Notes: a model not told the origin generated them from the letters alone. A DNA stretch of 64,000 bases from an uncultured Holophaga sp. (GCA_963664825.1 OY761614.1:1472001-1536000); one strand, 5' to 3'; positions 1 through 64,000 are shown, counted from the first letter of the stretch. Made by a program: numbers and translations.

Positions 1-490
1 TGTCTTCCCCGGCATCCAGGGTGGCCCCTTGATGCATGTCATCGCCGCCAAGGCCGTGGCCTTCGGCGAAGCCCTCAGGCCCGAATTTAAGACCTACCAG
101 CAGCAGGTGGTCAAGAACGCCAAGGTGCTGGCCGATTCCCTGGCCGCCAAGGGCTGGCGCATCGTCAGCGGCGGCACAGACAACCACCTGATGCTGCTGG
201 ATGTCTTCCAGCAGGGCATCCTCGGCAGCGAAGCCGAGAAGGCTCTCGATATCGCCGGGATCACCGCCAACAAGAACGGCATCCCCTTCGACCCCAACCC
301 GCCCCTCAAGCCCAGCGGCATCCGCCTCGGCAGCCCCGCCGTCACCACCCGCGGCATGAAGGAAGCCGAGATGGTCCTGATCGCCAACTGGATCGATCAG
401 ACCCTCCGGAACCGCGCCGACGAGGCCGCCCTCAAGGGCATCTACAACGATGTGGTCGCCCTCACCGCCAAGTACCCCATTCCCGAGTAG
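1..490 (+). CDS. glyA: Serine hydroxymethyltransferase, 3' part (5'-truncated by window edge)
   Basis: [36 protein letters not shown] and [14 protein letters not shown] are SHMT motifs; stop TAG at 488-490. Confidence 0.97.
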
Positions 491-508
491 GCAGCTCACT
501 TCTCATTT

Positions 509-537
509 AGAGGGCCCGGACAACATCCGGGCCCTCT
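509..537 (+). terminator. Stem-loop after glyA (probable terminator)
   Basis: AGAGGGCCCGGA-CAACA-TCCGGGCCCTCT, a 12-bp perfect stem; weak U-tract. Confidence 0.6.
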
Positions 538-599
538 GCGTTCAAGAGGAACGGCCCCAACCCTCGAAAACCAAGTGTAGGTTCCCGGAAATACGTGGA

Positions 600-805
600 C
601 CATTCTGTGCGGCGCGAGCACGGGCCGAGGCCCTAGGGAAGGCATTGGAGGAGGGGAACGGAGACTTCCTGCAGCGGGTGAATCACCGGAACGGCTACAG
701 GGAGCCGGATTTCGAGACGCATCTGGGGACCCTGGACCTAGCGATCCCGAAGTTGCGGAAGGGCAGCGACTTCCCGTGTTTCCTCGAGCCGCGTCCGCGC
801 TGGGT
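600..805 (+). mobile_element. Degenerate IS256-family (Mutator-type) transposase N-terminal fragment
   Basis: RVNHRNGYREPDFETHLGTLDLAIPKLRKGSDFPCFLEPR matches the IS256 N-terminal RNGYR...G.l.l.iPklR.GS.FP..LE block; no catalytic domain follows; boundaries approximate. Confidence 0.8.
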
Positions 806-918
806 GATACCCGCCAAAACAAGAGCTTCAAAAATATTTAATACATTTTAGAGATGGCCCTTGTGCTTTCGTGTGTGGGGGGGGTAGCATAGGCTGGATT
901 CTTTAAAAGGTATAATAA

Positions 919-1224
919 ATGAATAAAATAACCAAAATCCTCATCGGGATCGCCATCCTCGGGGCACTTGGCGCCTATGCCCTCAAGGCTAGTTGTGAGG
1001 GATGTCCTGGAGGCTGCCCAATACACTCGGGGACATACTTGACGGACTGCATTACCGACATTGATCCACAAACCGGAAAGCTCAAGAGCGCAAAATGCAC
1101 CTATTCCTGTGGGTGTATCTTCACTAACAATGGCGGGAAACCCACTTCTGGTGCCGGGAAAACCAAGGTGGGTCCTGAAGAACCATCTGTTGCTCCTCCC
1201 CCTAAAGAGCAAACACAACAGTGA
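919..1224 (+). CDS. Small secreted Cys-rich protein (101 aa, 7 Cys)
   Basis: Signal-peptide-like N-terminus MNKITKILIGIAILGALGAYALKA, Cys-rich core, Pro/Lys tail; AAGG SD-like sequence upstream. Confidence 0.7.
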   Translation: MNKITKILIGIAILGALGAYALKASCEGCPGGCPIHSGTYLTDCITDIDPQTGKLKSAKCTYSCGCIFTNNGGKPTSGAGKTKVGPEEPSVAPPPKEQTQQ

Positions 1225-1236
1225 GGATTAATCAAA

Positions 1237-2361
1237 ATGTCCATCATTTACCCAATAATTATCAGCCTTGGACTATCTTTCTCTCCCTCCCTAAAACAAC
1301 CTCCTGTGTCGCAAGATCAATCTCCTTCGCGTATATTTGTCCACACGCGAGGCGGTCAGGAAGAACCCAACCAGGAGGGTTGGAGGGAGGACGGCACCAC
1401 CTATTACCGAGATATCCAGCAGAACAGACTCTACAAAATTGGACCTGAAGGCCTGGAGGTACAGGCCGCTAATTCACCAACATTACCCTTTTACATGAAG
1501 GGAATTGTCAAGTATCGCAAAGGTGCGTGGTGGTCTCTGGTTTGCGATCCAGGCTTGCGCCCCCCTGAGGATAAGAATTCATCCATTTATCGCTTTGACA
1601 GCGTCCAGAAGAAGTGGACCCTTGTCCACACTCTGGAGCTTCACGCTTCCAACTTTGAACCACTATCAGAGGACCGCATTTTCCTCGCCGGAGTTCATTC
1701 CAATGATCCAGACCGGTATTCCCTGGCGGCGATTCTCTCCTCGTCCGGTTCCATCAGCGTTCTGGAGGAGATCCCATTCCAGGATTTCAGCAACCTGTTC
1801 TGGGAGAGTTCGATTACGGCCATTGATGAGCAGATGGTGTACTTCTATTTCCCCTATCCGGGCCGTATCTATGGCTACGATCTGATCGATAATGCGCTTC
1901 GCACATTCAAGGTCCCCTGGCCCCTGATCTCCTCAGAATCCATCAAGAAGGACATGGCTGCCGCCGCCGGGAAGGATTGTTTCATCTCGGCCATCGGCCA
2001 TCCGGGAACGGCCCATTGCTACTTCGTTCCCGTGAACCCCGGACAAATGCTCTTTGCCTACAAGATCCTGGACAGGGAGCAAGAAGAGGCCCTGGCCGAT
2101 TCCGAGGGAAGGCGTATCGTCGTCGAAAAGGTATCGTCTTTCTTGTTGTATTCATTTGACCCAAACAACCCCATGGAATGGGACACACCCTCCCGGATGC
2201 TGCTCGACCGCTGGTGTTGGAGCCCGGTCGGTTCGAAACTGGTCCGATGGGTAGACTTCATGGCACCCAAGAAACCGATCCAGGCCCCGAAGGCTCAGGA
2301 GAAAACGGAGCCCCCCCAAAGCAGACGAACCCAGAGAGCCCTACACGACCTTGATCGGTGA
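1237..2361 (+). CDS. Hypothetical exported protein (beta-strand-rich, possibly propeller-like)
   Basis: 374-aa ORF 12 nt after the Cys-rich gene; GAGG SD; hydrophobic N-terminus; short aromatic beta-strand segments. Confidence 0.7.
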   Translation: MSIIYPIIISLGLSFSPSLKQPPVSQDQSPSRIFVHTRGGQEEPNQEGWREDGTTYYRDIQQNRLYKIGPEGLEVQAANSPTLPFYMKGIVKYRKGAWWSLVCDPGLRPPEDKNSSIYRFDSVQKKWTLVHTLELHASNFEPLSEDRIFLAGVHSNDPDRYSLAAILSSSGSISVLEEIPFQDFSNLFWESSITAIDEQMVYFYFPYPGRIYGYDLIDNALRTFKVPWPLISSESIKKDMAAAAGKDCFISAIGHPGTAHCYFVPVNPGQMLFAYKILDREQEEALADSEGRRIVVEKVSSFLLYSFDPNNPMEWDTPSRMLLDRWCWSPVGSKLVRWVDFMAPKKPIQAPKAQEKTEPPQSRRTQRALHDLDR

Positions 2362-2373
2362 TTCCCCGCAAAC

Positions 2374-2402
2374 AAAAGGGCCGCATGGGAGCGGCCCTTT
2401 TT
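2374..2402. terminator. Bidirectional intrinsic terminator between convergent genes
   Basis: AAAAGGGCCGC-ATGGGA-GCGGCCCTTTTT. Confidence 0.8.
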
Positions 2403-2418
2403 CATCGAGAACCTGGTC

Positions 2419-3408
2419 CTACCACCCCAGCAGGTACGCGAAGATCAGGGGCGCGCAGATGGTGGCGTCGCTTTCCACAATGAAGGTGGGTGTGCCCACG
2501 GCCAGCTTGCCCCAGGTGATCTTCTCGTTGGGCACGGCGCCGGAGTAGGAGCCGTAGCTTGTAGTGGAGTCACTGATCTGGCAGAAGTAGCCCCAGAGAG
2601 GGATGCCCGTGCGCTCCAGGTCCTGGTGGAGCATGGGCACCACGCAGATGGGGAAGTCACCGGAGATGCCGCCGCCGATCTGGAACATGCCCAGGGGCGC
2701 GGCCTTCGTGACCTTCGTGTAGTGCTCCGCCAGCCAGGTCATGTACTCGATGCCTGTGCGCACGGTGTGGACGTTCTTCACGTCTCCCCGAATGACGGCG
2801 GCAGCAAACATGTTGCCGAGGGTGCTGTCCTCCCAACCGGGCACGACGATGGGCACATGCTTCTCGAGGGCCGCCAGCATCCAGGAATTTTTGGGGTCGA
2901 TCTGGAAGTGAGGCTCCAGCACCTTGGATTTGAGCAGCTTCTGGAGGAATTCGTGGGGGAAGTAGCGCTCGCCCTTCTGGTCGGCGTCCATCCATTCCCG
3001 GAGAATCGCCTTCTCGATCCGGCGCATGGCCTCCATCTCGGGGATGCAGGTGTCGGTGACGCGGTTCATGTGACGGTCCAGCAGCGCCTTCTCGGCCTCG
3101 GGCGTGAGATCCCGGTAACCAGGCACGCGCTCATAGAAATCGTGGGCCACCAGATTAAAGATGTCCTCCTCCAGGTTGGCGCCGGTGCAGGTGATGAGGT
3201 GGATCTTGTCCTGGCGAATCATCTCGGCCAGCGATAGCCCCATCTCCGCGGTGCTCATGGCTCCACCGAGGCTGATCATGATGTGGCCCCCCTGCTCCAG
3301 GAAGACCCGGTAGCCCTCAGCGGCGTCGATTAGGGCCGCGGCGTTGAAGTGCCGGAAATGGTGCTTGATGAAGCTGCCGACGGGACCGAAGGAAGGGGAT
3401 TTGGACAT
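2419..3408 (-). CDS. Deoxyhypusine synthase-family protein
   Basis: GGAMSTAE, TGANLEED and QISDSTTSYGSYSGAVPNEKITWGK (catalytic-Lys region); ATG at 3408 with GAGG SD. Confidence 0.9.
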   Translation of the reverse strand: MSKSPSFGPVGSFIKHHFRHFNAAALIDAAEGYRVFLEQGGHIMISLGGAMSTAEMGLSLAEMIRQDKIHLITCTGANLEEDIFNLVAHDFYERVPGYRDLTPEAEKALLDRHMNRVTDTCIPEMEAMRRIEKAILREWMDADQKGERYFPHEFLQKLLKSKVLEPHFQIDPKNSWMLAALEKHVPIVVPGWEDSTLGNMFAAAVIRGDVKNVHTVRTGIEYMTWLAEHYTKVTKAAPLGMFQIGGGISGDFPICVVPMLHQDLERTGIPLWGYFCQISDSTTSYGSYSGAVPNEKITWGKLAVGTPTFIVESDATICAPLIFAYLLGW

Positions 3409-3463
3409 GGGAACCTCGCTTAAGAAAACTGATTTCACCACAGAGGCACAGAGAACACGTTTG

Positions 3464-5923
3464 TCAGTCCACGGTGATGGATTTGGAGACGTTCTTGGGA
3501 GCGTCCGGGTGCACGCCGTGATCGATCACAGGAAGGCGATCCAGATATTCCATTTTGAGGACCGACATGCGGAAGGCCAAGCGCTGAAGCGCCACGGAGG
3601 CGGCAAAAACAAAGAGATTGGGATCCCCTGAGGTGGGGATCTCCAGGTACTTGGACCAGTATTTGTCCTGGCCCGTGGGTCTGCCGCTAGCGGCCATGGC
3701 CAGTTCGGGGTTCTTCTCGGCCACCAGGATGATATCGGCCCCCCGGATCTTATGGGTGTGGATCTGGCTGATGGTGATGCGCACATCCCGCTCTTCATTG
3801 GGACAGACGAAGATCAGCGGGTAATTGGAGAAGCGGGTCTCCACCAACTGAGGCCAGGCCTTCAGTGATTCCAGACCCCCGGCGAAGGGGCGTCCATCCC
3901 TCTCGGATTCATAGGCTTCCAGCAGCCCCGCCAGATCATGGATGGAAAAGAGGGTGTTCTTGCCGAGGATCGTGTTGGGACCATGCTTGAACTCCGCGGC
4001 GTCATAGCCCTCGGCGTGGTTCAGCACCACCTCCCGGATCTTGAGGGCCCCTTCCCGGGCCAGGCCGATGAGCCCCGTGCCCAGGATATGGAGGCTGGGC
4101 TCCAGATGCAGGCGCCTCGCGGCTTCCTCGATGCCGGGCTCACACTGCTCCAGGGTCTCTGCGATGAGCGCCTTGGCCCGGCTGAGCTTCTCGACGATCT
4201 TCCGATCGGTGAGGGAGAAGGAAGCGGCCAGCACGTACAGGATGGCCACCTGGTTGAGGAAGCTCTTGGTGGCGGCCACGGCGATCTCGGGTCCACAGAG
4301 GATGGGTAGATAGAATTCCGTCAGTTCCTGGGGTATGCGGCTGTTCTCGTTATTCACCAGCGCCACCCGCCGCAGCCCAGGCACCCGGGCTCGCACATCC
4401 TGGAAGATATCCACCAGATCCTTGGTCTCACCACTCTGGGTGATGCCGATGAGGAGGTCCCGGGCGCTGAGGGTGTTCATGTACATCGAACGGAACAGGC
4501 CCGGATTACAGGGGAATACCGCGACACCCGCCAGGTTATTGAAGAAGTAGCCCGCCGTGAGCGCCGCGTGGTATGAGGTCCCCGAGGCCACCATGAAGAC
4601 CCGCCCGCCATCTTTTTGGGCCTCTCGAATGGCCTGCACCAGTTCCTGGAGATGGCGGCTCACGCGGCGGCGTTTCTTCCAGACAAATACTTGATCGAAG
4701 AGGGCCAGGGCCTCCCAGGCCTGGGGGTCCAAGCGCGCCAAGTCCAGCAGCAGGACCCGCTCATCGGAGACGGGTTTCCCCCGGTGGGCCTTGAATACTT
4801 CGGCATGGGGCTGGACCCGGGTGGCCAGTTCTCGGTGGACGGGATCGGCCAACAGATCGGCCAAGGCCCCTCTCAAAGCGGCCTCATCAGGGGCCTGGTA
4901 GAGGGCCAAGACCTTGTCCAATAGAGTCTTGCAAAGATCCTTCCGGTCCTCGAAGGCCGCGAAGAGGCCAGCGGCCTGGGGGTCCTGGAAGTAGTAGCGG
5001 ATGATCTCTTCCAGGTTGTCCGGAGAGGAGGCGATCTCCTGCTCCATGAAATACTGGAAGGGCGGTCTGAGGCCCGTGTCTCGCACATTGAGCTTGGAGC
5101 GCTTGGGTTTGGGCTTCGAGAAGGTGAGTTCCTGACCCATGGAAAAGACGATGTATTCGCGCTCCGTGAACCAGAGTCCCTCGCCCTCCAGGAGCGGGAT
5201 GAGCATGCGGGTCTTGGAGAGCACCGAGGTCAGGTCGCTGGAGACCACCACGAATTCCCCGCAGGCGTCACTGCCGATTCCCGCATAGAGCGAGGATCCG
5301 GATTTCACTGCCACCACGCCGGGCACGTTCGGGTCCGCGAAGGCGGCCGCATAGGAACCTTGAGCCTTGGCATCGGCCTTCCGGGCGCCATCGATGAGCA
5401 GGAAGACGCCATCGGGAAGGAATTCCGTCCTCCCGGTCGCCGCGTAGGCCTTCCGGGAAGCACTCAGAACGGCCGCGGGATTGGCTAGATTCTCCGCGTA
5501 GTAGTGCTCCGCGAGATGGGTGATCATCTCGCCGTCATTATCGGAGACGACCCGGTGCCCCTGGGCCGTGAGGTAGGGTTTGAGGGTGTCGGTGTTGGAG
5601 ATATTGCCGTTGTGGGCCCCGACGAATTCCAGTTTGCAGGCCACATGGTGGGGCTGGCTGTTCACATCGGTCACGGCACCATAGGTGGCCCAGCGCACCT
5701 GGCCGATGAAGCGCTGTCCCGCCTGCTGGTCGATGCCCAGGGCAGGCACTACGCGACTGGGAGCGCCCACTTGCTTCAGGAGGCGGATCCTCCGGTCCGT
5801 CCCGATGAAGGCCGCCCCTGTGGAATCGTAGCCTCGATATTCGAGGCGCTTCAGCAACTCCCCAGCCTCTCGCCCCAGGGCCGGGTTTTCCTTCGCGTAG
5901 CACAGGGAGACGATTCCACACAT
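3464..5923 (-). CDS. glmS: Glutamine-fructose-6-phosphate transaminase (isomerizing), elongated form
   Basis: MCGIV Ntn start, LEYRGYDSTG, RWAT, HNGNI, SGTSYHA, QSGETKD, VAATKS, EGALKIRE, EFKHGP, C-terminal PKNVSKSITVD. Confidence 0.9.
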   Translation of the reverse strand: MCGIVSLCYAKENPALGREAGELLKRLEYRGYDSTGAAFIGTDRRIRLLKQVGAPSRVVPALGIDQQAGQRFIGQVRWATYGAVTDVNSQPHHVACKLEFVGAHNGNISNTDTLKPYLTAQGHRVVSDNDGEMITHLAEHYYAENLANPAAVLSASRKAYAATGRTEFLPDGVFLLIDGARKADAKAQGSYAAAFADPNVPGVVAVKSGSSLYAGIGSDACGEFVVVSSDLTSVLSKTRMLIPLLEGEGLWFTEREYIVFSMGQELTFSKPKPKRSKLNVRDTGLRPPFQYFMEQEIASSPDNLEEIIRYYFQDPQAAGLFAAFEDRKDLCKTLLDKVLALYQAPDEAALRGALADLLADPVHRELATRVQPHAEVFKAHRGKPVSDERVLLLDLARLDPQAWEALALFDQVFVWKKRRRVSRHLQELVQAIREAQKDGGRVFMVASGTSYHAALTAGYFFNNLAGVAVFPCNPGLFRSMYMNTLSARDLLIGITQSGETKDLVDIFQDVRARVPGLRRVALVNNENSRIPQELTEFYLPILCGPEIAVAATKSFLNQVAILYVLAASFSLTDRKIVEKLSRAKALIAETLEQCEPGIEEAARRLHLEPSLHILGTGLIGLAREGALKIREVVLNHAEGYDAAEFKHGPNTILGKNTLFSIHDLAGLLEAYESERDGRPFAGGLESLKAWPQLVETRFSNYPLIFVCPNEERDVRITISQIHTHKIRGADIILVAEKNPELAMAASGRPTGQDKYWSKYLEIPTSGDPNLFVFAASVALQRLAFRMSVLKMEYLDRLPVIDHGVHPDAPKNVSKSITVD

Positions 5924-5956
5924 TTCAGGAAACTCCTTGGGGACACTTCCCAGAGT

Positions 5957-6763
5957 CTAGAAGCGCATCCGCTGAAACAGCGTAGCCCCAACCAGGGTGA
6001 CCAGGATCGCGGCCAACACCACGAGAAGTAAAAGAGCACCCATGAGAGAAACCCCTGCCCAGAAGCGCCCCCGGGGGCATTCCTCACCCCAAAGCAGGCA
6101 GGCCGGTCCTCCATAGACCAGGCCCGAGAACAGGGCCACTAGCACAAAACCGAAGCATCCGCCGAAGAGCATCCCGCCCGCACAGGCAAGAGCCCATCCG
6201 GCCACCACCCAACCCATCGCCCAGCGACGCATCGCCTGGTAGTTCATCAGGAGAGCCACACCCAGGCCTGTATTCACCAGCATGGGAATGCTCTGGGTGG
6301 GACGATCCCTGCCGAACGCGTACCCCACCATGCCCAGGATACCCCAGAGCAAGAGGAAGGCCCCCGCAATGCGCAACCGGTGAAGGGCTGGGCCCTCATC
6401 CCCTTCCCGTGAAAAGGCGGCCATGCTGGGTTGGGGACAAAAAGCCATGCTCGGCTGGGCCAAGAGGACAGGCTGGGGCCTGGAGGGGTAGGCCCCTAGA
6501 TCCAGGCCTATCCCCGTGGAAGCCCGAGACTCAGGCGCCGGATGTCCCCCATTTTGTGCATGGGGCCGGCTCGGGGAGGGCACCGGGATTCTTAGGATTT
6601 GCGCTAGGGGGCACCAAGCCCCCGCAACCTTCTCTGAACATACCGAATCTTCCAGGCTGAAGATCTTCTGGCTTACGGCAATCCCGAGGCTCGAGAGGGT
6701 CAATCCTGAAAATTCTCGACCCTCTCGAGTGCGAACCGTAAAAGTGTCCTGGAAGCCCTCCAA
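5957..6763 (-). CDS. Hypothetical membrane protein (soluble N-terminus, Pro-rich linker, several TM helices)
   Basis: Fills the gap between gyrA and glmS on the same strand; hydrophobic C-terminal half; TTG start uncertain. Confidence 0.65.
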   Translation of the reverse strand: MEGFQDTFTVRTREGREFSGLTLSSLGIAVSQKIFSLEDSVCSEKVAGAWCPLAQILRIPVPSPSRPHAQNGGHPAPESRASTGIGLDLGAYPSRPQPVLLAQPSMAFCPQPSMAAFSREGDEGPALHRLRIAGAFLLLWGILGMVGYAFGRDRPTQSIPMLVNTGLGVALLMNYQAMRRWAMGWVVAGWALACAGGMLFGGCFGFVLVALFSGLVYGGPACLLWGEECPRGRFWAGVSLMGALLLLVVLAAILVTLVGATLFQRMRF

Positions 6764-6766
6764 GAG

Positions 6767-9406
6767 TTACTCCAACCCGAGCTTCTGGGGCACTCCGCTC
6801 TCGTCGGGCCCAGGCTGGGCGGTCTCAGCCTCGGCCGCCAGGTCCAAGTCCTCTTCGTCTTCCAAGGCCTGCACACTGGCATCGATCATGGCTAGACCTA
6901 CCACCCGGTCCTCCTTGGTGGGGAGATTGAGCAGCTTGACACCCAGGGCGGCGCGGCCCGTTTTGCGCACCTCGTCGATGGCAAAGCGGATGACCATGCC
7001 TTCCTGGCTGATGAGGAGACAACCCTCCCCGGGCTTGACCAGTACGGATCCAACCACATGGCCGTTGCGCACACCGGCGCGAATATTAATGACGCCTGTG
7101 CCACCCCGACCCTGGAGCCGGTAATCCTGAAGCAGGCTGCGCTTGCCATAGCCCTTTTCTGTGACCGTCAGGAGCATGCCATGGGCTTCGGTGCTTTCAT
7201 CGGCCTCTTCGCCCTCGGGCAGATCGGGCAATGGATCAGCCACCTGCATATCCACGATCTGGTCGCCGGAACCCAGGCGCATGCCGCGTACGCCCGTGGC
7301 TGTGCGGCCCATGGCCCGGACATCCTCTTCGCCGAAACGAATGGCCTTGCCCTGAGCGCTGATCAACAATATCTGCTGCTGACCATTGGAGACCCGCACG
7401 CTGATCAGGCGATTGCCGTCATCGATATTCAAGGCGATGAGGCCGTTGCTGCGGATATTGGCGTAGGCACTGAGAACCGTCTTCTTCACCGTGCCATCAC
7501 TGGTAGCGAAGACCAGGTAATGGTCCTCAGAGAAGTCCCTCAGGGCCATGAGGGTGACGACCTTCTCGTCATCCTTGAGGCTGATGAGGTTCTTGATGTG
7601 TTTGCCGCGATTAGCAGCCCCGCTCTCCGGGATATCGTAGACCTTGATGGCATGGGCGTAGCCCCGGTCCGTGAAGATGAGCAGGGTGTCGTGAGCCTTG
7701 GTGAGGAAGAGCTGTTCGACAAAGTCCTCATCCTTGGTCTTCATACCCAGCTTGCCCTTGCCGCCCCGCTTCTGGCGGCGGTAGCTGGAGAGCTCTGTGC
7801 GCTTGATGTAGCCCGCCTTCGACATAGTGATGGCCATAGGATCATCCGGAACCACATCCTCCATGCGGATATCGCCGGTAAAACTGACGATCTCGGTGCG
7901 ACGGGGGTCCCCGAACTGATCACTGATGGCCTGCAGCTCGCCCTTAATCACGGACATCAGCAGATTGTCGTCGGAAAGAATGGCCTTCATGTAGGCGATG
8001 ATCTTCTCGATTTCGGCAAGTTCTTCGAGGATCTTATCTCGCTCCAGGCCCGTGAGACGCTGAAGGCGCATATCCAGAATGGCCTGGGCCTGCTTATCGG
8101 AAAGGGCAAGGGCGGGGTTCTTCTTGAGGGCAGCTGGAGTGGCGAAGGCGCCGGTCATGAGACCCGCCTTGGCTTCTTCGGGACTTTCCGCGGCGCGGAT
8201 CAGCTTGATGACCGCGTCCAGCCAGTCCAGAGCGGTCTTGAGGCCCAAGAGGATGTGATGGCGGTCTTCGGCCTTCCGGAGCTGGAACATCGTCCGGCGC
8301 GTCACCACCTCCCGGCGGAAGCCGATGAACTCCTTGAGGATTTCCCTCAGGGTGCAGACCCGGGGCCTTCCGTTCACGATGCAGAGCATGGTGATGGGGA
8401 AGCTGCTCTGGAGAGGGGTCAATTGGTAGAGCTGGTTGAGCACGATATCGCTGGGCTCGTTCTTCTTGAGCTCCACCACTAGGCGGATGCCCTCCCGGTC
8501 CGACTCGTCCCGGAGGTCCCCGATGCCTTCGATCTTTTTTTCGTGGACGAGCTCGGCGATCCTCTCGGTGAGGGTGGCCTTGTTCACCTGGTAGGGCAGT
8601 TCCGTGAAGACCAACTGCTCGATTTCGCCCTTGTTCTTCACCCGCAGATTCTCAACGTGGGATTTGGCGCGCACGATGCAACGGCCACGTCCAGTGCGAT
8701 AAGCATTCACGACGCCTTCGGTGCCCAACATCAAACCACCGAGAGGGAAATCGGGGCCCTTGATGTATTCCATGAGGTCCTCTAGACCCAGCGTGGGGTT
8801 GTCGATGAGGGCCATGAGGGCGCTGCAGCACTCCCTCAGATTGTGGGGCGGGATACTGGTGGCCATGCCCACGGCGATGCCCTGACTGCCATTGACTAGC
8901 AGGTTCGGGAAGCGAGTCGGCAAAACGAGAGGCTCTTCGAGGCTGTCGTCGTAGTTGGGGCCGAAATCCACAGTGTCCTGATCGATGTCCTCCAGCATTT
9001 CGGAGGCCACCCGGGACATGCGGGCTTCGGTGTAGCGCATGGCGGCCGCGCTATCGCCATCGATGGAACCGAAGTTTCCCTGACCATCCACCAGGGGGTG
9101 GCGCATGGAGAAGGGTTGCGCCAAGCGAACCAAGGTGTCGTAGATGGCGGTGTCACCGTGGGGATGGTACTTGCCCATCACATCACCGACCGTGCGGGCC
9201 GATTTGCGGTAGGGGCGGTTCCACAGGTTGCCGGTTTCATTCATGGAGAAGAGCACCCGGCGATGCACGGGCTTGAGGCCATCACGGACGTCCGGTAGGG
9301 CGCGGCCCACGATCACGCTCATGGAGTAATCGAGGTAGGACTTCCGCATCTCCCTTTCGAGTTCGATGGGTTCGATGCGCTGGGGCTTAGGCTGCTGTTG
9401 TTCCAC
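6767..9406 (-). CDS. gyrA: DNA gyrase subunit A
   Basis: [35 protein letters not shown] (catalytic Tyr), GyrA-box QKRGGKG, acidic tail; GTG start. Confidence 0.98.
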
Positions 9407-9414
9407 GTGGAACC
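9399..9414. promoter_or_regulatory. parS-type site
   Basis: TGTTCCACGTGGAACC, 15/16 match to the TGTTCCACGTGGAACA palindrome; overlaps the gyrA start codon. Confidence 0.8.
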
Positions 9415-9430
9415 TCTATTTAAAAATTCG

Positions 9431-9498
9431 CCACCAAGGACACAAAGAGCGCGCCAGGGACACCGGGTTTCCCCAGGTGTCCTCGGCGATCTTGGTGG
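9431..9498. repeat. Intergenic imperfect palindrome (REP-like) between gyrB and gyrA
   Basis: CCACCAAG...GGGACACCGGG-TTTC-CCCAGGTGTCC...CTTGGTGG. Confidence 0.6.
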
Positions 9499-12075
<2,577 letters not shown>

Positions 12076-12079
12076 TCAC

Positions 12080-13207
12080 TCAGCCTGGATTGGCAAATTT
12101 CACGGGCATGAGGATGTAACGGAAGCTCATGTCTTCGAGGCTGGGTGACATGAAGATGCCCTGGCCCACGTCATCCTTGAACTGATAGACAACTTCGTCG
12201 CCAGGGACCCGCTCTAGCAGCTCCGTGAGGTAATCGATGTTGAAAGCCAGCTCTAGCGGCTGTTCTTCTCCTGTGAAGCTGATCAGGCCTTGGTTCATGC
12301 CTTCATCGGGGTGTTGGAAATAGACCCGGAGATTGGGAAATTCGAAAAAGAGCCGAACGTTCTTGTTGTAGTCGTCCTTCTTGAGGCCCACGATCCGCAG
12401 GGTCCGGAGGAAATCCTCCCGATCGATGATCACGCGTTTGGGCAAATCGGCGGGCAGCACCTTCTCGTAAGCCGGATAGTTTCCCGTGACCCTGCGGGTG
12501 CTGAATTTGAGGCCAGGCTGATCCATGAAGAGACTGCGATCATCCCAGGAAAGGGTCAACTGGCCATCGTCTCCCAGGGATCCTGGGAGTAGATCCAGCG
12601 CCCTCTTGGGCACGATCAGCCGTGCCTCAGCCGCCAGTTCGGTCTTCAAGGGAAGCTCAACGACCGCCAAACGGAATCCATCCGTGGATACCACGCGGAT
12701 GAAGTCCTTGGAGAGGTGAAGTAGAACCCCCGAGAGGGCAGGCTTGGTTGCGTCCTTGCTGACGGCGATAGAGCCCAACTGGATGGCCTTCCGGAAGGCC
12801 TGGGACGAGACCTGGATGGAGGGCAGATCGGGACCTGGTTTAGGTAGTTCCGGGAATCCTTCCCCGGGTTGAATGTTGTGTTCCGAATTGAACCCCTTGG
12901 CTCTCAGCCAGAGGCGGTTACCGGCCTCCGGCCATTCGAGCGTCAGAAGCCCATCGGGATAGACCCGCACGGTTTCGATGAACTTCTTCCCAGGGATGGC
13001 CGAGACCCGGCTGCCTTGGCCCTCCACTGGAACCGTGGCCTCGAAGGCCAGTTCCATATCCGTGGCCTTGAGGGTCATTTCCTGGTCCTCCACCTCCACC
13101 AGCACGTGCTGGAGGATAGGCAGGGTGACTCGCCGTTCCAGAGCGTGCTTGAGGATCCCGAGGGTCCTGTCTAGACGTTCTTTGGAAACCTGTACTTGAA
13201 AGTTCAT
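12080..13207 (-). CDS. dnaN: DNA polymerase III beta sliding clamp
   Basis: LPILQHVL, ATDMEL, STDGFRLA, GNYPAYEKV, AFNIDYL, YILMPV; directly downstream of dnaA. Confidence 0.95.
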   Translation of the reverse strand: MNFQVQVSKERLDRTLGILKHALERRVTLPILQHVLVEVEDQEMTLKATDMELAFEATVPVEGQGSRVSAIPGKKFIETVRVYPDGLLTLEWPEAGNRLWLRAKGFNSEHNIQPGEGFPELPKPGPDLPSIQVSSQAFRKAIQLGSIAVSKDATKPALSGVLLHLSKDFIRVVSTDGFRLAVVELPLKTELAAEARLIVPKRALDLLPGSLGDDGQLTLSWDDRSLFMDQPGLKFSTRRVTGNYPAYEKVLPADLPKRVIIDREDFLRTLRIVGLKKDDYNKNVRLFFEFPNLRVYFQHPDEGMNQGLISFTGEEQPLELAFNIDYLTELLERVPGDEVVYQFKDDVGQGIFMSPSLEDMSFRYILMPVKFANPG

Positions 13208-13209
13208 GA

Positions 13210-13422
13210 ATCACCCTGATCGTATTGAAGACGCTTTAGGGTTGCGGATAACGAGCACAAACCCTGATTCTACCTCGGAAAAGCGGTCCCGACCACCTGT
13301 GGATGGACCCCCCCGAGCTGCGGATTTCCAAGTTGGAACCTTGGTTCAGTCGGGCTTCCGCAATGGCTTCCGCAGGCGGTTTCCCGCGGAATTGTGGAAA
13401 AGGGGAGGAATGGCCTTTGAAA
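13210..13422. other. Candidate chromosomal origin (oriC) with DnaA boxes
   Basis: dnaA-dnaN intergenic region with TGCGGATAA (13244), TGTGGATGG (13298), TGCGGATTT (13319), GCTTCCGCA x2 (13353, 13365) and TGTGGAAAA (13393, = TTTTCCACA); another TGTGGAAAT at 13458 inside dnaA. Confidence 0.7.
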
Positions 13423-14805
13423 TCAACTAATACTGTTAAGGAGGGACTGCACCCGTTTGTGGAAATCCTGGTCCTTCTGCATCCGGTGCTTCACCGAGTC
13501 GATGGCGTTCATCACCGTGCTATGGTGCATGTTATTGAATGATCTACCTATATCACTAAAGGACATGGCCGTGAGCTCCCGGGCGAGGTACATCGCGACC
13601 TGGCGAGGCAGCAGGATAGCTTGTTGCCTGGATCTCTTCTTCATGAGGTCCATGTAAGCGATGTTGTACGTCTCCGCCGTCATCCTACAGATGCGCTCCA
13701 GAGAGACGCCTGAAGTGGCCTCTTCCCCTGTTTGACCCAGGAAGGCTTGGTGGGCGATCTCGAGGCTGGGTGGTACCCCCAGGAAGCTGCTTTGAAATAC
13801 CACCCTGGTCAGGAGGCCTTCCAGGTCTCGGACACTCCCTTTGGCCTTGTGGCCGATGAAGGTGAGCACATCCTCTGGAACCGGTGGGAGGTCCTTGAAG
13901 ACTTCGTCCTCCAATTTTTTCTTAAGGATGGCCACCCGGGTTTCGAAATCCGGGGGTTGGATGTCGGCCGTGAGGCCCCATTTGCACCGGGTGCGAAGAC
14001 GGTCATGGAGCCCTTCTAGGCGCTCTGGTGGCTTATCAGACGTGATGACGATGGTTTTCCCGTATTGAAGTAGATATTCCAAGATGTAGAAGATTTCTTC
14101 CTGGGTGCGCTCCATGCGGCCGAGGGTCTGCACGTCATCTAAGAGCAGGATATCGTTCTGCTGGTATTTCTTCCGCAGGGCGTCTGTGCTCTTAGTTTTG
14201 ATGGCCACCGTGAATTCATTGAAGAAATTATCCACCTTGAGATAGGCCGCCTTCAGGCTGGGGTTGCGGGCTAGGAGCCCCTTCCCGATGCCGATCATGA
14301 GATGGGTCTTTCCCAGCCCCGAACCGCCATAAATAAAAAGCGGATTCATATTGAGCGTGGCATTGGACTTGCCATGATTTTCTACGACGGCGTTGGCTGC
14401 CGCGAAGGCCAACTGGCTCCCGGGGCCCACCACGAAGCGATCCAGGGTGTAGCGGTGGAAACCCTGGGGAAAAGGGGAATCCGGATTGGCGCTCTCCGCA
14501 GGAGATGCGGCCTTGCCTTTTCCGGTCGCCTTCGGCGCAGGAATTGGCGCGTCCCCTGCGATCGTGAAGGCGAGGCGGAGCTGCGGCATGTCGCATTGGA
14601 CGAGCGCATCGTGGAATTCCTCGGCCAACTGCTGCTCGATCCAGACCCGAGCCGAAGGGCTGGATGTCTGAATCCACAGGGTTGTGCCATCGAAATTGAT
14701 GGCACGGCAGGGCTCGATCCAGTCCTGGAAGGTCCTCTCAGGGAGTCTAGACGCGAGACCCTTTCGGAGAGAGTCCCAGATTGCTTGTGGGTCATTCGCA
14801 GACAT
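13423..14805 (-). CDS. dnaA: Chromosomal replication initiator DnaA
   Basis: NPLFIYGGSGLGKTHL (Walker A), LLLDDVQ, TQEE.F, PRQVAMYL, HSTV; ATG at 14805. Confidence 0.97.
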   Translation of the reverse strand: MSANDPQAIWDSLRKGLASRLPERTFQDWIEPCRAINFDGTTLWIQTSSPSARVWIEQQLAEEFHDALVQCDMPQLRLAFTIAGDAPIPAPKATGKGKAASPAESANPDSPFPQGFHRYTLDRFVVGPGSQLAFAAANAVVENHGKSNATLNMNPLFIYGGSGLGKTHLMIGIGKGLLARNPSLKAAYLKVDNFFNEFTVAIKTKSTDALRKKYQQNDILLLDDVQTLGRMERTQEEIFYILEYLLQYGKTIVITSDKPPERLEGLHDRLRTRCKWGLTADIQPPDFETRVAILKKKLEDEVFKDLPPVPEDVLTFIGHKAKGSVRDLEGLLTRVVFQSSFLGVPPSLEIAHQAFLGQTGEEATSGVSLERICRMTAETYNIAYMDLMKKRSRQQAILLPRQVAMYLARELTAMSFSDIGRSFNNMHHSTVMNAIDSVKHRMQKDQDFHKRVQSLLNSIS

Positions 14806-15019
14806 GGAGAACACCGCCCGGTACCAGGTGAGTCCGCCCAGGACCCAGTGAAAGTGCCCATCCATGAAAAGGGCTGGGCGCGAATGCTGGTGGCGGGGGA
14901 AACCACTTTACCATCCGGTCCCGGATGCAGGAAAGCTCTTTGGGCTTGAGTCAGAGGAAAACCGCTGGTAGGCTCGAAGGTTCGCCCCTCCCTTCAGGAA
15001 CGGGCCCAAGAGGTCGACG

Positions 15020-15154
15020 ATGAAGCGCACTTTCCAGCCCAATAACCGCCGCCGCGCCAAGACCCATGGCTTCCTGAGCCGTATGAAGACCAAGAATGGC
15101 CGCATGGTGCTGAAGCGCCGTCGGGCCAAGGGTCGGCACGTTCTCGCCCTGTAG
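15020..15154 (+). CDS. rpmH: 50S ribosomal protein L34
   Basis: Translated by hand: [44 protein letters not shown] (44 aa, not in the ORF track); GAGG SD. Confidence 0.97.
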
Positions 15155-15159
15155 TCCTC

Positions 15160-15525
15160 GTGCGCGTCGCTGGGCGCTACCGGGTGGTCCAGAGAATGGA
15201 TCATGCCGTTCCCGAGCGGCCTCCCAGGCCTTTCACGCCTCGGGAAAGCCCACTGGACATACGGATCTGGGCACACCCAAACGAATCCATGCCCCTGCTT
15301 CTGGTGAACGCCTCCAGGAAGCAGGGGCAGGCTGTGTTTCGGAATCGTTTTCGACGCAGGGTGCGCATGGCCTTCCTGCAGGTTCTCCGTTCGGACCCGG
15401 GATTGGCCCCGTTCAGCGGTGTTGTTTGGGTAAGGCCTGCCCGAGGTGCCCGAAAGGGGTGTGATATCCCCTATGCTGATATTGCGGACCAGTTGACCCT
15501 GGCCCTTCGCCGTTGGAAGGCCTGA
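15160..15525 (+). CDS. rnpA: Ribonuclease P protein component (divergent)
   Basis: SRKQGQAVFRNRFRRRVR RNR motif; lies between rpmH and yidC. Confidence 0.8.
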   Translation: MRVAGRYRVVQRMDHAVPERPPRPFTPRESPLDIRIWAHPNESMPLLLVNASRKQGQAVFRNRFRRRVRMAFLQVLRSDPGLAPFSGVVWVRPARGARKGCDIPYADIADQLTLALRRWKA

Positions 15526-17135
15526 TGAAAAACAAGAACTTCCTGCTCTTCATCGTCCTCAGCATGGGACTGTATGGGATCTACTACCTCCTGACGCCGA
15601 AGGTGCAGCCTCCGGCTGTTCCTGCGCCCCAGGTTCAAGTTGCCGAGACCCCGGCCCAGGCTCCTGCACTTCAGACCCCTTCGGCCATCCCCGGCCTCGT
15701 CACGGGTCTGGATGCCCAGGCTCTCTTCACCTTTGAAAACCCTGACCTGAAACTCACGTGGCGCAAGCAGGACGGGGCTCTGCTCCAGGCTGTTTGGAAG
15801 CAGGACGGCACCAAGTTCTTCCCTGGTGAACACCGGGACAAGAAGACGGGCCAGCTCCTGGCACCAGCCTTCATCGGGATCGGCGGCACCCTGGATTCCC
15901 GCTTCGAGGGGGAACCTGAGGTTCAGGCCAACGATGGGGCCGATACCATCAGCTTCCACAATGCCCTCGGGGAGCGCCTATCCTATCGGCTGCCTCGGAA
16001 GGGTCATGTCCTGGACATGGAATGGTCCTCTCCTCGGGGCGGCAAGCTCTTTCTGTTGAGGGCGCTTTCCGATATCCCCAAGGCTCGGGATCCCCGCACC
16101 GGCGAGGAAGTGGAGCTTAATCCCCTCCATAGCCTGGACCGGGTCTTCACCCTGGAAGATAAAAACATCGAGGCCGTGGCCTGGATGAAGATCTTGAAAG
16201 ACCCCTGGAATAGTTTTATGGGCGGAAAGCGGAAGGTGCTTCCCCCTGCCAGCCGTCGCCTGGGTATGGACGCGGGGATTGATGGCGATAAGGGTTCCCA
16301 ACGCACCCATTTCTTCGTCGCCCTCTGGGAAGCCGGCCAGCCAGTCATTCGGGACATCCCTGGCTACCTGCTGGCCCCGGACGCCAGTGGCCACGCCCAG
16401 GCTCGCCTCTATCTGGGCCCCAAGCATAAGCCCGAGCTTGAAGCCTTCGGTAAGCCCTTCACCCAGGTCATGGACTTCGGATTCTTTGGGCTCGTGGCCA
16501 AGGCCATGTTCTGGATCCTCCTTAATATCCAGACGGTGGTGCCCAACTGGGGCTGGGCCATCGTGATCTTCTCGGTGTTATTGCGCCTGGCCCTCTGGCC
16601 TCTCAACAACAAGACCACTATCCAACTCCTACGCATGAAGGACCTGGAACCTCATCAGAAGGCCCTCCAGGCCAAGTACGAGAAGTTTGGTAACGATATG
16701 CAGAAGAAGGCCGAGATGCAGAAGGAGCTGATGGCCTTCTACAAGAAGAACGGCCACAACCCCATGGGAGGCTGCCTGCCCATGCTCCTCCAGATGCCCG
16801 TTTTCTTCGCCCTCTGGTCCATGTTGAGCGCCGTCTTCGAGCTGCGTCAGGCCCATTGGATCTTCTGGATCCGGGATCTCTCGGCCCCCGACAAGTTCTA
16901 TCTACTGCCCATCCTCTTGGGCGTCTCCATGATCGCCCAGCAGATGATGACCCCCGCCACCGGGGATCCCGCCCAGCGGAAGATGATGATGTTCCTCATG
17001 CCGGTGATGATGACCTTCTTCTTTGCCAATACCCCTGCGGGGCTCTGCCTCTACTACCTCATCTTCAACCTCATCGGCATGGGGCAGACCTGGTGGGTGA
17101 TGCGGAACTACAAGCCCCAGCCTGTGGTGATCTGA
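15525..17135 (+). CDS. yidC: Membrane protein insertase YidC
   Basis: LYLGPK, DFGFF, NWGWAIV, NPMGGCLPMLLQMPVFFAL, WIRDLSAPD, PAGLCLYY; ATG overlaps the rnpA stop (TGATG). Confidence 0.96.
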   Translation: MKNKNFLLFIVLSMGLYGIYYLLTPKVQPPAVPAPQVQVAETPAQAPALQTPSAIPGLVTGLDAQALFTFENPDLKLTWRKQDGALLQAVWKQDGTKFFPGEHRDKKTGQLLAPAFIGIGGTLDSRFEGEPEVQANDGADTISFHNALGERLSYRLPRKGHVLDMEWSSPRGGKLFLLRALSDIPKARDPRTGEEVELNPLHSLDRVFTLEDKNIEAVAWMKILKDPWNSFMGGKRKVLPPASRRLGMDAGIDGDKGSQRTHFFVALWEAGQPVIRDIPGYLLAPDASGHAQARLYLGPKHKPELEAFGKPFTQVMDFGFFGLVAKAMFWILLNIQTVVPNWGWAIVIFSVLLRLALWPLNNKTTIQLLRMKDLEPHQKALQAKYEKFGNDMQKKAEMQKELMAFYKKNGHNPMGGCLPMLLQMPVFFALWSMLSAVFELRQAHWIFWIRDLSAPDKFYLLPILLGVSMIAQQMMTPATGDPAQRKMMMFLMPVMMTFFFANTPAGLCLYYLIFNLIGMGQTWWVMRNYKPQPVVI

Positions 17136-17152
17136 AGTCTCCTGGAGGACCC

Positions 17153-17617
17153 ATGCGAAAGGCTATTTCCCTGGAAGCCCTGCCGGAAGTCGCAACGGCC
17201 TGGTGTGAACAGCTCGGTTTCAATGTGAAAGCACGGTATCAGCCCTCTGGGGACGAAGAACTCTTCCCGAACCGGATGGTGCTTGAGGGTGCGGACGCCC
17301 AGTGTCTGCTCGCCAACAAGGGCCAGGCCCTGGATGCCCTGCAGTTCGTGCTCCATGAAGTCCAGGGGGAGCGAGAAGAAGCTCGGCTGGCCTACCTGGA
17401 TGTCCAGGGTTTCAGGCTCTTCCGGATGACCGAGGTCAAGGCCATGGCCTCCATGGCCGCTGAGAAGACGCGGCAGACGGGTAGCTATACCTTTGCGTCC
17501 CTGAGCCCCCGGGAACGCCGCTGGGTCCACCTCTCGGTGGCTCGGGAGGAAGGCTTGAGCACCGAGAGTGAGGGCATCGGAACCTTGAAGGCCCTGAAGG
17601 TGTTCAAGACGGTCTGA
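17153..17617 (+). CDS. jag: Jag/KhpB-like RNA-binding protein (KH + R3H, short form)
   Basis: NKGQALDALQF (KH-like) and SPRERRWVH (R3H); between yidC and mnmE; GGAGG SD. Confidence 0.8.
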   Translation: MRKAISLEALPEVATAWCEQLGFNVKARYQPSGDEELFPNRMVLEGADAQCLLANKGQALDALQFVLHEVQGEREEARLAYLDVQGFRLFRMTEVKAMASMAAEKTRQTGSYTFASLSPRERRWVHLSVAREEGLSTESEGIGTLKALKVFKTV

Positions 17618-17623
17618 AGTCCC

Positions 17624-18925
17624 GTGACCGATCCCATCTGTGCCCCCGCCACCCCTCTTTTCCCAAGCGCGGTGGCCATTGTCAGGGTGTCTGGACAATC
17701 CCTGTCCAAGACCCTGGAGCCATTGTTGCGCCTGCCTGCTGGCCGGGGCATGGAACTGCACTGGATCACCTGGGAGGTCTACCGCGAACGGGCTCTTGTG
17801 CTCTTCTTTCCTGCGCCCGCCAGTTATACGGGAGAAGATCTTGTGGAATTCCAACTCCATGGGAATCCCCTCCTTGTGCGCCGTTTTCTCGAACACCTGG
17901 GCCGCCTGGGAGTCCGTCTGGCCAAGCCCGGGGAATTCACGCAGCGGGCCCTCCTGAATGGAAAGCAGTCCCTCCTGGAGGTCGAGGCCCTGAGGGATCT
18001 GGTATCTGCCGCCACCGATACCCAGCTGCGCATGGCCCAGGCCCGCTCCGGCTCCTGCCCTGAGTGGATCAGGGGAGCCAAGGCCCGGCTTGCACCCTGG
18101 GTAGCCAGGGCCGAGGCTGTGGTCGACTATGGGGAAGATGAAGATATCAGTATTGATATCAATAAAATGGAATCCGATATCCAGCTGCTCTGGCGGACGT
18201 TCCACGTGGAACAGTTGAGGAGTTCGGCCGCCCGCTGGCTGCGGGATGGGATCCGGATCGCCTTGGTGGGACGGCCCAACGCAGGGAAGAGCACCCTTTT
18301 TAATGCCCTAGTGGGAGAGGACCGGGCCATCGTCACGGAGATCCCGGGAACCACCCGGGATGTGTTGGAGATCCGCACCGAATGGGCGGGGCTGCCCCTC
18401 TATCTTTTCGATACGGCGGGCCTGCGCAACACCGAGGACCCCATCGAGCGCCTGGGGGTGGCCCGGGTGGCGGCCGTGCTGGAGGAGGTGGACCTCATCC
18501 TCCATCTCCTGCCCGTGATGGACGAGGGCCCGGACCCGGAGATCCTCGACCGGTTGGCCCCCTTCCATGGCAAGGTGTTGGAAATTAGGACTTTCGGGGA
18601 CCAGATGAAGGGCGGCCAGGGCCTGGTGGTTTCGGCTTCTGTGGGGGATCTATCTGCCCTAGAGGTGGCCCTCAAGGAACGCTTCCTGGGAGCTCTTGCC
18701 CCGGACGCCTGCCTGGGTGCCCTGGCGACCCAGCGGCAGCGGGAACTACTCCAGGAACTCCTCCTTCAGGCAGATCTCCTGATCGGGCTTCCCCTGGACT
18801 CTCCTCCCGAACTCGCTGCTTCCGCCCTGCAGGGCATGTGGGCTCTCCTGGCACGACTGACAGGGGAGGACCGGGTGGAGAGTACCCTGGACCAAGTGTT
18901 CAGCGGCTTCTGCCTGGGCAAGTGA
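17624..18925 (+). CDS. mnmE: tRNA modification GTPase MnmE
   Basis: PASYTGEDLVE, PGEFTQRALLNGK, GRPNAGKSTL, PGTTRD, DTAG, C-terminal FCLGK. Confidence 0.96.
   Translation: MTDPICAPATPLFPSAVAIVRVSGQSLSKTLEPLLRLPAGRGMELHWITWEVYRERALVLFFPAPASYTGEDLVEFQLHGNPLLVRRFLEHLGRLGVRLAKPGEFTQRALLNGKQSLLEVEALRDLVSAATDTQLRMAQARSGSCPEWIRGAKARLAPWVARAEAVVDYGEDEDISIDINKMESDIQLLWRTFHVEQLRSSAARWLRDGIRIALVGRPNAGKSTLFNALVGEDRAIVTEIPGTTRDVLEIRTEWAGLPLYLFDTAGLRNTEDPIERLGVARVAAVLEEVDLILHLLPVMDEGPDPEILDRLAPFHGKVLEIRTFGDQMKGGQGLVVSASVGDLSALEVALKERFLGALAPDACLGALATQRQRELLQELLLQADLLIGLPLDSPPELAASALQGMWALLARLTGEDRVESTLDQVFSGFCLGK
18198..18213. promoter_or_regulatory. parS-type site inside mnmE
   Basis: CGTTCCACGTGGAACA, 15/16 match. 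Confidence 0.8.
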
Positions 18926-19008
18926 GAGTCGTTGTAACGAAAGAACCGGAAAGGCATCGGTGCTTCGTTATGGCCCCCAAGGGCTAAGATGGTGTCCATG
19001 GAGTGTGT

Positions 19009-20481
19009 ATGGGTGGGAAGATCAAGGCCGGTTTCGAGGCGGTCATTGGCCTAGAGATCCATGTCCAGTTGCTCACGCGATCCAAGATGTTTTGCGCCTG
19101 CGAAAACCGCTATGGGGGCGAGCCCAATACCCGGACCTGTCCGGTCTGCCTGGGGCTACCGGGGGCCCTTCCCGTGCTCAACGACGACGCCGTCAAGATG
19201 GCCCTCATGCTGGGGCTGGCCATCCATGGCTCTATCCAGTCGAGCAGCACTTTCTACCGAAAGCAGTATTTCTACCCGGATCTGCCCAAGGGCTACCAGA
19301 TCACCCAGGGGCCCGTGGCTCTGGTTGAGGAAGGGTGGATGGATATTCCCGGGGACCCTGAAGTCCGCCAGGGGGAGGCTCCCATTCGTGTGCGCATCGA
19401 GCGGGTCCACCTTGAGGAGGATGCAGGGAAATCCAGTCACGAATTCGATGCCGAGCACAGCCATGTGGATCTGAACCGGGCGGGAGTGCCGCTCCTGGAA
19501 ATCGTCGGAGCTCCGGATCTGCGCAGCGCCCAGGAGGCCTCGGATTACCTCAAGGCTCTCCATCACCTCGTCACCTACCTTGGGATCAGCGACGGGAACA
19601 TGGACGAGGGAAGTCTGCGCTGTGACGCCAATGTCTCCGTGCGGCGGGTAGGCGAGACCGTCTATGGGACACGGGTGGAGGTGAAGAATCTCAACTCCTT
19701 CCGTTTCCTTCGGCAGGCCCTGGATTACGAGATCGATCGCCAGATCGATCTCCTGGAAAAGGGCGATACCTTCTCCCAGGAGACCCGGGGTTGGGATGCC
19801 CAGGCGGGGATCACCCGTAGCCAGCGCAGCAAGGAGGCGGCCATGGACTACCGCCACTTCCCGGAGCCCGATCTGCCCACCTTAATTGTGGAGGCAGAAG
19901 AAATCGCCCTGGCCAAGGCCCGTCTCCCGGAGCTCCCCGAGGCGCGAAGGCTGCGATTCCAGGAGTCCTTTGCCCTGACGGAATACGAGGCCGGTCTGCT
20001 CCTTCAGAGCCGTTCCTTTGCGGCATTCTTCGAGGCCACGGCCGAGGCTTGTGGCAATGGAAAACAGGCTGCCAACTGGATGCTGGGGGAAGTGAGCCGC
20101 ACCCTGAATGAGAGCGGAGGGGATCTGGGCCACCTGAGGCTGGACCCTGTGCAGTTGGGTGAACTCATCGGCCTAGTGGAGACAGGCGCTATCAACCTCA
20201 ATACAGCCAAGGAGGTAGTGTTCCCTGCCCTATTAATGGGTGAGGGGACCCCTTTGGAAATCGTCGCACGGAAGGGTTTGGCTCAGGTGACGGACCACGG
20301 TGCCATTGAGGCCCTTGTGGACGAGGTCCTGGTGGCCCATCCGGAGCCCCTGGCCCAATTCCGGGCGGGGAAGACAGGCCTCCGGGGTTTCTTCGTGGGG
20401 CAGGTGATGAAGGGTGGAGCGGGGAAGGTAAACCCCCGATTGGTGAATGAGATCCTGGACGAACGTCTCTCCAGACCCTAG
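19009..20481 (+). CDS. gatB: Asp/Glu-tRNA amidotransferase subunit B
   Basis: VIGLEIHVQL, CPVCLGLPGALP, YFYPDLPKGYQITQ, HLEEDAGK, LRCDANVS, EVKNLNS, FPEPDL. Confidence 0.97.
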   Translation: MGGKIKAGFEAVIGLEIHVQLLTRSKMFCACENRYGGEPNTRTCPVCLGLPGALPVLNDDAVKMALMLGLAIHGSIQSSSTFYRKQYFYPDLPKGYQITQGPVALVEEGWMDIPGDPEVRQGEAPIRVRIERVHLEEDAGKSSHEFDAEHSHVDLNRAGVPLLEIVGAPDLRSAQEASDYLKALHHLVTYLGISDGNMDEGSLRCDANVSVRRVGETVYGTRVEVKNLNSFRFLRQALDYEIDRQIDLLEKGDTFSQETRGWDAQAGITRSQRSKEAAMDYRHFPEPDLPTLIVEAEEIALAKARLPELPEARRLRFQESFALTEYEAGLLLQSRSFAAFFEATAEACGNGKQAANWMLGEVSRTLNESGGDLGHLRLDPVQLGELIGLVETGAINLNTAKEVVFPALLMGEGTPLEIVARKGLAQVTDHGAIEALVDEVLVAHPEPLAQFRAGKTGLRGFFVGQVMKGGAGKVNPRLVNEILDERLSRP

Positions 20482-20502
20482 GCTGAGGCGGAGGGAGAAT
20501 CT

Positions 20503-20781
20503 ATGACCGATTCCACCAAGGGCCCCGAGGATCTCGAGCAGACCATCCTTCATCAGGATAGCTATCGGAAGGTCCTGTTCGGGGAGGTGGCCGATCCCCT
20601 TTTCCCGCCGCACCCCGGTGTGCCGGAGTCCTCGGAAGATGAGCTCACCCGAGCGGCCATCGAGGATCCCGCGGCGGCGACCGTGCATACGGCGCATCTG
20701 GAGCCTACCTTCTGGCGCTTCGTGGCCATTCTCGTCTTCGCCGTCGTCGCCTTAGCTGTGGTTTTCCGTTGGTTCCGCTAG
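20503..20781 (+). CDS. Small hypothetical protein with C-terminal TM anchor
   Basis: GGAGGGAG SD; acidic N-terminus; hydrophobic C-terminal helix. Confidence 0.6.
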   Translation: MTDSTKGPEDLEQTILHQDSYRKVLFGEVADPLFPPHPGVPESSEDELTRAAIEDPAAATVHTAHLEPTFWRFVAILVFAVVALAVVFRWFR

Positions 20782-20852
20782 AATTCCCCTTGGCTGCGAG
20801 TCCACTCCTGAGCCTCGCGGGCCATTGAATTTTCCTAATCGGGGACGAGTCC

Positions 20853-22049
20853 ATGGATACGAGGCATTGGGGCCCCACAACCACCGCGATTCATGCGGGC
20901 CGCGTCTTCAATAGCACCCGGGCGGTCACGACTCCGATCTTCCAGACCTCGGTCTTTGGATTGTTGGAGAACGCCGAAGGGGCTGAATTCGCAAATTCCG
21001 TGGAACCGCCGACCTTCTACACCCGTTGGGGAAATTCCAATTTCAGTGAGGCTCAGGCCGTTCTTGCGGCCCTGGAGGGCACGGACCGGGCCCTGCTGAC
21101 CAGCTCTGGGATGAGCGCCTTTTCCACCCTCTTTGAGACCTTCCTCAGCCCCGGGGATCACGTGGTGGCTCCTGCGGCCATCTACCTCGGTACCGAACAG
21201 CTGCTTCGCCGCTGGGAATCGACCAAGGGGTTGCGGATTACCTGGGTCCAGGATGTCCTCGATATGGAGGAATGGAAATCAGCCATGGAGGTTTGTACGG
21301 CCCTGGTGCTGGTGGAAAGCCCCTCCAATCCCACGCTGGCGGTGACCGATCTGGAGGGCGTGGCGGCCCTGGCTAGGCAGCGGGGCATCCGCACCGTGGC
21401 TGACAACACCTTCGCCTCTCCTGTGCTCACCCGCCCCTGTGAATTAGGTTTCAATCTCAGTGTCTCCAGCGCGACCAAATATCTGGGAGGGCATTCAGAT
21501 ATCGTGCTGGGTGTCATCGCAGGCAATGAATCCGATGTGGTCAAGTGTTGGGAAGTGGCCAAACTGACCGGTCCAACACCGGATCCCATGGCCGCCTGGT
21601 TGCTACACCGCGGCCTCAAGACGCTTTACATGAGGGTTCGCCGGTCCTCGGATAATGCCCAATCCTTGGCCCAATGGCTGCTCTGGCAGCCCCAGGTGGC
21701 TCGGGTGGACTATCCTGGGCTGGCGGAGCATCCTGGACACGCCATAGCCGCCCGGCAGATGCAGGGGGGCTTCGGGGGGATGCTGAGCTTCGAGCTGCGA
21801 GGAGGCCTCACCGCGGGTCGCCGTTTCTGTGAGGCGGTGGAAATCATCACCCGGGCTGTGAGCCTGGGCGGGGTGGAGAGCCTCATCCAACATCCTGCCT
21901 CTATGAGTCACCTACGCACGCCTCACGAGGTGAAGGCCCGGCTGGGGATTACGGATGGCCTATTGCGTCTTTCTGTGGGCATCGAGGACGAGCCCGATCT
22001 GAAGGCCGATTTGGAGCGCGGGCTCCAGGCGGCCACCATGATGTGTTGA
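20853..22049 (+). CDS. PLP-dependent trans-sulfuration enzyme (cystathionine gamma-synthase/lyase or methionine gamma-lyase family)
   Basis: PIFQTS, YTRWGN, SSGMSA, ESPSNP, DNTFASP, SATKYLGGHSD, AVSLGGVESL, RLSVGIE. Confidence 0.93.
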   Translation: MDTRHWGPTTTAIHAGRVFNSTRAVTTPIFQTSVFGLLENAEGAEFANSVEPPTFYTRWGNSNFSEAQAVLAALEGTDRALLTSSGMSAFSTLFETFLSPGDHVVAPAAIYLGTEQLLRRWESTKGLRITWVQDVLDMEEWKSAMEVCTALVLVESPSNPTLAVTDLEGVAALARQRGIRTVADNTFASPVLTRPCELGFNLSVSSATKYLGGHSDIVLGVIAGNESDVVKCWEVAKLTGPTPDPMAAWLLHRGLKTLYMRVRRSSDNAQSLAQWLLWQPQVARVDYPGLAEHPGHAIAARQMQGGFGGMLSFELRGGLTAGRRFCEAVEIITRAVSLGGVESLIQHPASMSHLRTPHEVKARLGITDGLLRLSVGIEDEPDLKADLERGLQAATMMC

Positions 22050-22056
22050 GGCCTGC

Positions 22057-22257
22057 ATGAAGCTGATCATCAATGGAGAAACCCGAGAGACGCCTGTCTT
22101 GGCCTATATCGCGGACTTGGCCTCCTGGCTGGAACTCCCGGCCTTTGGTAGCGCCGTGGAGTTGAATGGCGAAGTGGTGAGGAAGGCCATGCATGCGGTC
22201 ACCCCCTTGAAGGAGGGCGACCGTTTGGAGATCGTCCGGCTGGTGGGGGGAGGCTGA
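22057..22257 (+). CDS. thiS: ThiS-family sulfur carrier protein
   Basis: 66 aa; INGE...AVELNGEVV...GDRLEIVRLVGGG with C-terminal GG. Confidence 0.88.
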   Translation: MKLIINGETRETPVLAYIADLASWLELPAFGSAVELNGEVVRKAMHAVTPLKEGDRLEIVRLVGGG

Positions 22258-22283
22258 AAGAGGCCGCCCGTGCGGCCTCTTTC
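22256..22283. terminator. Bidirectional stem-loop terminator
   Basis: GAAAGAGGCCGC-CCGT-GCGGCCTCTTTC between convergent genes. Confidence 0.7.
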
Positions 22284-22300
22284 CTGAGCTTTCTGTGGTT

Positions 22301-24025
22301 CTATTGGATGGTCAGCGTATAGGAGGCGTCCGTACCCGTGAAGATGCCCTGCGGGTCCACGCTGACGCGCACGGCGTAATAGCCGGCCGTCTTCCCCGTC
22401 AGGGGGATGGTATTGGCGGAGCCTGGGGCGAGGGCGTAGGCCAGATACCCGAGGGAATCGAACAGCTCGACCCGCAGCGCCGGGCCGGACGTGGTGAGTG
22501 TGATCGTACGGCTGTTGCCGTCGTGGTAGATGCGATAGGTCTGGGCTTGATCCTGGTCGTACGCGATCAACCCATTGGTCGTGGAATTGTAGGTCTTGAG
22601 ACTGCCACTGAGGTGGAGGGGCAGGGTGATCTGGGTGATCCAGAGGTTGTCCAGGGGATTGGTGGGATTTGTCGTGTAGTAGGGATCGCCGGGGACCGTA
22701 ATATCGCCGTAGCCGTTCCCCATGTTCTCGAGGGCGAGTTCGGCTCGGATGGCATTGCCTGCTGCACTGCCAGCCTGGGTACTGGCCAAGCGGGCGAGGC
22801 CGACGAGGTAGGTGGGGTAGCAGCCGAGCGGGGCATTGCCGAATTCAAAGGCAAGTTTGGCAATCTTGGGGTTGGTGGCATCCCACATGGTGGCCAAGCC
22901 CGCCGGAGTGCCATTGAAAACGGAGGCATTCTTCCAGATGCCCCATTGGGCTCGGGCAATGGAACTGGCCAGGAATTCCCCCCCACCGCTGGGCTTCTGG
23001 TGCTGATCGACCCGCCAGTACGTGATCTTTCCATCGGTTCCAATATCGTAAAGGTAGGGGCTATTCCTGAAGGCACACGATAGGAAATTCCCGAATCCGC
23101 TGGCGAAGGCTATGGTGGATTCCGAGGGGATATTGGGGCTGATGTAGGCGTCCGCGTCATTATCGCTGCGGATGAGGCCACAGCTGAAGTAGAAGCGGGC
23201 GAAGGTCTCCTGGAGCAGGCTGTCATTGTAGGCATCGGCGCCCCGGTCCACAGCGTTAGGCCCGGCGTAGCGCACCGCATGCTGGTAGATGGGGCGGCTA
23301 TCCCCGGGAACTGGGTCCGTGGCGAGGGTGGTGGAGGGCTGCACGAGTATTTTGGGCTGTATGGCGCTATCCACAGCGGCCCTTGGGTAGGAGGTTGAGG
23401 TATTGCCCGCGTTCCAAAAGGCATGGAGATCAGGCATCGCGACGGTGGGTTCCAGGTCGCGGGTCTTCTCCGCGAAGGCGGCCATCTGATCGGCAATGGC
23501 GAAGGGGCCCGCATTCCCGTCTGCGCTAGAAGGGTCCTCCCGGGCGAGGAGTGGCAGGGTGAAATCCGAATCGGCCACCTGGGGCAGGCTCTCCATGTAC
23601 CAGGTCGGAACTTGGTTAAAGGCGCTGCTATTGGTATAGGCGGTCTGAAGGACACCGCTCTTCACGCTTCCGTGCATGAAGAAGTTGCTCCCAGAAGTGC
23701 TGGGGACCGTGATATCGGCTCGCACCACGACCTTGAAGGCAATGCCCCTGGGGATATCCACCCACCCGGTGCCATCGGTGCCAAGATTCCCGTATTTGAG
23801 GGGGCTGCTATCCCCCGAGCGCCACACTTCCGCCCAACAGTACCGGGCCGGCTGCGTGTTCAGTTGGGAGCTGAATCCATTGGTCGTCAATGCCCGTTTC
23901 TCGTAGCGGGCCTGGAGGGTGATTCGGACCGTGTCCTCGGAAGAGTCACTGCCTCCTCCGGTACATCCCGTGACGAATACGAGAGGGACGGCCAAGAACC
24001 AGGACCATGGGTGTTTCTGAGCCAT
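22301..24025 (-). CDS. Large lipoprotein, possibly an inactive zincin-like protease with a C-terminal PPC-like beta domain
   Basis: Lipobox VFVTGC followed by a GGGSDSS linker; GGAGG SD; C-terminal GYYAVRV...YTLTIQ. Confidence 0.75.
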   Translation of the reverse strand: MAQKHPWSWFLAVPLVFVTGCTGGGSDSSEDTVRITLQARYEKRALTTNGFSSQLNTQPARYCWAEVWRSGDSSPLKYGNLGTDGTGWVDIPRGIAFKVVVRADITVPSTSGSNFFMHGSVKSGVLQTAYTNSSAFNQVPTWYMESLPQVADSDFTLPLLAREDPSSADGNAGPFAIADQMAAFAEKTRDLEPTVAMPDLHAFWNAGNTSTSYPRAAVDSAIQPKILVQPSTTLATDPVPGDSRPIYQHAVRYAGPNAVDRGADAYNDSLLQETFARFYFSCGLIRSDNDADAYISPNIPSESTIAFASGFGNFLSCAFRNSPYLYDIGTDGKITYWRVDQHQKPSGGGEFLASSIARAQWGIWKNASVFNGTPAGLATMWDATNPKIAKLAFEFGNAPLGCYPTYLVGLARLASTQAGSAAGNAIRAELALENMGNGYGDITVPGDPYYTTNPTNPLDNLWITQITLPLHLSGSLKTYNSTTNGLIAYDQDQAQTYRIYHDGNSRTITLTTSGPALRVELFDSLGYLAYALAPGSANTIPLTGKTAGYYAVRVSVDPQGIFTGTDASYTLTIQ

Positions 24026-24081
24026 GAGAACCTCCGATTATTAGGATTGATAAAGATGTAATTTCAAAGTCCATGCCATTC

Positions 24082-25206
24082 CTAATGGCCCAGGACCTCC
24101 CACACGCCCCCCTGGAAATCCCAGCGCGCTTGCAGCGCTGGCAGGGTCTGCAGATCCAGTGCCAGTGGGGATCCGCCCAAGGGACGCTCTACGCTGAAAC
24201 GGTGGAATTCATCCACCAGACCCTGCTCTAGGAGTTGGGTGGCGAGGGTGCCCCCCCCTTCGAAGAGCACGCGGCCCAGGCCCATGGCGGCCAGCTCGTG
24301 CAACAGGTGTCGCAAACTGCATCCCCCGGGGCCCGGGGGGACCCGGAGATCCTCGACGCCGGGGATGGGGCGCGCCTCGCCTGTGGTGACGCGGAGGGCA
24401 GGCTGGCCCTCGACGGGGGCCCAGATCCTCTGGGAGGGGGGCAGGAGGCCGCGACTATCCAGCACGATCCTGTGGAAGGTGCGATGGGGTAGTGTAGGAG
24501 CGGGCCAGCGGTCCGTGAGCAGGGGATCGTCCACCTCGACCGTATGCCGGCCGACCACGATGGCTTCGGCCGCCCGCCTCAGGGCGTGGGCGAATCCTTG
24601 GATCTCGGGAGGGGTCACCTGAGTGTTCTGGCCTTCGGGGCCCAGGGCCCCATCCGAACCCAAGGCCAGTTTGAGGACCACCCAGGGGAGACCCGTGCCA
24701 ATCAGCTTGAAGAAGGGGGCATGGAAACGGGTGCAGGCCCCTTGGAGGCAGCCCTCCAGGACTTCGACGCCGTGGGATCTGAGGAGGGCGAAGCCGCCCC
24801 CATCCACCCGGGGGTTGGGATCCCGGGCACCCACCACCACGCGGGTGATGCCCGAGCGGATGAGGGCCTCGGTGCAGGGAGGCGTCCTCCCGTGATGGCA
24901 GCAGGGTTCCAACGTCACGTAAGCCGTGGCGCCTCGGAGCGTTTCGCCCCGCCCCTCTGCGTCCCTCAAGGCCATGATCTCCCCGTGGGGGTCTCCGGCC
25001 CTTGTGTGGACGCCGCGCCCCAGGATGCGGCCGTCCCGGACGAGGAGGCAGCCTACGGGGGGGTTGGGGCTGGAGAGGCCGACGCCCTTCATGCCTTCCC
25101 GGAGGGCCAGGGCCATGAAGTGATCGGAGCCCGTCTGGGCCTCGGGATCGGGCCACGGGCCGCCCGTGGCGAGTCCCCAGGCCGAGTCGGAGGACAGATC
25201 AGCCAA
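24082..25206 (-). CDS. ribD: Riboflavin biosynthesis deaminase/reductase RibD
   Basis: PNPPVGC, HGE, TLEPCCHHGRTPPC, DPNP, EGGG; probable TTG start at 25206 with GGAGG SD, overlapping the ftsY end. Confidence 0.93.
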   Translation of the reverse strand: MADLSSDSAWGLATGGPWPDPEAQTGSDHFMALALREGMKGVGLSSPNPPVGCLLVRDGRILGRGVHTRAGDPHGEIMALRDAEGRGETLRGATAYVTLEPCCHHGRTPPCTEALIRSGITRVVVGARDPNPRVDGGGFALLRSHGVEVLEGCLQGACTRFHAPFFKLIGTGLPWVVLKLALGSDGALGPEGQNTQVTPPEIQGFAHALRRAAEAIVVGRHTVEVDDPLLTDRWPAPTLPHRTFHRIVLDSRGLLPPSQRIWAPVEGQPALRVTTGEARPIPGVEDLRVPPGPGGCSLRHLLHELAAMGLGRVLFEGGGTLATQLLEQGLVDEFHRFSVERPLGGSPLALDLQTLPALQARWDFQGGVWEVLGH

Positions 25207-26107
25207 GAAGTCCCTCCACGAAGGCCTCGGGATCGAAGGCAATGAGATCGTCCACCTGCTCGCCTACGCCCACGAAGGCGATGGGTAACCGGAGGCGCTC
25301 CAGGATGGAGACCACCACGCCGCCCTTGGCGCTGCCGTCCAGCTTCGTGAGCACTAGGTCGGTGATGCCGGCGGCTTGCTTGAAGGCCTCGGCCTGTACT
25401 AGGCCGTTCTGGCCCGTGGTGGCATCCAGCACCAGGAGGACCCGATGGGGGGCTTCGGGAATAACCTTCTGGAGGCTGCGGCGGATCTTATCCAGTTCCC
25501 GCATGAGGTTGTCCTTAGTGTGGAGGCGGCCTGCCGTATCGATGAGCACCCAGGGCGTTCCCTTGGCTAGCGCACTGGTGGCTCCGTCGAAGGCGATGGC
25601 TGCGGGGTCGCCCCCCATCTGGTTGCGGATCACAGGCACATCGGCCCTCAGGCCCCATTGTTCCAACTGATCGATGGCGGCGGCCCGGAAGGTATCCCCG
25701 GCCACCACGAGCACTTCTTCGCCCCGGCCCTTGAGATGGGCGGCGAGCTTGCCCAGGGTCGTGGTCTTGCCGACCCCATTGACGCCCACCAGGAGGATCA
25801 CTTGAGTGCCCGAGGCTTCCAGGGGGCGGCGAGGGACCTGACGGAGGATCTTCAGGAGTTCGTCCTTGAGCAGGGCCTTGGGGTCGATATCGCCCGATTT
25901 TCGGAGTTCGAAGCGAAGGCGGTCCATGAGGCGCTGGGTGGCATGAACCCCCAGGTCCGCCTGGAGTAGGAGATCCTCCAGTTCAAGGAGTTGCTCCTCG
26001 TCGAGCCTCCCAATGCCCAGGAGGCGCCCCATGGGGGCTAGGACCAGTTCCTGGGTGCGTTGGAGACCCTGGCGGAACTTGTCGATGAGACCAGAGAGAA
26101 GACCCAC
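25199..26107 (-). CDS. ftsY: SRP receptor FtsY
   Basis: GVNGVGKTTT, DTFRAAA, DTAGRLH, DATTGQNG, TKLDGSAKGG; GTG start at 26107 with GAGG SD. Confidence 0.97.
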   Translation of the reverse strand: MGLLSGLIDKFRQGLQRTQELVLAPMGRLLGIGRLDEEQLLELEDLLLQADLGVHATQRLMDRLRFELRKSGDIDPKALLKDELLKILRQVPRRPLEASGTQVILLVGVNGVGKTTTLGKLAAHLKGRGEEVLVVAGDTFRAAAIDQLEQWGLRADVPVIRNQMGGDPAAIAFDGATSALAKGTPWVLIDTAGRLHTKDNLMRELDKIRRSLQKVIPEAPHRVLLVLDATTGQNGLVQAEAFKQAAGITDLVLTKLDGSAKGGVVVSILERLRLPIAFVGVGEQVDDLIAFDPEAFVEGLLG

Positions 26108-26150
26108 ATGCACCTCGTTCCGGAGGCGTGCGCCTGCCGGCATCTCCAGT

Positions 26151-26522
26151 CTAGTGCAGCAAGGATTCCAGCGGTGTTCTACGTGGAACATCCTGGGAGG
26201 AATCCGCGCGACCGGCCAGCATGGAGCCGTTGCCCCCGGTGCAGCCCACGAGCACATCCACGGCCAGGGCCACGAGGCCATCCGGGATGGGGTGGAGCCA
26301 GGGGCGAGGCCGGGTCCAGGAAACGGAGAGTACGGCGGGGAAGTTGGGGGGTGGTGGTTGCCCCGGGTGGAAGCGCACCGCCCGCTTCTGCGTGTGGAAA
26401 CTCAGAGTCTCTGGCAGGGAGTGCAGGGGATGGGCCTGGGCCTCCTTCGGATCGAAGGGCTCAGTTCTCAACACCCAGATGAAGGCCGGGGGATCAGGGG
26501 GTAAGGAGGCCTGGGGGAACAT
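26151..26522 (-). CDS. Hypothetical protein
   Basis: ATG-started ORF filling the gap between the TPR gene and ftsY; no recognisable motif. Confidence 0.35.
   Translation of the reverse strand: MFPQASLPPDPPAFIWVLRTEPFDPKEAQAHPLHSLPETLSFHTQKRAVRFHPGQPPPPNFPAVLSVSWTRPRPWLHPIPDGLVALAVDVLVGCTGGNGSMLAGRADSSQDVPRRTPLESLLH
26175..26190. promoter_or_regulatory. parS-type site
   Basis: TGTTCTACGTGGAACA, 15/16 match. Confidence 0.72.
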
Positions 26523-26574
26523 AATAGGGCTCGGTTGAGTGCAAGTATTGTTTAAAGTGGTTTTAACTAATTGC

Positions 26575-27459
26575 CTAGCGAGCGTTTCCCGAATGGGTTG
26601 CGGCTGCCTTTGGGTGGGCTGCGAGGTACCGGTCGGCTATTTGGAGGTACTGCCGCAGGTTTTGGGTCATGGAGGTATCCGCCCGCCCCGTGGCTAATGC
26701 AGAGGCTAGGTCCTCCCGGCCTGGGCGATACTGCTTGAGGCCGAATCGGGCCCGCCCGCGATTGTAGAGAGCCTCTACATTCCCGGACTCCAGGGCCAGC
26801 GCGCGATCGGCGGCCTGGATCGCTTCAGCATAGGCCTGCCGTTCCACGCGGCAGCATGCCAAGTCTGCCCAGGCCATGGCCGTGTGGCCATCCCGTTGGA
26901 CGGCCTCCAGGAGCACGGGTTCAGCCTCTTTGAATTTCAACTGCATGGAAAGGGCTTCACCCTTCAGGGATAGGCCGAGGCCAGGCCGGGTTTTTGAGAG
27001 AACCTCGGCGTATACAGCCAGCGAGATCCAGTCCTGGAGGGTCTGCGCCTCGCTGCACGCGTTCTCGAATCCGGCTGGGAAACCGAGACGCCCGTTTTCT
27101 GCATGGGCTGCCATGGCCTCTGCGTGCCGCCCCAGCCGGGAAAGAGCCAGGGCACGGAGGGACCGGGCATCGCTTCTGTATGGGCCCGACTTGGATTCCA
27201 GTTGGGGGATCACCGCATCGCAGACCGCCAGCAGCCTTTCCCATCGCTGGGCATGATGCAGGGATTGGAACCAGAGATAGAGAAGCCGCCCTCGGTCCTT
27301 GGGGCCCAGGGATTCGAAGTGGTCCGCGAGTCCAGACCAGTCCTTGACCTGGTAGAAACCAAGCACCTCCTTGTCCACGGGATTGGTGGGATCCAAAGTG
27401 GGTTGCTGGGCGAAGAGGAGGCTGCCGAGCAGGAGGGTGAGGAGGAATGCGGGTCTCAT
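26575..27459 (-). CDS. Secreted TPR-repeat protein
   Basis: Signal peptide; TPR-like AWADLA...YAEAIQAADRALAL...EALYNRGRARFGL. Confidence 0.85.
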   Translation of the reverse strand: MRPAFLLTLLLGSLLFAQQPTLDPTNPVDKEVLGFYQVKDWSGLADHFESLGPKDRGRLLYLWFQSLHHAQRWERLLAVCDAVIPQLESKSGPYRSDARSLRALALSRLGRHAEAMAAHAENGRLGFPAGFENACSEAQTLQDWISLAVYAEVLSKTRPGLGLSLKGEALSMQLKFKEAEPVLLEAVQRDGHTAMAWADLACCRVERQAYAEAIQAADRALALESGNVEALYNRGRARFGLKQYRPGREDLASALATGRADTSMTQNLRQYLQIADRYLAAHPKAAATHSGNAR

Positions 27460-27475
27460 GGGCGTCCGGGAGGCT

Positions 27476-29932
27476 TCAGGGCTTGCGACGTTTATCCTTA
27501 GCCGCGCTTTTCTTCGTCACCTTGCCGTCCACGGGGACGGGCCTTCCGATGCCCCTGCGGTCGGGGCAGACCCACTTGGTGAGGGCCATCTCGAAGACTT
27601 CCTCCACATGGTGGACCGGGTGGAAGCGCAGCTTGGCGCGCACTTCGGGGGAGATCTCCTCCAGATCTTTGAGATTGGCGTGGGGGATGATGATGTCCTT
27701 GATGCCCACCCGCAGGGCCGCCAGGGACTTCTCCTTGAGGCCGCCAATGGGCAGGGCTTCGCCCCGCAGATCGATCTCGCCGGTCATGGCGATGGTGTTC
27801 TTCACGGGGATGCCCTTGAGGGCCGATAGCAGCACGGTGGCGATGGCGAGACCCGCGCTGGGGCCGTCCTTGGGGATGGCGCCTTCGGGGAAGTGGATGT
27901 GTATATCGTGCTTCTGGAAGAGTTCGGGGTCGATCTCGAAGGCTTCGCTGCGGCTGCGGATGTAGCTGAGGGCCGCCTGGGCGCTCTCCTTCATCACATC
28001 CCCCAGCTGGCCGGTGAGGATGAGCCCGCCCTTGCCGGGCATCTTGAGGGCCTCCACGAAGAGCACTTCGCCGCCGGTGGAGGTCCAGGCCAGGCCCGTG
28101 ATCACGCCCACCCGAGGCGCCTTCAGGCGCTCATCCTGGAGCAGCTTTACGGGGCCCAGGAGCTCCTGGATGTTGGCCTCCGCAAGGGTGAACTTCCCCT
28201 CCTGCTTATCCTCGGCCACTCTGCGGGCGACCTTGCGACAGACGCTGCCCACTTCGCGCTCCAGCTGCCGCAGCCCCGCTTCCCGGGTATAGCCCTGGAT
28301 CAGGGCCTTGAGCCCCGATTTCGCGAAGCTCACCTGGGCCTTCGTGACGCCATTCTTTTCGAGCTGGCGGGGGATCAGGTGCTTCTCGGCGATGCTGATC
28401 TTCTCCTGCAGGGTGTAGCTGGAGAGGTGGATGATCTCCATGCGGTCCCGGAAGGCGGGTTGGATGGGATCCAGCTCGTTGGCGGTGGTGAGGAAGAGCA
28501 CCTGGCTGAGATCGATGGGCACGTTCATGTAGTTATCGCGGAAGGTGTGGTTCTGCTCGGGATCCAGCACCTCCAGCAGGGCCGCGCTGGGGTCGCCGCG
28601 CATATCCCGGCCGATCTTGTCGACCTCGTCGAGCACGATGACGGGGTTCATGGTCTTCACCTGATGCAGGGCCTGGATGATGCGGCCCGGCATGGCTCCC
28701 ACATAGGTGCGGCGGTGGCCCCGGATCTCACTCTCGTCGTGGACGCCCCCCAGGGAGAGCCGGGCGAACTTGCGGCCCAGGGCCCGGGCCACGCTCTTGC
28801 CGAGGGAAGTCTTGCCCGTGCCCGGAGGGCCGACGAAGCAGAGGATGGTGCCCTTCAGGTCCGGGCGGAGCTTGCGCACAGCCAGGAATTCCATGAGGCG
28901 GTCCTTGATTTTGTCGAGGCCGTCGTGGTCTTCGTCCAGGATCGCCTGAGCCAGCTTGAGGTCCTTGTTGTCCTCGCTCTGGATGCCCCAGGGCATTTCG
29001 GTCATCCACTCCAGATAGGTGCGGGTGACGGCGGTTTCGCTGGAATCCGGGTGCATGCGCTCCAGCTTCTTGAGGTTGCGCTCGATCTCGGCAAGGATCT
29101 CCTCGGGCACGCTCAAGGGGGCGATCTTGTCCCGGAAGGCCTGAATCTCCTCGGCCAGTTCATTGGCCTCGCCCAGTTCGTTCTGGATGGCCTTGAGCTG
29201 CTGGCGGAGGTAATACTCCCGCTGGCCCTTGTCCATCTCCCCCCGGGCCTCCATGGTGATCTTCTGCTGGACCTCCAGCAGATCGATCTCCCGCATCAGG
29301 AGTTCGTGGACGCGCTTGAGGCGGTGGATGGGTTCCACGATCTCAAGGACCTCCTGGAGCTGAGGGGGCTTGAGCTCGAGATTGGAGGCCACCAGATCGG
29401 CCAAGCGGCCCGGCGCGTCCAGGTTGGCGGCGATGACGAGCACTTCCTGGTTCAGGTTCTTGCCCAGTGCCACGGCCTTCTCGAGGGTCTGCTTCACGGT
29501 GCGCATGAGGGCATCGAGTTCGATGCCCCGCTCCGTGAGCTCGGGCTCCACGATGGGCTCCACCCGGGCCTTGAAGAGGTTTTCGGTCTCGGTGAAATAC
29601 TCCACCCGCACCCGCTGGAGCCCTTGTACTAGCGCGCGGATGCGGCCATCCGGAAGCTTGAGGACCCGCATGATGAGGGCGGCCGTGCCCACCCGGTAGA
29701 GGTCATCGGGGCCCGGGTCATCCATCTCCATCTGCTTCTGGCTGAGCAGCAGGATCATGCGGCTCTCCACCAGGGCCGTGTCGACGGCCTTGAGGGACTT
29801 CTCCCGGCTCACGGAGAGGGGCAGGATCACGTAGGGATAGACCACCACATCCCGCAGGGGCAATACGGGTAGGACTTCGGGGATCTTCGGGGATTCATCC
29901 AAGAGCTGGGGGACGTCGCGTTCTTCGGCCAC
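27476..29932 (-). CDS. lon: ATP-dependent Lon protease
   Basis: LPLRDVVVYP, GPPGTGKTS, RRTYVGAMPG, LDEVDK, PKDGPSAG (catalytic Ser), IGGLKEK. Confidence 0.98.
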   Translation of the reverse strand: MAEERDVPQLLDESPKIPEVLPVLPLRDVVVYPYVILPLSVSREKSLKAVDTALVESRMILLLSQKQMEMDDPGPDDLYRVGTAALIMRVLKLPDGRIRALVQGLQRVRVEYFTETENLFKARVEPIVEPELTERGIELDALMRTVKQTLEKAVALGKNLNQEVLVIAANLDAPGRLADLVASNLELKPPQLQEVLEIVEPIHRLKRVHELLMREIDLLEVQQKITMEARGEMDKGQREYYLRQQLKAIQNELGEANELAEEIQAFRDKIAPLSVPEEILAEIERNLKKLERMHPDSSETAVTRTYLEWMTEMPWGIQSEDNKDLKLAQAILDEDHDGLDKIKDRLMEFLAVRKLRPDLKGTILCFVGPPGTGKTSLGKSVARALGRKFARLSLGGVHDESEIRGHRRTYVGAMPGRIIQALHQVKTMNPVIVLDEVDKIGRDMRGDPSAALLEVLDPEQNHTFRDNYMNVPIDLSQVLFLTTANELDPIQPAFRDRMEIIHLSSYTLQEKISIAEKHLIPRQLEKNGVTKAQVSFAKSGLKALIQGYTREAGLRQLEREVGSVCRKVARRVAEDKQEGKFTLAEANIQELLGPVKLLQDERLKAPRVGVITGLAWTSTGGEVLFVEALKMPGKGGLILTGQLGDVMKESAQAALSYIRSRSEAFEIDPELFQKHDIHIHFPEGAIPKDGPSAGLAIATVLLSALKGIPVKNTIAMTGEIDLRGEALPIGGLKEKSLAALRVGIKDIIIPHANLKDLEEISPEVRAKLRFHPVHHVEEVFEMALTKWVCPDRRGIGRPVPVDGKVTKKSAAKDKRRKP

Positions 29933-29964
29933 GGGTTACCTCTGTCTTCAGTGTACGTCTGACA

Positions 29965-30555
29965 TTAGCGCACTTTCCGGCGCTTGCTGGGGCCCAGGCG
30001 GGCCGGGGCGAGACCCGGGAAGAGGGGTGTGGGGCTGGGTGCCCCCGGGGGAGGGGAGACTGGCACTGCCGGAGCGCGGGGCTCGGGGGGCCGGGGGTGG
30101 CTTTGAGCCACCATCATTCCCTCCAGGGCCAGCACGAAATCCGGCAGATCCTTGAAATCACGATAGACGCTGGCGAAGCGCACATAGGCCACCGAGTCCA
30201 AGCGCTTGAGGGCATCCATCACTAGATCGCCCAGGCTGCGGCTGGAGATCTCGCGGTCGGGTTGTTCCAGCAGGCGAGCCTGGATATCCCCTGCGGCCTC
30301 TTCGAGCTGGGTGAGGGTCACGGGCCGCTTTTGGCAGGCCGCCATCATGCCCCGGAGCAGCTTCTGGCGGTCGAAAGGCTCCCGGCGGCCATCCTTCTTC
30401 ACGATGAGTACGGGCATTTCCTCCACCCGCTCATAGCTCGTGAAGCGTCGCCCGCAGGCTAGGCATTCCCGGCGGCGGCGGATGGCATCGCCTTCCCGGG
30501 TCTCCCGGGAATCCACCACCTTGTCCTCGATATGGCCACAAAAGGGGCAACGCAT
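29965..30555 (-). CDS. nrdR: Transcriptional repressor NrdR
   Basis: MRCPFC...DSR...IRRRRECLACGRRFTSYE, ATP cone, VAYVRFASVYR; extra Pro-rich/basic tail. Confidence 0.96.
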   Translation of the reverse strand: MRCPFCGHIEDKVVDSRETREGDAIRRRRECLACGRRFTSYERVEEMPVLIVKKDGRREPFDRQKLLRGMMAACQKRPVTLTQLEEAAGDIQARLLEQPDREISSRSLGDLVMDALKRLDSVAYVRFASVYRDFKDLPDFVLALEGMMVAQSHPRPPEPRAPAVPVSPPPGAPSPTPLFPGLAPARLGPSKRRKVR

Positions 30556-30606
30556 GGAACTAGGCTACATGGCTCAGGGTTCTGGGTCGCAGGAGATTAT
30601 GCGTCC

Positions 30607-31050
30607 TCAACCTTCAATGATTCGAGGCTCCATCCGGATCCGGCAGGCGATGGAATTGGCCACGATGCAGTATTTGTGGGCCTTGTGGAAGAGCTCCTCC
30701 ACGCGATCCTTGGGGGTACCCGCCGCCACACGAATGGTGGGCCGCAGGCGGATTTCCCCCACCCGGGAGACCCGGTCCGTCGTTTCCAGGGTGGACTCCA
30801 CCTGGTCTTCATAGGCCATGATCTCGAACCCCGCCCTGGAGGCTAGCGCCAGGAAGGTGAGGAGGTGACAGGTGGCCAGGGCCGAACCCAGCAGTTCCTC
30901 GGGATTCCAGCGGGTGGGATCCCCGGCATGGGCCGGGGCGCTGCTGGCGGGGATTGCCGCATGGCCGGGAAGGGAGAGCTCGGCGTCGCGGCTGTAGGCA
31001 GGCTCCAGCGTGTTACCGGACCAGCGGAGGGTGAGGGGGTGGGTGGACAT
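30607..31050 (-). CDS. OsmC-family protein
   Basis: YSRD, GDPTRWNPEELL...CHLLTFL, AHKYCIVANS; ATG at 31050. Confidence 0.9.
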   Translation of the reverse strand: MSTHPLTLRWSGNTLEPAYSRDAELSLPGHAAIPASSAPAHAGDPTRWNPEELLGSALATCHLLTFLALASRAGFEIMAYEDQVESTLETTDRVSRVGEIRLRPTIRVAAGTPKDRVEELFHKAHKYCIVANSIACRIRMEPRIIEG

Positions 31051-31141
31051 GAAGACTCCCAGGGTTCGAAGAATAGGCCTATCCATTGTGGGCCTTCTAC
31101 CTTGGATGCGCCCCGGGAGGGAATGATCCCTGGGGAGACGA

Positions 31142-31702
31142 TTGGTTTCCCCTGGCCCCAGAGCGGAAGGGTCGCTTCGAACCTACATTGGGGCCGTGGC
31201 CGAGGAATTCTCACTCACCGCCGTGAAAACTGTTCCTGACGGGAGCGGTTATGGAATGTCATCCACTGGGTCAGGCAAGAAGGCCCCTGAGAAAGCCTCT
31301 GGTGGAACCGATAGCCTGGAACTCTCCCCCGAGGCCCAGAAGAAGATCGCCGCACTTCAGCGAATAGATCTGGATGTGCGGGCCCACGAGGCCGCTCATA
31401 TGGCCGCCGGAGGGGGCCTCGTCCGGGGAGGGGCAACCTTCAGCTACACCCGGGGGCCGGATGGGAAGGCCTACGCCGTGGGGGGGGAAGTGAGTATCGA
31501 TGCTTCGGCGGTGCCCGACGATCCGGAGGCCACTCTTCAGAAGGCCCGGCAGGTCAAGGCCGCGGCCCTAGCGCCGGCGGATCCTTCCCCTCAGGATCGG
31601 AAGGTGGCGACCTCGGCCGAGGCCATGGCTGCCCAGGCCTCCGCGGAACTGGCCCATCGGGCCGTGCCATCCCCAGGGGCTAGGCTCGATATCGTGGCCT
31701 GA
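31142..31702 (+). CDS. SprA-related family protein (start uncertain)
   Basis: [14 protein letters not shown]...[19 protein letters not shown]...[16 protein letters not shown]. Confidence 0.85.
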
Positions 31703-31722
31703 AGCCCCCGGGATGGGGATCC

Positions 31723-33498
31723 CTACCAGCCGATTTGCCGGCCCCTATTCTGCTTCTCCAGCCACTTGGTGAGGGGTGCGAAGTACTCGGCCATGGCGCG
31801 GGTGCTGAGGTCTTCGCCAGTGGCGTCCTTGAGGAGTTTGCGCCAATCCTCGGTGGCCCCCTTCTTCAGCCAGGTCTCGAGGTACTTGCCCACCTCCGGG
31901 TGACCGGCGTAATTGGCGGCATGGGGATCCTGCTTGAGGATGTGCTTGCAGATGTAGTCGTGGAACTGGAACTTCAGCACGAAGGCGATGTTGTAGTTGA
32001 AGTAGTAGCCGGGGGCATCGTTGATATGGGTCTTGGTGGCCGCATCGCAAAAGGCCTCGCTGCGGGGGCTCGGGGGCTCCACCCCCTGGAGATCATGGAC
32101 CAGCTTCCACCAGCGGGCATTCATCTGGTCGGCGGGCATCTTCCCGGCGTAGAAGTCGGCCTCCCACTCGGTCATGGTGCCGCTGCCCCAATACATGAAG
32201 GGGATGGCCGTCTCCAGGGCTTCTGCCAGCAGCACCTGAATGGGATCGGCCTTGTAATCGGCGGGCAGGACGCCGGTGGCCTTCAGGTAGGGCACCTGAC
32301 GGGTGGCCAGGGACATGAGCTCGGCCATGCCCTCATGGAAAGCCGTGGTGGCGCTGTCCCGCAGGAGGGGTGGCACGGAGGGGTTGGAATAGGCCAGCTG
32401 GTAGTAGCCGTGGCCAATCTCATGATGGGCGGTGCTGAACCATTGGAAGTTGGGCTCCACGTTCATGAGGGCGCGCACATCCTGGTTCAGGTCGATGTGC
32501 CAGCAGGAGGCGTGGCTGTTCTTCTTGCGGGTGTCGCCGGGTTTGATGGGGTAGAGATCCGACTTCTGCCAGAAGCTCTCGGGCAGCTTGGGGAAGCCGA
32601 TGCTCTGGAAGAAGCTCTCGGCGGTCTTCACGATCTTCTCTGAGGTCCAGCCCTTCTCCGTGTTCACGAAGGCGTCGAAGTTGACCCCTTCGACCATGCC
32701 CGTCCATTCCTGGCTCCAGCGGTTATTGATCCAGTGGGCAGGGATGGCCTTGGGCACGGGCTGCTTGTACTTCTTGGCCAGCTCGTACTTGGCCCAGGTG
32801 TGCAGTTGCAGATAGAGCGGCTTCAGCACGGTGAGGAAGTCCCGGTGGAGCTTCAGCATCTCCTCGGTGGTCATGCCGTGTTTGGCGGCCTGGAGGGCGA
32901 AGAAATCCGCGTAGCCCAGTTCCTGGGCGCAGCCATTGCGCAGATCCCGAAGCTGGATGAGGCCCTCCTTGAGCACCGGGCCATTCTCCTTGGAGGCCGT
33001 CCAGGCCTTCAGGCGCTCGGCTGGGTCCCGGCTCTCTTCCAGAATCTTATCGATGCCATTGGCGGAGATGGGTTTGCCATCCAGCAGGAAGGTGAAACCG
33101 TTTTGGGTGGAGGCCTGCTTGGTCTCCATGGCGATGCGGCGGCCCGTGAGGGCCGGGTTGGTCATGGGGCCGTCGGCGGCGTTGAAGAGCACGCGCTCCA
33201 GTTCCCGGATGGTGAGGGGATTGAGCTGGCTCCTGGATTTGAGGAGTTCCCGGGCCTCCTGGATGAGGGCGGGGTTGCCATTGAAGGCGGCCCCGGCCTT
33301 GCCGGACCATTCGGCCGCCGCATCGTTTTCGGGCTTTACGTCCGTGCTGGCGGCCCAGGCGGCTTCCTGCTGGACGGCCGTGAGGGACTGGTAGGCCGCG
33401 TTCACCAGCTTCAGCAGGTGATCGGCCCGCTCCTGGTAGGGGGAAAGGGACTGGGCGATCATGGGCACACCGAGGATGAGGGCGGGGAGCAGGCGCAT
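31723..33498 (-). CDS. Secreted M2-family metallopeptidase (peptidyl-dipeptidase A/ACE-like)
   Basis: Signal peptide; IPAHW, HASCW, HHEIGH (HExxH), FHEGMAE third Zn ligand, DAATKTHI; ATG at 33498. Confidence 0.92.
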   Translation of the reverse strand: MRLLPALILGVPMIAQSLSPYQERADHLLKLVNAAYQSLTAVQQEAAWAASTDVKPENDAAAEWSGKAGAAFNGNPALIQEARELLKSRSQLNPLTIRELERVLFNAADGPMTNPALTGRRIAMETKQASTQNGFTFLLDGKPISANGIDKILEESRDPAERLKAWTASKENGPVLKEGLIQLRDLRNGCAQELGYADFFALQAAKHGMTTEEMLKLHRDFLTVLKPLYLQLHTWAKYELAKKYKQPVPKAIPAHWINNRWSQEWTGMVEGVNFDAFVNTEKGWTSEKIVKTAESFFQSIGFPKLPESFWQKSDLYPIKPGDTRKKNSHASCWHIDLNQDVRALMNVEPNFQWFSTAHHEIGHGYYQLAYSNPSVPPLLRDSATTAFHEGMAELMSLATRQVPYLKATGVLPADYKADPIQVLLAEALETAIPFMYWGSGTMTEWEADFYAGKMPADQMNARWWKLVHDLQGVEPPSPRSEAFCDAATKTHINDAPGYYFNYNIAFVLKFQFHDYICKHILKQDPHAANYAGHPEVGKYLETWLKKGATEDWRKLLKDATGEDLSTRAMAEYFAPLTKWLEKQNRGRQIGW

Positions 33499-33648
33499 GG
33501 AACCTCCGGATTCAGCCCCCATTCTGCACTGTCCCGGTCTGTGACGAACCGCAAAGAATTGCCATGGACAACCTGACGAATGGGGCCTCCGTGGTACCCT
33601 CCCCCAGTGGAGGGCGCCTCGCCTTCCCCCAACCTCGAAGGATGCCTT

Positions 33649-35001
33649 ATGCGCTACCTGCCATCGGCCCCCTCAGAGGACCGTGCGCTTCTGGACGCCA
33701 TCGGCGTCGAAAGCGCCGAGGCCCTCTTGAAGGGAATACCTCCCGAGCTCCGCCTCCAGCGTGAGTTGGATCTTCCGCCCCAGGCCTCGGAGCTCGAAGT
33801 GCTTCGGACCATGGAGGCCTTCGCCGCCCAGAATCGGCGCTTCAAGGCCCGCTTCCTGGGAGCCGGGGCCTACGAGCACTTCGTCCCCACGGCGGTGGAT
33901 ATGCTCACCAGCCGGGAGGAGTGGTTCACGGCCTACACCCCCTATCAGCCGGAGGTGGCCCAGGGCACCCTCCAGGCCATCTTCGAGTATCAGACCCTGA
34001 TCTGCGATCTGGTGGGCCTGGATGTCACCAATGCCTCCATGTATGACGGCGCCACGGCTACCGTGGAGGCCGCGCTCATGGCCGTGCGGGTGGCCAAGAA
34101 GAAGCACACCATCCTCATCAGCGAGGGTCTCCATCCCCACTATCAGGAGGTGCTCTGCACCAATATCACGCCCCACGAGGGCCTGAAGCTGGTGCAGGTG
34201 GCCCTCAAGGATGGGGTCACCGATCTCGAGGATCTCCGGGCCAAGCTGGGCTCCGATGTGGCCTGCGTCCTGGTGGGCTATCCCAATTTCCTGGGTTGCG
34301 TGGAAGACCTCAAGGCCATCCAGGAGCTCACCAAGGCCGCGGGGGCCCTGCTGGTATCGGTCACCCAGGAGGCCATGGCCTTCGGCTGGTTCGAGGCTCC
34401 AGGCCGCCTGGGCGTGGACATGGCCTGCGGCGAGGCCATGAGCTTCGGCAACTACGTCAGCTTCGGCGGCCCCTACCTGGGTTTCCTGGCCACCAAGGAC
34501 GCCTTCAAACGGGAGATCCCCGGACGCCTCATCGGCCAGACGAAGGATCTGGATGGACAGAACGGATATGTGCTGACCCTGGCCAGCCGGGAGCAGCACA
34601 TCCGCCGGGACAAGGCCACCTCCAACATCTGTTCGAACCAGGGCCTGGTGGCCCTGCGGGCCAATATCTTCCTCCAGCTGGCGGGCCCCGAGGGCCTGCG
34701 CGGCCTGGCCGAGCAGAATGCCGCCAAGGCCCAGTACCTGCGACAGCGCCTGCTGGAGCTACCGGCCTTCGAAGCCGTCCAGGATCAGCCCTTCTTCAAT
34801 GAATTCGTCCTGCGCTACAAGGGCGATGTGAAGGCGATGCAGGAGGCCTGCGCCTCCCATGACATCCTGGCCGGGCTGGATCTGAGCCCCTACGGCGGTT
34901 CTCTCAAGGGTTGCACCCTCTGGTGCGCCACCGAGACCACCACCCGTGAGCAGATCGAAAGCCTCGTCGAAGTGTTGGCCCGTATCCCAAGTCTTGGATG
35001 A
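33649..35001 (+). CDS. gcvPA: Glycine dehydrogenase subunit 1
   Basis: FLGAGAYEH, TAYTPYQPEVAQGTLQ, NASMYDGA, REQHIRRDKATSNICSNQ. Confidence 0.97.
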   Translation: MRYLPSAPSEDRALLDAIGVESAEALLKGIPPELRLQRELDLPPQASELEVLRTMEAFAAQNRRFKARFLGAGAYEHFVPTAVDMLTSREEWFTAYTPYQPEVAQGTLQAIFEYQTLICDLVGLDVTNASMYDGATATVEAALMAVRVAKKKHTILISEGLHPHYQEVLCTNITPHEGLKLVQVALKDGVTDLEDLRAKLGSDVACVLVGYPNFLGCVEDLKAIQELTKAAGALLVSVTQEAMAFGWFEAPGRLGVDMACGEAMSFGNYVSFGGPYLGFLATKDAFKREIPGRLIGQTKDLDGQNGYVLTLASREQHIRRDKATSNICSNQGLVALRANIFLQLAGPEGLRGLAEQNAAKAQYLRQRLLELPAFEAVQDQPFFNEFVLRYKGDVKAMQEACASHDILAGLDLSPYGGSLKGCTLWCATETTTREQIESLVEVLARIPSLG

Positions 35002-35011
35002 GGTGACGAAC

Positions 35012-36511
35012 ATGGCCCTCCGAACCCGTGAAACCCTGATTTTTGAACGCTCCGTGCCCGGCAAGGTGGGCATGGATCTCCCCCTCCTCGATGTGCCCAA
35101 AGCCCAGGACACGCGGCCCGCGCACCTGAAGCGGGGGGCCTTCGAGGCCCTCCCCTCCTGCTGCGAGGTCGATATCGTCCGCCACTTCACGCGGCTCTCC
35201 AAGTGGAACTACGGCCTGGACGATGGCATGTATCCCCTGGGCTCCTGCACCATGAAGCACAACCCGAGGCTCAACGAGAAGACCGCCATGCTGCCGGGCT
35301 TCACCGACAGCCATCCCATGGCCCAGGACATCCATGTCCAGGGCAATCTGGCCCTGATGTACACCCTGGAGAACTGGCTGAAGGAGATCACCGGCCTGCC
35401 TGCCGTCACGTTGCATCCAAGTGCCGGAGCCGCCGGCGAACTCACCGGCATCATGCTCATCCGCGCCTATCACGTCTCCAAGGGCAACCACCGCCGGGTG
35501 ATCCTGATCCCCGATAGCGGACATGGCACGAACCCGGCCTCCGCCAGCATGGCTGGCTTTGAAGTCATCGAGATGCCCTCCCGGGAGGACGGCACTATCA
35601 GCTTCGAGGATGTGACCGATCCCAGCACCGGCAAGGTCCGCAAGGGCTTCGCCACCCTGGTGAAGGAACTGGGCAGCGAGATCGCCGGGGCCATGATCAC
35701 CAACCCCAATACCCTCGGCATCTTCGAATACCGCATCAAGGAGATCGCCGGCATCCTCCATGGCATCGGCGCCCTGCTCTACATGGATGGCGCCAACATG
35801 AACGCCCTGGTGGGCACGGCCCGTCCCGGCGACTTCGGCGTGGACGTGATGCACCTGAACCTCCACAAGACCTTCTCCACCCCTCACGGGGGCGGCGGTC
35901 CGGGCTCGGGTCCCGTGGCGTGCAGCGCGGCCCTGGAGCCCTTCCTGCCCCGGCCTGTGGTGGTGAAGGAGGGCGCAAACTACCGCCTGGACTGGAACCG
36001 TCCCAGCAGCATGGGCAAGGTGCACGCCTTCTTCGGCAACTTCGGCATCGTGGTCCGCGCCATGACCTACTGCCTGAGCCATGGCAGCGACGGCCTCAAG
36101 GCCGCCACCCTGCGGGCTATTCTGAACGCCAATTACATTCGAAAGGAACTCACCGGGGTCTACCACCTGCAGTACGACACGCCGACCCTGCACGAGATCG
36201 TCTTCGACGATAGCTTCCAGACCAAGCAGGATGTGAGCACGCTGGATATCGCCAAGCGGCTCCTGGACTACGGTTTCCATCCCCCGACGATCTACTTCCC
36301 CCTCATCGTCCACGGCGCGCTCATGATCGAGCCCACCGAGAGCGAGAGCAAGGAAGAGATGGATGTCTTCATCGACACCATGAAGAAGATCGCCCAGGAG
36401 GCGACCGAAGATTCCGGCCTCCTGCATCAGGCCCCCACCACCACTGTGGTGCGTCGCATGGACGAGACACTGGCCGCCCGCAAGCCCGTGTTGAAGTGGA
36501 CGAAGGCCTGA
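35012..36511 (+). CDS. gcvPB: Glycine dehydrogenase subunit 2
   Basis: YPLGSCTMK, HGTNPASA, YMDGANMNA, HLNLHKTFSTPHGGGGPG, MIEPTESE. Confidence 0.97.
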   Translation: MALRTRETLIFERSVPGKVGMDLPLLDVPKAQDTRPAHLKRGAFEALPSCCEVDIVRHFTRLSKWNYGLDDGMYPLGSCTMKHNPRLNEKTAMLPGFTDSHPMAQDIHVQGNLALMYTLENWLKEITGLPAVTLHPSAGAAGELTGIMLIRAYHVSKGNHRRVILIPDSGHGTNPASASMAGFEVIEMPSREDGTISFEDVTDPSTGKVRKGFATLVKELGSEIAGAMITNPNTLGIFEYRIKEIAGILHGIGALLYMDGANMNALVGTARPGDFGVDVMHLNLHKTFSTPHGGGGPGSGPVACSAALEPFLPRPVVVKEGANYRLDWNRPSSMGKVHAFFGNFGIVVRAMTYCLSHGSDGLKAATLRAILNANYIRKELTGVYHLQYDTPTLHEIVFDDSFQTKQDVSTLDIAKRLLDYGFHPPTIYFPLIVHGALMIEPTESESKEEMDVFIDTMKKIAQEATEDSGLLHQAPTTTVVRRMDETLAARKPVLKWTKA

Positions 36512-36525
36512 TCTTCTTTCCCTTT

Positions 36526-36566
36526 TATACAGAACGAGGCCGGGTTTCCCGGCCTCGTTCTGTATA
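36526..36566. terminator. 19-bp perfect hairpin between convergent gcvPB and ridA (bidirectional terminator)
   Basis: TATACAGAACGAGGCCGGG-TTT-CCCGGCCTCGTTCTGTATA. Confidence 0.8.
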
Positions 36567-36577
36567 GAGGAAAAACT

Positions 36578-36955
36578 TCAAATCTCGGCGATGAGTTCGA
36601 TCTCGACCTTCGCCCCCTTGGGCAGTCCGGCGACCTGCACCGTGCTGCGGGCGGGCTTGGCGCCGTTGAGATGCTGCTCGTATACCTTGTTGAAGGCGCC
36701 GAAATCAGCCATGTCCGTCAGGAAGACGGTGGTCTTGACGACGCGGTCCCAGCCGGTCACGGCTTCCTTGATGACGGCGTCCAGGTTCTGGAGGACTCGC
36801 AGGGTCTGGGCCTCGATGGAACCCGTCACCATCTCCATGGTCTCGGGGACGAGGGGGATCTGGCCGGAGGTGAAGAGCAGGTTGCCCACGATCTTGGCCT
36901 GGCTGTAAGGGCCGATGGCGTCGGGGGCATTGGGGGTTGCGATGGTTCGGATCAT
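36578..36955 (-). CDS. ridA: RidA/YjgF family enamine deaminase
   Basis: AIGPYSQA, SGQIP, VKTTVFL, PARSTVQV, LPKGAKVEIE. Confidence 0.93.
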   Translation of the reverse strand: MIRTIATPNAPDAIGPYSQAKIVGNLLFTSGQIPLVPETMEMVTGSIEAQTLRVLQNLDAVIKEAVTGWDRVVKTTVFLTDMADFGAFNKVYEQHLNGAKPARSTVQVAGLPKGAKVEIELIAEI

Positions 36956-36975
36956 GGGATTCCTCTAGAAGAAGG

Positions 36976-37950
36976 TTAATTTTTTCCCCAGCGTCGCTTC
37001 TTCCCGCGCCAGCCCTTATGGGGGGTCGGGGCGGGGGCGGGCATGGGGCTCTCGAAAGGCGAGGCCAGGGTCGCCTCTCCCGGGGTGGTCTCTGGGTCCT
37101 CCAGATTCCCTACACCCTCCTCGATCTGTGTCTGCACCACCTGGGCCGTGCGGTGCATGAGGGCGGCCAGGCAGAGGCTGGCCTCGATGCGGGCGTGGGG
37201 CAGTGGCCCCAGTTGCACGAAGACACTTGGGTCAGGGGGAATGTTCCTGGGGATGATGAATTCCGGGAGAGGCGCCGAAAGCGTGTCGTAGGCTTCGGGA
37301 GTCACCCGCAGCCAGGGATCGGCGAAGGCGTGTTTCCGGGCCAGGAGCTCCAGCAGGGAAACGACCTTCCTGGGCCTTCCCCGCTTGCGGGGGGCGGGTT
37401 CGGTGGTTTCGTTGGAGGCGTCCAGGAGGGCCTGGAGGGCCTCCAGGATTTCATCCTTGGTCTTGCCCCGCAGATCGAAGAGCAGCCAGGGGTCCCGGTC
37501 CAGGGCCTCGGCCATGATGTAGCAGGCCGCGGCCACATGCTTGCAGGGATTGGCCCAGTCGGGGCAATCGCAGTGGGTCTGCAGTTCCTTGGGGACCCTT
37601 GGATAGAGGCTGGCCCCGGCCTCCCGGAAGGTCTCATCGAGGCCTTGAGGCATCTCGCCGGCCAGCAGCGAGGCCACGAAGCGGCTCTCCTGGGCGATGC
37701 GTTCGAGGGCCTTCTCCCACTGGGTGGCGCTGAGGGCTGGGAGCCCGAGGGTGACGTTGTAGGTCTTGCGGCCATGCACCTTGGCCTGGATCTCCCCGGG
37801 GATGATCGTGAAGTGGCTGACGGCGCCTTCTTCCGCGTATTTCTTGCCCCGGGGCAGGCGGTTCTCGTAATCATCGCCCAGTTTCTCCAGGCCGCTGATC
37901 CAGAGGCGGCCCCACCAGGTGGTGCCGAAGCGATCGCTGGAATGGATCAT
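36976..37950 (-). CDS. SWIM zinc-finger protein
   Basis: FGTTWWG..W, RLPRGKKYA, CDCPDWANPCKHVAA, DPWLLFDLRG; start overlaps the SNF2 stop. Confidence 0.92.
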   Translation of the reverse strand: MIHSSDRFGTTWWGRLWISGLEKLGDDYENRLPRGKKYAEEGAVSHFTIIPGEIQAKVHGRKTYNVTLGLPALSATQWEKALERIAQESRFVASLLAGEMPQGLDETFREAGASLYPRVPKELQTHCDCPDWANPCKHVAAACYIMAEALDRDPWLLFDLRGKTKDEILEALQALLDASNETTEPAPRKRGRPRKVVSLLELLARKHAFADPWLRVTPEAYDTLSAPLPEFIIPRNIPPDPSVFVQLGPLPHARIEASLCLAALMHRTAQVVQTQIEEGVGNLEDPETTPGEATLASPFESPMPAPAPTPHKGWRGKKRRWGKN

Positions 37951-40900
37951 CCGATCACTCCTCTTGGTTTCGGGGGGCGCCCGCGACGTCGGGGCGGGGG
38001 CTTGGGGGCAGAGGCGATCCTGACCTCGGGGGCTTGGGATCCTGTCTCAAGGGGGGCGGCCTCTTCCTCAGGGGCTTGGTGGGGGGAGGCGTGCTCCAGC
38101 AGAGGGGGGTGAGCGATGCCGTTGCATTCCTCATCGGTCATCAGGTCCACATCGGTATCCAGGCTCACCAGATGGCGCAGGGCCTCATCATCCAGCTGGG
38201 TGAGCCAGCCTTCTCCGCTGCCCACCACGCGATCAGCCAGATCGCGCTTGCTCTCGAGCATGGCGTCGATCTTTTCTTCCAGGGTGCCCATGGTGATGAG
38301 CTTGTGGACCTGGACGTTGCGGGTCTGGCCGATGCGGTAGGTGCGGTCCGTGGCCTGGTCTTCCACCGCCGGGTTCCACCAGCGATCGAAGTGGAAGACG
38401 TGGGTGGCCGCCGTGAGATTGAGGCCCACGCCACCGGCCTTGAGGCTGAGGATCAGGACCGGGGCGCCATCGGCGTCCTCCTGGAAGGAGCGCACCATCT
38501 CGTCGCGCTGATCCCGGGTGGTGCCACCGTGCAGGAAAGGCGGTTCGAAGCCCAGCACATCCTTCAGGTGGATCTGGAGGCGGTCCCCCATCTCCTTGAA
38601 CTGGGTGAAGACCAGGGCCTTGTCGCCGGTCTCCATGACTTCTTCGAGCATATCCGTGAGGCGTTCAAGCTTGCCGCTCCTGGCCTTGTAGGGCCCCTGT
38701 TGCTTGAGAAACTGGCTGGGGTGGTTGCAGATCTGCTTGAGGTGGGTGAGGAGCGCCAGGATGCGCCCCCGGCGCTCCATGCCGGTGGAGGCGGCCAGGT
38801 CTTGCTCCATCTGCCCCACCCGGGCCTGGTAGAGCGCGGCCTGCTCCTTGGTGAGCTGGGTGTAGACCTTCATTTCGTTCTTCTCGGGCAGATCCTGGAT
38901 GATGGCCCGGTCCGTCTTCAGGCGGCGGAGGATGAAGGGGCCCACCCGCTGGCGCAGTTCCAGCGCCGCGTCGGGATCGCGATACTTCTCGATGGGGTTG
39001 GCGAAGTGCTCCTTGAAGCTGCTCTCGCTGCCCAGGTATCCCGTGAGGGCGAAGGCGAGAATGGACCACAATTCCACCAGCCTATTCTCGATGGGCGTGC
39101 CTGTGAGGGCGATCTTGAAAGGCGCCCGGATGCGGCGCATGGCCTTGGCCTGGGCGCTGCCGGCGTTCTTGATGCCCTGGGCCTCGTCGACCACCACGCC
39201 GCCCCAGGTGCGGGCCCCGAAGATCTCCTCCTCCCGGCGGATCACGCCATAGGTGGAGAGCACGATGGTGTGGGGCCTGAAGGTCATCGGCAAGGTCTCG
39301 CGGTTATTGCCGTGATGGACGAAGAAGGGGAGGCTCGGGGAGAATTTGGCGATCTCGCGCTCCCAGTTGCCCAACAGGGACGTGGGGCAGACCAGCAGGA
39401 GGGGCGGGCCGAAGGAGGGGCTCTGCTCCTGGCGGTGCAGCATCAGGGCCAGCACCTGGATGGTCTTGCCCAGGCCCATATCGTCGGCCAGGATGCCCCC
39501 CAGCCCCAGGCGCGTCAGGCCCTCCAGCCAGGCCAGGCCCCGCAGCTGGTAGGGGCGCAGCTCTCCCTTGAAACTCTTGGGCTGAGTGAGGGGCTTGTCG
39601 GGCAGGTTCTTCAGCTCGGAGAGGGCGGCGCCAAAGTCCCCGGCCACTTCCACTTCGATGGCCTCGCTCACGCCTGGGATGCGCGTGGTGCCCGTGAGGG
39701 CGGCGGCCAGGGCCTGACCCCGGCTCATGCTATCGAAACCCTTCTCCCGGCTGGCCTGGATGACGGCGCTGATCTGCTTGAGGGTCTCGGGATCCAGGGC
39801 CACCCATTTGCCCTTCCAGGCCACCAGCGGATGCTTGAGGCTGGCCATCTGGGCGAAGTCTTCGATCTCCAATTGATCGTCGCCGAGCATGAGGGACCAC
39901 TCGGCCGAGACAGAGCCCTCCAGGCCCTCCTGGCGAGCCTGAAGGGTCGGGGCTTCCTCCATGCGGTGGGCGCCCAGGCGCACCTTGGCCCGCAGGCGTC
40001 GAGCTCCGCCGAATTCGGCCATGCCCTCGGGGATATGGACCAGGAATCCGGCTTCCTTGAGCTGGTCGGCCCCTCGAGTGAGGAAGATCCAGGCTTCGGT
40101 GGGGAGCAGGACCATATCCTCGGGCTTCTGGCCCGAGAGGGCCCCTTCCAGGGCCGGAAAGAAGGGTACGGCCCGGGCCAGACCGCGGAGTAGCACCTTG
40201 CGGGCCTCCAGCACCACCTCTTCGGTGGAGGGCTCCCAGAGCCGGGCCACGGGGATGAATTCATCGTCCTGGTTCTCCAGGCCCACCTTCAGGATCCAGC
40301 CTTCTTCACTCAGGCGATCGGCCTCCTGGATGGCGTCCAGATCGCAGGGGACGGGCGGGGCTTCCAGGCAGAGGCTGGGACGGGTCCATTGGGGCCGAGC
40401 GCCCTCGCTCCACTGCTCTAGTTGTTCTCCCAAGGTGCGCTCCGTCACGCCGATGGTGGGGAACTCGTTCATGGGATGGGAAAGGGCCACCATCAGGCGC
40501 TCGTCCCAGGGCAGGCGGTCCCGCTTGTGGCCGCGCAGGCGGTGGATGAGGCCCAGGCGAGGGTCCTCGCCCTGTCTCAGACCCCCGGCCACCAGGCGCA
40601 CCAGGAAATCGGCCCCATCCTCCAGGAAGGCCCGCAGCAGGCCTTCGGCCGAGGGGGGCATGGCGAGATCGTCATCGACCTCCTCCATATCGAGGGTGCC
40701 CAGGGCCAGGCCCTTGGTGAAGACCCAGATATCGTCCTCAGGGAAGGCCAGCACGGAAGGCGGCATGGCCGCCACCAGGTGATCCAGGGCCTTCCGGTCC
40801 GCGGGGCTGGTGAGGCTGATGCCCCACATCGCTCGCCAGGGATTGGTCTCAGTGTTGAGTTGGGGCAGGAGGGCTCCCCGGATGACCAGGGACTGGAGCA

Positions 40901-41195
40901 GCCGCAGGGCGGAGGACCAGAAGGCCAGACTGCCCCCCAGGTGTTCCGGATCCGCAGGCAGGCTGGCCAGCCAGGGAAGGGCCCGCTGCCAGCGGAGGGG
41001 CACGGTGTGGCCCTCCACCAGGGTGCCATCGGGCAGGAAGAGCTGGGCCCGGGCTGGCGTGAGCCGATCCCGGCCGTGCAGGTTCCCAGGCAGGCTCCGG
41101 AGGACCCGCTGCCAGGTGGCGGGGTCCGCGGGACCTGGCAGGGCGATGACGAAACCGCGGTCGAGCGGGCGATACTGGAGGACAGGACGGATCAT
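37947..41195 (-). CDS. SNF2-family (DEAQ) helicase/ATPase
   Basis: LRPYQ, LADDMGLGKT, DEAQ, LTGTPIEN, LRRLK, SLKAGGVGLNL, WWNPAVEDQATDR. Confidence 0.96.
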   Translation of the reverse strand: MIRPVLQYRPLDRGFVIALPGPADPATWQRVLRSLPGNLHGRDRLTPARAQLFLPDGTLVEGHTVPLRWQRALPWLASLPADPEHLGGSLAFWSSALRLLQSLVIRGALLPQLNTETNPWRAMWGISLTSPADRKALDHLVAAMPPSVLAFPEDDIWVFTKGLALGTLDMEEVDDDLAMPPSAEGLLRAFLEDGADFLVRLVAGGLRQGEDPRLGLIHRLRGHKRDRLPWDERLMVALSHPMNEFPTIGVTERTLGEQLEQWSEGARPQWTRPSLCLEAPPVPCDLDAIQEADRLSEEGWILKVGLENQDDEFIPVARLWEPSTEEVVLEARKVLLRGLARAVPFFPALEGALSGQKPEDMVLLPTEAWIFLTRGADQLKEAGFLVHIPEGMAEFGGARRLRAKVRLGAHRMEEAPTLQARQEGLEGSVSAEWSLMLGDDQLEIEDFAQMASLKHPLVAWKGKWVALDPETLKQISAVIQASREKGFDSMSRGQALAAALTGTTRIPGVSEAIEVEVAGDFGAALSELKNLPDKPLTQPKSFKGELRPYQLRGLAWLEGLTRLGLGGILADDMGLGKTIQVLALMLHRQEQSPSFGPPLLLVCPTSLLGNWEREIAKFSPSLPFFVHHGNNRETLPMTFRPHTIVLSTYGVIRREEEIFGARTWGGVVVDEAQGIKNAGSAQAKAMRRIRAPFKIALTGTPIENRLVELWSILAFALTGYLGSESSFKEHFANPIEKYRDPDAALELRQRVGPFILRRLKTDRAIIQDLPEKNEMKVYTQLTKEQAALYQARVGQMEQDLAASTGMERRGRILALLTHLKQICNHPSQFLKQQGPYKARSGKLERLTDMLEEVMETGDKALVFTQFKEMGDRLQIHLKDVLGFEPPFLHGGTTRDQRDEMVRSFQEDADGAPVLILSLKAGGVGLNLTAATHVFHFDRWWNPAVEDQATDRTYRIGQTRNVQVHKLITMGTLEEKIDAMLESKRDLADRVVGSGEGWLTQLDDEALRHLVSLDTDVDLMTDEECNGIAHPPLLEHASPHQAPEEEAAPLETGSQAPEVRIASAPKPPPRRRGRPPKPRGVIG

Positions 41196-41223
41196 TCCGT
41201 TACATTTCTCTGGAGAAGTGAAA

Positions 41224-41649
41224 ATGCGAATTGGGTTTGCGAGCGACCATGCGGGCTTTGACCTGAAAGAACACCTGAAGAGATGGGCAGTGGCCCAGGG
41301 ACACGAGGCCGTGGACTTTGGTACCGAGGGTCTTGCCTCTGTGGACTATCCGGATTTCGCGCACCGGGCGGCGGAAGGGAAGAGCAAGTGGGACAGACTG
41401 GTGCTAGTTTGCGGTTCCGGCATCGGGATCAGCATGGCGGCCAACCGCCATGCCGGCATCCGCTGCGCCCTGGTGACCTCCCCAGCGCACGCCGAACTGG
41501 CTCGTCAGCACAATGACGCAAACGCCATCGCTTTCGGCCAGCGGCTGACGGATCCGCTGCAGGCTGAATCTTACCTCAAAATCTTCTTGGAAACCCCTTT
41601 TGAAGGGGGAAGGCACCAGAGGCGAGTGGAAAAGATCGAGATCGCCTAG
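41224..41649 (+). CDS. rpiB: Ribose-5-phosphate isomerase B
   Basis: SDHAG, VDYPD, CGSGIG, HNDAN, FEGGRH; ATG at 41224. Confidence 0.95.
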   Translation: MRIGFASDHAGFDLKEHLKRWAVAQGHEAVDFGTEGLASVDYPDFAHRAAEGKSKWDRLVLVCGSGIGISMAANRHAGIRCALVTSPAHAELARQHNDANAIAFGQRLTDPLQAESYLKIFLETPFEGGRHQRRVEKIEIA

Positions 41650-41727
41650 ACCTCTGGGTGAGTGATTCCAAAGGTTCAGGGGTTTTCAGGGAATTTTCAA
41701 GTTCTATTGTCAGAACGAAAGGTCTTC

Positions 41728-42459
41728 ATGCGCCAACTCCACGAAATTCGTCCCTTGGTCCTTCAGACCGGTGTGCAGGTCCATGCGGATGGCTCCTGCC
41801 TCATTCGCCTGGGGAACACCCATGTGATCTGCTCGGCGAGCCTGGAGGAGAAGGTGCCGGGCTGGCTCAGGGGCGGGGGCAAGGGTTGGATCACCGCGGA
41901 ATACGGCATGCTGCCCCGCAGCACCAACACGCGCACGGATCGCGAAGCGGCCAAGGGTAAGCAGCAGGGGCGCACCGTGGAGATCCAGCGCCTCATCGGC
42001 CGGTCCCTGCGCCAGGCTGTGGATCTGAATGCCCTGGGGGAACGCATGCTGACCCTGGATTGTGATGTGCTCAATGCCGATGGCGGCACCCGCTGCGCGG
42101 CCATCACCGGTGCCTGGGTGGCCCTGGCTCTGGCCCTGCGCAAGAGTGGGCTGGACTCGGCCCTGATTCGGCAGGTGGCGGCCATCAGTGCGGGTGTTTT
42201 GGAACCCAGGATAGAAGAAGGCTGGGAGGGGCGCCGGGGGCTCATCCTCGATCTCGAATACGAGGAGGACCATCGCGCCGCCATCGACACCAATCTGGTG
42301 GCCGCCCGGGCCAAGACCGGAGAGGCACTGGAGATCGTGGAATTCCAGAGCACGGGAGAAGGCCGGAGCTTCGCGCGCACGGAAGCCGTAGACCTGATGG
42401 ATCTGGGCCTCCGGGGCTGTCAGACCCTCATGGATGCCCAACTCGAAGCCCTGGGATGA
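41728..42459 (+). CDS. rph: Ribonuclease PH
   Basis: GWITAEYGMLPRST, GRTVEIQRLIGRSLR, DCDVLNADGGTR, DLEYEED. Confidence 0.95.
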   Translation: MRQLHEIRPLVLQTGVQVHADGSCLIRLGNTHVICSASLEEKVPGWLRGGGKGWITAEYGMLPRSTNTRTDREAAKGKQQGRTVEIQRLIGRSLRQAVDLNALGERMLTLDCDVLNADGGTRCAAITGAWVALALALRKSGLDSALIRQVAAISAGVLEPRIEEGWEGRRGLILDLEYEEDHRAAIDTNLVAARAKTGEALEIVEFQSTGEGRSFARTEAVDLMDLGLRGCQTLMDAQLEALG

Positions 42460-45197
42460 GAACTCCCTCTGCCCTCTTGTGTCTGCTGCTGGGCACGGCG
42501 CTCCTGGGTCAGGAGCCCTCGACTCCTGTTGCTCAGGGGCTCGAGGTCCGGATCCTGCCTCCTGATTTCATCTTCCATTTCACGCCCCGGGTGGAAGTGC
42601 CGGGGCGGCCCAGCCTTGGACTGGTGCTGAGCGGTGGCGGTGCCCGGGGTGTGGCTCATATCGGCGTTCTCCAGCAGCTGGACGAGAAGGGCTACCCCAT
42701 CGATTCCATCGTGGGCACCAGCGCCGGGGCCTTGACGGGGGCCCTCTATGCCTGCGGTTTCTCCGGCAAGGAGATCGAGGCGCTCTTCCAGCGCATGGAT
42801 TTCGGCCGTGCCTTCCTGGACCCCCTGATGCGCGCCCCGGGGAAGACCCTGGAGGAGCAGGAAGCCGAGAACGGCACCCTGCTGGGCGTCCAGATTCAGA
42901 GGGGCCTGCCCAGTTTCGCCCTGGGCCTCAAATCGGGCCAGGAAGTCCAGCGCACCCTCGAGGGCCTGCTGGCCCGGGGGGCCTACTTCACCGGCGGCGA
43001 CTTCGATCGCCTCAAGGTGCCATTGCGGGTGCTGGCCACCAATCTGGAGACGGGCCAGGGGCGGCTCTTCCGCAAGGGGGACATGGTGGAGGTGCTGAGG
43101 GCGGCCATGGCTGTGCCCGGGGCCTTCAAACCCGTGGTCATCGAGAACCAGCAGTACGTCGATGGCGCCCTGGTGGAGAATATTCCGGTCTTCCAGTCCC
43201 GGGAGGCCTTCCACCCCCAAGTGCTCCTGGCCGTGGATGTGAGCAGTGCCCTGAAGAAGACCTACGCCACCAATTTCCTGAGCGTGGCCTCCCGCAGCCT
43301 GGATCTGGTCATCGAACAGAGGCAGCGGGAGAGCATGTCCGCCGCGAGCCTCGTGCTGCGTCCCAAGATGAAGGACGTGGGTTTCACGGACTACGCAGGC
43401 CAGCTCCCCGCACTGGTGCAGGCCGGTGCCGAGGCCTTCCAGGCCAAGGAACCGGAGCTGCGCCGTCTCCTCCTGGATCAATTCACCCAGGACGGGGAAC
43501 TGCCCGCGCAGAAGCTGGAGATCCGCCATCCCGTGCCGGTAGACCCCAGGCTCACCCGGATCATCCAGACCCTCCTGCCCGAGGGCCAGCCCTTCCGCCG
43601 ATGGAATGTGTTGGCTGTCATGCAGCAGGCCATCGTTCAGGGCTGGCTCCGGGATCTGAAGGCGGAGGTGGTGAAGGATGAAGGTGGGGAGGGTCGGCTC
43701 AGACTGGAATTCCTGCCCTTCGCCCCTGTGCGTGCCCTGGAGGTGGAGGCCCCTCCGGGGGTGCGGGAAAGGATCCTGGGCGAATTGCGCGCAGAGTTCC
43801 CCCTTGGGGAATGCTACAACCCCCAGCGTTTCGGGGCCTTCCTGGGGCATTGGGTCCATGCCTCCATCATGGGGGGCATGCCCCTGGTGGATGTGAGGGG
43901 CTCGGGTTTCGAGGAGAGCACGGGCCGGTTGCGGGTGGTGGTGCGGGAGCCCCTCCTGGGTGCCCTGACGATTAGGGGTGCCTCCCCGTCGGAATCCCGA
44001 TACCTGCAGGGCCTGATGGAGCCCCTGCTGGGCCAGCCCCTGCGCAGTGTGCAGCTTCGCCAGTACCTGGATCTGGCAGAGGAGAGGCTGCGCCTGGCCG
44101 AACTGAGCTATCAGCTGAGGCCGCGCAGTCCCGAGGCGGGCGCCGAACTGATGCTCAGCCCCGTCCATGACCAGCCCCAATCCCTGGATTTAAGTCTGGG
44201 CTGGGAATCGACCCTAGGGGGCCAGACGGGCCTGAGATACCGCACGCTGAACTTGGGTGTGCCCGGATGGGAGATGGTGATGGAGGGTGCCCGGAATCGT
44301 CTCCAGAAGGGGGCTTCCCTGGCTCTGGCGGGGCCCTTCCAGAGTCTTCCGGGCGCGGGGTTGGAGCTGAAGGCTGCGGTCTTCGAACAGCGTCTGGGCG
44401 TGCCCCTGCTCTTCGGAGCCCCGGAGGCTCCCGTGGAGAGCCAGGATATGCGCATCAGCAGCACGGATGGCAGCTTCGGTGCCTTCGTCCGCTTCGGCAA
44501 TCTGGGTCAGGGCCGGGTCACCCTCATGGGGGATTACCGGAAGGCCGAGTTCACCCTCGGGGGTGAACGGGGGGAGCACCGGGAGCGCAGCATCGAAGTG
44601 GCCTCGGAATGGGACAATTTCGATCGCCATACTTTCCCTCGGGAGGGCCTGCTCCTGAGGGGCTTCTATTGCGCCGGCGAGACGCTCTCCGGTCTCGATC
44701 CCCAGGGAAGCTTTCGGATGGCCTACCTGCGGGCCCGGGGCCTCACCTCCCTGGGGCCGGCCCGTTCCGAGCGGCTGCTGGGCATGGATCTGGACCTGGA
44801 ATGGGGGTACGGCCAGAACCTGCCCCTGGATCGTTGGTGGACTCTGGGGGGGCCCTCCTTCCTGGTGGGCTCCAAATCCCTGGGCTTCCTGTCCCCCAAT
44901 TTCCTCGTGGGCCGTTTCGGGTTGCCCCTGCGCATGGACGGGCCCTACGGCCTCTCCCTCCAGGTTATTCCCCGCTTCGATTACGGCGTGATCGGAATGG
45001 AATCCCGGGATTTGTTCCGGGGCTTCCGGGGTCAGGGGATGGGCCTCCTGGTGCGGACCATGGCGGCCAAGTTCTACGTGGAACTTTCCTACGGATTCCT
45101 CAAATTTTACGATCCGGTCCTGGGATGGAGACCGACCACGGGCAGCTTCAACGCCCTCATCGGCACCCAGCCCTTCGATCTCTGGAAGCGGAGATAG
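42456..45197 (+). CDS. Patatin-like phospholipase with C-terminal POTRA/beta-barrel region (PlpD-like)
   Basis: Signal peptide; LSGGGARG, GTSAG, YVDGA; C-terminal amphipathic beta strands, DRHTFPREG. Confidence 0.85.
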   Translation: MRTPSALLCLLLGTALLGQEPSTPVAQGLEVRILPPDFIFHFTPRVEVPGRPSLGLVLSGGGARGVAHIGVLQQLDEKGYPIDSIVGTSAGALTGALYACGFSGKEIEALFQRMDFGRAFLDPLMRAPGKTLEEQEAENGTLLGVQIQRGLPSFALGLKSGQEVQRTLEGLLARGAYFTGGDFDRLKVPLRVLATNLETGQGRLFRKGDMVEVLRAAMAVPGAFKPVVIENQQYVDGALVENIPVFQSREAFHPQVLLAVDVSSALKKTYATNFLSVASRSLDLVIEQRQRESMSAASLVLRPKMKDVGFTDYAGQLPALVQAGAEAFQAKEPELRRLLLDQFTQDGELPAQKLEIRHPVPVDPRLTRIIQTLLPEGQPFRRWNVLAVMQQAIVQGWLRDLKAEVVKDEGGEGRLRLEFLPFAPVRALEVEAPPGVRERILGELRAEFPLGECYNPQRFGAFLGHWVHASIMGGMPLVDVRGSGFEESTGRLRVVVREPLLGALTIRGASPSESRYLQGLMEPLLGQPLRSVQLRQYLDLAEERLRLAELSYQLRPRSPEAGAELMLSPVHDQPQSLDLSLGWESTLGGQTGLRYRTLNLGVPGWEMVMEGARNRLQKGASLALAGPFQSLPGAGLELKAAVFEQRLGVPLLFGAPEAPVESQDMRISSTDGSFGAFVRFGNLGQGRVTLMGDYRKAEFTLGGERGEHRERSIEVASEWDNFDRHTFPREGLLLRGFYCAGETLSGLDPQGSFRMAYLRARGLTSLGPARSERLLGMDLDLEWGYGQNLPLDRWWTLGGPSFLVGSKSLGFLSPNFLVGRFGLPLRMDGPYGLSLQVIPRFDYGVIGMESRDLFRGFRGQGMGLLVRTMAAKFYVELSYGFLKFYDPVLGWRPTTGSFNALIGTQPFDLWKRR

Positions 45198-45333
45198 ATC
45201 TTCATGGGGCTTTCTGCCCGGCGTTCTCGCCAGGTGGTGTCTAATCGGATCGCGGGGGACTCAACCTCCGGCTCGGCTCCTGCGTATGTCTGGATATCGC
45301 TCATCTCCCATGAGCCCATTTTCAGGAGCCGCC

Positions 45334-45963
45334 ATGCCCCTTTCTAGAACCCTGTATTTCCTGCCCGCGTTCCTTGCCTGCACGGCCCTCTGTGCTCAGG
45401 ACCCCGCGCCCAAGGCTCCCGAGGCGAGCGAGAAGTGCGCGGAAGGCCAGAAGGACAAAGGCTGTCCGTTCTTCCATCGGCATCATCACTCCGTGTTCGG
45501 TGCCTACGTCCAGGTCATTTCTCCCCTGCGGGAACTGAAGACGTCCTTGGACGATCGCACGGGTTTCGGCCTGGGCCTCCAGTGGACCCACGAGCACGGC
45601 GATTGGAACGCCAGCCGCACGCGCCTGGAATGGAACACCTTCCCCGAGGGTGGGGCCGTGGGGCCCCTGGGCACCAAGACCTACGCCAAGAACTACACCT
45701 TCAGCTTGGATCATCTCTTCAAGCTGAATCAGGGTACCTCTCAGGTCTACCTGGTGGCGGGGCTGGGCGGAGCCCGCTGGTGCCTGGAACAGACCACGGC
45801 CACAGCGAAGACTTCGGAATGGACCACGAAATTGGCCCTCACGGGCGGAGTCGGCGTGCAGATCGCCGAGCGAGTGAACCTGGAGGCGCGCTATGTGGCA
45901 AGCAGCGTGGGCAGGACCTTCGATGCCAATTCCGTCCAGGCCAGCCTGGGATGGCGCTTCTGA
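45334..45963 (+). CDS. Outer-membrane beta-barrel protein
   Basis: Signal peptide; YLVAGLG, GVGVQ, NLEARY, C-terminal ASLGWRF. Confidence 0.82.
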   Translation: MPLSRTLYFLPAFLACTALCAQDPAPKAPEASEKCAEGQKDKGCPFFHRHHHSVFGAYVQVISPLRELKTSLDDRTGFGLGLQWTHEHGDWNASRTRLEWNTFPEGGAVGPLGTKTYAKNYTFSLDHLFKLNQGTSQVYLVAGLGGARWCLEQTTATAKTSEWTTKLALTGGVGVQIAERVNLEARYVASSVGRTFDANSVQASLGWRF

Positions 45964-46044
45964 TTCCAAGCTGCTGTTGGTCGCTGGGGCACGATTCCGG
46001 GTTTCAACGAATGACGACGAATGGGTATGATTCCGGAGGCATCC

Positions 46045-46641
46045 GTGGCTGCTGACATTCTTGGGATGATCGAGGCGCTGAAGTCTTTCTATGACTTCAC
46101 GGGCAAGACGGTTCTCTTGGTGGGCGCCGGCGGCGGCCAACTCCTGGAGGGCGTGGCTCAGGCCCAGAAGTTGATCGCCATCGATCGGGACGCCGATGCG
46201 CTGCGGGCCATGATGGCCGTGGCCAGGAGTAAGGGCATGGAGGAGCTGGTGGAGCCCCTCCATGCACCTTGGAACCAGGTCGACGTGAGGGGGGATGTCG
46301 TCTACTTCGAGTTCTGCCTCCACGAGATGCCTGACCCTGGGCAGGCGCTCTTCCATGCCCGGGAACTGGCCCCCGACGTACTCGTCTTCGATCACCTGCC
46401 GGATTCCGAATGGGCGCGATGTGCCGGGGAAGCCGATCTGGTGCGCCGCAGTACGGAGGCCCTCTCCCTATGCCGCGTCAAGCGCGGCTCTGCCTAGCGC
46501 GGGGAGCAGCGTTTCGCTGACTATGCCGAACTCTGGGGCAGGCTCTCCCGGGATCCCCGAACCCGGGAGGCCGATATCGCGGCCTACCGCGGCCGTCGGG
46601 ATATCACTATCCCCATGAGTTGTGGCCTGACGCTGCTCTGA
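46045..46641 (+). pseudogene. Class I SAM-methyltransferase-like gene interrupted by an in-frame TAG (46495-46497)
   Basis: VLLVGAGGG, IAIDRD, FCLHEM; the frame continues 47 codons past the TAG to TGA at 46639-46641; GTG start with GGAGG SD. Confidence 0.7.
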
Positions 46642-46647
46642 TGCTCC

Positions 46648-47265
46648 TCAGGGCCTGGGCTGGAGAGCCTGGGCCTCCGCCAGATCCTGGACGGAGATGA
46701 AGGGGAGGCCGCGGCTCTCCGCGAAGGCTTCCAGGCTGTGCCCCCGCATCATGGTGCCATCGGGGTTCATGAGTTCGCAGAGTACGGCCACCGGGCGCAG
46801 GCCCGCCATGCGGGCGAGTTCCACGGAGCCTTCCGTGTGGCCGCGGCGGCCCAGGAGGCCTTCGGGGTGGGCGCGCAGGGGGAAGACATGGCCCGGTCGG
46901 GCGAGATCCTGGGCCGAGGCTCCGGGCCGGATGGCGGCGCGGATGGTGACCACCCGGTCATGGGCGGAAACGCCCGTGGTGACGCCTTCCTTGGCCTCGA
47001 TGGAGACGGTGAAGGCGGTTTTGTTCTTGCTTTCGTTGTGCTCCACCATCTGGGGGAGGTCCAGCCTCCGGGCCAGCTCGTCCTCCATGCAGAGACAGAC
47101 GATGCCGCTGCACTCCCGGATCATCAGGGCCATGATCTCCTCGCTGAGCTTTTCGGCCGCGATGATCAGGTCCCCTTCGTTTTCACGGTCCGCATCGTCC
47201 TGGAGCACGACGGCCCTTCCCTCCTGGAAGGCGCGGATGGCTTCATTCACACGGTCTACACGCAT
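46648..47265 (-). CDS. ribB: 3,4-dihydroxy-2-butanone-4-phosphate synthase
   Basis: [52 protein letters not shown]. Confidence 0.97.
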
Positions 47266-47273
47266 GCAGTGCT

Positions 47274-47418
47274 CCTTCTCTCGTCCGGACTCTCACCGTC
47301 GGCTCCGGAATTGGACCGGATCTGCTGGCCCCACCTTGGCGGGCGCTCGCGGGCTCGATGGATCCAGGGGACCTCACCCTACCGCCGGTGGGGATTTTCA
47401 CCCCGCCCCGAAGAAATT
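47274..47418 (-). ncRNA. FMN riboswitch (RFN element)
   Basis: Minus strand TTCTTCGGGGCGGGGTGAAAATCCCCACCGGCGGT...AGCCCGCGAGC...AGCAGATCCGGTCCAATTCCGGAGCCGACGGTGAGAGTCCGGACGAGAGAAG, directly upstream of ribB. Confidence 0.95.
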
Positions 47419-47477
47419 GGTTCATTGCGGCGATCGCAACACAGCCATTATGGCACATCCCCAATGGGGATCCAGGA

Positions 47478-48944
47478 TCAGAGCCCGTACTCGGTCCATC
47501 GCTTCGAGACGCGCTCCAGGATGGCCTCGGGAAAGACCAGATCCCTGGGCCATGGACGGGTGAATCCATCGAAGGGCTTGTTCTTGCGCGTGGCGTCGAG
47601 GCCCACCTTGCTGCCGAAGGCGAAGCGGTCGGAGCTGTGATCCAGGGCGTCCAGGGGACCCTCGGTGAAGAGCATATCCCGGCGGGGATCGACATTGGAT
47701 GTCACCCGGAAGAGCACCTCCTGGAGGTCGTGGGGGTCGATATCCTCGTCCACGATGACGATGGCCTTGGTGAACATCATCTGGCCCGTGCCCCAGACGG
47801 CGTTCATCACCTTCTGGGGCTGTCCCGGATATTCCTTCTTCAGGGAGAGGATGACGAGATTGTGGAAGGCGCCTGCCGCGGGCAGGTGCATGTCCCGGAT
47901 TTCAGGCAGCACCAGGCGCAGCAGGGGCAGGAAGATCCGCTCCGTGGCCAGTCCCAGGAAGGCGTCCTCCTGGGGAGGGCGGCCCACGAGGGTGGCGGGC
48001 AGGACCGGGTTCTTGCGGTGGGTGATGGCCTCCACGTGCAGCACGGGATATTCGTCTGCCAGGGAGTAGTAGCCCGTGTGATCCCCGAAGGGGCCCTCTC
48101 GGCGCAGCTCTGCAGGATCCACCCAGCCCTCGATGACGATCTCGGAATCGGCGGGCACCTCCAGATCGTTGGTCACGCACTTCACCATCTCCACGCCTTC
48201 GCCCCGCAGGAAACCCGCGAACATCACCTCGGAGAGGAAGGGCGGCAGGGGGGCCGTGGCGGCGTAGAGCAGAGCGGGATCGGCCCCGAAGGCCACGGCC
48301 ACCGGCATGGGCTCTCCAGGCCCGTAGCCGTGACGGACCCGGGTGCCATCGTGGTGGAGCTGGGTGTGGAAGCCGAGGGTATGGTCATCGTGGACCTGGA
48401 GGCGGTAGAGGCCCATGTTCCTCCGGCCATCCTTGTAGCGCAGATGGCTCATGCCCATGGTGAGGAAGGGGCCGCCGTCCTCGGGCCAGGTGGTGAGCAC
48501 GGGCAACGCGGAGAGTTTGGCCGCTTGGCCCTTCAGGACGACCTCCTGGCAGAGCCCCTTGCGCAGGGTCTTCGGCATCCAGGCCGAGACCTCGGCCAAC
48601 ATGGGGAGTTTGGCCAGTTTGTCCAGGAATCCGCTGCCGGGTTTGGGCATGGCTTCCGCGATGAGCTTCTCGATGCGATCCCCGATGGCGTCCAGGCCCC
48701 GGGGCTCCCCGTCCACCCCCAGGGCCATCTCCAGGCGCTTCCGACTGCCGAAGGCGTTCATGGCGACGGGGATCCCATGGCCCTTGGGCCTCTCGAAGAG
48801 GAGGGCGGGGCCCCCCAGGGGCAGGCTGCTGACCCGGTCGGCGATGGCGCCCATCTCCAGAAAGGGATCCACCTCGGCGCTCACGCGCTTCAGCTCTCCG
48901 GCGGCTTCGAGCTGCTTCAGGAAGGTCTGGAAATCGCGCCCCAT
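47478..48944 (-). CDS. UbiD-family decarboxylase (probably menaquinone biosynthesis)
   Basis: GPALLFE, WPEDGG.F.T, NMGLYR, EGPFGDHTGYY, VGRPPQED, GPLDALDH; ATG at 48944. Confidence 0.93.
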   Translation of the reverse strand: MGRDFQTFLKQLEAAGELKRVSAEVDPFLEMGAIADRVSSLPLGGPALLFERPKGHGIPVAMNAFGSRKRLEMALGVDGEPRGLDAIGDRIEKLIAEAMPKPGSGFLDKLAKLPMLAEVSAWMPKTLRKGLCQEVVLKGQAAKLSALPVLTTWPEDGGPFLTMGMSHLRYKDGRRNMGLYRLQVHDDHTLGFHTQLHHDGTRVRHGYGPGEPMPVAVAFGADPALLYAATAPLPPFLSEVMFAGFLRGEGVEMVKCVTNDLEVPADSEIVIEGWVDPAELRREGPFGDHTGYYSLADEYPVLHVEAITHRKNPVLPATLVGRPPQEDAFLGLATERIFLPLLRLVLPEIRDMHLPAAGAFHNLVILSLKKEYPGQPQKVMNAVWGTGQMMFTKAIVIVDEDIDPHDLQEVLFRVTSNVDPRRDMLFTEGPLDALDHSSDRFAFGSKVGLDATRKNKPFDGFTRPWPRDLVFPEAILERVSKRWTEYGL

Positions 48945-49013
48945 GGTGGTCCCCCGCCCTGATCCTAACCGGTTGCCGTGCAGGGGGGCCGTGGGGTGGG
49001 GTAGGCTTGTCCC

Positions 49014-49310
49014 ATGGCTCCGCGCCCCCTCCGCTCCTTCGCCTGGGATGTCCTCTGCAGGACCCTGCGCTTCTTCTACCTGCTCTGGGGCGGGATGCTC
49101 CTGGTTTCGATGGCGGCCACCAATCGCATCCGGATCCCGGGGTTCTTGTGGGCCTGGCCCCGGGGGGCCCAGTGTCTCACCAACCCCTGGGGCCGGGGCC
49201 TGCTCTTCGGCATCGCCGTGGTGATGGGCCTGGCGGCCCTGCTGGAGGTGTGGGAACTGGTGGACCAACTCCTGGTGCGCTTCCTCCATGAGCACGAGCG
49301 GGAACGCTGA
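49014..49310 (+). CDS. Small membrane protein
   Basis: Two hydrophobic segments; upstream of lolC/E on the same strand. Confidence 0.55.
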   Translation: MAPRPLRSFAWDVLCRTLRFFYLLWGGMLLVSMAATNRIRIPGFLWAWPRGAQCLTNPWGRGLLFGIAVVMGLAALLEVWELVDQLLVRFLHEHERER

Positions 49311-49382
49311 GGTTTTGCCCCCCTGGGTGCCTCGGGGCATTTTCGGGAGGGTAGTTCGGCTCCGACGGCTTAACCTGGAGGG

Positions 49383-50615
49383 ATGAAAGCCTTCGAAGCC
49401 TTCGTCGCCGAGCGTTACCTGAAGACCCGGAAGAAGGGTGCCTTCGTGCGCACGCTTACCCGCTACGCCCGCTGGGGCATCGGCCTGGGGGTCTTCGTGC
49501 TGGTGGTGGTGCAGGCCCTCATGAACGGCTTCCGGGAGGAGATCCAGGCCAATCTCTTCTCGGCCACTGGCCACTTCACGGTGAGCTACTTTAGGGGGGA
49601 TCTGCCCAATACCCCCAAGGCCTTGACCACCATTCGGTCCACACCGGGGGTCGTGGGGGCCAGCCCCATGCGCATGGAGCGGGGATTACTGAAATCCGAC
49701 CGGGGTGGGTCCCCCGCCGAAGGCGTCATGGTGAAGGCCATCGATCCCGCCACGGCCCACGGCACCTCCAGCATCTTCGATAGTCTCAAGCCCATCGGGG
49801 TGGAAAGGCTCCAGGAGGGGGAACTCCTCGTGGGCCGGGAACTGGCCAAGAACCTGGGCCTGCGCCTGGGGGATAATGTCGGCATCACCTTCATGCGGGT
49901 GGACCTGGGGCTCTCGGGTATCCAGCCCCGGATGATGGGCTTCCGGGTGGCGGGCATCTTCGAGAGCCACATTAGTGAATACGATCAGCGATGGGTCTTT
50001 ATCCACCTGGAGGATGCCAAGCGCATGGCCCAGACCGACCAGGCGGAATTCATCGAAGTGCGCGCCTCCAGCGTCGACGCCATCGATACGGTGAAGCCCG
50101 CGGCCCTCAATGCCCTCAATGGCGACACCAAGGGCTACATGGCTTCGGATCTGCGGGACGCCAATCGCTCCCTCTTCTCGGCCCTGAAGTTCCAGAAGTT
50201 CCTCTTCGCCATCATCCTGGCCTTCATTGTGATACTCGCGGCCTTCAATATCGTGGCCATCCTGGTGCTGTTCATCGCCGAGAAGAGGCGGGACCTGGGT
50301 GTGCTGCTGGCCCTGGGTGCCACGCCCCGCCAGATCCAGCGCATCTTCGAACTCCAGGGCGTGCGCATCTGCGCGGTGGGTACGGCCTGGGGCATGGGCC
50401 TGGCGGTGCCCGCCTGCTGGATCGCCGACCACTGGAAACTCATCCCGCTGCCGCCGGCCCTCTATGACTTCCTCACCTACGTGCCCTTCAAACTCTCGAT
50501 CTTCGACTTGGCGTTGGTGGCGATCTTTCCCCTGCTGGTGGCCTGGGCGGCCTCCCGCTACCCCGCCCGCCGCGCCGCGGAAGTCAATCCCGTGGACGCC
50601 CTGAGGGCGGAATGA
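49383..50615 (+). CDS. LolC/E-family lipoprotein-release ABC permease
   Basis: RYLK, GIGLGV..LVVVQALMNGF, AAFNI, EKRRDLGVL..LGA, YPARRAA.VNPVDALRAE. Confidence 0.92.
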   Translation: MKAFEAFVAERYLKTRKKGAFVRTLTRYARWGIGLGVFVLVVVQALMNGFREEIQANLFSATGHFTVSYFRGDLPNTPKALTTIRSTPGVVGASPMRMERGLLKSDRGGSPAEGVMVKAIDPATAHGTSSIFDSLKPIGVERLQEGELLVGRELAKNLGLRLGDNVGITFMRVDLGLSGIQPRMMGFRVAGIFESHISEYDQRWVFIHLEDAKRMAQTDQAEFIEVRASSVDAIDTVKPAALNALNGDTKGYMASDLRDANRSLFSALKFQKFLFAIILAFIVILAAFNIVAILVLFIAEKRRDLGVLLALGATPRQIQRIFELQGVRICAVGTAWGMGLAVPACWIADHWKLIPLPPALYDFLTYVPFKLSIFDLALVAIFPLLVAWAASRYPARRAAEVNPVDALRAE

Positions 50616-50622
50616 AAATACC

Positions 50623-50714
50623 GAACGCGAAGAGCGCTAAGGGAGCGAAGCACGCGAAGGTGTTTTGGGAACCTGCCCTTCGCGCTCTTTGCCTTGTTCG
50701 CGCCCTTCGCGTTC
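50623..50714. repeat. Long imperfect palindrome built of 9-bp tandem units (REP-like)
   Basis: Left arm AACGCGAAG/AGCGCTAAG/GGAGCGAAG/CACGCGAAG; right arm CTTCGCGCT/CTTTGCCTT/GTTCGCGCC/CTTCGCGTT. Confidence 0.8.
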
Positions 50715-50732
50715 CTTCTTGGTGAGTCGACC

Positions 50733-51320
50733 ATGGCCCTTCCCATTGAACCCCTGAAGCATCCCTACCTCTTCGTGGACACGGAGACCGGGGGACTCGA
50801 TCCGGCGCGCCATAGCCTGCTCTCCATCGGGCTCGTCCTGGGCGACGAGGGCGTGGTGCGCCACAGCCTGGAGCTCTTCCTCAAGCACGACACCTACGTG
50901 GTGGACGACGGCGGGATGAAGGTGAACCGCATCGATCTGGCCAAGCATCACGAGGAGTCCATGGAGGGTGGGACGCTGATGGCCGTGCTGGATGTCTTCC
51001 TGGACCAGTTCTTTCCCTGTAAGAGGGAGCCCATCTTCCTGGTGGGCCATAACGTGGCCTTCGACCGGGAATTCCTCCAGGCCTTCTGGAAAACCCAGGG
51101 GCGCGCCTTCGAACCCCGGTTCAGTCATCGCCTCATCGATACCCATAGCCTCGCCGCCGGGCTCCGGGATGCGGGCAGGCTGCCCGTGGAGAGCCTCAGT
51201 TCCACGGCCCTCTTCGCCCACTTCGGCATTCTGGTGCCCGAGGAACAGCGGCATACGGCCCTGGGCGATGCCCTGGCCACCTTCGAGCTGTACTGGAAAC
51301 TGGTGGAGCTGGCGCGATGA
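50733..51320 (+). CDS. DEDDh 3'-5' exonuclease (DnaQ-like)
   Basis: VDTETGGL, GHNVAFD, IDT, HTALGDA. Confidence 0.9.
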   Translation: MALPIEPLKHPYLFVDTETGGLDPARHSLLSIGLVLGDEGVVRHSLELFLKHDTYVVDDGGMKVNRIDLAKHHEESMEGGTLMAVLDVFLDQFFPCKREPIFLVGHNVAFDREFLQAFWKTQGRAFEPRFSHRLIDTHSLAAGLRDAGRLPVESLSSTALFAHFGILVPEEQRHTALGDALATFELYWKLVELAR

Positions 51321-51991
51321 TCGGACAACCCCTGTCCATTTCCAATCTCCACAAGACCTATCCCGGCGCCGAACACCCCGTGTTCCATGGCTACGATCTG
51401 GACGTGGAAGCTGGCGGCCTCTGCGCCGTGGTGGGCGTCTCTGGCGTGGGCAAGACGACCCTGCTCAATTGCATCGCGGGCCTGGATACCTGGGAGGAGG
51501 GCCAGATCCAGGTGAATGGCGAGGCCGTGCCCAAGGGCGATCTGGAGGCCCTGGCGCTCTTCCGACGCAAGCATGTGGGGTTGGCCTTCCAGCAGCCCCA
51601 TCTCCTGCCTGAATTCACGGTGCTGGAGAACCTCCTGATGCCTCTGCGCATCGATGGCACCCTGGTGGCCGACCACGAGGCCTGGGCCATGGAACTCCTG
51701 GCCCATGTGGGCACGGCGGATCTGGCAGGGCGACTTCCCGGCACCCTCAGCGGGGGGCAGGCGGCCCGGGTGGGACTGGTGCGCGCCCTGGTGCGCAAGC
51801 CCAGTCTCTGGCTGCTGGATGAGCCCACGGGCAATCTGGACCCCGAGACGGCCATGGAAGTCTTCGAGGTGCTCCTGAAACTCCACGGAGATCTTCAACC
51901 CACCACGCTGATGGTCACGCACAATCTGGATCTTGCGGAGCGCTGCCGACGCACGGTGCGGCTTGGAGTGGCCCTTCCCCCTCACGCCTAG
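51317..51991 (+). CDS. lolD: LolD-like ABC ATPase
   Basis: GVSGVGKTT, HLLPEFTVLEN, LSGGQ, LDEPTGNLD, MVTHN. Confidence 0.85.
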   Translation: MIGQPLSISNLHKTYPGAEHPVFHGYDLDVEAGGLCAVVGVSGVGKTTLLNCIAGLDTWEEGQIQVNGEAVPKGDLEALALFRRKHVGLAFQQPHLLPEFTVLENLLMPLRIDGTLVADHEAWAMELLAHVGTADLAGRLPGTLSGGQAARVGLVRALVRKPSLWLLDEPTGNLDPETAMEVFEVLLKLHGDLQPTTLMVTHNLDLAERCRRTVRLGVALPPHA

Positions 51992-52005
51992 GGGAACAGG
52001 AACCG

Positions 52006-53943
52006 GTGGTCACGAAACGATCGCCTATACTGAACCCTCCAGGAATCCCCATGAACCCTTCGGAGCCGATACCAGCCGTTCCTCCGCCCGAGCGGATTTT
52101 TGCCGCAGGTTTTTCTCCGGCCGGGATGAAGCAATTGATCCGGGCCTTTCCGGGTTTGGGGACCCTGATCGATGTCTCCCATGTCGGAGATGCCGATTTC
52201 GGAGTCATGAAGCCTGGCCCTCGGGATGTCTTCATCCTGGATAGCGGTTCCTTCAAGGAAGAGAATACTTCCTGGCTTCAGGGGTGCCTCGTCCAGATGC
52301 CGACGCTACCGAGCCTCGTCCGGGTCCCGCGGCAGGAAGCTGCGGGACTGCAGCGCTTTCTGCGCCTGGGCTTCGATGAGACTTTCTGGACGTTCAAGGA
52401 ACTCGCCCTGGCGCTGGCGCGTGCCTCCGCGCGAAGGCAGGCGGAGAGGGGCATCCATCCCGCGTTGTTCGTGGGTGGAGCGGCCGGGAAATTTGAGGGT
52501 CTGTTCCCGAACCTCTACGACTGGATCTACGTGATCAACGTGGCCGAGGATGGGACTTTCACCTTCGAGACGGTCAATCCCCCCTTGGGAGCCGGGTCCG
52601 GTTTTCTCAACCCCGATTTCTGTGGCAGGAAACCAGAGGACTGCCTCTCCAAGGTGAGTGGCCCCCTCCTCTGTTCCCACTTCGCGGCGGTTCTATCGGC
52701 GGGCTGCCCTCTTCAGTTCGAAGAGGAACATGCCGTTGAGGGTCGACCTCGGAATTTCCGCACCATTCTCACACCGGTCCACAACAAGTGGGGTCGGATT
52801 CATCGCATCGCGGCGATTTCGCGCGATATTACGGCCCTGAAGGAGGCTCAGGCGGCGCTCCATGCCAGCGAGGAACGTTTAAATCTGGCCCTGGAGGGCA
52901 CGCAGCAGAGCCTCTGGGACTGGGATCTGGTGAGTGGCGAAGTCTTCCGCAGTCCTCGCTGGCACTCCATGCTGGATCGCGAACCGGGGGAAATTGGGCC
53001 CACTCTGGAAGCGGGTTTTGAACAGATCCATCCCGATGATCGGGCCCAGGTCGAAGGTGCGATGAACGCGCACCTCGAGGGTCGACAGGCCCGGTTTCAG
53101 GCCGAGTATCGCCTCCGGACCCGGGGCGGTGAATGGATCTGGGTCTTTGATGCGGGGAAGGTCGTGGCTTGGGACGCGGAGGGACAACCTTCGCGTATGG
53201 CCGGCATGTGTACCGACATCACGGAGCGCCGGAGGGCCGAAGAATCCCTCCGGGCCCTGGTGGGCGGTGTGGTTCATGAGATTCGCAACCCCGTCTATGG
53301 CATCTCCATCAACCTGGATGCCCTGGAAGCGACCTTCGGGGAGGAGCCCCGCTATCGTCCCTTCGTCTTCGCGCTTAGGGAGAGTGCCGAGCGTATCGCC
53401 AGCCTCATGAATGACCTTAAGGATTACGGTGAGCCTCGGACTCTGAATCCGGAGCCCTGCCCCGTGCTCCCCCTATTGGAAGAGTCGGCTCGTGCCTGCG
53501 AGGGGCTGGTTGCGGAGCGCAAATCCCACCTGCGCATGGAGCTCGAAGAACCCCAATTGGTCCTGCCGCTGAACGCACGCCGCATGCACCAAGTCTTCCG
53601 GAATCTCTTCGAGAACGCCCTTCAGCATTCCTCAGTGGGCCAGGAAGTCCTTCTGCGGGGGCGCCGCGAATATGTGGAGGGCCAAGAATGGTGGGTCTTC
53701 ACAATCGAGGACCAGGGGCCTGGGTTTGCTCCGGACGCGATGGCGCGTGCCTTCGAGCCATTCTTTACGCGGCGCAAGGGGGGTACGGGTCTGGGGCTCT
53801 CTATCGTCAAGCGGGTAGTGGAGGAACACGGTGGGAGCGTCGAGGTCGCAAATCGGCTGGAGGGTGGGGCGATCATCACGGTGAAACTGCCTGCGCCTCG
53901 CCATTGGGGGTTTCTCATGAAGGAGGCGCAGGATGTCGTCTAA
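52006..53943 (+). CDS. Soluble PAS-domain sensor histidine kinase (start uncertain, possibly 52051)
   Basis: Two PAS/PAC regions (ISRDIT; WDWD...IHPDD...EYRLR...TDITER), HEIRNP, NLFENA, DQGPG, FFT, GTGLGL; no TM helix. Confidence 0.93.
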   Translation: MVTKRSPILNPPGIPMNPSEPIPAVPPPERIFAAGFSPAGMKQLIRAFPGLGTLIDVSHVGDADFGVMKPGPRDVFILDSGSFKEENTSWLQGCLVQMPTLPSLVRVPRQEAAGLQRFLRLGFDETFWTFKELALALARASARRQAERGIHPALFVGGAAGKFEGLFPNLYDWIYVINVAEDGTFTFETVNPPLGAGSGFLNPDFCGRKPEDCLSKVSGPLLCSHFAAVLSAGCPLQFEEEHAVEGRPRNFRTILTPVHNKWGRIHRIAAISRDITALKEAQAALHASEERLNLALEGTQQSLWDWDLVSGEVFRSPRWHSMLDREPGEIGPTLEAGFEQIHPDDRAQVEGAMNAHLEGRQARFQAEYRLRTRGGEWIWVFDAGKVVAWDAEGQPSRMAGMCTDITERRRAEESLRALVGGVVHEIRNPVYGISINLDALEATFGEEPRYRPFVFALRESAERIASLMNDLKDYGEPRTLNPEPCPVLPLLEESARACEGLVAERKSHLRMELEEPQLVLPLNARRMHQVFRNLFENALQHSSVGQEVLLRGRREYVEGQEWWVFTIEDQGPGFAPDAMARAFEPFFTRRKGGTGLGLSIVKRVVEEHGGSVEVANRLEGGAIITVKLPAPRHWGFLMKEAQDVV

Positions 53944-55285
53944 GCCCAAGATCCTCCTCATCGAGGATGATCCCTCCGTGCGCCACGGAATGGCGGCCTT
54001 CCTGCGGGCCAATGATCTGGACGTGGAGGAGGCCGAGGACTGCAAGCAGGCCATGGGACTCTTCCGGGCGGGCAACCACGATGTGGTGGTGGCCGACTAC
54101 AGCCTGCCGGATGGGACCTCGCTGGATATCCTTCCCCAGGTGAAGAAACTCAGCGAGGACACGCCCTTCATCATCCTTACGGCCCACGGTTCCATCGACC
54201 TAGCCGTGAGGGCCATCAAGGAGGGGGCCGAGCAGTTCCTGACGAAGCCTGTCGAGTCAAAGGCGCTCCTGGTCCTTGTGCAGCGCCTCCTGCAACAGCA
54301 GCGCCTGAGGAAGCGTCAGTTGGTGGTTGCTCGGGAACAACCCGCCGCCCTAAATCCCTTCCTCGGCGCCAGCCCGGCCATCCTGAACCTCCAGGAACAA
54401 GCCCGCCGCATGCTTGAGTGGGATAGTCCCATCCTCATCCTGGGGGAGACCGGCGCCGGAAAGGGCGTGCTCGCGCGCTGGATCCATGCGAACGGACCCA
54501 GGCGCGAGGAGGCCTTCGTCAACCTCAACTGTGCCGGGCTCAGCCGGGAACTGCTGGAGACGGAGCTCTTCGGCCACGAGCGAGGCGCCTTCACCGGGGC
54601 GGTCAACGCGAAACAGGGGCTCCTGGAAGTCGGACACAGGGGTGTCGTCTTCCTCGATGAGATTGGGGATATGGATCCCGCCATTCAGCCCAAGCTGCTG
54701 AAGGCCCTTGAGGAAAAGACCTTCCGGCGACTGGGCGATGTGCGCGATCGCCATGTGGATGTCCGTCTCATCGCCAGTACGAACCTGGATCTGGAAGAAG
54801 CCGTGCGCACCAAGAAATTCCGGGACGATCTCTACTATCGGGTCAGCACCCTCACCCTGCGCCTTCCGCCCCTGCGGGAGCGCCCCGAGGATATCCCCGT
54901 CCTGGCCAAGGCCATCCTGGGGAATGTGTGCGTGCGCATGGGAAAGGCGAAGGTGGAGCTCCGGTCCGATGCGGAGGCGCTTCTCCTGCATTATCCCTGG
55001 CCCGGCAATATCCGCGAACTGGCCAATGTCCTGGAACGGGCCATGATCCTGCAGCGGGGGGAGCGCCTCGAAGCGATCGATCTGGGTCTTCAGCCCCGGC
55101 GGAATTCGACTTCCGATGCGGGTGATAGTCTCCTCTCCCTGCGGGAGATGGAACGGCTTCATGTGGAGCGGGTCCTGCAGCGCACCAGTGGGAATGTGAC
55201 GGAGGCGGCCCAGATCTTGGGGTTGGCTCGGCGCACGCTCTACGATCGGATAAAGGCCCTGGGGATTGCCTCGCTGAAGGATTGA
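53933..55285 (+). CDS. Sigma-54-dependent response regulator (NtrC family)
   Basis: Receiver (IEDD, ADYSLPDG, TAHG, KP), GETGAGK, GAFTGA, FLDEI, WPGNIREL, C-terminal Fis-type HTH. Confidence 0.96.
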   Translation: MSSKPKILLIEDDPSVRHGMAAFLRANDLDVEEAEDCKQAMGLFRAGNHDVVVADYSLPDGTSLDILPQVKKLSEDTPFIILTAHGSIDLAVRAIKEGAEQFLTKPVESKALLVLVQRLLQQQRLRKRQLVVAREQPAALNPFLGASPAILNLQEQARRMLEWDSPILILGETGAGKGVLARWIHANGPRREEAFVNLNCAGLSRELLETELFGHERGAFTGAVNAKQGLLEVGHRGVVFLDEIGDMDPAIQPKLLKALEEKTFRRLGDVRDRHVDVRLIASTNLDLEEAVRTKKFRDDLYYRVSTLTLRLPPLRERPEDIPVLAKAILGNVCVRMGKAKVELRSDAEALLLHYPWPGNIRELANVLERAMILQRGERLEAIDLGLQPRRNSTSDAGDSLLSLREMERLHVERVLQRTSGNVTEAAQILGLARRTLYDRIKALGIASLKD

Positions 55286-55320
55286 GCGGCCCCCCGCACA
55301 GTTCATGCGGATTCCCGCAC
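55286..55320. promoter_or_regulatory. Putative upstream activator sequence 1 (tandem GCGG-N4-CCGC)
   Basis: GCGG-CCCC-CCGCAC at 55286 and GCGG-ATTC-CCGCAC at 55307, 21 bp apart; the same geometry recurs at 59714/59735. Confidence 0.75.
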
Positions 55321-55395
55321 AAGAGTGGGGTGGGCGAAGGGACTATGGCAACTGGACCTCTTGTTGTTTAAGCAGGTTAGCCATGGTCTGGGAGA

Positions 55396-55411
55396 TGGCC
55401 CGCCCTTTGCG
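55396..55411 (+). promoter_or_regulatory. Sigma-54 -24/-12 promoter
   Basis: TGGCCCG-CCCT-TTGCG; GG at 55397 and GC at 55409 at the canonical spacing. Confidence 0.8.
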
Positions 55412-55524
55412 TGAGCAGGCCAACCCCGGGTCTGCACCCAGGACGAGCCCTTTTTATCCATCTGCCCGCTTGAATTCGAGTGCCCAAGGGCAGCCGAACC
55501 ACTCCATCCATAGGAGGCAGGAAC

Positions 55525-56478
55525 ATGATCAGGAATGTCCTAAGCGGTTTACTGGTTGCGGGGCTAGTGGCCGCTCCCGGGAGTGTGTCCTGCGCGCAGG
55601 AACAACCCGGAGCGCTGTTCGCCAAGACAGTGGCGAAATATCCTGCCCCTCAGCTGGCGGATGTCGGGGGGCGAGAATACAAATGCCTCTTCAATATCGA
55701 GAAATTTTCCGAGGATCCCGATGTGGCCTTCAAGGATCTATGGGGCAAGATCAAGGCTGCTTCCGCCCAGGCCGGTTTCAAGGTGGAACAAAAGGAGAAG
55801 AAACACCTCAAGGTTGAGCGAGCCATCAAGGAATATTTCGATACGCCTGGGCAGGACCTGTGGAAGAAGGGCTATATTCTCCGCCTCACGACCAAGTTCA
55901 AGGACGGAGAAGAATCCCTGGCCGTGACCGTGAAGGCCACCGATGAGGACGCGGTTCGCTGCCTGTCCACGCCTCTGGTCGTGGTGGGGGCCAAGGGCAA
56001 GACCGAGGCCGAGGGGAATGTGGGTTTTGGTCCCCAGGGCCTCCTACGGGAGTACATCGAGAAGGGTTCCACCTTCCCCGTGACCCTCGAGCAGCTGGGA
56101 GCCCTGACGCTGGGTGATTTCGGCAAGTTCATGCCGGAACTCCTGAAGCTCGGGCTTCCCGCGGGCACGAAGCTCGTGGGCACGAAGGCCTATACATATC
56201 GTGTGAAACCCGGCGCCATCCTGCTGCCGGGCACCGAACCCTGCGGGATATCCATGGAAGCCTGGGCCCACAAGGATGGCGGCAAGCCCTTCCTCATGGA
56301 CTTCTCCTTCGGATATGGGGATCTCGACTTCTATGAATCCAGGGAAGTCCACGGGGCAGGCGAGGCCTTCATGCTCAAGGTCATCAACGGAGAGCTCAAG
56401 AACTTCCTCATGCCCAGTTCCGGGAGTTTCGGAGGCTCCAAGGTCCGCGTGCTCATGAATAGGCCCATTTCCAACTAG
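55525..56478 (+). CDS. Exported CYTH/triphosphate-tunnel-like protein
   Basis: AGGAGG SD; signal peptide; REYK, YFDT....L...GYILRL and VTVK resemble CYTH motifs. Confidence 0.7.
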   Translation: MIRNVLSGLLVAGLVAAPGSVSCAQEQPGALFAKTVAKYPAPQLADVGGREYKCLFNIEKFSEDPDVAFKDLWGKIKAASAQAGFKVEQKEKKHLKVERAIKEYFDTPGQDLWKKGYILRLTTKFKDGEESLAVTVKATDEDAVRCLSTPLVVVGAKGKTEAEGNVGFGPQGLLREYIEKGSTFPVTLEQLGALTLGDFGKFMPELLKLGLPAGTKLVGTKAYTYRVKPGAILLPGTEPCGISMEAWAHKDGGKPFLMDFSFGYGDLDFYESREVHGAGEAFMLKVINGELKNFLMPSSGSFGGSKVRVLMNRPISN

Positions 56479-56531
56479 AACCTGGACGACGGGTGACCCG
56501 TGTCCATTTCGGAATGATCCGGAGGAACTTG

Positions 56532-57425
56532 ATGATGCGAAATCTTTACAAGACCCTTCTCGGCGGACTGCTCTTCGGCGCGGCTCTGCCCGGCATGGCG
56601 GAGGATCCGGCCAAGCTGGACGCAATGTTCGGCACCCTCTCACAGCCGGCCTACATCAAGCACTACGAGGCCACCCTCCAGGGGAAGGTGATCCTGAACC
56701 CCTACCTCCAGGCGGCCTCCAAGGATTTCCCCGCCATCCTGGACATCAAGATGGCGCCCTACAACTGGGTCATCGATGCGGAAGGGCGCGTGGCCATTGC
56801 TCCCGAGGCGGCCCATCCCCTGGGGCGGACCTACCCCCAGGGCTTCTTCCGCCCCGAGGACCAATCCAAGCGCAAACCCGGTACCCGGGAGAACTTCGGT
56901 CATGTGTCGATGCTGGGAGGCGCTCCCGGGCGCATCAGCGGGGAGATCCTCTTCGACAAGGAGAGCAGATCCTGGACCATCAACAACAAATCCGGGCGCT
57001 ACAGCAAGCACAACACGGACCGCACAGCCGAGCAGATGTTCCAGGCCGGGAAGCTGATCCGCGAGGTGGTGGATCCCGGCGAAGCCACCTGGGGGCCCGT
57101 GTTCTACCTGCTGGAATATGCGCCGGCGACGGAAGTCGAGAGGCTCATGAAGAGCCCAGAGCTCTCCTACGATGATGTCAAGAAGAAGAGCAGGCCCCAC
57201 GTCATCGTGATGCCGGCCCTGGAGACATCCAAGGCGGAGAAGAAAGCCTTGAGTCTGGAGGAAAAGAAGGCAACGAAGGCCGAAAAGAAGGTGGATACCA
57301 AGGCCGAGAAGAAGTCCGACGCGAAGGTCGAAAAGAAGGATGACGCCAAGGCCGAGAAGAAGCCCGACGCGAAGGTGAAGAAGGTCAAGAAGCCCAAGGC
57401 TGCCCAGAACGACGATCCATCCTAG
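56532..57425 (+). CDS. Exported hypothetical protein with a Lys/Glu/Asp-rich repeat tail
   Basis: GGAGGA SD; signal peptide; GHVSMLGG...SGE...NNKSGRY core; KAEKKxDx repeats. Confidence 0.8.
   Translation: MMRNLYKTLLGGLLFGAALPGMAEDPAKLDAMFGTLSQPAYIKHYEATLQGKVILNPYLQAASKDFPAILDIKMAPYNWVIDAEGRVAIAPEAAHPLGRTYPQGFFRPEDQSKRKPGTRENFGHVSMLGGAPGRISGEILFDKESRSWTINNKSGRYSKHNTDRTAEQMFQAGKLIREVVDPGEATWGPVFYLLEYAPATEVERLMKSPELSYDDVKKKSRPHVIVMPALETSKAEKKALSLEEKKATKAEKKVDTKAEKKSDAKVEKKDDAKAEKKPDAKVKKVKKPKAAQNDDPS
57276..57383 (+). repeat. 24-bp coding tandem repeat (~4.5 copies; KAEKKxD[T/A])
   Basis: AAGG[C/T]CGA[A/G]AAGAAG units start at 57276, 57300, 57324 and 57348, with a partial unit at 57372. Confidence 0.85.
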
Positions 57426-57471
57426 GCCTCGCTCGGATCCCTTTCCTTCAAAACCAAGGAGCTGAAACAAC

Positions 57472-58236
57472 ATGAAAAAGAACTGGCTGAATCCTTATGG
57501 GTACGCGATTGCCCTCGCCTTGGGCGCCTGCCTGAGCCTTCCAGGGCTCGCCCAGACCACCGACCAGGTGCATGTGGTCAAGGGTGAGAAGAACTTCCTG
57601 ACGGGCTATGACCCCGTCAATGTGGATGGGACGGTCAACGCCATTGTCGAGATCCCCGCGGGGACCACCGCCAAGTACGAGACCGACACCAAGACGGGGA
57701 TGATGGCGATCGAGCAGAAGAATGGTGCTCCTCGCTTCGTGAAGTATCTCGGCTACCCGGCCAACTACGGCCTCATTCCCCGCAGCGTCCTCTCCAAGGC
57801 CAAGGGCGGTGATGGCGATCCCCTGGACGTGATCGTGCTCGGCGCGGCCATCCCCACAGGCACCGTCGTGAAGTGCCGCGCCCTGGGCGTATTGGTCCTG
57901 GTGGATGGCGGAGAGACGGACGACAAGCTCATCCTGGCCCCCGTGAATTCGCCCTTCGCGACCTGCAAGGGCATCGAGGATCTGGACAAGAAATTTCCGG
58001 GTGTGACCACCATCCTGAAGACCTGGTTCACGTCCTACAAGGGTTATGACAAGGATGGCAAGCTGGTCCTCTCCAGCAAGGGCTTCAAGTCCCGCAAGGA
58101 CGCCATCAAGCTCATCGGAGATGCCGTCCTGGACTACGAGATGTCCGTGACGACCGATGCCGATCGGCGTCCGCTCGACGAGAAGGGCAACCCCAGGCTC
58201 TACCGGTGGCCTCTGGCGAAGAACCTGGGTGAATGA
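57472..58236 (+). CDS. ppa: Family I inorganic pyrophosphatase with signal peptide
   Basis: IVEIPAG..AKYE, YPANYG.IPRS, DGDPLDV, D.GETDDK, WFTSYK; N-terminal AIALALGACLSLPGLA. Confidence 0.9.
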   Translation: MKKNWLNPYGYAIALALGACLSLPGLAQTTDQVHVVKGEKNFLTGYDPVNVDGTVNAIVEIPAGTTAKYETDTKTGMMAIEQKNGAPRFVKYLGYPANYGLIPRSVLSKAKGGDGDPLDVIVLGAAIPTGTVVKCRALGVLVLVDGGETDDKLILAPVNSPFATCKGIEDLDKKFPGVTTILKTWFTSYKGYDKDGKLVLSSKGFKSRKDAIKLIGDAVLDYEMSVTTDADRRPLDEKGNPRLYRWPLAKNLGE

Positions 58237-58333
58237 TTCCGTCCTGACCCGCGAGGGTGATGGGCTGTTTGCCGGGGAGATGGGGCAACCCCTCCCCGGC
58301 ACCCCTGTTCGGCGGCAATTCTAAGAGGATTCC

Positions 58334-58825
58334 ATGTTCAAGAGCGCCCTGCTGGTCCTGCTTTTTTCCCTCGGGCTCATGGCGCAGGAGGGCACGATCA
58401 TCCTGCTGCGCCACGCGGAGAAGACATCGAGGCTGGATTGCGCTGAACTATCCGCCAAGGGCCATCTTCGGGCCGTCTCCCTGGCCGAAGAACTGTCGCC
58501 CATGAGGCCCGTCGCGCTCTTCGCCACGGAATTCATCCGCACTCGGCAGACCCTCGAACCCCTGGCGCGGCGTCTCGCCATTCCGGTCCAGGTGAGGAGG
58601 CGGGATGAGGGAGAGAACCTGGCCCGGGAGATCCTGCAGGAATACCGAGGCCGGACCGTGGTCGTCTGCACCCACTCCGACCGCGTGGCTCCTCTCCTGG
58701 AGGCCTTGGGCCATCCCACCGACTTGGCTGAAGTCCGGGAGTTCGACCGGATCTGGATTCTGCATGTGAGCCCGAATGGCACGACGCGTATCGAGGAACG
58801 CCGGCAGAAGGCTCTGCCTCGGTAG
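58334..58825 (+). CDS. Histidine phosphatase (SixA/PGM superfamily) with signal peptide
   Basis: LLRHAEK, LS.KG..RA, RTRQT, VVCTHS. Confidence 0.88.
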   Translation: MFKSALLVLLFSLGLMAQEGTIILLRHAEKTSRLDCAELSAKGHLRAVSLAEELSPMRPVALFATEFIRTRQTLEPLARRLAIPVQVRRRDEGENLAREILQEYRGRTVVVCTHSDRVAPLLEALGHPTDLAEVREFDRIWILHVSPNGTTRIEERRQKALPR

Positions 58826-58880
58826 ACATGGGGACCTTGGCCTGCCCTGAGTGGGTGGGATTGTCGGTGGAGACCTCCTG

Positions 58881-59741
58881 ATGGATCGCGCGGTTCTTCT
58901 GATGATTGGACTCTCCCTTCCCCTGGCGGGCTGGGGACCCAAGGGCCATCGCATAGCGGCGGAGGGGGCTCTCCGCACCCTCCCGCCGGAGTTGCGGAGC
59001 TGGTATGCGGGTCACGAAACCCGCTTCCAGGAGGCGGCCCTGGCTCCCGACCAGTGGAAGGAGGAGGATCCCAAGGAGGCTGCCCGCCACCATATCCGTG
59101 TCGAAGCCTACGGGGGACCCGATCGGATTCCCTTCGAGGCCGAGGAAGCCATCCGCAGGGCCGGGGACTCGGTATTCGTGATGGCTGGCCAGCTCCCGTG
59201 GGTCATCGGGGACCGGTACCATCGCCTCGTCGAGGCCTTCCGGTCTCGTGACTCCCTGCGTGTGGTCGATGAAAGCGCCTGGCTCTGCCACTATGTGGCC
59301 GATGCCCAGGTTCCCCTGCATACGACACGGAACCATGATGGCAAGAAGACGGGCCAGAAAGGGGTACATGGCCGGTGGGAGAAGGGGCTCGTGGAATGGA
59401 AGATGAAGACGTTGACCGAGCTTCGACCCGCGCGCCCACCCCAGGATCCCTCCCGGGTGGCATGGACTTGGGTGAGTGAGTCCTATGCCCAGGTGCCAGG
59501 GCTCTTGGAGGGCGACCGCGAGGCGCTTCGCCGCGCTGATCCGGTGGATCCGGGGTCTCCCAAAAATGACAGTTACTGGCTTTTCTTTTGGGAACACGAG
59601 CAGGCGTCGGTCGTGCGGCAATTGAGGCGTTCGGCCGAACGCACTGGGGATCTCGTGCTGGCCGCCTGGATGAAGGCCGGGGAACCGTCATGCCTGGCGG
59701 GAAGGGCCTTTGCGCGGGACTCCGCACGGGAAGTGCGGTAA
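58881..59741 (+). CDS. S1/P1 nuclease / Zn-dependent phospholipase C-like protein, exported
   Basis: Signal peptide, then mature WGPKGH; PD, HHI, G.LPW, HYVADAQVPLH, HGRWE Zn ligands. Confidence 0.85.
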   Translation: MDRAVLLMIGLSLPLAGWGPKGHRIAAEGALRTLPPELRSWYAGHETRFQEAALAPDQWKEEDPKEAARHHIRVEAYGGPDRIPFEAEEAIRRAGDSVFVMAGQLPWVIGDRYHRLVEAFRSRDSLRVVDESAWLCHYVADAQVPLHTTRNHDGKKTGQKGVHGRWEKGLVEWKMKTLTELRPARPPQDPSRVAWTWVSESYAQVPGLLEGDREALRRADPVDPGSPKNDSYWLFFWEHEQASVVRQLRRSAERTGDLVLAAWMKAGEPSCLAGRAFARDSAREVR

Positions 59742-59748
59742 TCCGCGC
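59714..59748. promoter_or_regulatory. Putative upstream activator sequence 2 (tandem GCGG-N4-CCGC)
   Basis: GCGG-GACT-CCGCAC at 59714 and GCGG-TAAT-CCGCGC at 59735, 21 bp apart. Confidence 0.75.
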
Positions 59749-59822
59749 GATGCCCAGTGCGAGGGCCTCCCGTTCGTTTCTGTAAGGCTTTATGAATCAA
59801 GGAGAAAGATGCGCGGGCCAGC

Positions 59823-59839
59823 TTGGCATGGCATCTGCT
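59823..59839 (+). promoter_or_regulatory. Sigma-54 -24/-12 promoter
   Basis: TTGGCATG-GCAT-CTGCT; GG at 59825 and GC at 59837. Confidence 0.82.
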
Positions 59840-59924
59840 CAACTCCTTTCCAAGGAAGATCGCTTCCTTCATCCTCTTACTCCCATTCCGCCCTGCGGCG
59901 GTGCCCTGTCCACCAGGAGAACCC

Positions 59925-61283
59925 ATGAAGACCAGCCTTCTCACATCCCTTGTTCTGCTGTTGGCGTTGCCTGTCGGCGCACAGGAGGCCCCGGACACCG
60001 AAAAGCGCATCGCCGATCTCGAGAAGAAGATCGAGAAGCTCAGCGCCAAGAAGGAAGAGGCCAAGGAAAGTGGCCTCAGCGTCAAGTTCGGAGGCCGCTT
60101 CCATCTAGATTCCACCTATTTCAATGGGAACGACAACCGGCTGACCAACGGCACCTTCATGCGCCGGGCACGCATCAGTTTCAAGGTGGGCATGGGCAGG
60201 GACTGGGTGGGGGAAGGCGATGTCGATTTCGCCGAAGCCGCCGTCAACATCAAGGATATGTGGGTGGGCTACCAGGGATACAAGAACAGCCTCATCCAGG
60301 TGGGCCAGTTTAAGGCGCCCTTCGGCATGGATACGCTGGGCTCCTCCAACTCCACCTGGCTGATGGAGAGGTCCTACAGCGATATGTGGACACCGGACCG
60401 CCACCTGGGCGTGGGCTATTCCATCTGGGGTGAGCGCTGGCAGGCCAAGGCGAACTTCTTCGGCCAGGCCATCAACGATACGGCCGATGCCCAGGAGTCT
60501 GCTGACACCGCGACGCTTGATACGACAGGGAAAACGCCCAAGTTGGCGACCTATAAGATCGTCGAGGACCATGGCTGGGGTGCCGCCGCGCGCATCACCT
60601 TCGCACCCGTGTTGATCTCCGACACCAAGGCCATTCACCTGGGGATCGCCGCCGTCCAGCGCACGCCCAATGCGGGCGCCTTCGGTGATTATTCCGTGGA
60701 TTTTTCCGGACGCCCGGAGCAAAACAAGGTCTGCAAAGAGAAGTTCCTGAACCTCTCGATGAGCAATGTCGACAAGACCATCCAGTACGGCGCCGAGTTT
60801 GCGGGCGTGTGGAAGGCCTTCTCCTGGCAGAGCGAGTACCAGCAGACCAGGATCAATCGCCGGGAAGCCGTCGGAGCCACGGAAGCTCTCCAGGCCGCCA
60901 GCGTCGTCGATCACAAGTTCTCCACCTACTACGGCCAGGTCTCCTGGATCTTCGGTGGCCAGCGCACGTACGAAGTCAGTGACGGTCTCTTCGGCAAGGT
61001 GTCCCCCTCTTCCAAGCTTGGCGCGTTCGAACTGGTCTTCCGCTACAGCAAGATGGACCAGAACGACCTGACCGCGATCGATCCCGTCACCGGAGGCACC
61101 GCCGCGAATATGGCCGTGGGCCTGACCTGGTATACCAACAAGAACCTCCGCTGGATGCTGAACTACACTCAGGTGAACAACGGTGACTATGCCATGGCCA
61201 ACAAGGCCTACAGCCCCACCGGCGTGAAGCTTCCCAACGACGACTTCGGCTTCACCTCCATGCGCGTCCAGGTGAACTTCTAA
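59925..61283 (+). CDS. OprO/OprP-family phosphate/polyphosphate-selective porin
   Basis: AGGAG SD; signal peptide and coiled coil; GGRFHLD, RRAR, IKD.WV.Y, GQFKAPFGM, MERS, FELVFRYS, GLTWY, C-terminal QVNF. Confidence 0.88.
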   Translation: MKTSLLTSLVLLLALPVGAQEAPDTEKRIADLEKKIEKLSAKKEEAKESGLSVKFGGRFHLDSTYFNGNDNRLTNGTFMRRARISFKVGMGRDWVGEGDVDFAEAAVNIKDMWVGYQGYKNSLIQVGQFKAPFGMDTLGSSNSTWLMERSYSDMWTPDRHLGVGYSIWGERWQAKANFFGQAINDTADAQESADTATLDTTGKTPKLATYKIVEDHGWGAAARITFAPVLISDTKAIHLGIAAVQRTPNAGAFGDYSVDFSGRPEQNKVCKEKFLNLSMSNVDKTIQYGAEFAGVWKAFSWQSEYQQTRINRREAVGATEALQAASVVDHKFSTYYGQVSWIFGGQRTYEVSDGLFGKVSPSSKLGAFELVFRYSKMDQNDLTAIDPVTGGTAANMAVGLTWYTNKNLRWMLNYTQVNNGDYAMANKAYSPTGVKLPNDDFGFTSMRVQVNF

Positions 61284-61377
61284 AAGTTGTCTTGTTCCCC
61301 CGGGAATGCAGCTGGTCCCACATCCGCTCTTCCGGTCCTTCATTTCCTGGGGCTTGGTCATGATTTATGAAGCTCCG

Positions 61378-61965
61378 ATGATCATCCCTCGCTGGGAATG
61401 GCGCACCTTTTCTCCTTCCCTGAGGGCATTAAGAGGCCGTCTGAGGGGCGTCGTCTTCGACGCCCCTCAGGAGAGTTGCGAGACCTACCTGCTCTGCCTG
61501 AGGAGCTCCCACAATGCCAAAATCCGTGGGGATCAGCTCCAACTCAAATGGCGGAAGCAGGTGAGTGACGAGGGCCTGGAACTTTGGGATCCCGTCCTCC
61601 AGTCCCCCTTCCCTCTCGAGGTTCCATTTGTCATGCGCCTTCAGGATGTCTGGGGCATCGAGAATCGGTCCCTTGAGGGAGGTCCTTTCGGGAGGGATGT
61701 TTTCCTCTCGGAGATCGTGGCAGGGAGTCCTGATCTTCGGGCCGTGGTGGTTCGGAAACGCCACGAGGGTTTCGAAGTGCAGGGTGCGAAATGCAAGTTC
61801 ACCGAAATCGCGGGAGTTGTGGAGCCCTTCGAGAGCTTCTGCATCGAGCATGAGGATCCCGAGATCGTGATGCAGGTGATCCGGGAACTGGGCCTGGATG
61901 GCCGCGAAAACATCAATTACCCCAAGGGGCTCAAGCGTGCCCTTGGACTTCTTCCGACACCGTAG
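61378..61965 (+). CDS. Hypothetical cytoplasmic protein, possibly CYTH-like
   Basis: IIPRWEWRTF, E.YL, NAKIR, V.KR, C-terminal NINYPKGLK; start could be 61360. Confidence 0.7.
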   Translation: MIIPRWEWRTFSPSLRALRGRLRGVVFDAPQESCETYLLCLRSSHNAKIRGDQLQLKWRKQVSDEGLELWDPVLQSPFPLEVPFVMRLQDVWGIENRSLEGGPFGRDVFLSEIVAGSPDLRAVVVRKRHEGFEVQGAKCKFTEIAGVVEPFESFCIEHEDPEIVMQVIRELGLDGRENINYPKGLKRALGLLPTP

Positions 61966-61980
61966 GACATAGGAGCCGAC

Positions 61981-62454
61981 ATGGGCAAGGAAATCGAACG
62001 CAAGTACCTCGTGAAACTGGATACCTGGAAACCCCAGGGCGAGGGCATCCACTTCAAACAGGGCTACCTGAACTCTCAGAAAGAACGCGTCGTGCGGGTC
62101 CGCATCGAGGGCCCCAAGGCCAAGCTCACCATCAAGGGCCTCACCAAGGGCGTGACTCGCTCCGAGTTCGAGTACACGATCCCCGTAGAGGATGCTGCCC
62201 TGCTGTTGGACAACCTCTGCGAACAGCCCCTCATCGACAAGCATCGCCACAAGGAAGAGCACCACGGCAAGACCTGGGAGATCGATGTCTTCCACGGGCT
62301 CAACGAAGGGTTGGTTGTGGCCGAGATCGAGCTGGGCAGCGAGGACGAGAAGATCGTCCTCCCGGTTTGGGTGGGCGAGGAGGTCTCCAGCGATCCCCGC
62401 TATTTCAATTCCAATCTCCTGAAGAACCCCTTCACAAGTTGGGCCAAGGCATAA
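61981..62454 (+). CDS. CYTH/TTM-family protein (tripolyphosphatase-like)
   Basis: EIERKYLV (ExExK), QGYL, VRVR, LTIKG, RSEFEY, K.R, WEIDVF, AEIEL, DPRYFNSNL; AGGAG SD. Confidence 0.93.
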   Translation: MGKEIERKYLVKLDTWKPQGEGIHFKQGYLNSQKERVVRVRIEGPKAKLTIKGLTKGVTRSEFEYTIPVEDAALLLDNLCEQPLIDKHRHKEEHHGKTWEIDVFHGLNEGLVVAEIELGSEDEKIVLPVWVGEEVSSDPRYFNSNLLKNPFTSWAKA

Positions 62455-62465
62455 TCTTCGCACTA

Positions 62466-62489
62466 CGGGCCGTCCCACCGGACGGCCCG
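62466..62489 (+). other. Intergenic 10-bp hairpin before the transporter gene
   Basis: CGGGCCGTCC-CACC-GGACGGCCCG; weak U-tract, so possibly a partial terminator or mRNA-stability element. Confidence 0.55.
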
Positions 62490-62505
62490 CTTCATTGGGC
62501 ACTCC

Positions 62506-64000
62506 ATGGCAGCCGTCGATACCCCACAACCCAAGGCCCCCACGCTCCGTGAACTTTTGGACATGGAGAAGATGGTCCTGTCTTCTAAGCCTCGCGAAGC
62601 TCAGAACGCTTCCGAGCGATGGATGCGCTACCTCGGTTTTCCTGGAGGGATCGCGCTCTTCCTTCTCGTGTACCACTTGCCCGCGGGAGCGGGTCTGAGC
62701 GCGGCGGCCCAGGCAGGCGCGGCCTGCTTCGCCATGGCCCTGGTGTGGTGGGTGACTGAGCCCTTCCCGACCTATGTCACGTCCCTGGTGCTGATGTTCC
62801 TGCTGCTCATCACCCGCACCTCCAATGCCAAGGCCATCATGGATGTGCTCGGCATGGAGGTGATCTGGCTGAACCTGCTGGCCTTCATCCTCAGCTCGAT
62901 GCTGGTCAAGACGCGACTCGCCAAGCGCATGGCGCTCTGGCTCGTGCTCCGGTTCGGGCATAAGGCCAATTGGGCGCTCCTGGCCTTCGTGATCCTCCAG
63001 CTCGCGCTCGCGCCCCTGATACCGGCGACGGCTGCGCGTTGCGTGATGACCCTGCCCCTCATGATCGTAGTGGCGGCCATCTACGGATCGACCCAGGAGA
63101 CCCCCAACAACTTTGGCAAGAACCTGATGTTGCTCAATCTTGCCTGCATCTCGGTGCTTTCCTCCGTCACCATGACCGGCAGTTCCGCCAATCTCATCGC
63201 CGTAGGGCTCATCCAAACCATGGGGGGCCATCGCGTCTACTACATGGATTGGATGCGGCTAGGGGCGCCCATCGCCATCCTTACAATGGCTTCGATGTGG
63301 ATGATTGGCCAGAAGCTACTCTTCCGGATCAAGCCCGAGGACCAGGTGCCCCATATCGAAGGTGGGCTCGATCTCGTGCGGGAACAATACGCGAAGATGG
63401 GCCCCTTCAGCTTCGGAGAGAAGAAGGCCCTGGCGATCTTCGGGGTCGTGCTCTTCCTCTGGATGACCGACGTGTTCCACATGCGCTGGTTCGGGGTGGA
63501 GATCAGCGCACCTTTCGCAGCCTTGCTGGGGGCTATTCTCGTGCTGTTCCCGCGCTGGGGCGTCCTCCAGTGGTCGGAAGCCGATATCCCCTGGCATCTG
63601 CTCATCTTCAGCGCCGGAGCCTATGCAGGTGGACTGGCGCTGGATGACACGGGCGCCGCGGAATGGGGTGTGCGGATCCTCTTTGGCGGGATGAACCTTC
63701 GGGCCGTGCCCTTCGGGATTGCCTTTACCGTGGTCATCGCTGTGATGATGTACAGCCACCTGCTCACCACCTCGAAGACGGTGCGCACCCTCATCCTGCT
63801 TCCCATCATCATCACGTTGGCCAAGACCCTGGGTTGGAACCCACTGGCCTTCGCCCTTCCCGCAGCTCTCTGCATTGACTGGGTCGTGGGACTTCCCATC
63901 AGCGGAAAACCCAACGTGATCCTGTTTTCCACCAACCAATACTCGGTGATGGACAATTTCAAATTCGGCATGGTGACCTGCACCCTCGGGGTCGTCTTCC
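62506..64000 (+). CDS. SLC13/DASS-family anion permease (3'-truncated by window edge)
   Basis: Translated by hand from ATG 62506: MAAVDTPQPK...ALVWWVTEPFPTYVTSL...RLAKRMAL...MTGSSAN...LWMTD...IPWHLLIFSAG...LPISGKPN; no stop seen before the edge, so absent from the ORF track. Confidence 0.9.
   Translation, partial: MAAVDTPQPKAPTLRELLDMEKMVLSSKPREAQNASERWMRYLGFPGGIALFLLVYHLPAGAGLSAAAQAGAACFAMALVWWVTEPFPTYVTSLVLMFLLLITRTSNAKAIMDVLGMEVIWLNLLAFILSSMLVKTRLAKRMALWLVLRFGHKANWALLAFVILQLALAPLIPATAARCVMTLPLMIVVAAIYGSTQETPNNFGKNLMLLNLACISVLSSVTMTGSSANLIAVGLIQTMGGHRVYYMDWMRLGAPIAILTMASMWMIGQKLLFRIKPEDQVPHIEGGLDLVREQYAKMGPFSFGEKKALAIFGVVLFLWMTDVFHMRWFGVEISAPFAALLGAILVLFPRWGVLQWSEADIPWHLLIFSAGAYAGGLALDDTGAAEWGVRILFGGMNLRAVPFGIAFTVVIAVMMYSHLLTTSKTVRTLILLPIIITLAKTLGWNPLAFALPAALCIDWVVGLPISGKPNVILFSTNQYSVMDNFKFGMVTCTLGVVF

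Follow-up and report, generated by a model that had tools for sequence, protein, structure and literature searches.

A sigma-54-linked gene cluster from an uncultured Holophaga encodes a candidate system for the uptake and hydrolysis of condensed inorganic phosphate

The window analysed here is a 64,000-nucleotide stretch of DNA from an uncultured Holophaga sp. (GCA_963664825.1, OY761614.1:1472001-1536000). Open reading frames and Pfam/NCBIfam scans agree with the original prediction on the layout of its final part (52006-64000), where eleven co-oriented genes lie in the predicted order and at the predicted positions on the + strand (Table 1). That prediction closed the system at 64000, and genes do run up to this point, but it is the edge of the window and not the end of the cluster, which continues for approximately 8 kb. 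K encodes 521 amino acids and its gene ends 71 nt beyond the window; the other genes found past the window encode L (a membrane-anchored periplasmic protein), two MgtC-like/DUF4010 membrane proteins, N (the third TTM-like protein of the cluster), a chemoreceptor and a secreted metallophosphatase, S. Inspection of the translations by eye revealed a basic-then-hydrophobic leader ending in an A-x-A-like site in C, D, E, F, G and H, which bears out the signal peptides predicted for all five proteins of the first unit (C to G), and no such leader in I, J or K.

Table 1. Features of the cluster within the window.
Feature	Position	Strand	Description	Basis
A	52006..53943	+	sensor histidine kinase, two PAS domains	PAS_4, PAS_3, HisKA, HATPase_c
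B	53933..55285	+	NtrC-type sigma-54 activator	Response_reg, Sigma54_activat, HTH_8
sigma-54 -24/-12 element upstream of C	55396..55411	+		TGGCCC-N5-TTGCG
C	55525..56478	+	secreted TTM/CYTH-fold protein, 317 aa	no Pfam family; predicted fold
D	56532..57425	+	secreted orphan domain	no Pfam family
E	57472..58236	+	family I inorganic pyrophosphatase with signal peptide	Pyrophosphatase 5.8e-35
F	58334..58825	+	small secreted histidine phosphatase, accessory	His_Phos_1 4.7e-10
G	58851..59741	+	secreted zinc phosphoesterase-like, S1/P1 nuclease / phospholipase C type, accessory	sub-cut-off Pfam
sigma-54 -24/-12 element upstream of H	59824..59839	+		TGGCAT-N5-CTGCT
H	59925..61283	+	OprO/OprP-family phosphate-selective porin	Porin_O_P 2.8e-42
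I	61360..61965	+	cytoplasmic TTM-like protein, paralogue of N	no Pfam; predicted fold
J	61981..62454	+	canonical CYTH protein, NeuTTM type, candidate inorganic triphosphatase	CYTH 8.6e-13
K	62506..64000 and beyond	+	divergent DASS/SLC13 permease	Na_sulph_symp 3.6e-57 (in-window part)

The cluster opens with the soluble PAS kinase and GAFTGA activator that had been predicted. Pfam identifies PAS_4 (8.6e-18), PAS_3 (5.9e-21), HisKA (1.7e-9) and HATPase_c (3.9e-26) domains in A, which has no evident membrane segment and looks to be a cytoplasmic sensor kinase. B possesses Sigma54_activat (2.5e-60), Response_reg (6.6e-24) and HTH_8 (5.8e-11) domains, and with GAFTGA visible in its translation it shows the receiver, AAA+ and HTH_8 architecture of sigma-54 enhancer-binding response regulators. 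Each of the two intergenic gaps contains a sigma-54-type element, TGGCCCGCCCTTTGCG (position 55396) in the first and TGGCATGGCATCTGCT (position 59824) in the second, in line with the two sigma-54 units originally proposed. In a single window such matches are not rare, a loose sigma-54 pattern being matched 29 times against 15.6 expected, so the reality of both elements rests on their conservation across loci. We found B in 30 of 47 related loci, every one acidobacterial, and A adjoins it in 28 of the 47. Of the 30 loci that carry B, 22 have an equivalent element 110-210 nt before C, and 12 of the 24 loci with H have one ahead of that gene; the background for both is 5.7% of random 450-nt windows. 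Promoter conservation tracks the activator gene, which supports control of the cluster by sigma-54. None of the RNA runs searched covers the locus. Scans with Pfam and NCBIfam found no PhoBR, PhoU or PstSCAB genes in the cluster, and the proteobacterial loci yielded no convincing Pho box, the best Pho-box-like matches (10 of 14) lying within the background range.

C and I have no Pfam match, and their assignment draws on structure. The AlphaFold model of C (pLDDT 90.4) returned only TTM proteins as top Foldseek matches (E 3.7e-7, probability 1.00), with VIA Z scores of 11.8-11.1 and approximately 190 residues aligned to 2gfg, HpAC1, AtTTM3 and YgiF. The model of I (pLDDT 87.2) likewise returned TTM proteins throughout its top matches (E 1.5e-6, probability 1.00; VIA Z 12.8-12.2), and the VIA comparisons of the two proteins span 150-190 aligned residues. 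Both are thus predicted to adopt the TTM fold, and the CYTH-like calls made earlier stand structurally. By sequence profile, C, I and N have no Pfam CYTH membership, and hhalign comparison of alignments A1 and A2 with that of J gave no significant match, at probabilities of 0.2% and 2.8%, for alignments that are shallow (Neff <3). I and N are 27% identical (E 2e-18) and belong to a family of 1951 representatives; C has 125 homologues. Where ExExK would be expected the sequence reads G-R-E-Y-K in C, R-W-E-W-R in I and R-A-E-F-R in N. The first Glu of the motif is thus missing, a departure from the picture given by the original prediction, and the second Glu and a basic residue are retained in all three. 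This first Glu is a metal ligand, as known from work on Cet1 and TTM proteins, and given its absence C, I and N may bind rather than hydrolyse.

The remaining proteins of the first unit are better placed by family, with the exception of D. Listed earlier as unknown, D indeed has no Pfam or PDB match and only a weak NCBIfam match to XopV/AopV (7.2e-6, 25.8 bits versus a cut-off of 220), but it turned out to be a core component that is often joined to the secreted TTM protein: in 17 of 44 loci it follows C as an in-frame fusion. Its secreted orphan domain is followed by a Lys/Ala/Pro-rich linker and an invariant C-terminal KKxKAAxNDDPS (alignment A3). E matches Pfam Pyrophosphatase (120.8 bits versus a cut-off of 23.5) and carries DGDPLD, which conforms to the D-x-D-x-x-D signature; its NCBIfam equivalog scores lie below the cut-offs (82 versus 200), which fits a divergent secreted form. 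In fact, E is an extra, leader-bearing copy, the genome also encoding a housekeeping pyrophosphatase (C1:3301682, 186 bits). F has a weak PmrG-like match in NCBIfam, and G matches Zn_dep_PLPC (1.3e-5) and S1-P1_nuclease (5.8e-5), both under the cut-off.

In the second unit, H matches Porin_O_P (145.7 bits versus a cut-off of 20.9) and J the CYTH family (48.9 bits versus 23.2). J aligns over its full length with NE1496 of Nitrosomonas europaea, or NeuTTM (PDB 2fbl/3typ; E 3e-14), its EIERK aligned to that of 2fbl and its RxR, TxK, RxExE and ExE motifs all kept; neither Y29 nor K52 varies among 18 sequences, and J is 72-92% identical across phyla. The available text of PMC3440374 describes NeuTTM as a PPPase of high specificity that has a Tyr28/Lys52 dyad, and J is by this likeness a candidate inorganic triphosphatase. 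The same text calls the role of NeuTTM unclear; the gene for J sits between those of the porin and the carrier. In other bacteria the family is mostly stand-alone, with 29 of the best 30 loci lacking K or N within 1.5 kb, and J on its own therefore need not mean uptake. Unlike J of the cluster, family members at about 50% identity mostly stand by themselves; in one betaproteobacterial order, 49 of 301 genomes carry the family.

The 47 related loci were recovered from genome contigs of Acidobacteriota, Betaproteobacteria, Bdellovibrionales and Syntrophus, and the cluster has stayed intact across no fewer than three bacterial phyla, which agrees with the co-occurrence elsewhere that the original prediction set as a check. 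The conserved core consists of C-D-E (39 of 47 loci) and J-K (31 of 47), with both modules in 29; L and N accompany J-K. E was found in 39 of the 47 and H in 24. Of 12 loci without genes of the second unit, 11 are contigs that break off early, at 3-14 kb. Among 40 relatives C occurs in four, all of which have the first unit and three of which have the second adjacent. Of 8 Acidobacteriota loci that are more distant, 5 contain a reduced cassette of porin, I/N, J and DASS protein, and SulP carriers occur in the proteobacterial versions of the cluster. The histidine phosphatase and S1/P1-like genes that had been counted as part of the system are present, but as accessory genes: F was found in 10, G in 6 and S in 6 of the 47 loci.

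These phosphoesterases bear on the idea that the phosphorus obtained through the cluster comes from nucleic acids or organic polyphosphates (eDNA, extracellular NTPs, dinucleoside polyphosphates, thiamine triphosphate), its periplasmic nuclease-like and phosphatase enzymes and TTM protein releasing PPi and Pi, and the carrier importing Pi or an anion derived from nucleotides. G resembles S1/P1 or PLC enzymes, F is a histidine phosphatase, S shows weak similarity to ApaH, and one D homologue is annotated as a 'DNA/RNA non-specific endonuclease'; ThTP, NTPs and RNA ends are further substrates of TTM enzymes, according to the accessible parts of the TTM literature. We nevertheless consider this unlikely, as F, G and S are accessory whereas the invariant core is made up of TTM-type proteins and the pyrophosphatase, and the closest solved relative of J is, as far as the available text on it goes, a PPPi-specific enzyme. 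Furthermore, Pfam/NCBIfam scans found no nucleoside/nucleotide transporter or 5'-nucleotidase in the cluster, and the endonuclease name of D is unsupported by Pfam or PDB.

The predicted SLC13/DASS permease fits that family as a divergent form with altered SNT motifs. Full-length K matches Na_sulph_symp (5.1e-59, 201 bits versus a cut-off of 27), falls short of the NCBIfam cut-off for TIGR00785 (186 versus 198.6) and also matches CitMHS in Pfam. The solved DASS carriers lie, with few exceptions, at a similar distance from it (E about 1e-18 to 1e-9; 2.2e-5 for the fly INDY homologue), and homology therefore gives no substrate. In the DASS carriers the Asn of the SNT motif coordinates both Na1 and the substrate, as stated in the available text of PMC13394699. 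P173-A174-T175 and S423-K424-T425 of K align with the SNT and SNV of NaCT/NaS1, so that neither Asn-bearing motif is kept and cationic residues take their place, and PAT(AAR) and SKT(VR) are invariant in 22 sequences (alignment A4). The family matches of K and the SulP carriers of the proteobacterial versions could be taken to indicate an ordinary sulfate or di/tricarboxylate uptake operon lying beside unrelated phosphatase genes. This we regard as highly improbable: identical neighbours recur across phyla, both SNT motifs for carboxylate/sulfate and Na+ binding are replaced in K, and the cluster has no sulfate-assimilation or carboxylate-catabolic genes.

A 4-nt overlap joins the stop codon of K to the start codon of L in 21 of 22 loci, and also in the genome of the window. 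Complex prediction scored K with L at 0.49 against 0.00 for the best control, with at least 91% of contacts in agreement between runs and a partner pLDDT of at least 75. Of 157 solved complexes 116 reach the mark applied, as do 2 of 215 mismatched pairs, counts that hold only roughly for K and L as our own alignments were used for them. Only 18 of the 157 solved complexes, but both passing mismatches, reach it with a score of 0.60 or under. The model thus gives weak support to a K-L contact.

The I/N family also links the cluster to polyphosphate, a point in favour of the condensed-phosphate reading. In 13 of 25 long relatives the I/N domain lies N-terminal to Ppx-GppA (exopolyphosphatase), and in one locus (G199) an I/N-like gene shares an operon with SulP-STAS and Ppx-GppA; a limited literature search found no description of the fusion in the texts available. 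Its cytoplasmic part might alternatively handle the cell's own polyphosphate, with the TTM-like/CYTH proteins degrading internal polyP or PPPi, the DASS, SulP or DUF4010 proteins exporting or exchanging Pi or PPi, and the periplasmic enzymes processing the released product. Phosphate release of this type has been proposed for polyphosphate-accumulating bacteria. DASS-fold carriers can run as exchangers, Ppx/GppA is a cytoplasmic polyP enzyme, and the record names of several of the genomes suggest wastewater-plant bins; a 'metabolite proofreading' role towards internal PPPi has also been proposed for the enzyme NeuTTM (available text of PMC3440374). Set against this, Pfam/NCBIfam scans found no ppk gene in the cluster, it would be wasteful for a cell to secrete hydrolases against a product that it exports, and porin, secreted TTM and secreted pyrophosphatase are conserved partners even in reduced cassettes, which fits inward flow better. 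We therefore hold internal polyphosphate handling to be decidedly unlikely.

The explanation that we prefer, and consider moderately probable, is that the locus serves specifically to take up and hydrolyse condensed inorganic phosphate, most likely tripolyphosphate together with pyrophosphate and short polyphosphate. In Acidobacteriota, the cluster's own PAS kinase and NtrC-type activator would turn the system on through the two sigma-54 promoters. The anions would enter through the OprO/P-type porin H and meet C and D in the periplasm, where these proteins, D with its basic tail, may trim or bind the chains; E would split PPi, with F, G and S as optional extra phosphoesterases. K, in which Lys/Arg residues occupy the place of the canonical Na+/substrate-binding Asn, would then import the remaining short polyanion, probably with the translationally coupled, membrane-anchored periplasmic L. 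Once in the cytoplasm, the polyanion would be hydrolysed or held by J, which is NeuTTM-like, and by I and N, which are TTM-like. It would seem, on the other hand, that completion of the breakdown in the periplasm by C and E would make the importer and three cytoplasmic TTM proteins superfluous. The condensed-phosphate reading of the original prediction is thus supported in part, by folds, co-occurrence and sigma-54 control, with several details differing.

Our literature search revealed no described equivalent of the cluster, and its parts resemble several known systems. OprO prefers pyrophosphate. Like OprO/OprP and the Pst/Pho regulon of Pseudomonas, the cluster combines an OprO/P porin, periplasmic phosphoesterases, an inner-membrane importer and a two-component switch; however, its importer is a DASS variant rather than PstSCAB, PhoU and PhoBR are lacking, for hydrolysis it has TTM proteins and a family I pyrophosphatase that is secreted, and its control is of the sigma-54 type. 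The yeast SPX-domain carriers Pho87, Pho90 and Pho91 are, like K, DASS-fold proteins with a phosphate-related cytoplasmic module attached or beside them, and Pho90 is a phosphate-specific member (available text of PMC13394699 and, for the carriers in general, PMC2710535). Pho90 is absent from the 14 PDB sequence matches of K at E 1e-3 or better, and K differs from the Pho carriers in having no SPX domain, TTM-like neighbouring modules and neither SNT Asn. The VTC complex, in which the Vtc4 TTM domain sits on a membrane channel, also couples a TTM tunnel domain to membrane proteins, and VTC chains are among the structural matches of the modelled C (Z 8.6) and I (Z 7.8). VTC uses ATP to make polyP, which it exports to the vacuole, whereas the porin and secreted hydrolases of the cluster point to import and breakdown, and the cluster has no SPX, no VTC-type transmembrane domain and a different tunnel signature. 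Finally, Ppx/GppA is linked to the I/N family by fusion and YgiF (CYTH-CHAD) is among the top structural matches of C and I, but Ppx-GppA and CHAD domains are themselves absent from the cluster.

Through its combination of a porin, secreted and cytoplasmic TTM proteins, a secreted pyrophosphatase and an unusual carrier, the cluster offers a testable candidate for the bacterial uptake of PPPi, PPi and short polyphosphate.

The original prediction of eleven co-oriented genes running from position 52006 to the end of the window was borne out by an ORF listing combined with Pfam and NCBIfam scans, and the cluster was found to extend through the next 8 kb (L002) of the source genome (G000), a single contig of 3.47 Mb in which the window is C1:1472001-1536000. 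The genes, lettered A to S, are collected in the table below. Leader-like N-termini were recognized by eye on proteins C to H and are absent from I, J and K, and E is a pyrophosphatase additional to the housekeeping one. The flanking genes are unrelated to the cluster: MurB lies downstream, and the upstream side holds UbiD, an exonuclease and a MacB-type ABC system. The most economical reading of the locus is that of a candidate dedicated system that would take up condensed inorganic phosphate and hydrolyse it, and in this reading we place slightly better than even confidence. Phosphoanhydride substrates are suggested by the combination of four tunnel-fold proteins, the extra secreted pyrophosphatase, a porin of the phosphate type, the alterations in the DASS carrier and the exopolyphosphatase (PPX) link of the I/N family. 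Against this reading, periplasmic and cytoplasmic hydrolysis appear redundant, and J-family genes elsewhere are mostly stand-alone. The leader-bearing set also includes a histidine phosphatase (F) and a sub-threshold S1/P1-like protein (G), and an alternative that we consider unlikely is that the cluster scavenges organic polyphosphates or nucleic acids.

Genes and sequence features of the cluster, with the number of the 47 loci found across genomes that carry each gene
Feature	Assignment and remarks	Size or E-value	Position	Loci of 47
A	PAS-PAS histidine kinase			28
B	NtrC-type sigma-54 activator, GAFTGA visible in translation			30
C	unit 1; without Pfam family	317 aa
D	unit 1; without Pfam family, sole match a weak XopV/AopV far under cut-off	297 aa		44
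D linker and end peptide	variable Lys/Ala/Pro/Glu-rich linker, then KKxKAAxNDDPS		57250-57425
E	unit 1; family I pyrophosphatase	5.8e-35		39
F	unit 1; His_Phos_1	4.7e-10		10
G	unit 1; Zn-PLC and S1/P1-like, both sub-threshold			6
H	unit 2; Porin_O_P	2.8e-42		24
I	unit 2; without Pfam family	~201 aa		21
J	unit 2; CYTH	8.6e-13		32
K	unit 2; DASS carrier, Na_sulph_symp	521 aa in all	end past window	31
L	leader and C-terminal membrane helix	240 aa	start overlaps K stop	25
M	DUF4010 protein, weak MgtC-like N-terminus (as in O)	9e-4 (M), 4e-3 (O)		7
N	TTM-like paralogue of I	212 aa	between M and O	22
O	DUF4010 protein	see M
P	secreted protein, family not recognised
Chemoreceptor	HAMP and MCPsignal		L002:7311-8886 = G000:C1:1541310-1542885, near cluster end
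S	secreted metallophosphatase, weak ApaH similarity			6
Sigma-54-type -24/-12 elements	in both intergenic gaps		55396 and 59824
Further good sigma-54-type match	TGGCAC-N5-CTGCA		24149-24164 (-)
Further good sigma-54-type match	TGGCAT-N5-TTGCC		14358-14373 (+)
SulP-STAS-cNMP-binding carrier	follows N in a proteobacterial locus		L014:6611-8848
SulP-STAS, I/N-type, Ppx/GppA operon	genome G199		L079:7863-11200

The chemoreceptor gene is split in the source genome into two overlapping frames (7311-7727 and 7663-8886 of L002), both parts of which lie in a single frame in one relative (L009); the split reflects either a true frameshift or an error in the sequence. In locus L020, too, the cluster contains a chemoreceptor.

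The gene set is indeed kept together elsewhere: with one genome scanned per species we found 47 loci from several phyla, comprising 22 in the Holophagaceae/Holophagales, 8 in the Thermoanaerobaculia, 4 in other Acidobacteriota, 11 in the Betaproteobacteria (Burkholderiaceae, Rhodoferax, Rubrivivax, Hydrogenophaga and Rhodocyclaceae), and 1 each in the Bdellovibrionales and Syntrophus. The C-D-E module is complete in 39 loci and the J-K module in 31, with 29 loci carrying the two together; no unit-2 gene is seen in 12, and 11 of these are short contigs (3-14 kb) that break off early. Among 40 sampled relatives C was present in four, all with unit 1 in the same order and three of them also with unit 2 and the downstream genes. 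One same-genus relative (L011/L039) carries A-B-C-D-E-F-G followed by approximately 4 kb lacking the porin, I, J and K, and therefore unit 1 can stand without an adjoining unit 2. Across phyla, K (74-94% identity), N (77-86%) and J (72-92%, counting true orthologues) are well conserved, and C (~50-60%) and L (35-45%) less so. A second sampling of the phylum placed the I/N family in 13 of 201 genomes. Of the 8 loci fetched from outside the organism's own family, 5 hold a smaller cassette that keeps Porin_O_P, I/N, J and DASS but lacks C-D-E. The remaining three show I beside J, an operon of SulP-STAS, I/N-like and Ppx-GppA genes, and a weak match without related genes, respectively.

Regulation differs between lineages. 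Of the 30 loci that bear the sigma-54 activator B, 22 have a -24/-12 element (typically TGGCTCG-N4-CTTGCA) 110-210 nt upstream of C, as do 4 of the 17 without B, three of these four being acidobacterial contigs that start too near C to show B. The background frequency was 5.7% of random 450-nt windows; the genomes being related, the counts are not independent and carry no formal test. Such an element also precedes H in 12 of 24 loci. In 55200-64000 no sigma-70-like promoter was found, and the weak terminator-like sites there numbered four, below the count in shuffled sequences. The proteobacterial versions lack A and B, a divergent LysR gene being present instead in L014, and a scan of the proteobacterial loci for a Pho box gave nothing above background. 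The same structural genes are thus found under different regulators, and can be regarded as a movable module. Separately, a recurring CTAGAATT-N3-CTGTCA(C/T)-like sequence was noted ~140-210 nt upstream of J in the proteobacterial loci L016, L025 and L044, with a similar one in L023; as a Pho box it was rejected, and the divergent LysR-type regulator may use it as its operator.

Protein J aligned over its full length with the Nitrosomonas europaea tripolyphosphatase NeuTTM (NE1496; PDB IDs 2fbl and 3typ; E 3e-14), all signature residues being kept, including an invariant Tyr/Lys pair (Y29 and K52). PMC3440374 assigns catalysis in NeuTTM, a tripolyphosphatase of high specificity, to this Tyr/Lys dyad, and its authors call the purpose of such an enzyme 'by no means clear'. 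It is J that makes tripolyphosphate (PPPi) the best single substrate candidate. NeuTTM-type CYTH genes with 46-57% identity to J were present in 49 of 301 genomes of an order-level sample around one genome (G233). That those of Betaproteobacteria share the context of J was ruled out, 29 of the best 30 loci being stand-alone without K or N nearby. The cluster copy of J is a distinct lineage that is shared horizontally.

C and I had been called CYTH-like, a call that stood at the level of fold and fell at the level of sequence membership. A model of I built on a 26-sequence alignment (pLDDT 87) returned only TTM/CYTH structures at the top of a Foldseek search (E 1.5e-6, probability 1.00), with VIA-align Z-scores of 12.8-12.2 to 1yem, YgiF and thiamine triphosphatase. 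The model of C (pLDDT 90; Foldseek E 3.7e-7) gave Z-scores of 11.8-11.1 to 2gfg, HpAC1, AtTTM3 and YgiF over ~190 residues. On the sequence side, C, I and N have no Pfam match, sequence and profile searches of the PDB with I returned nothing, and hhalign found no significant match of the C and I/N alignments to that of canonical CYTH proteins; the relationship is visible from predicted structure only. In place of the ExExK signature of strand 1, C has GREYK, I has RWEWR and N has RAEFR, and these three proteins may lack catalytic competence.

I and N are paralogues (27% identity, E 2e-18), N having a conserved N-terminal peptide, and the source genome contains no further member of their family, for which 1951 cluster representatives were counted at a threshold of E 1e-3. 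Among 25 long relatives scanned, a Ppx-GppA domain follows the I/N domain in 13 (one under the cut-off), and one is a SulP-(STAS)-I/N fusion; the Ppx-GppA fusions explain why one source calls some I homologues exopolyphosphatases. Internal turnover of polyphosphate with Pi export, considered beside this PPX association, seems to us very improbable for a locus with a porin and secreted enzymes. In G199 a SulP-STAS carrier, an I/N-type gene, a Ppx/GppA gene whose start overlaps the gene before it, and an Asp-Al_Ex/TrkA_C permease form an operon, which is the split form of both fusion types. N adjoins three unrelated transporter families in different lineages: it is followed in the Holophagaceae by a DUF4010 protein, and at 8 loci of proteobacteria by a SulP-STAS-cNMP-binding carrier. 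The cyclic-nucleotide-binding domain of this SulP carrier is C-terminal. Since the CYTH proteins include class IV adenylate cyclases, a signalling link between N and the carrier of the Betaproteobacteria is conceivable.

C and D, separate genes here, are fused in frame at 17 of 44 loci, with a short Ala-rich linker replacing the D leader. D is strongly conserved, and its end peptide is invariant in all 24 aligned homologues from several phyla. This peptide looks like a docking or sorting peptide, though no known motif was recognized in it. Sequence and profile searches of the PDB with D gave nothing, and the ESM Atlas gave unnamed clusters plus a weak DUF8093 lead.

The carrier K falls narrowly under the TIGR00785 cut-off. 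Almost all DASS proteins of solved structure match it at a similar distance (E 1.4e-18 to 1.4e-9), the exception being the more remote fly INDY homologue (E 2.2e-5). In HMMER alignments to NaCT, NaS1, NaDC1 and NaDC3, K has P173-A174-T175-A-A-R178 at the first SNT position and S423-K424-T425-V-R427 at the second motif (SNV or SNT), and all of these residues are invariant in 22 orthologues. The accessible text of PMC13394699 states that the Asn of SNT coordinates Na1 and substrate, and that yeast Pho90 is a phosphate-specific DASS cotransporter. We infer that K would not bind Na+ and substrate in the canonical way and that it adds positive charge, such as a phosphate anion of high charge would require. 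The family assignment of K also brings to mind a plain sulfate or carboxylate operon, which beside these replacements we hold to be extremely improbable. The K stop and L start overlap by 4 nt in the source genome and in 21 of 22 script-delimited loci. A complex of K and L predicted from alignments made for this analysis scored 0.49 (best control 0.00), with runs agreeing in at least 91% of contacts and a partner pLDDT of at least 75, and support is graded weak. In calibration, 116 of 157 solved complexes passed this mark, against 2 of 215 mismatched pairs; at scores of 0.60 or under it was passed by only 18 of the 157 and by both of those mismatches. As the alignments were not the calibrated ones, these counts apply roughly.

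Although speculative and quite unlikely in our estimation, I and N might be tunnel modules, rather than free hydrolases, on the cytoplasmic face of transporters (K, SulP, M and O), where they would thread, hold or clip incoming polyphosphate. This proposal, which does not exclude condensed-phosphate uptake, derives from the position of N beside three transporter families, the SulP fusion, the SulP-I/N-PPX operon, the high conservation of N, and the presence of Arg in I and N where the tunnel signature has its first metal-binding Glu. It recalls the eukaryotic polyphosphate polymerase VTC, in which a membrane channel bears a TTM tunnel, but the bacterial counterpart would run inward. If true, the DUF4010 proteins would be a so-far unrecognised conduit for polyphosphate or condensed phosphate, and the basic tail and invariant end peptide of D would pass chains on at the periplasmic side.

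How microbes gain access to and transport exogenous polyphosphate 'remains unknown', in the words of the available text of a 2026 paper (PMC13318637). In literature searches that covered subscription journals thinly, we found no account of this gene set, of a bacterial periplasmic family I pyrophosphatase or of tripolyphosphate transport, and nothing relevant linking DUF4010 with CYTH or on DUF4010 itself. The locus follows the known general plan of nutrient scavenging, with porin, periplasmic hydrolases and importer, and is built from largely uncharacterised parts. The locus sets out an uncharacterised secreted TTM family (C), an uncharacterised orphan domain (D) and an uncharacterised PPX-associated TTM-like family of ~1950 cluster representatives (I/N), and gives a first functional lead for DUF4010 membrane proteins. 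Homologues were named in cultured Geothrix and Mesoterricola species, making growth, knockout and transport tests feasible. By joining a phosphate-type porin to secreted tunnel enzymes, a secreted pyrophosphatase, a NeuTTM-like enzyme and a DASS carrier whose binding site is cationic, in a linkage kept from Acidobacteriota to Betaproteobacteria, the locus would offer one concrete and genetically compact answer to the questions of how polyphosphate is accessed and what NeuTTM is for.
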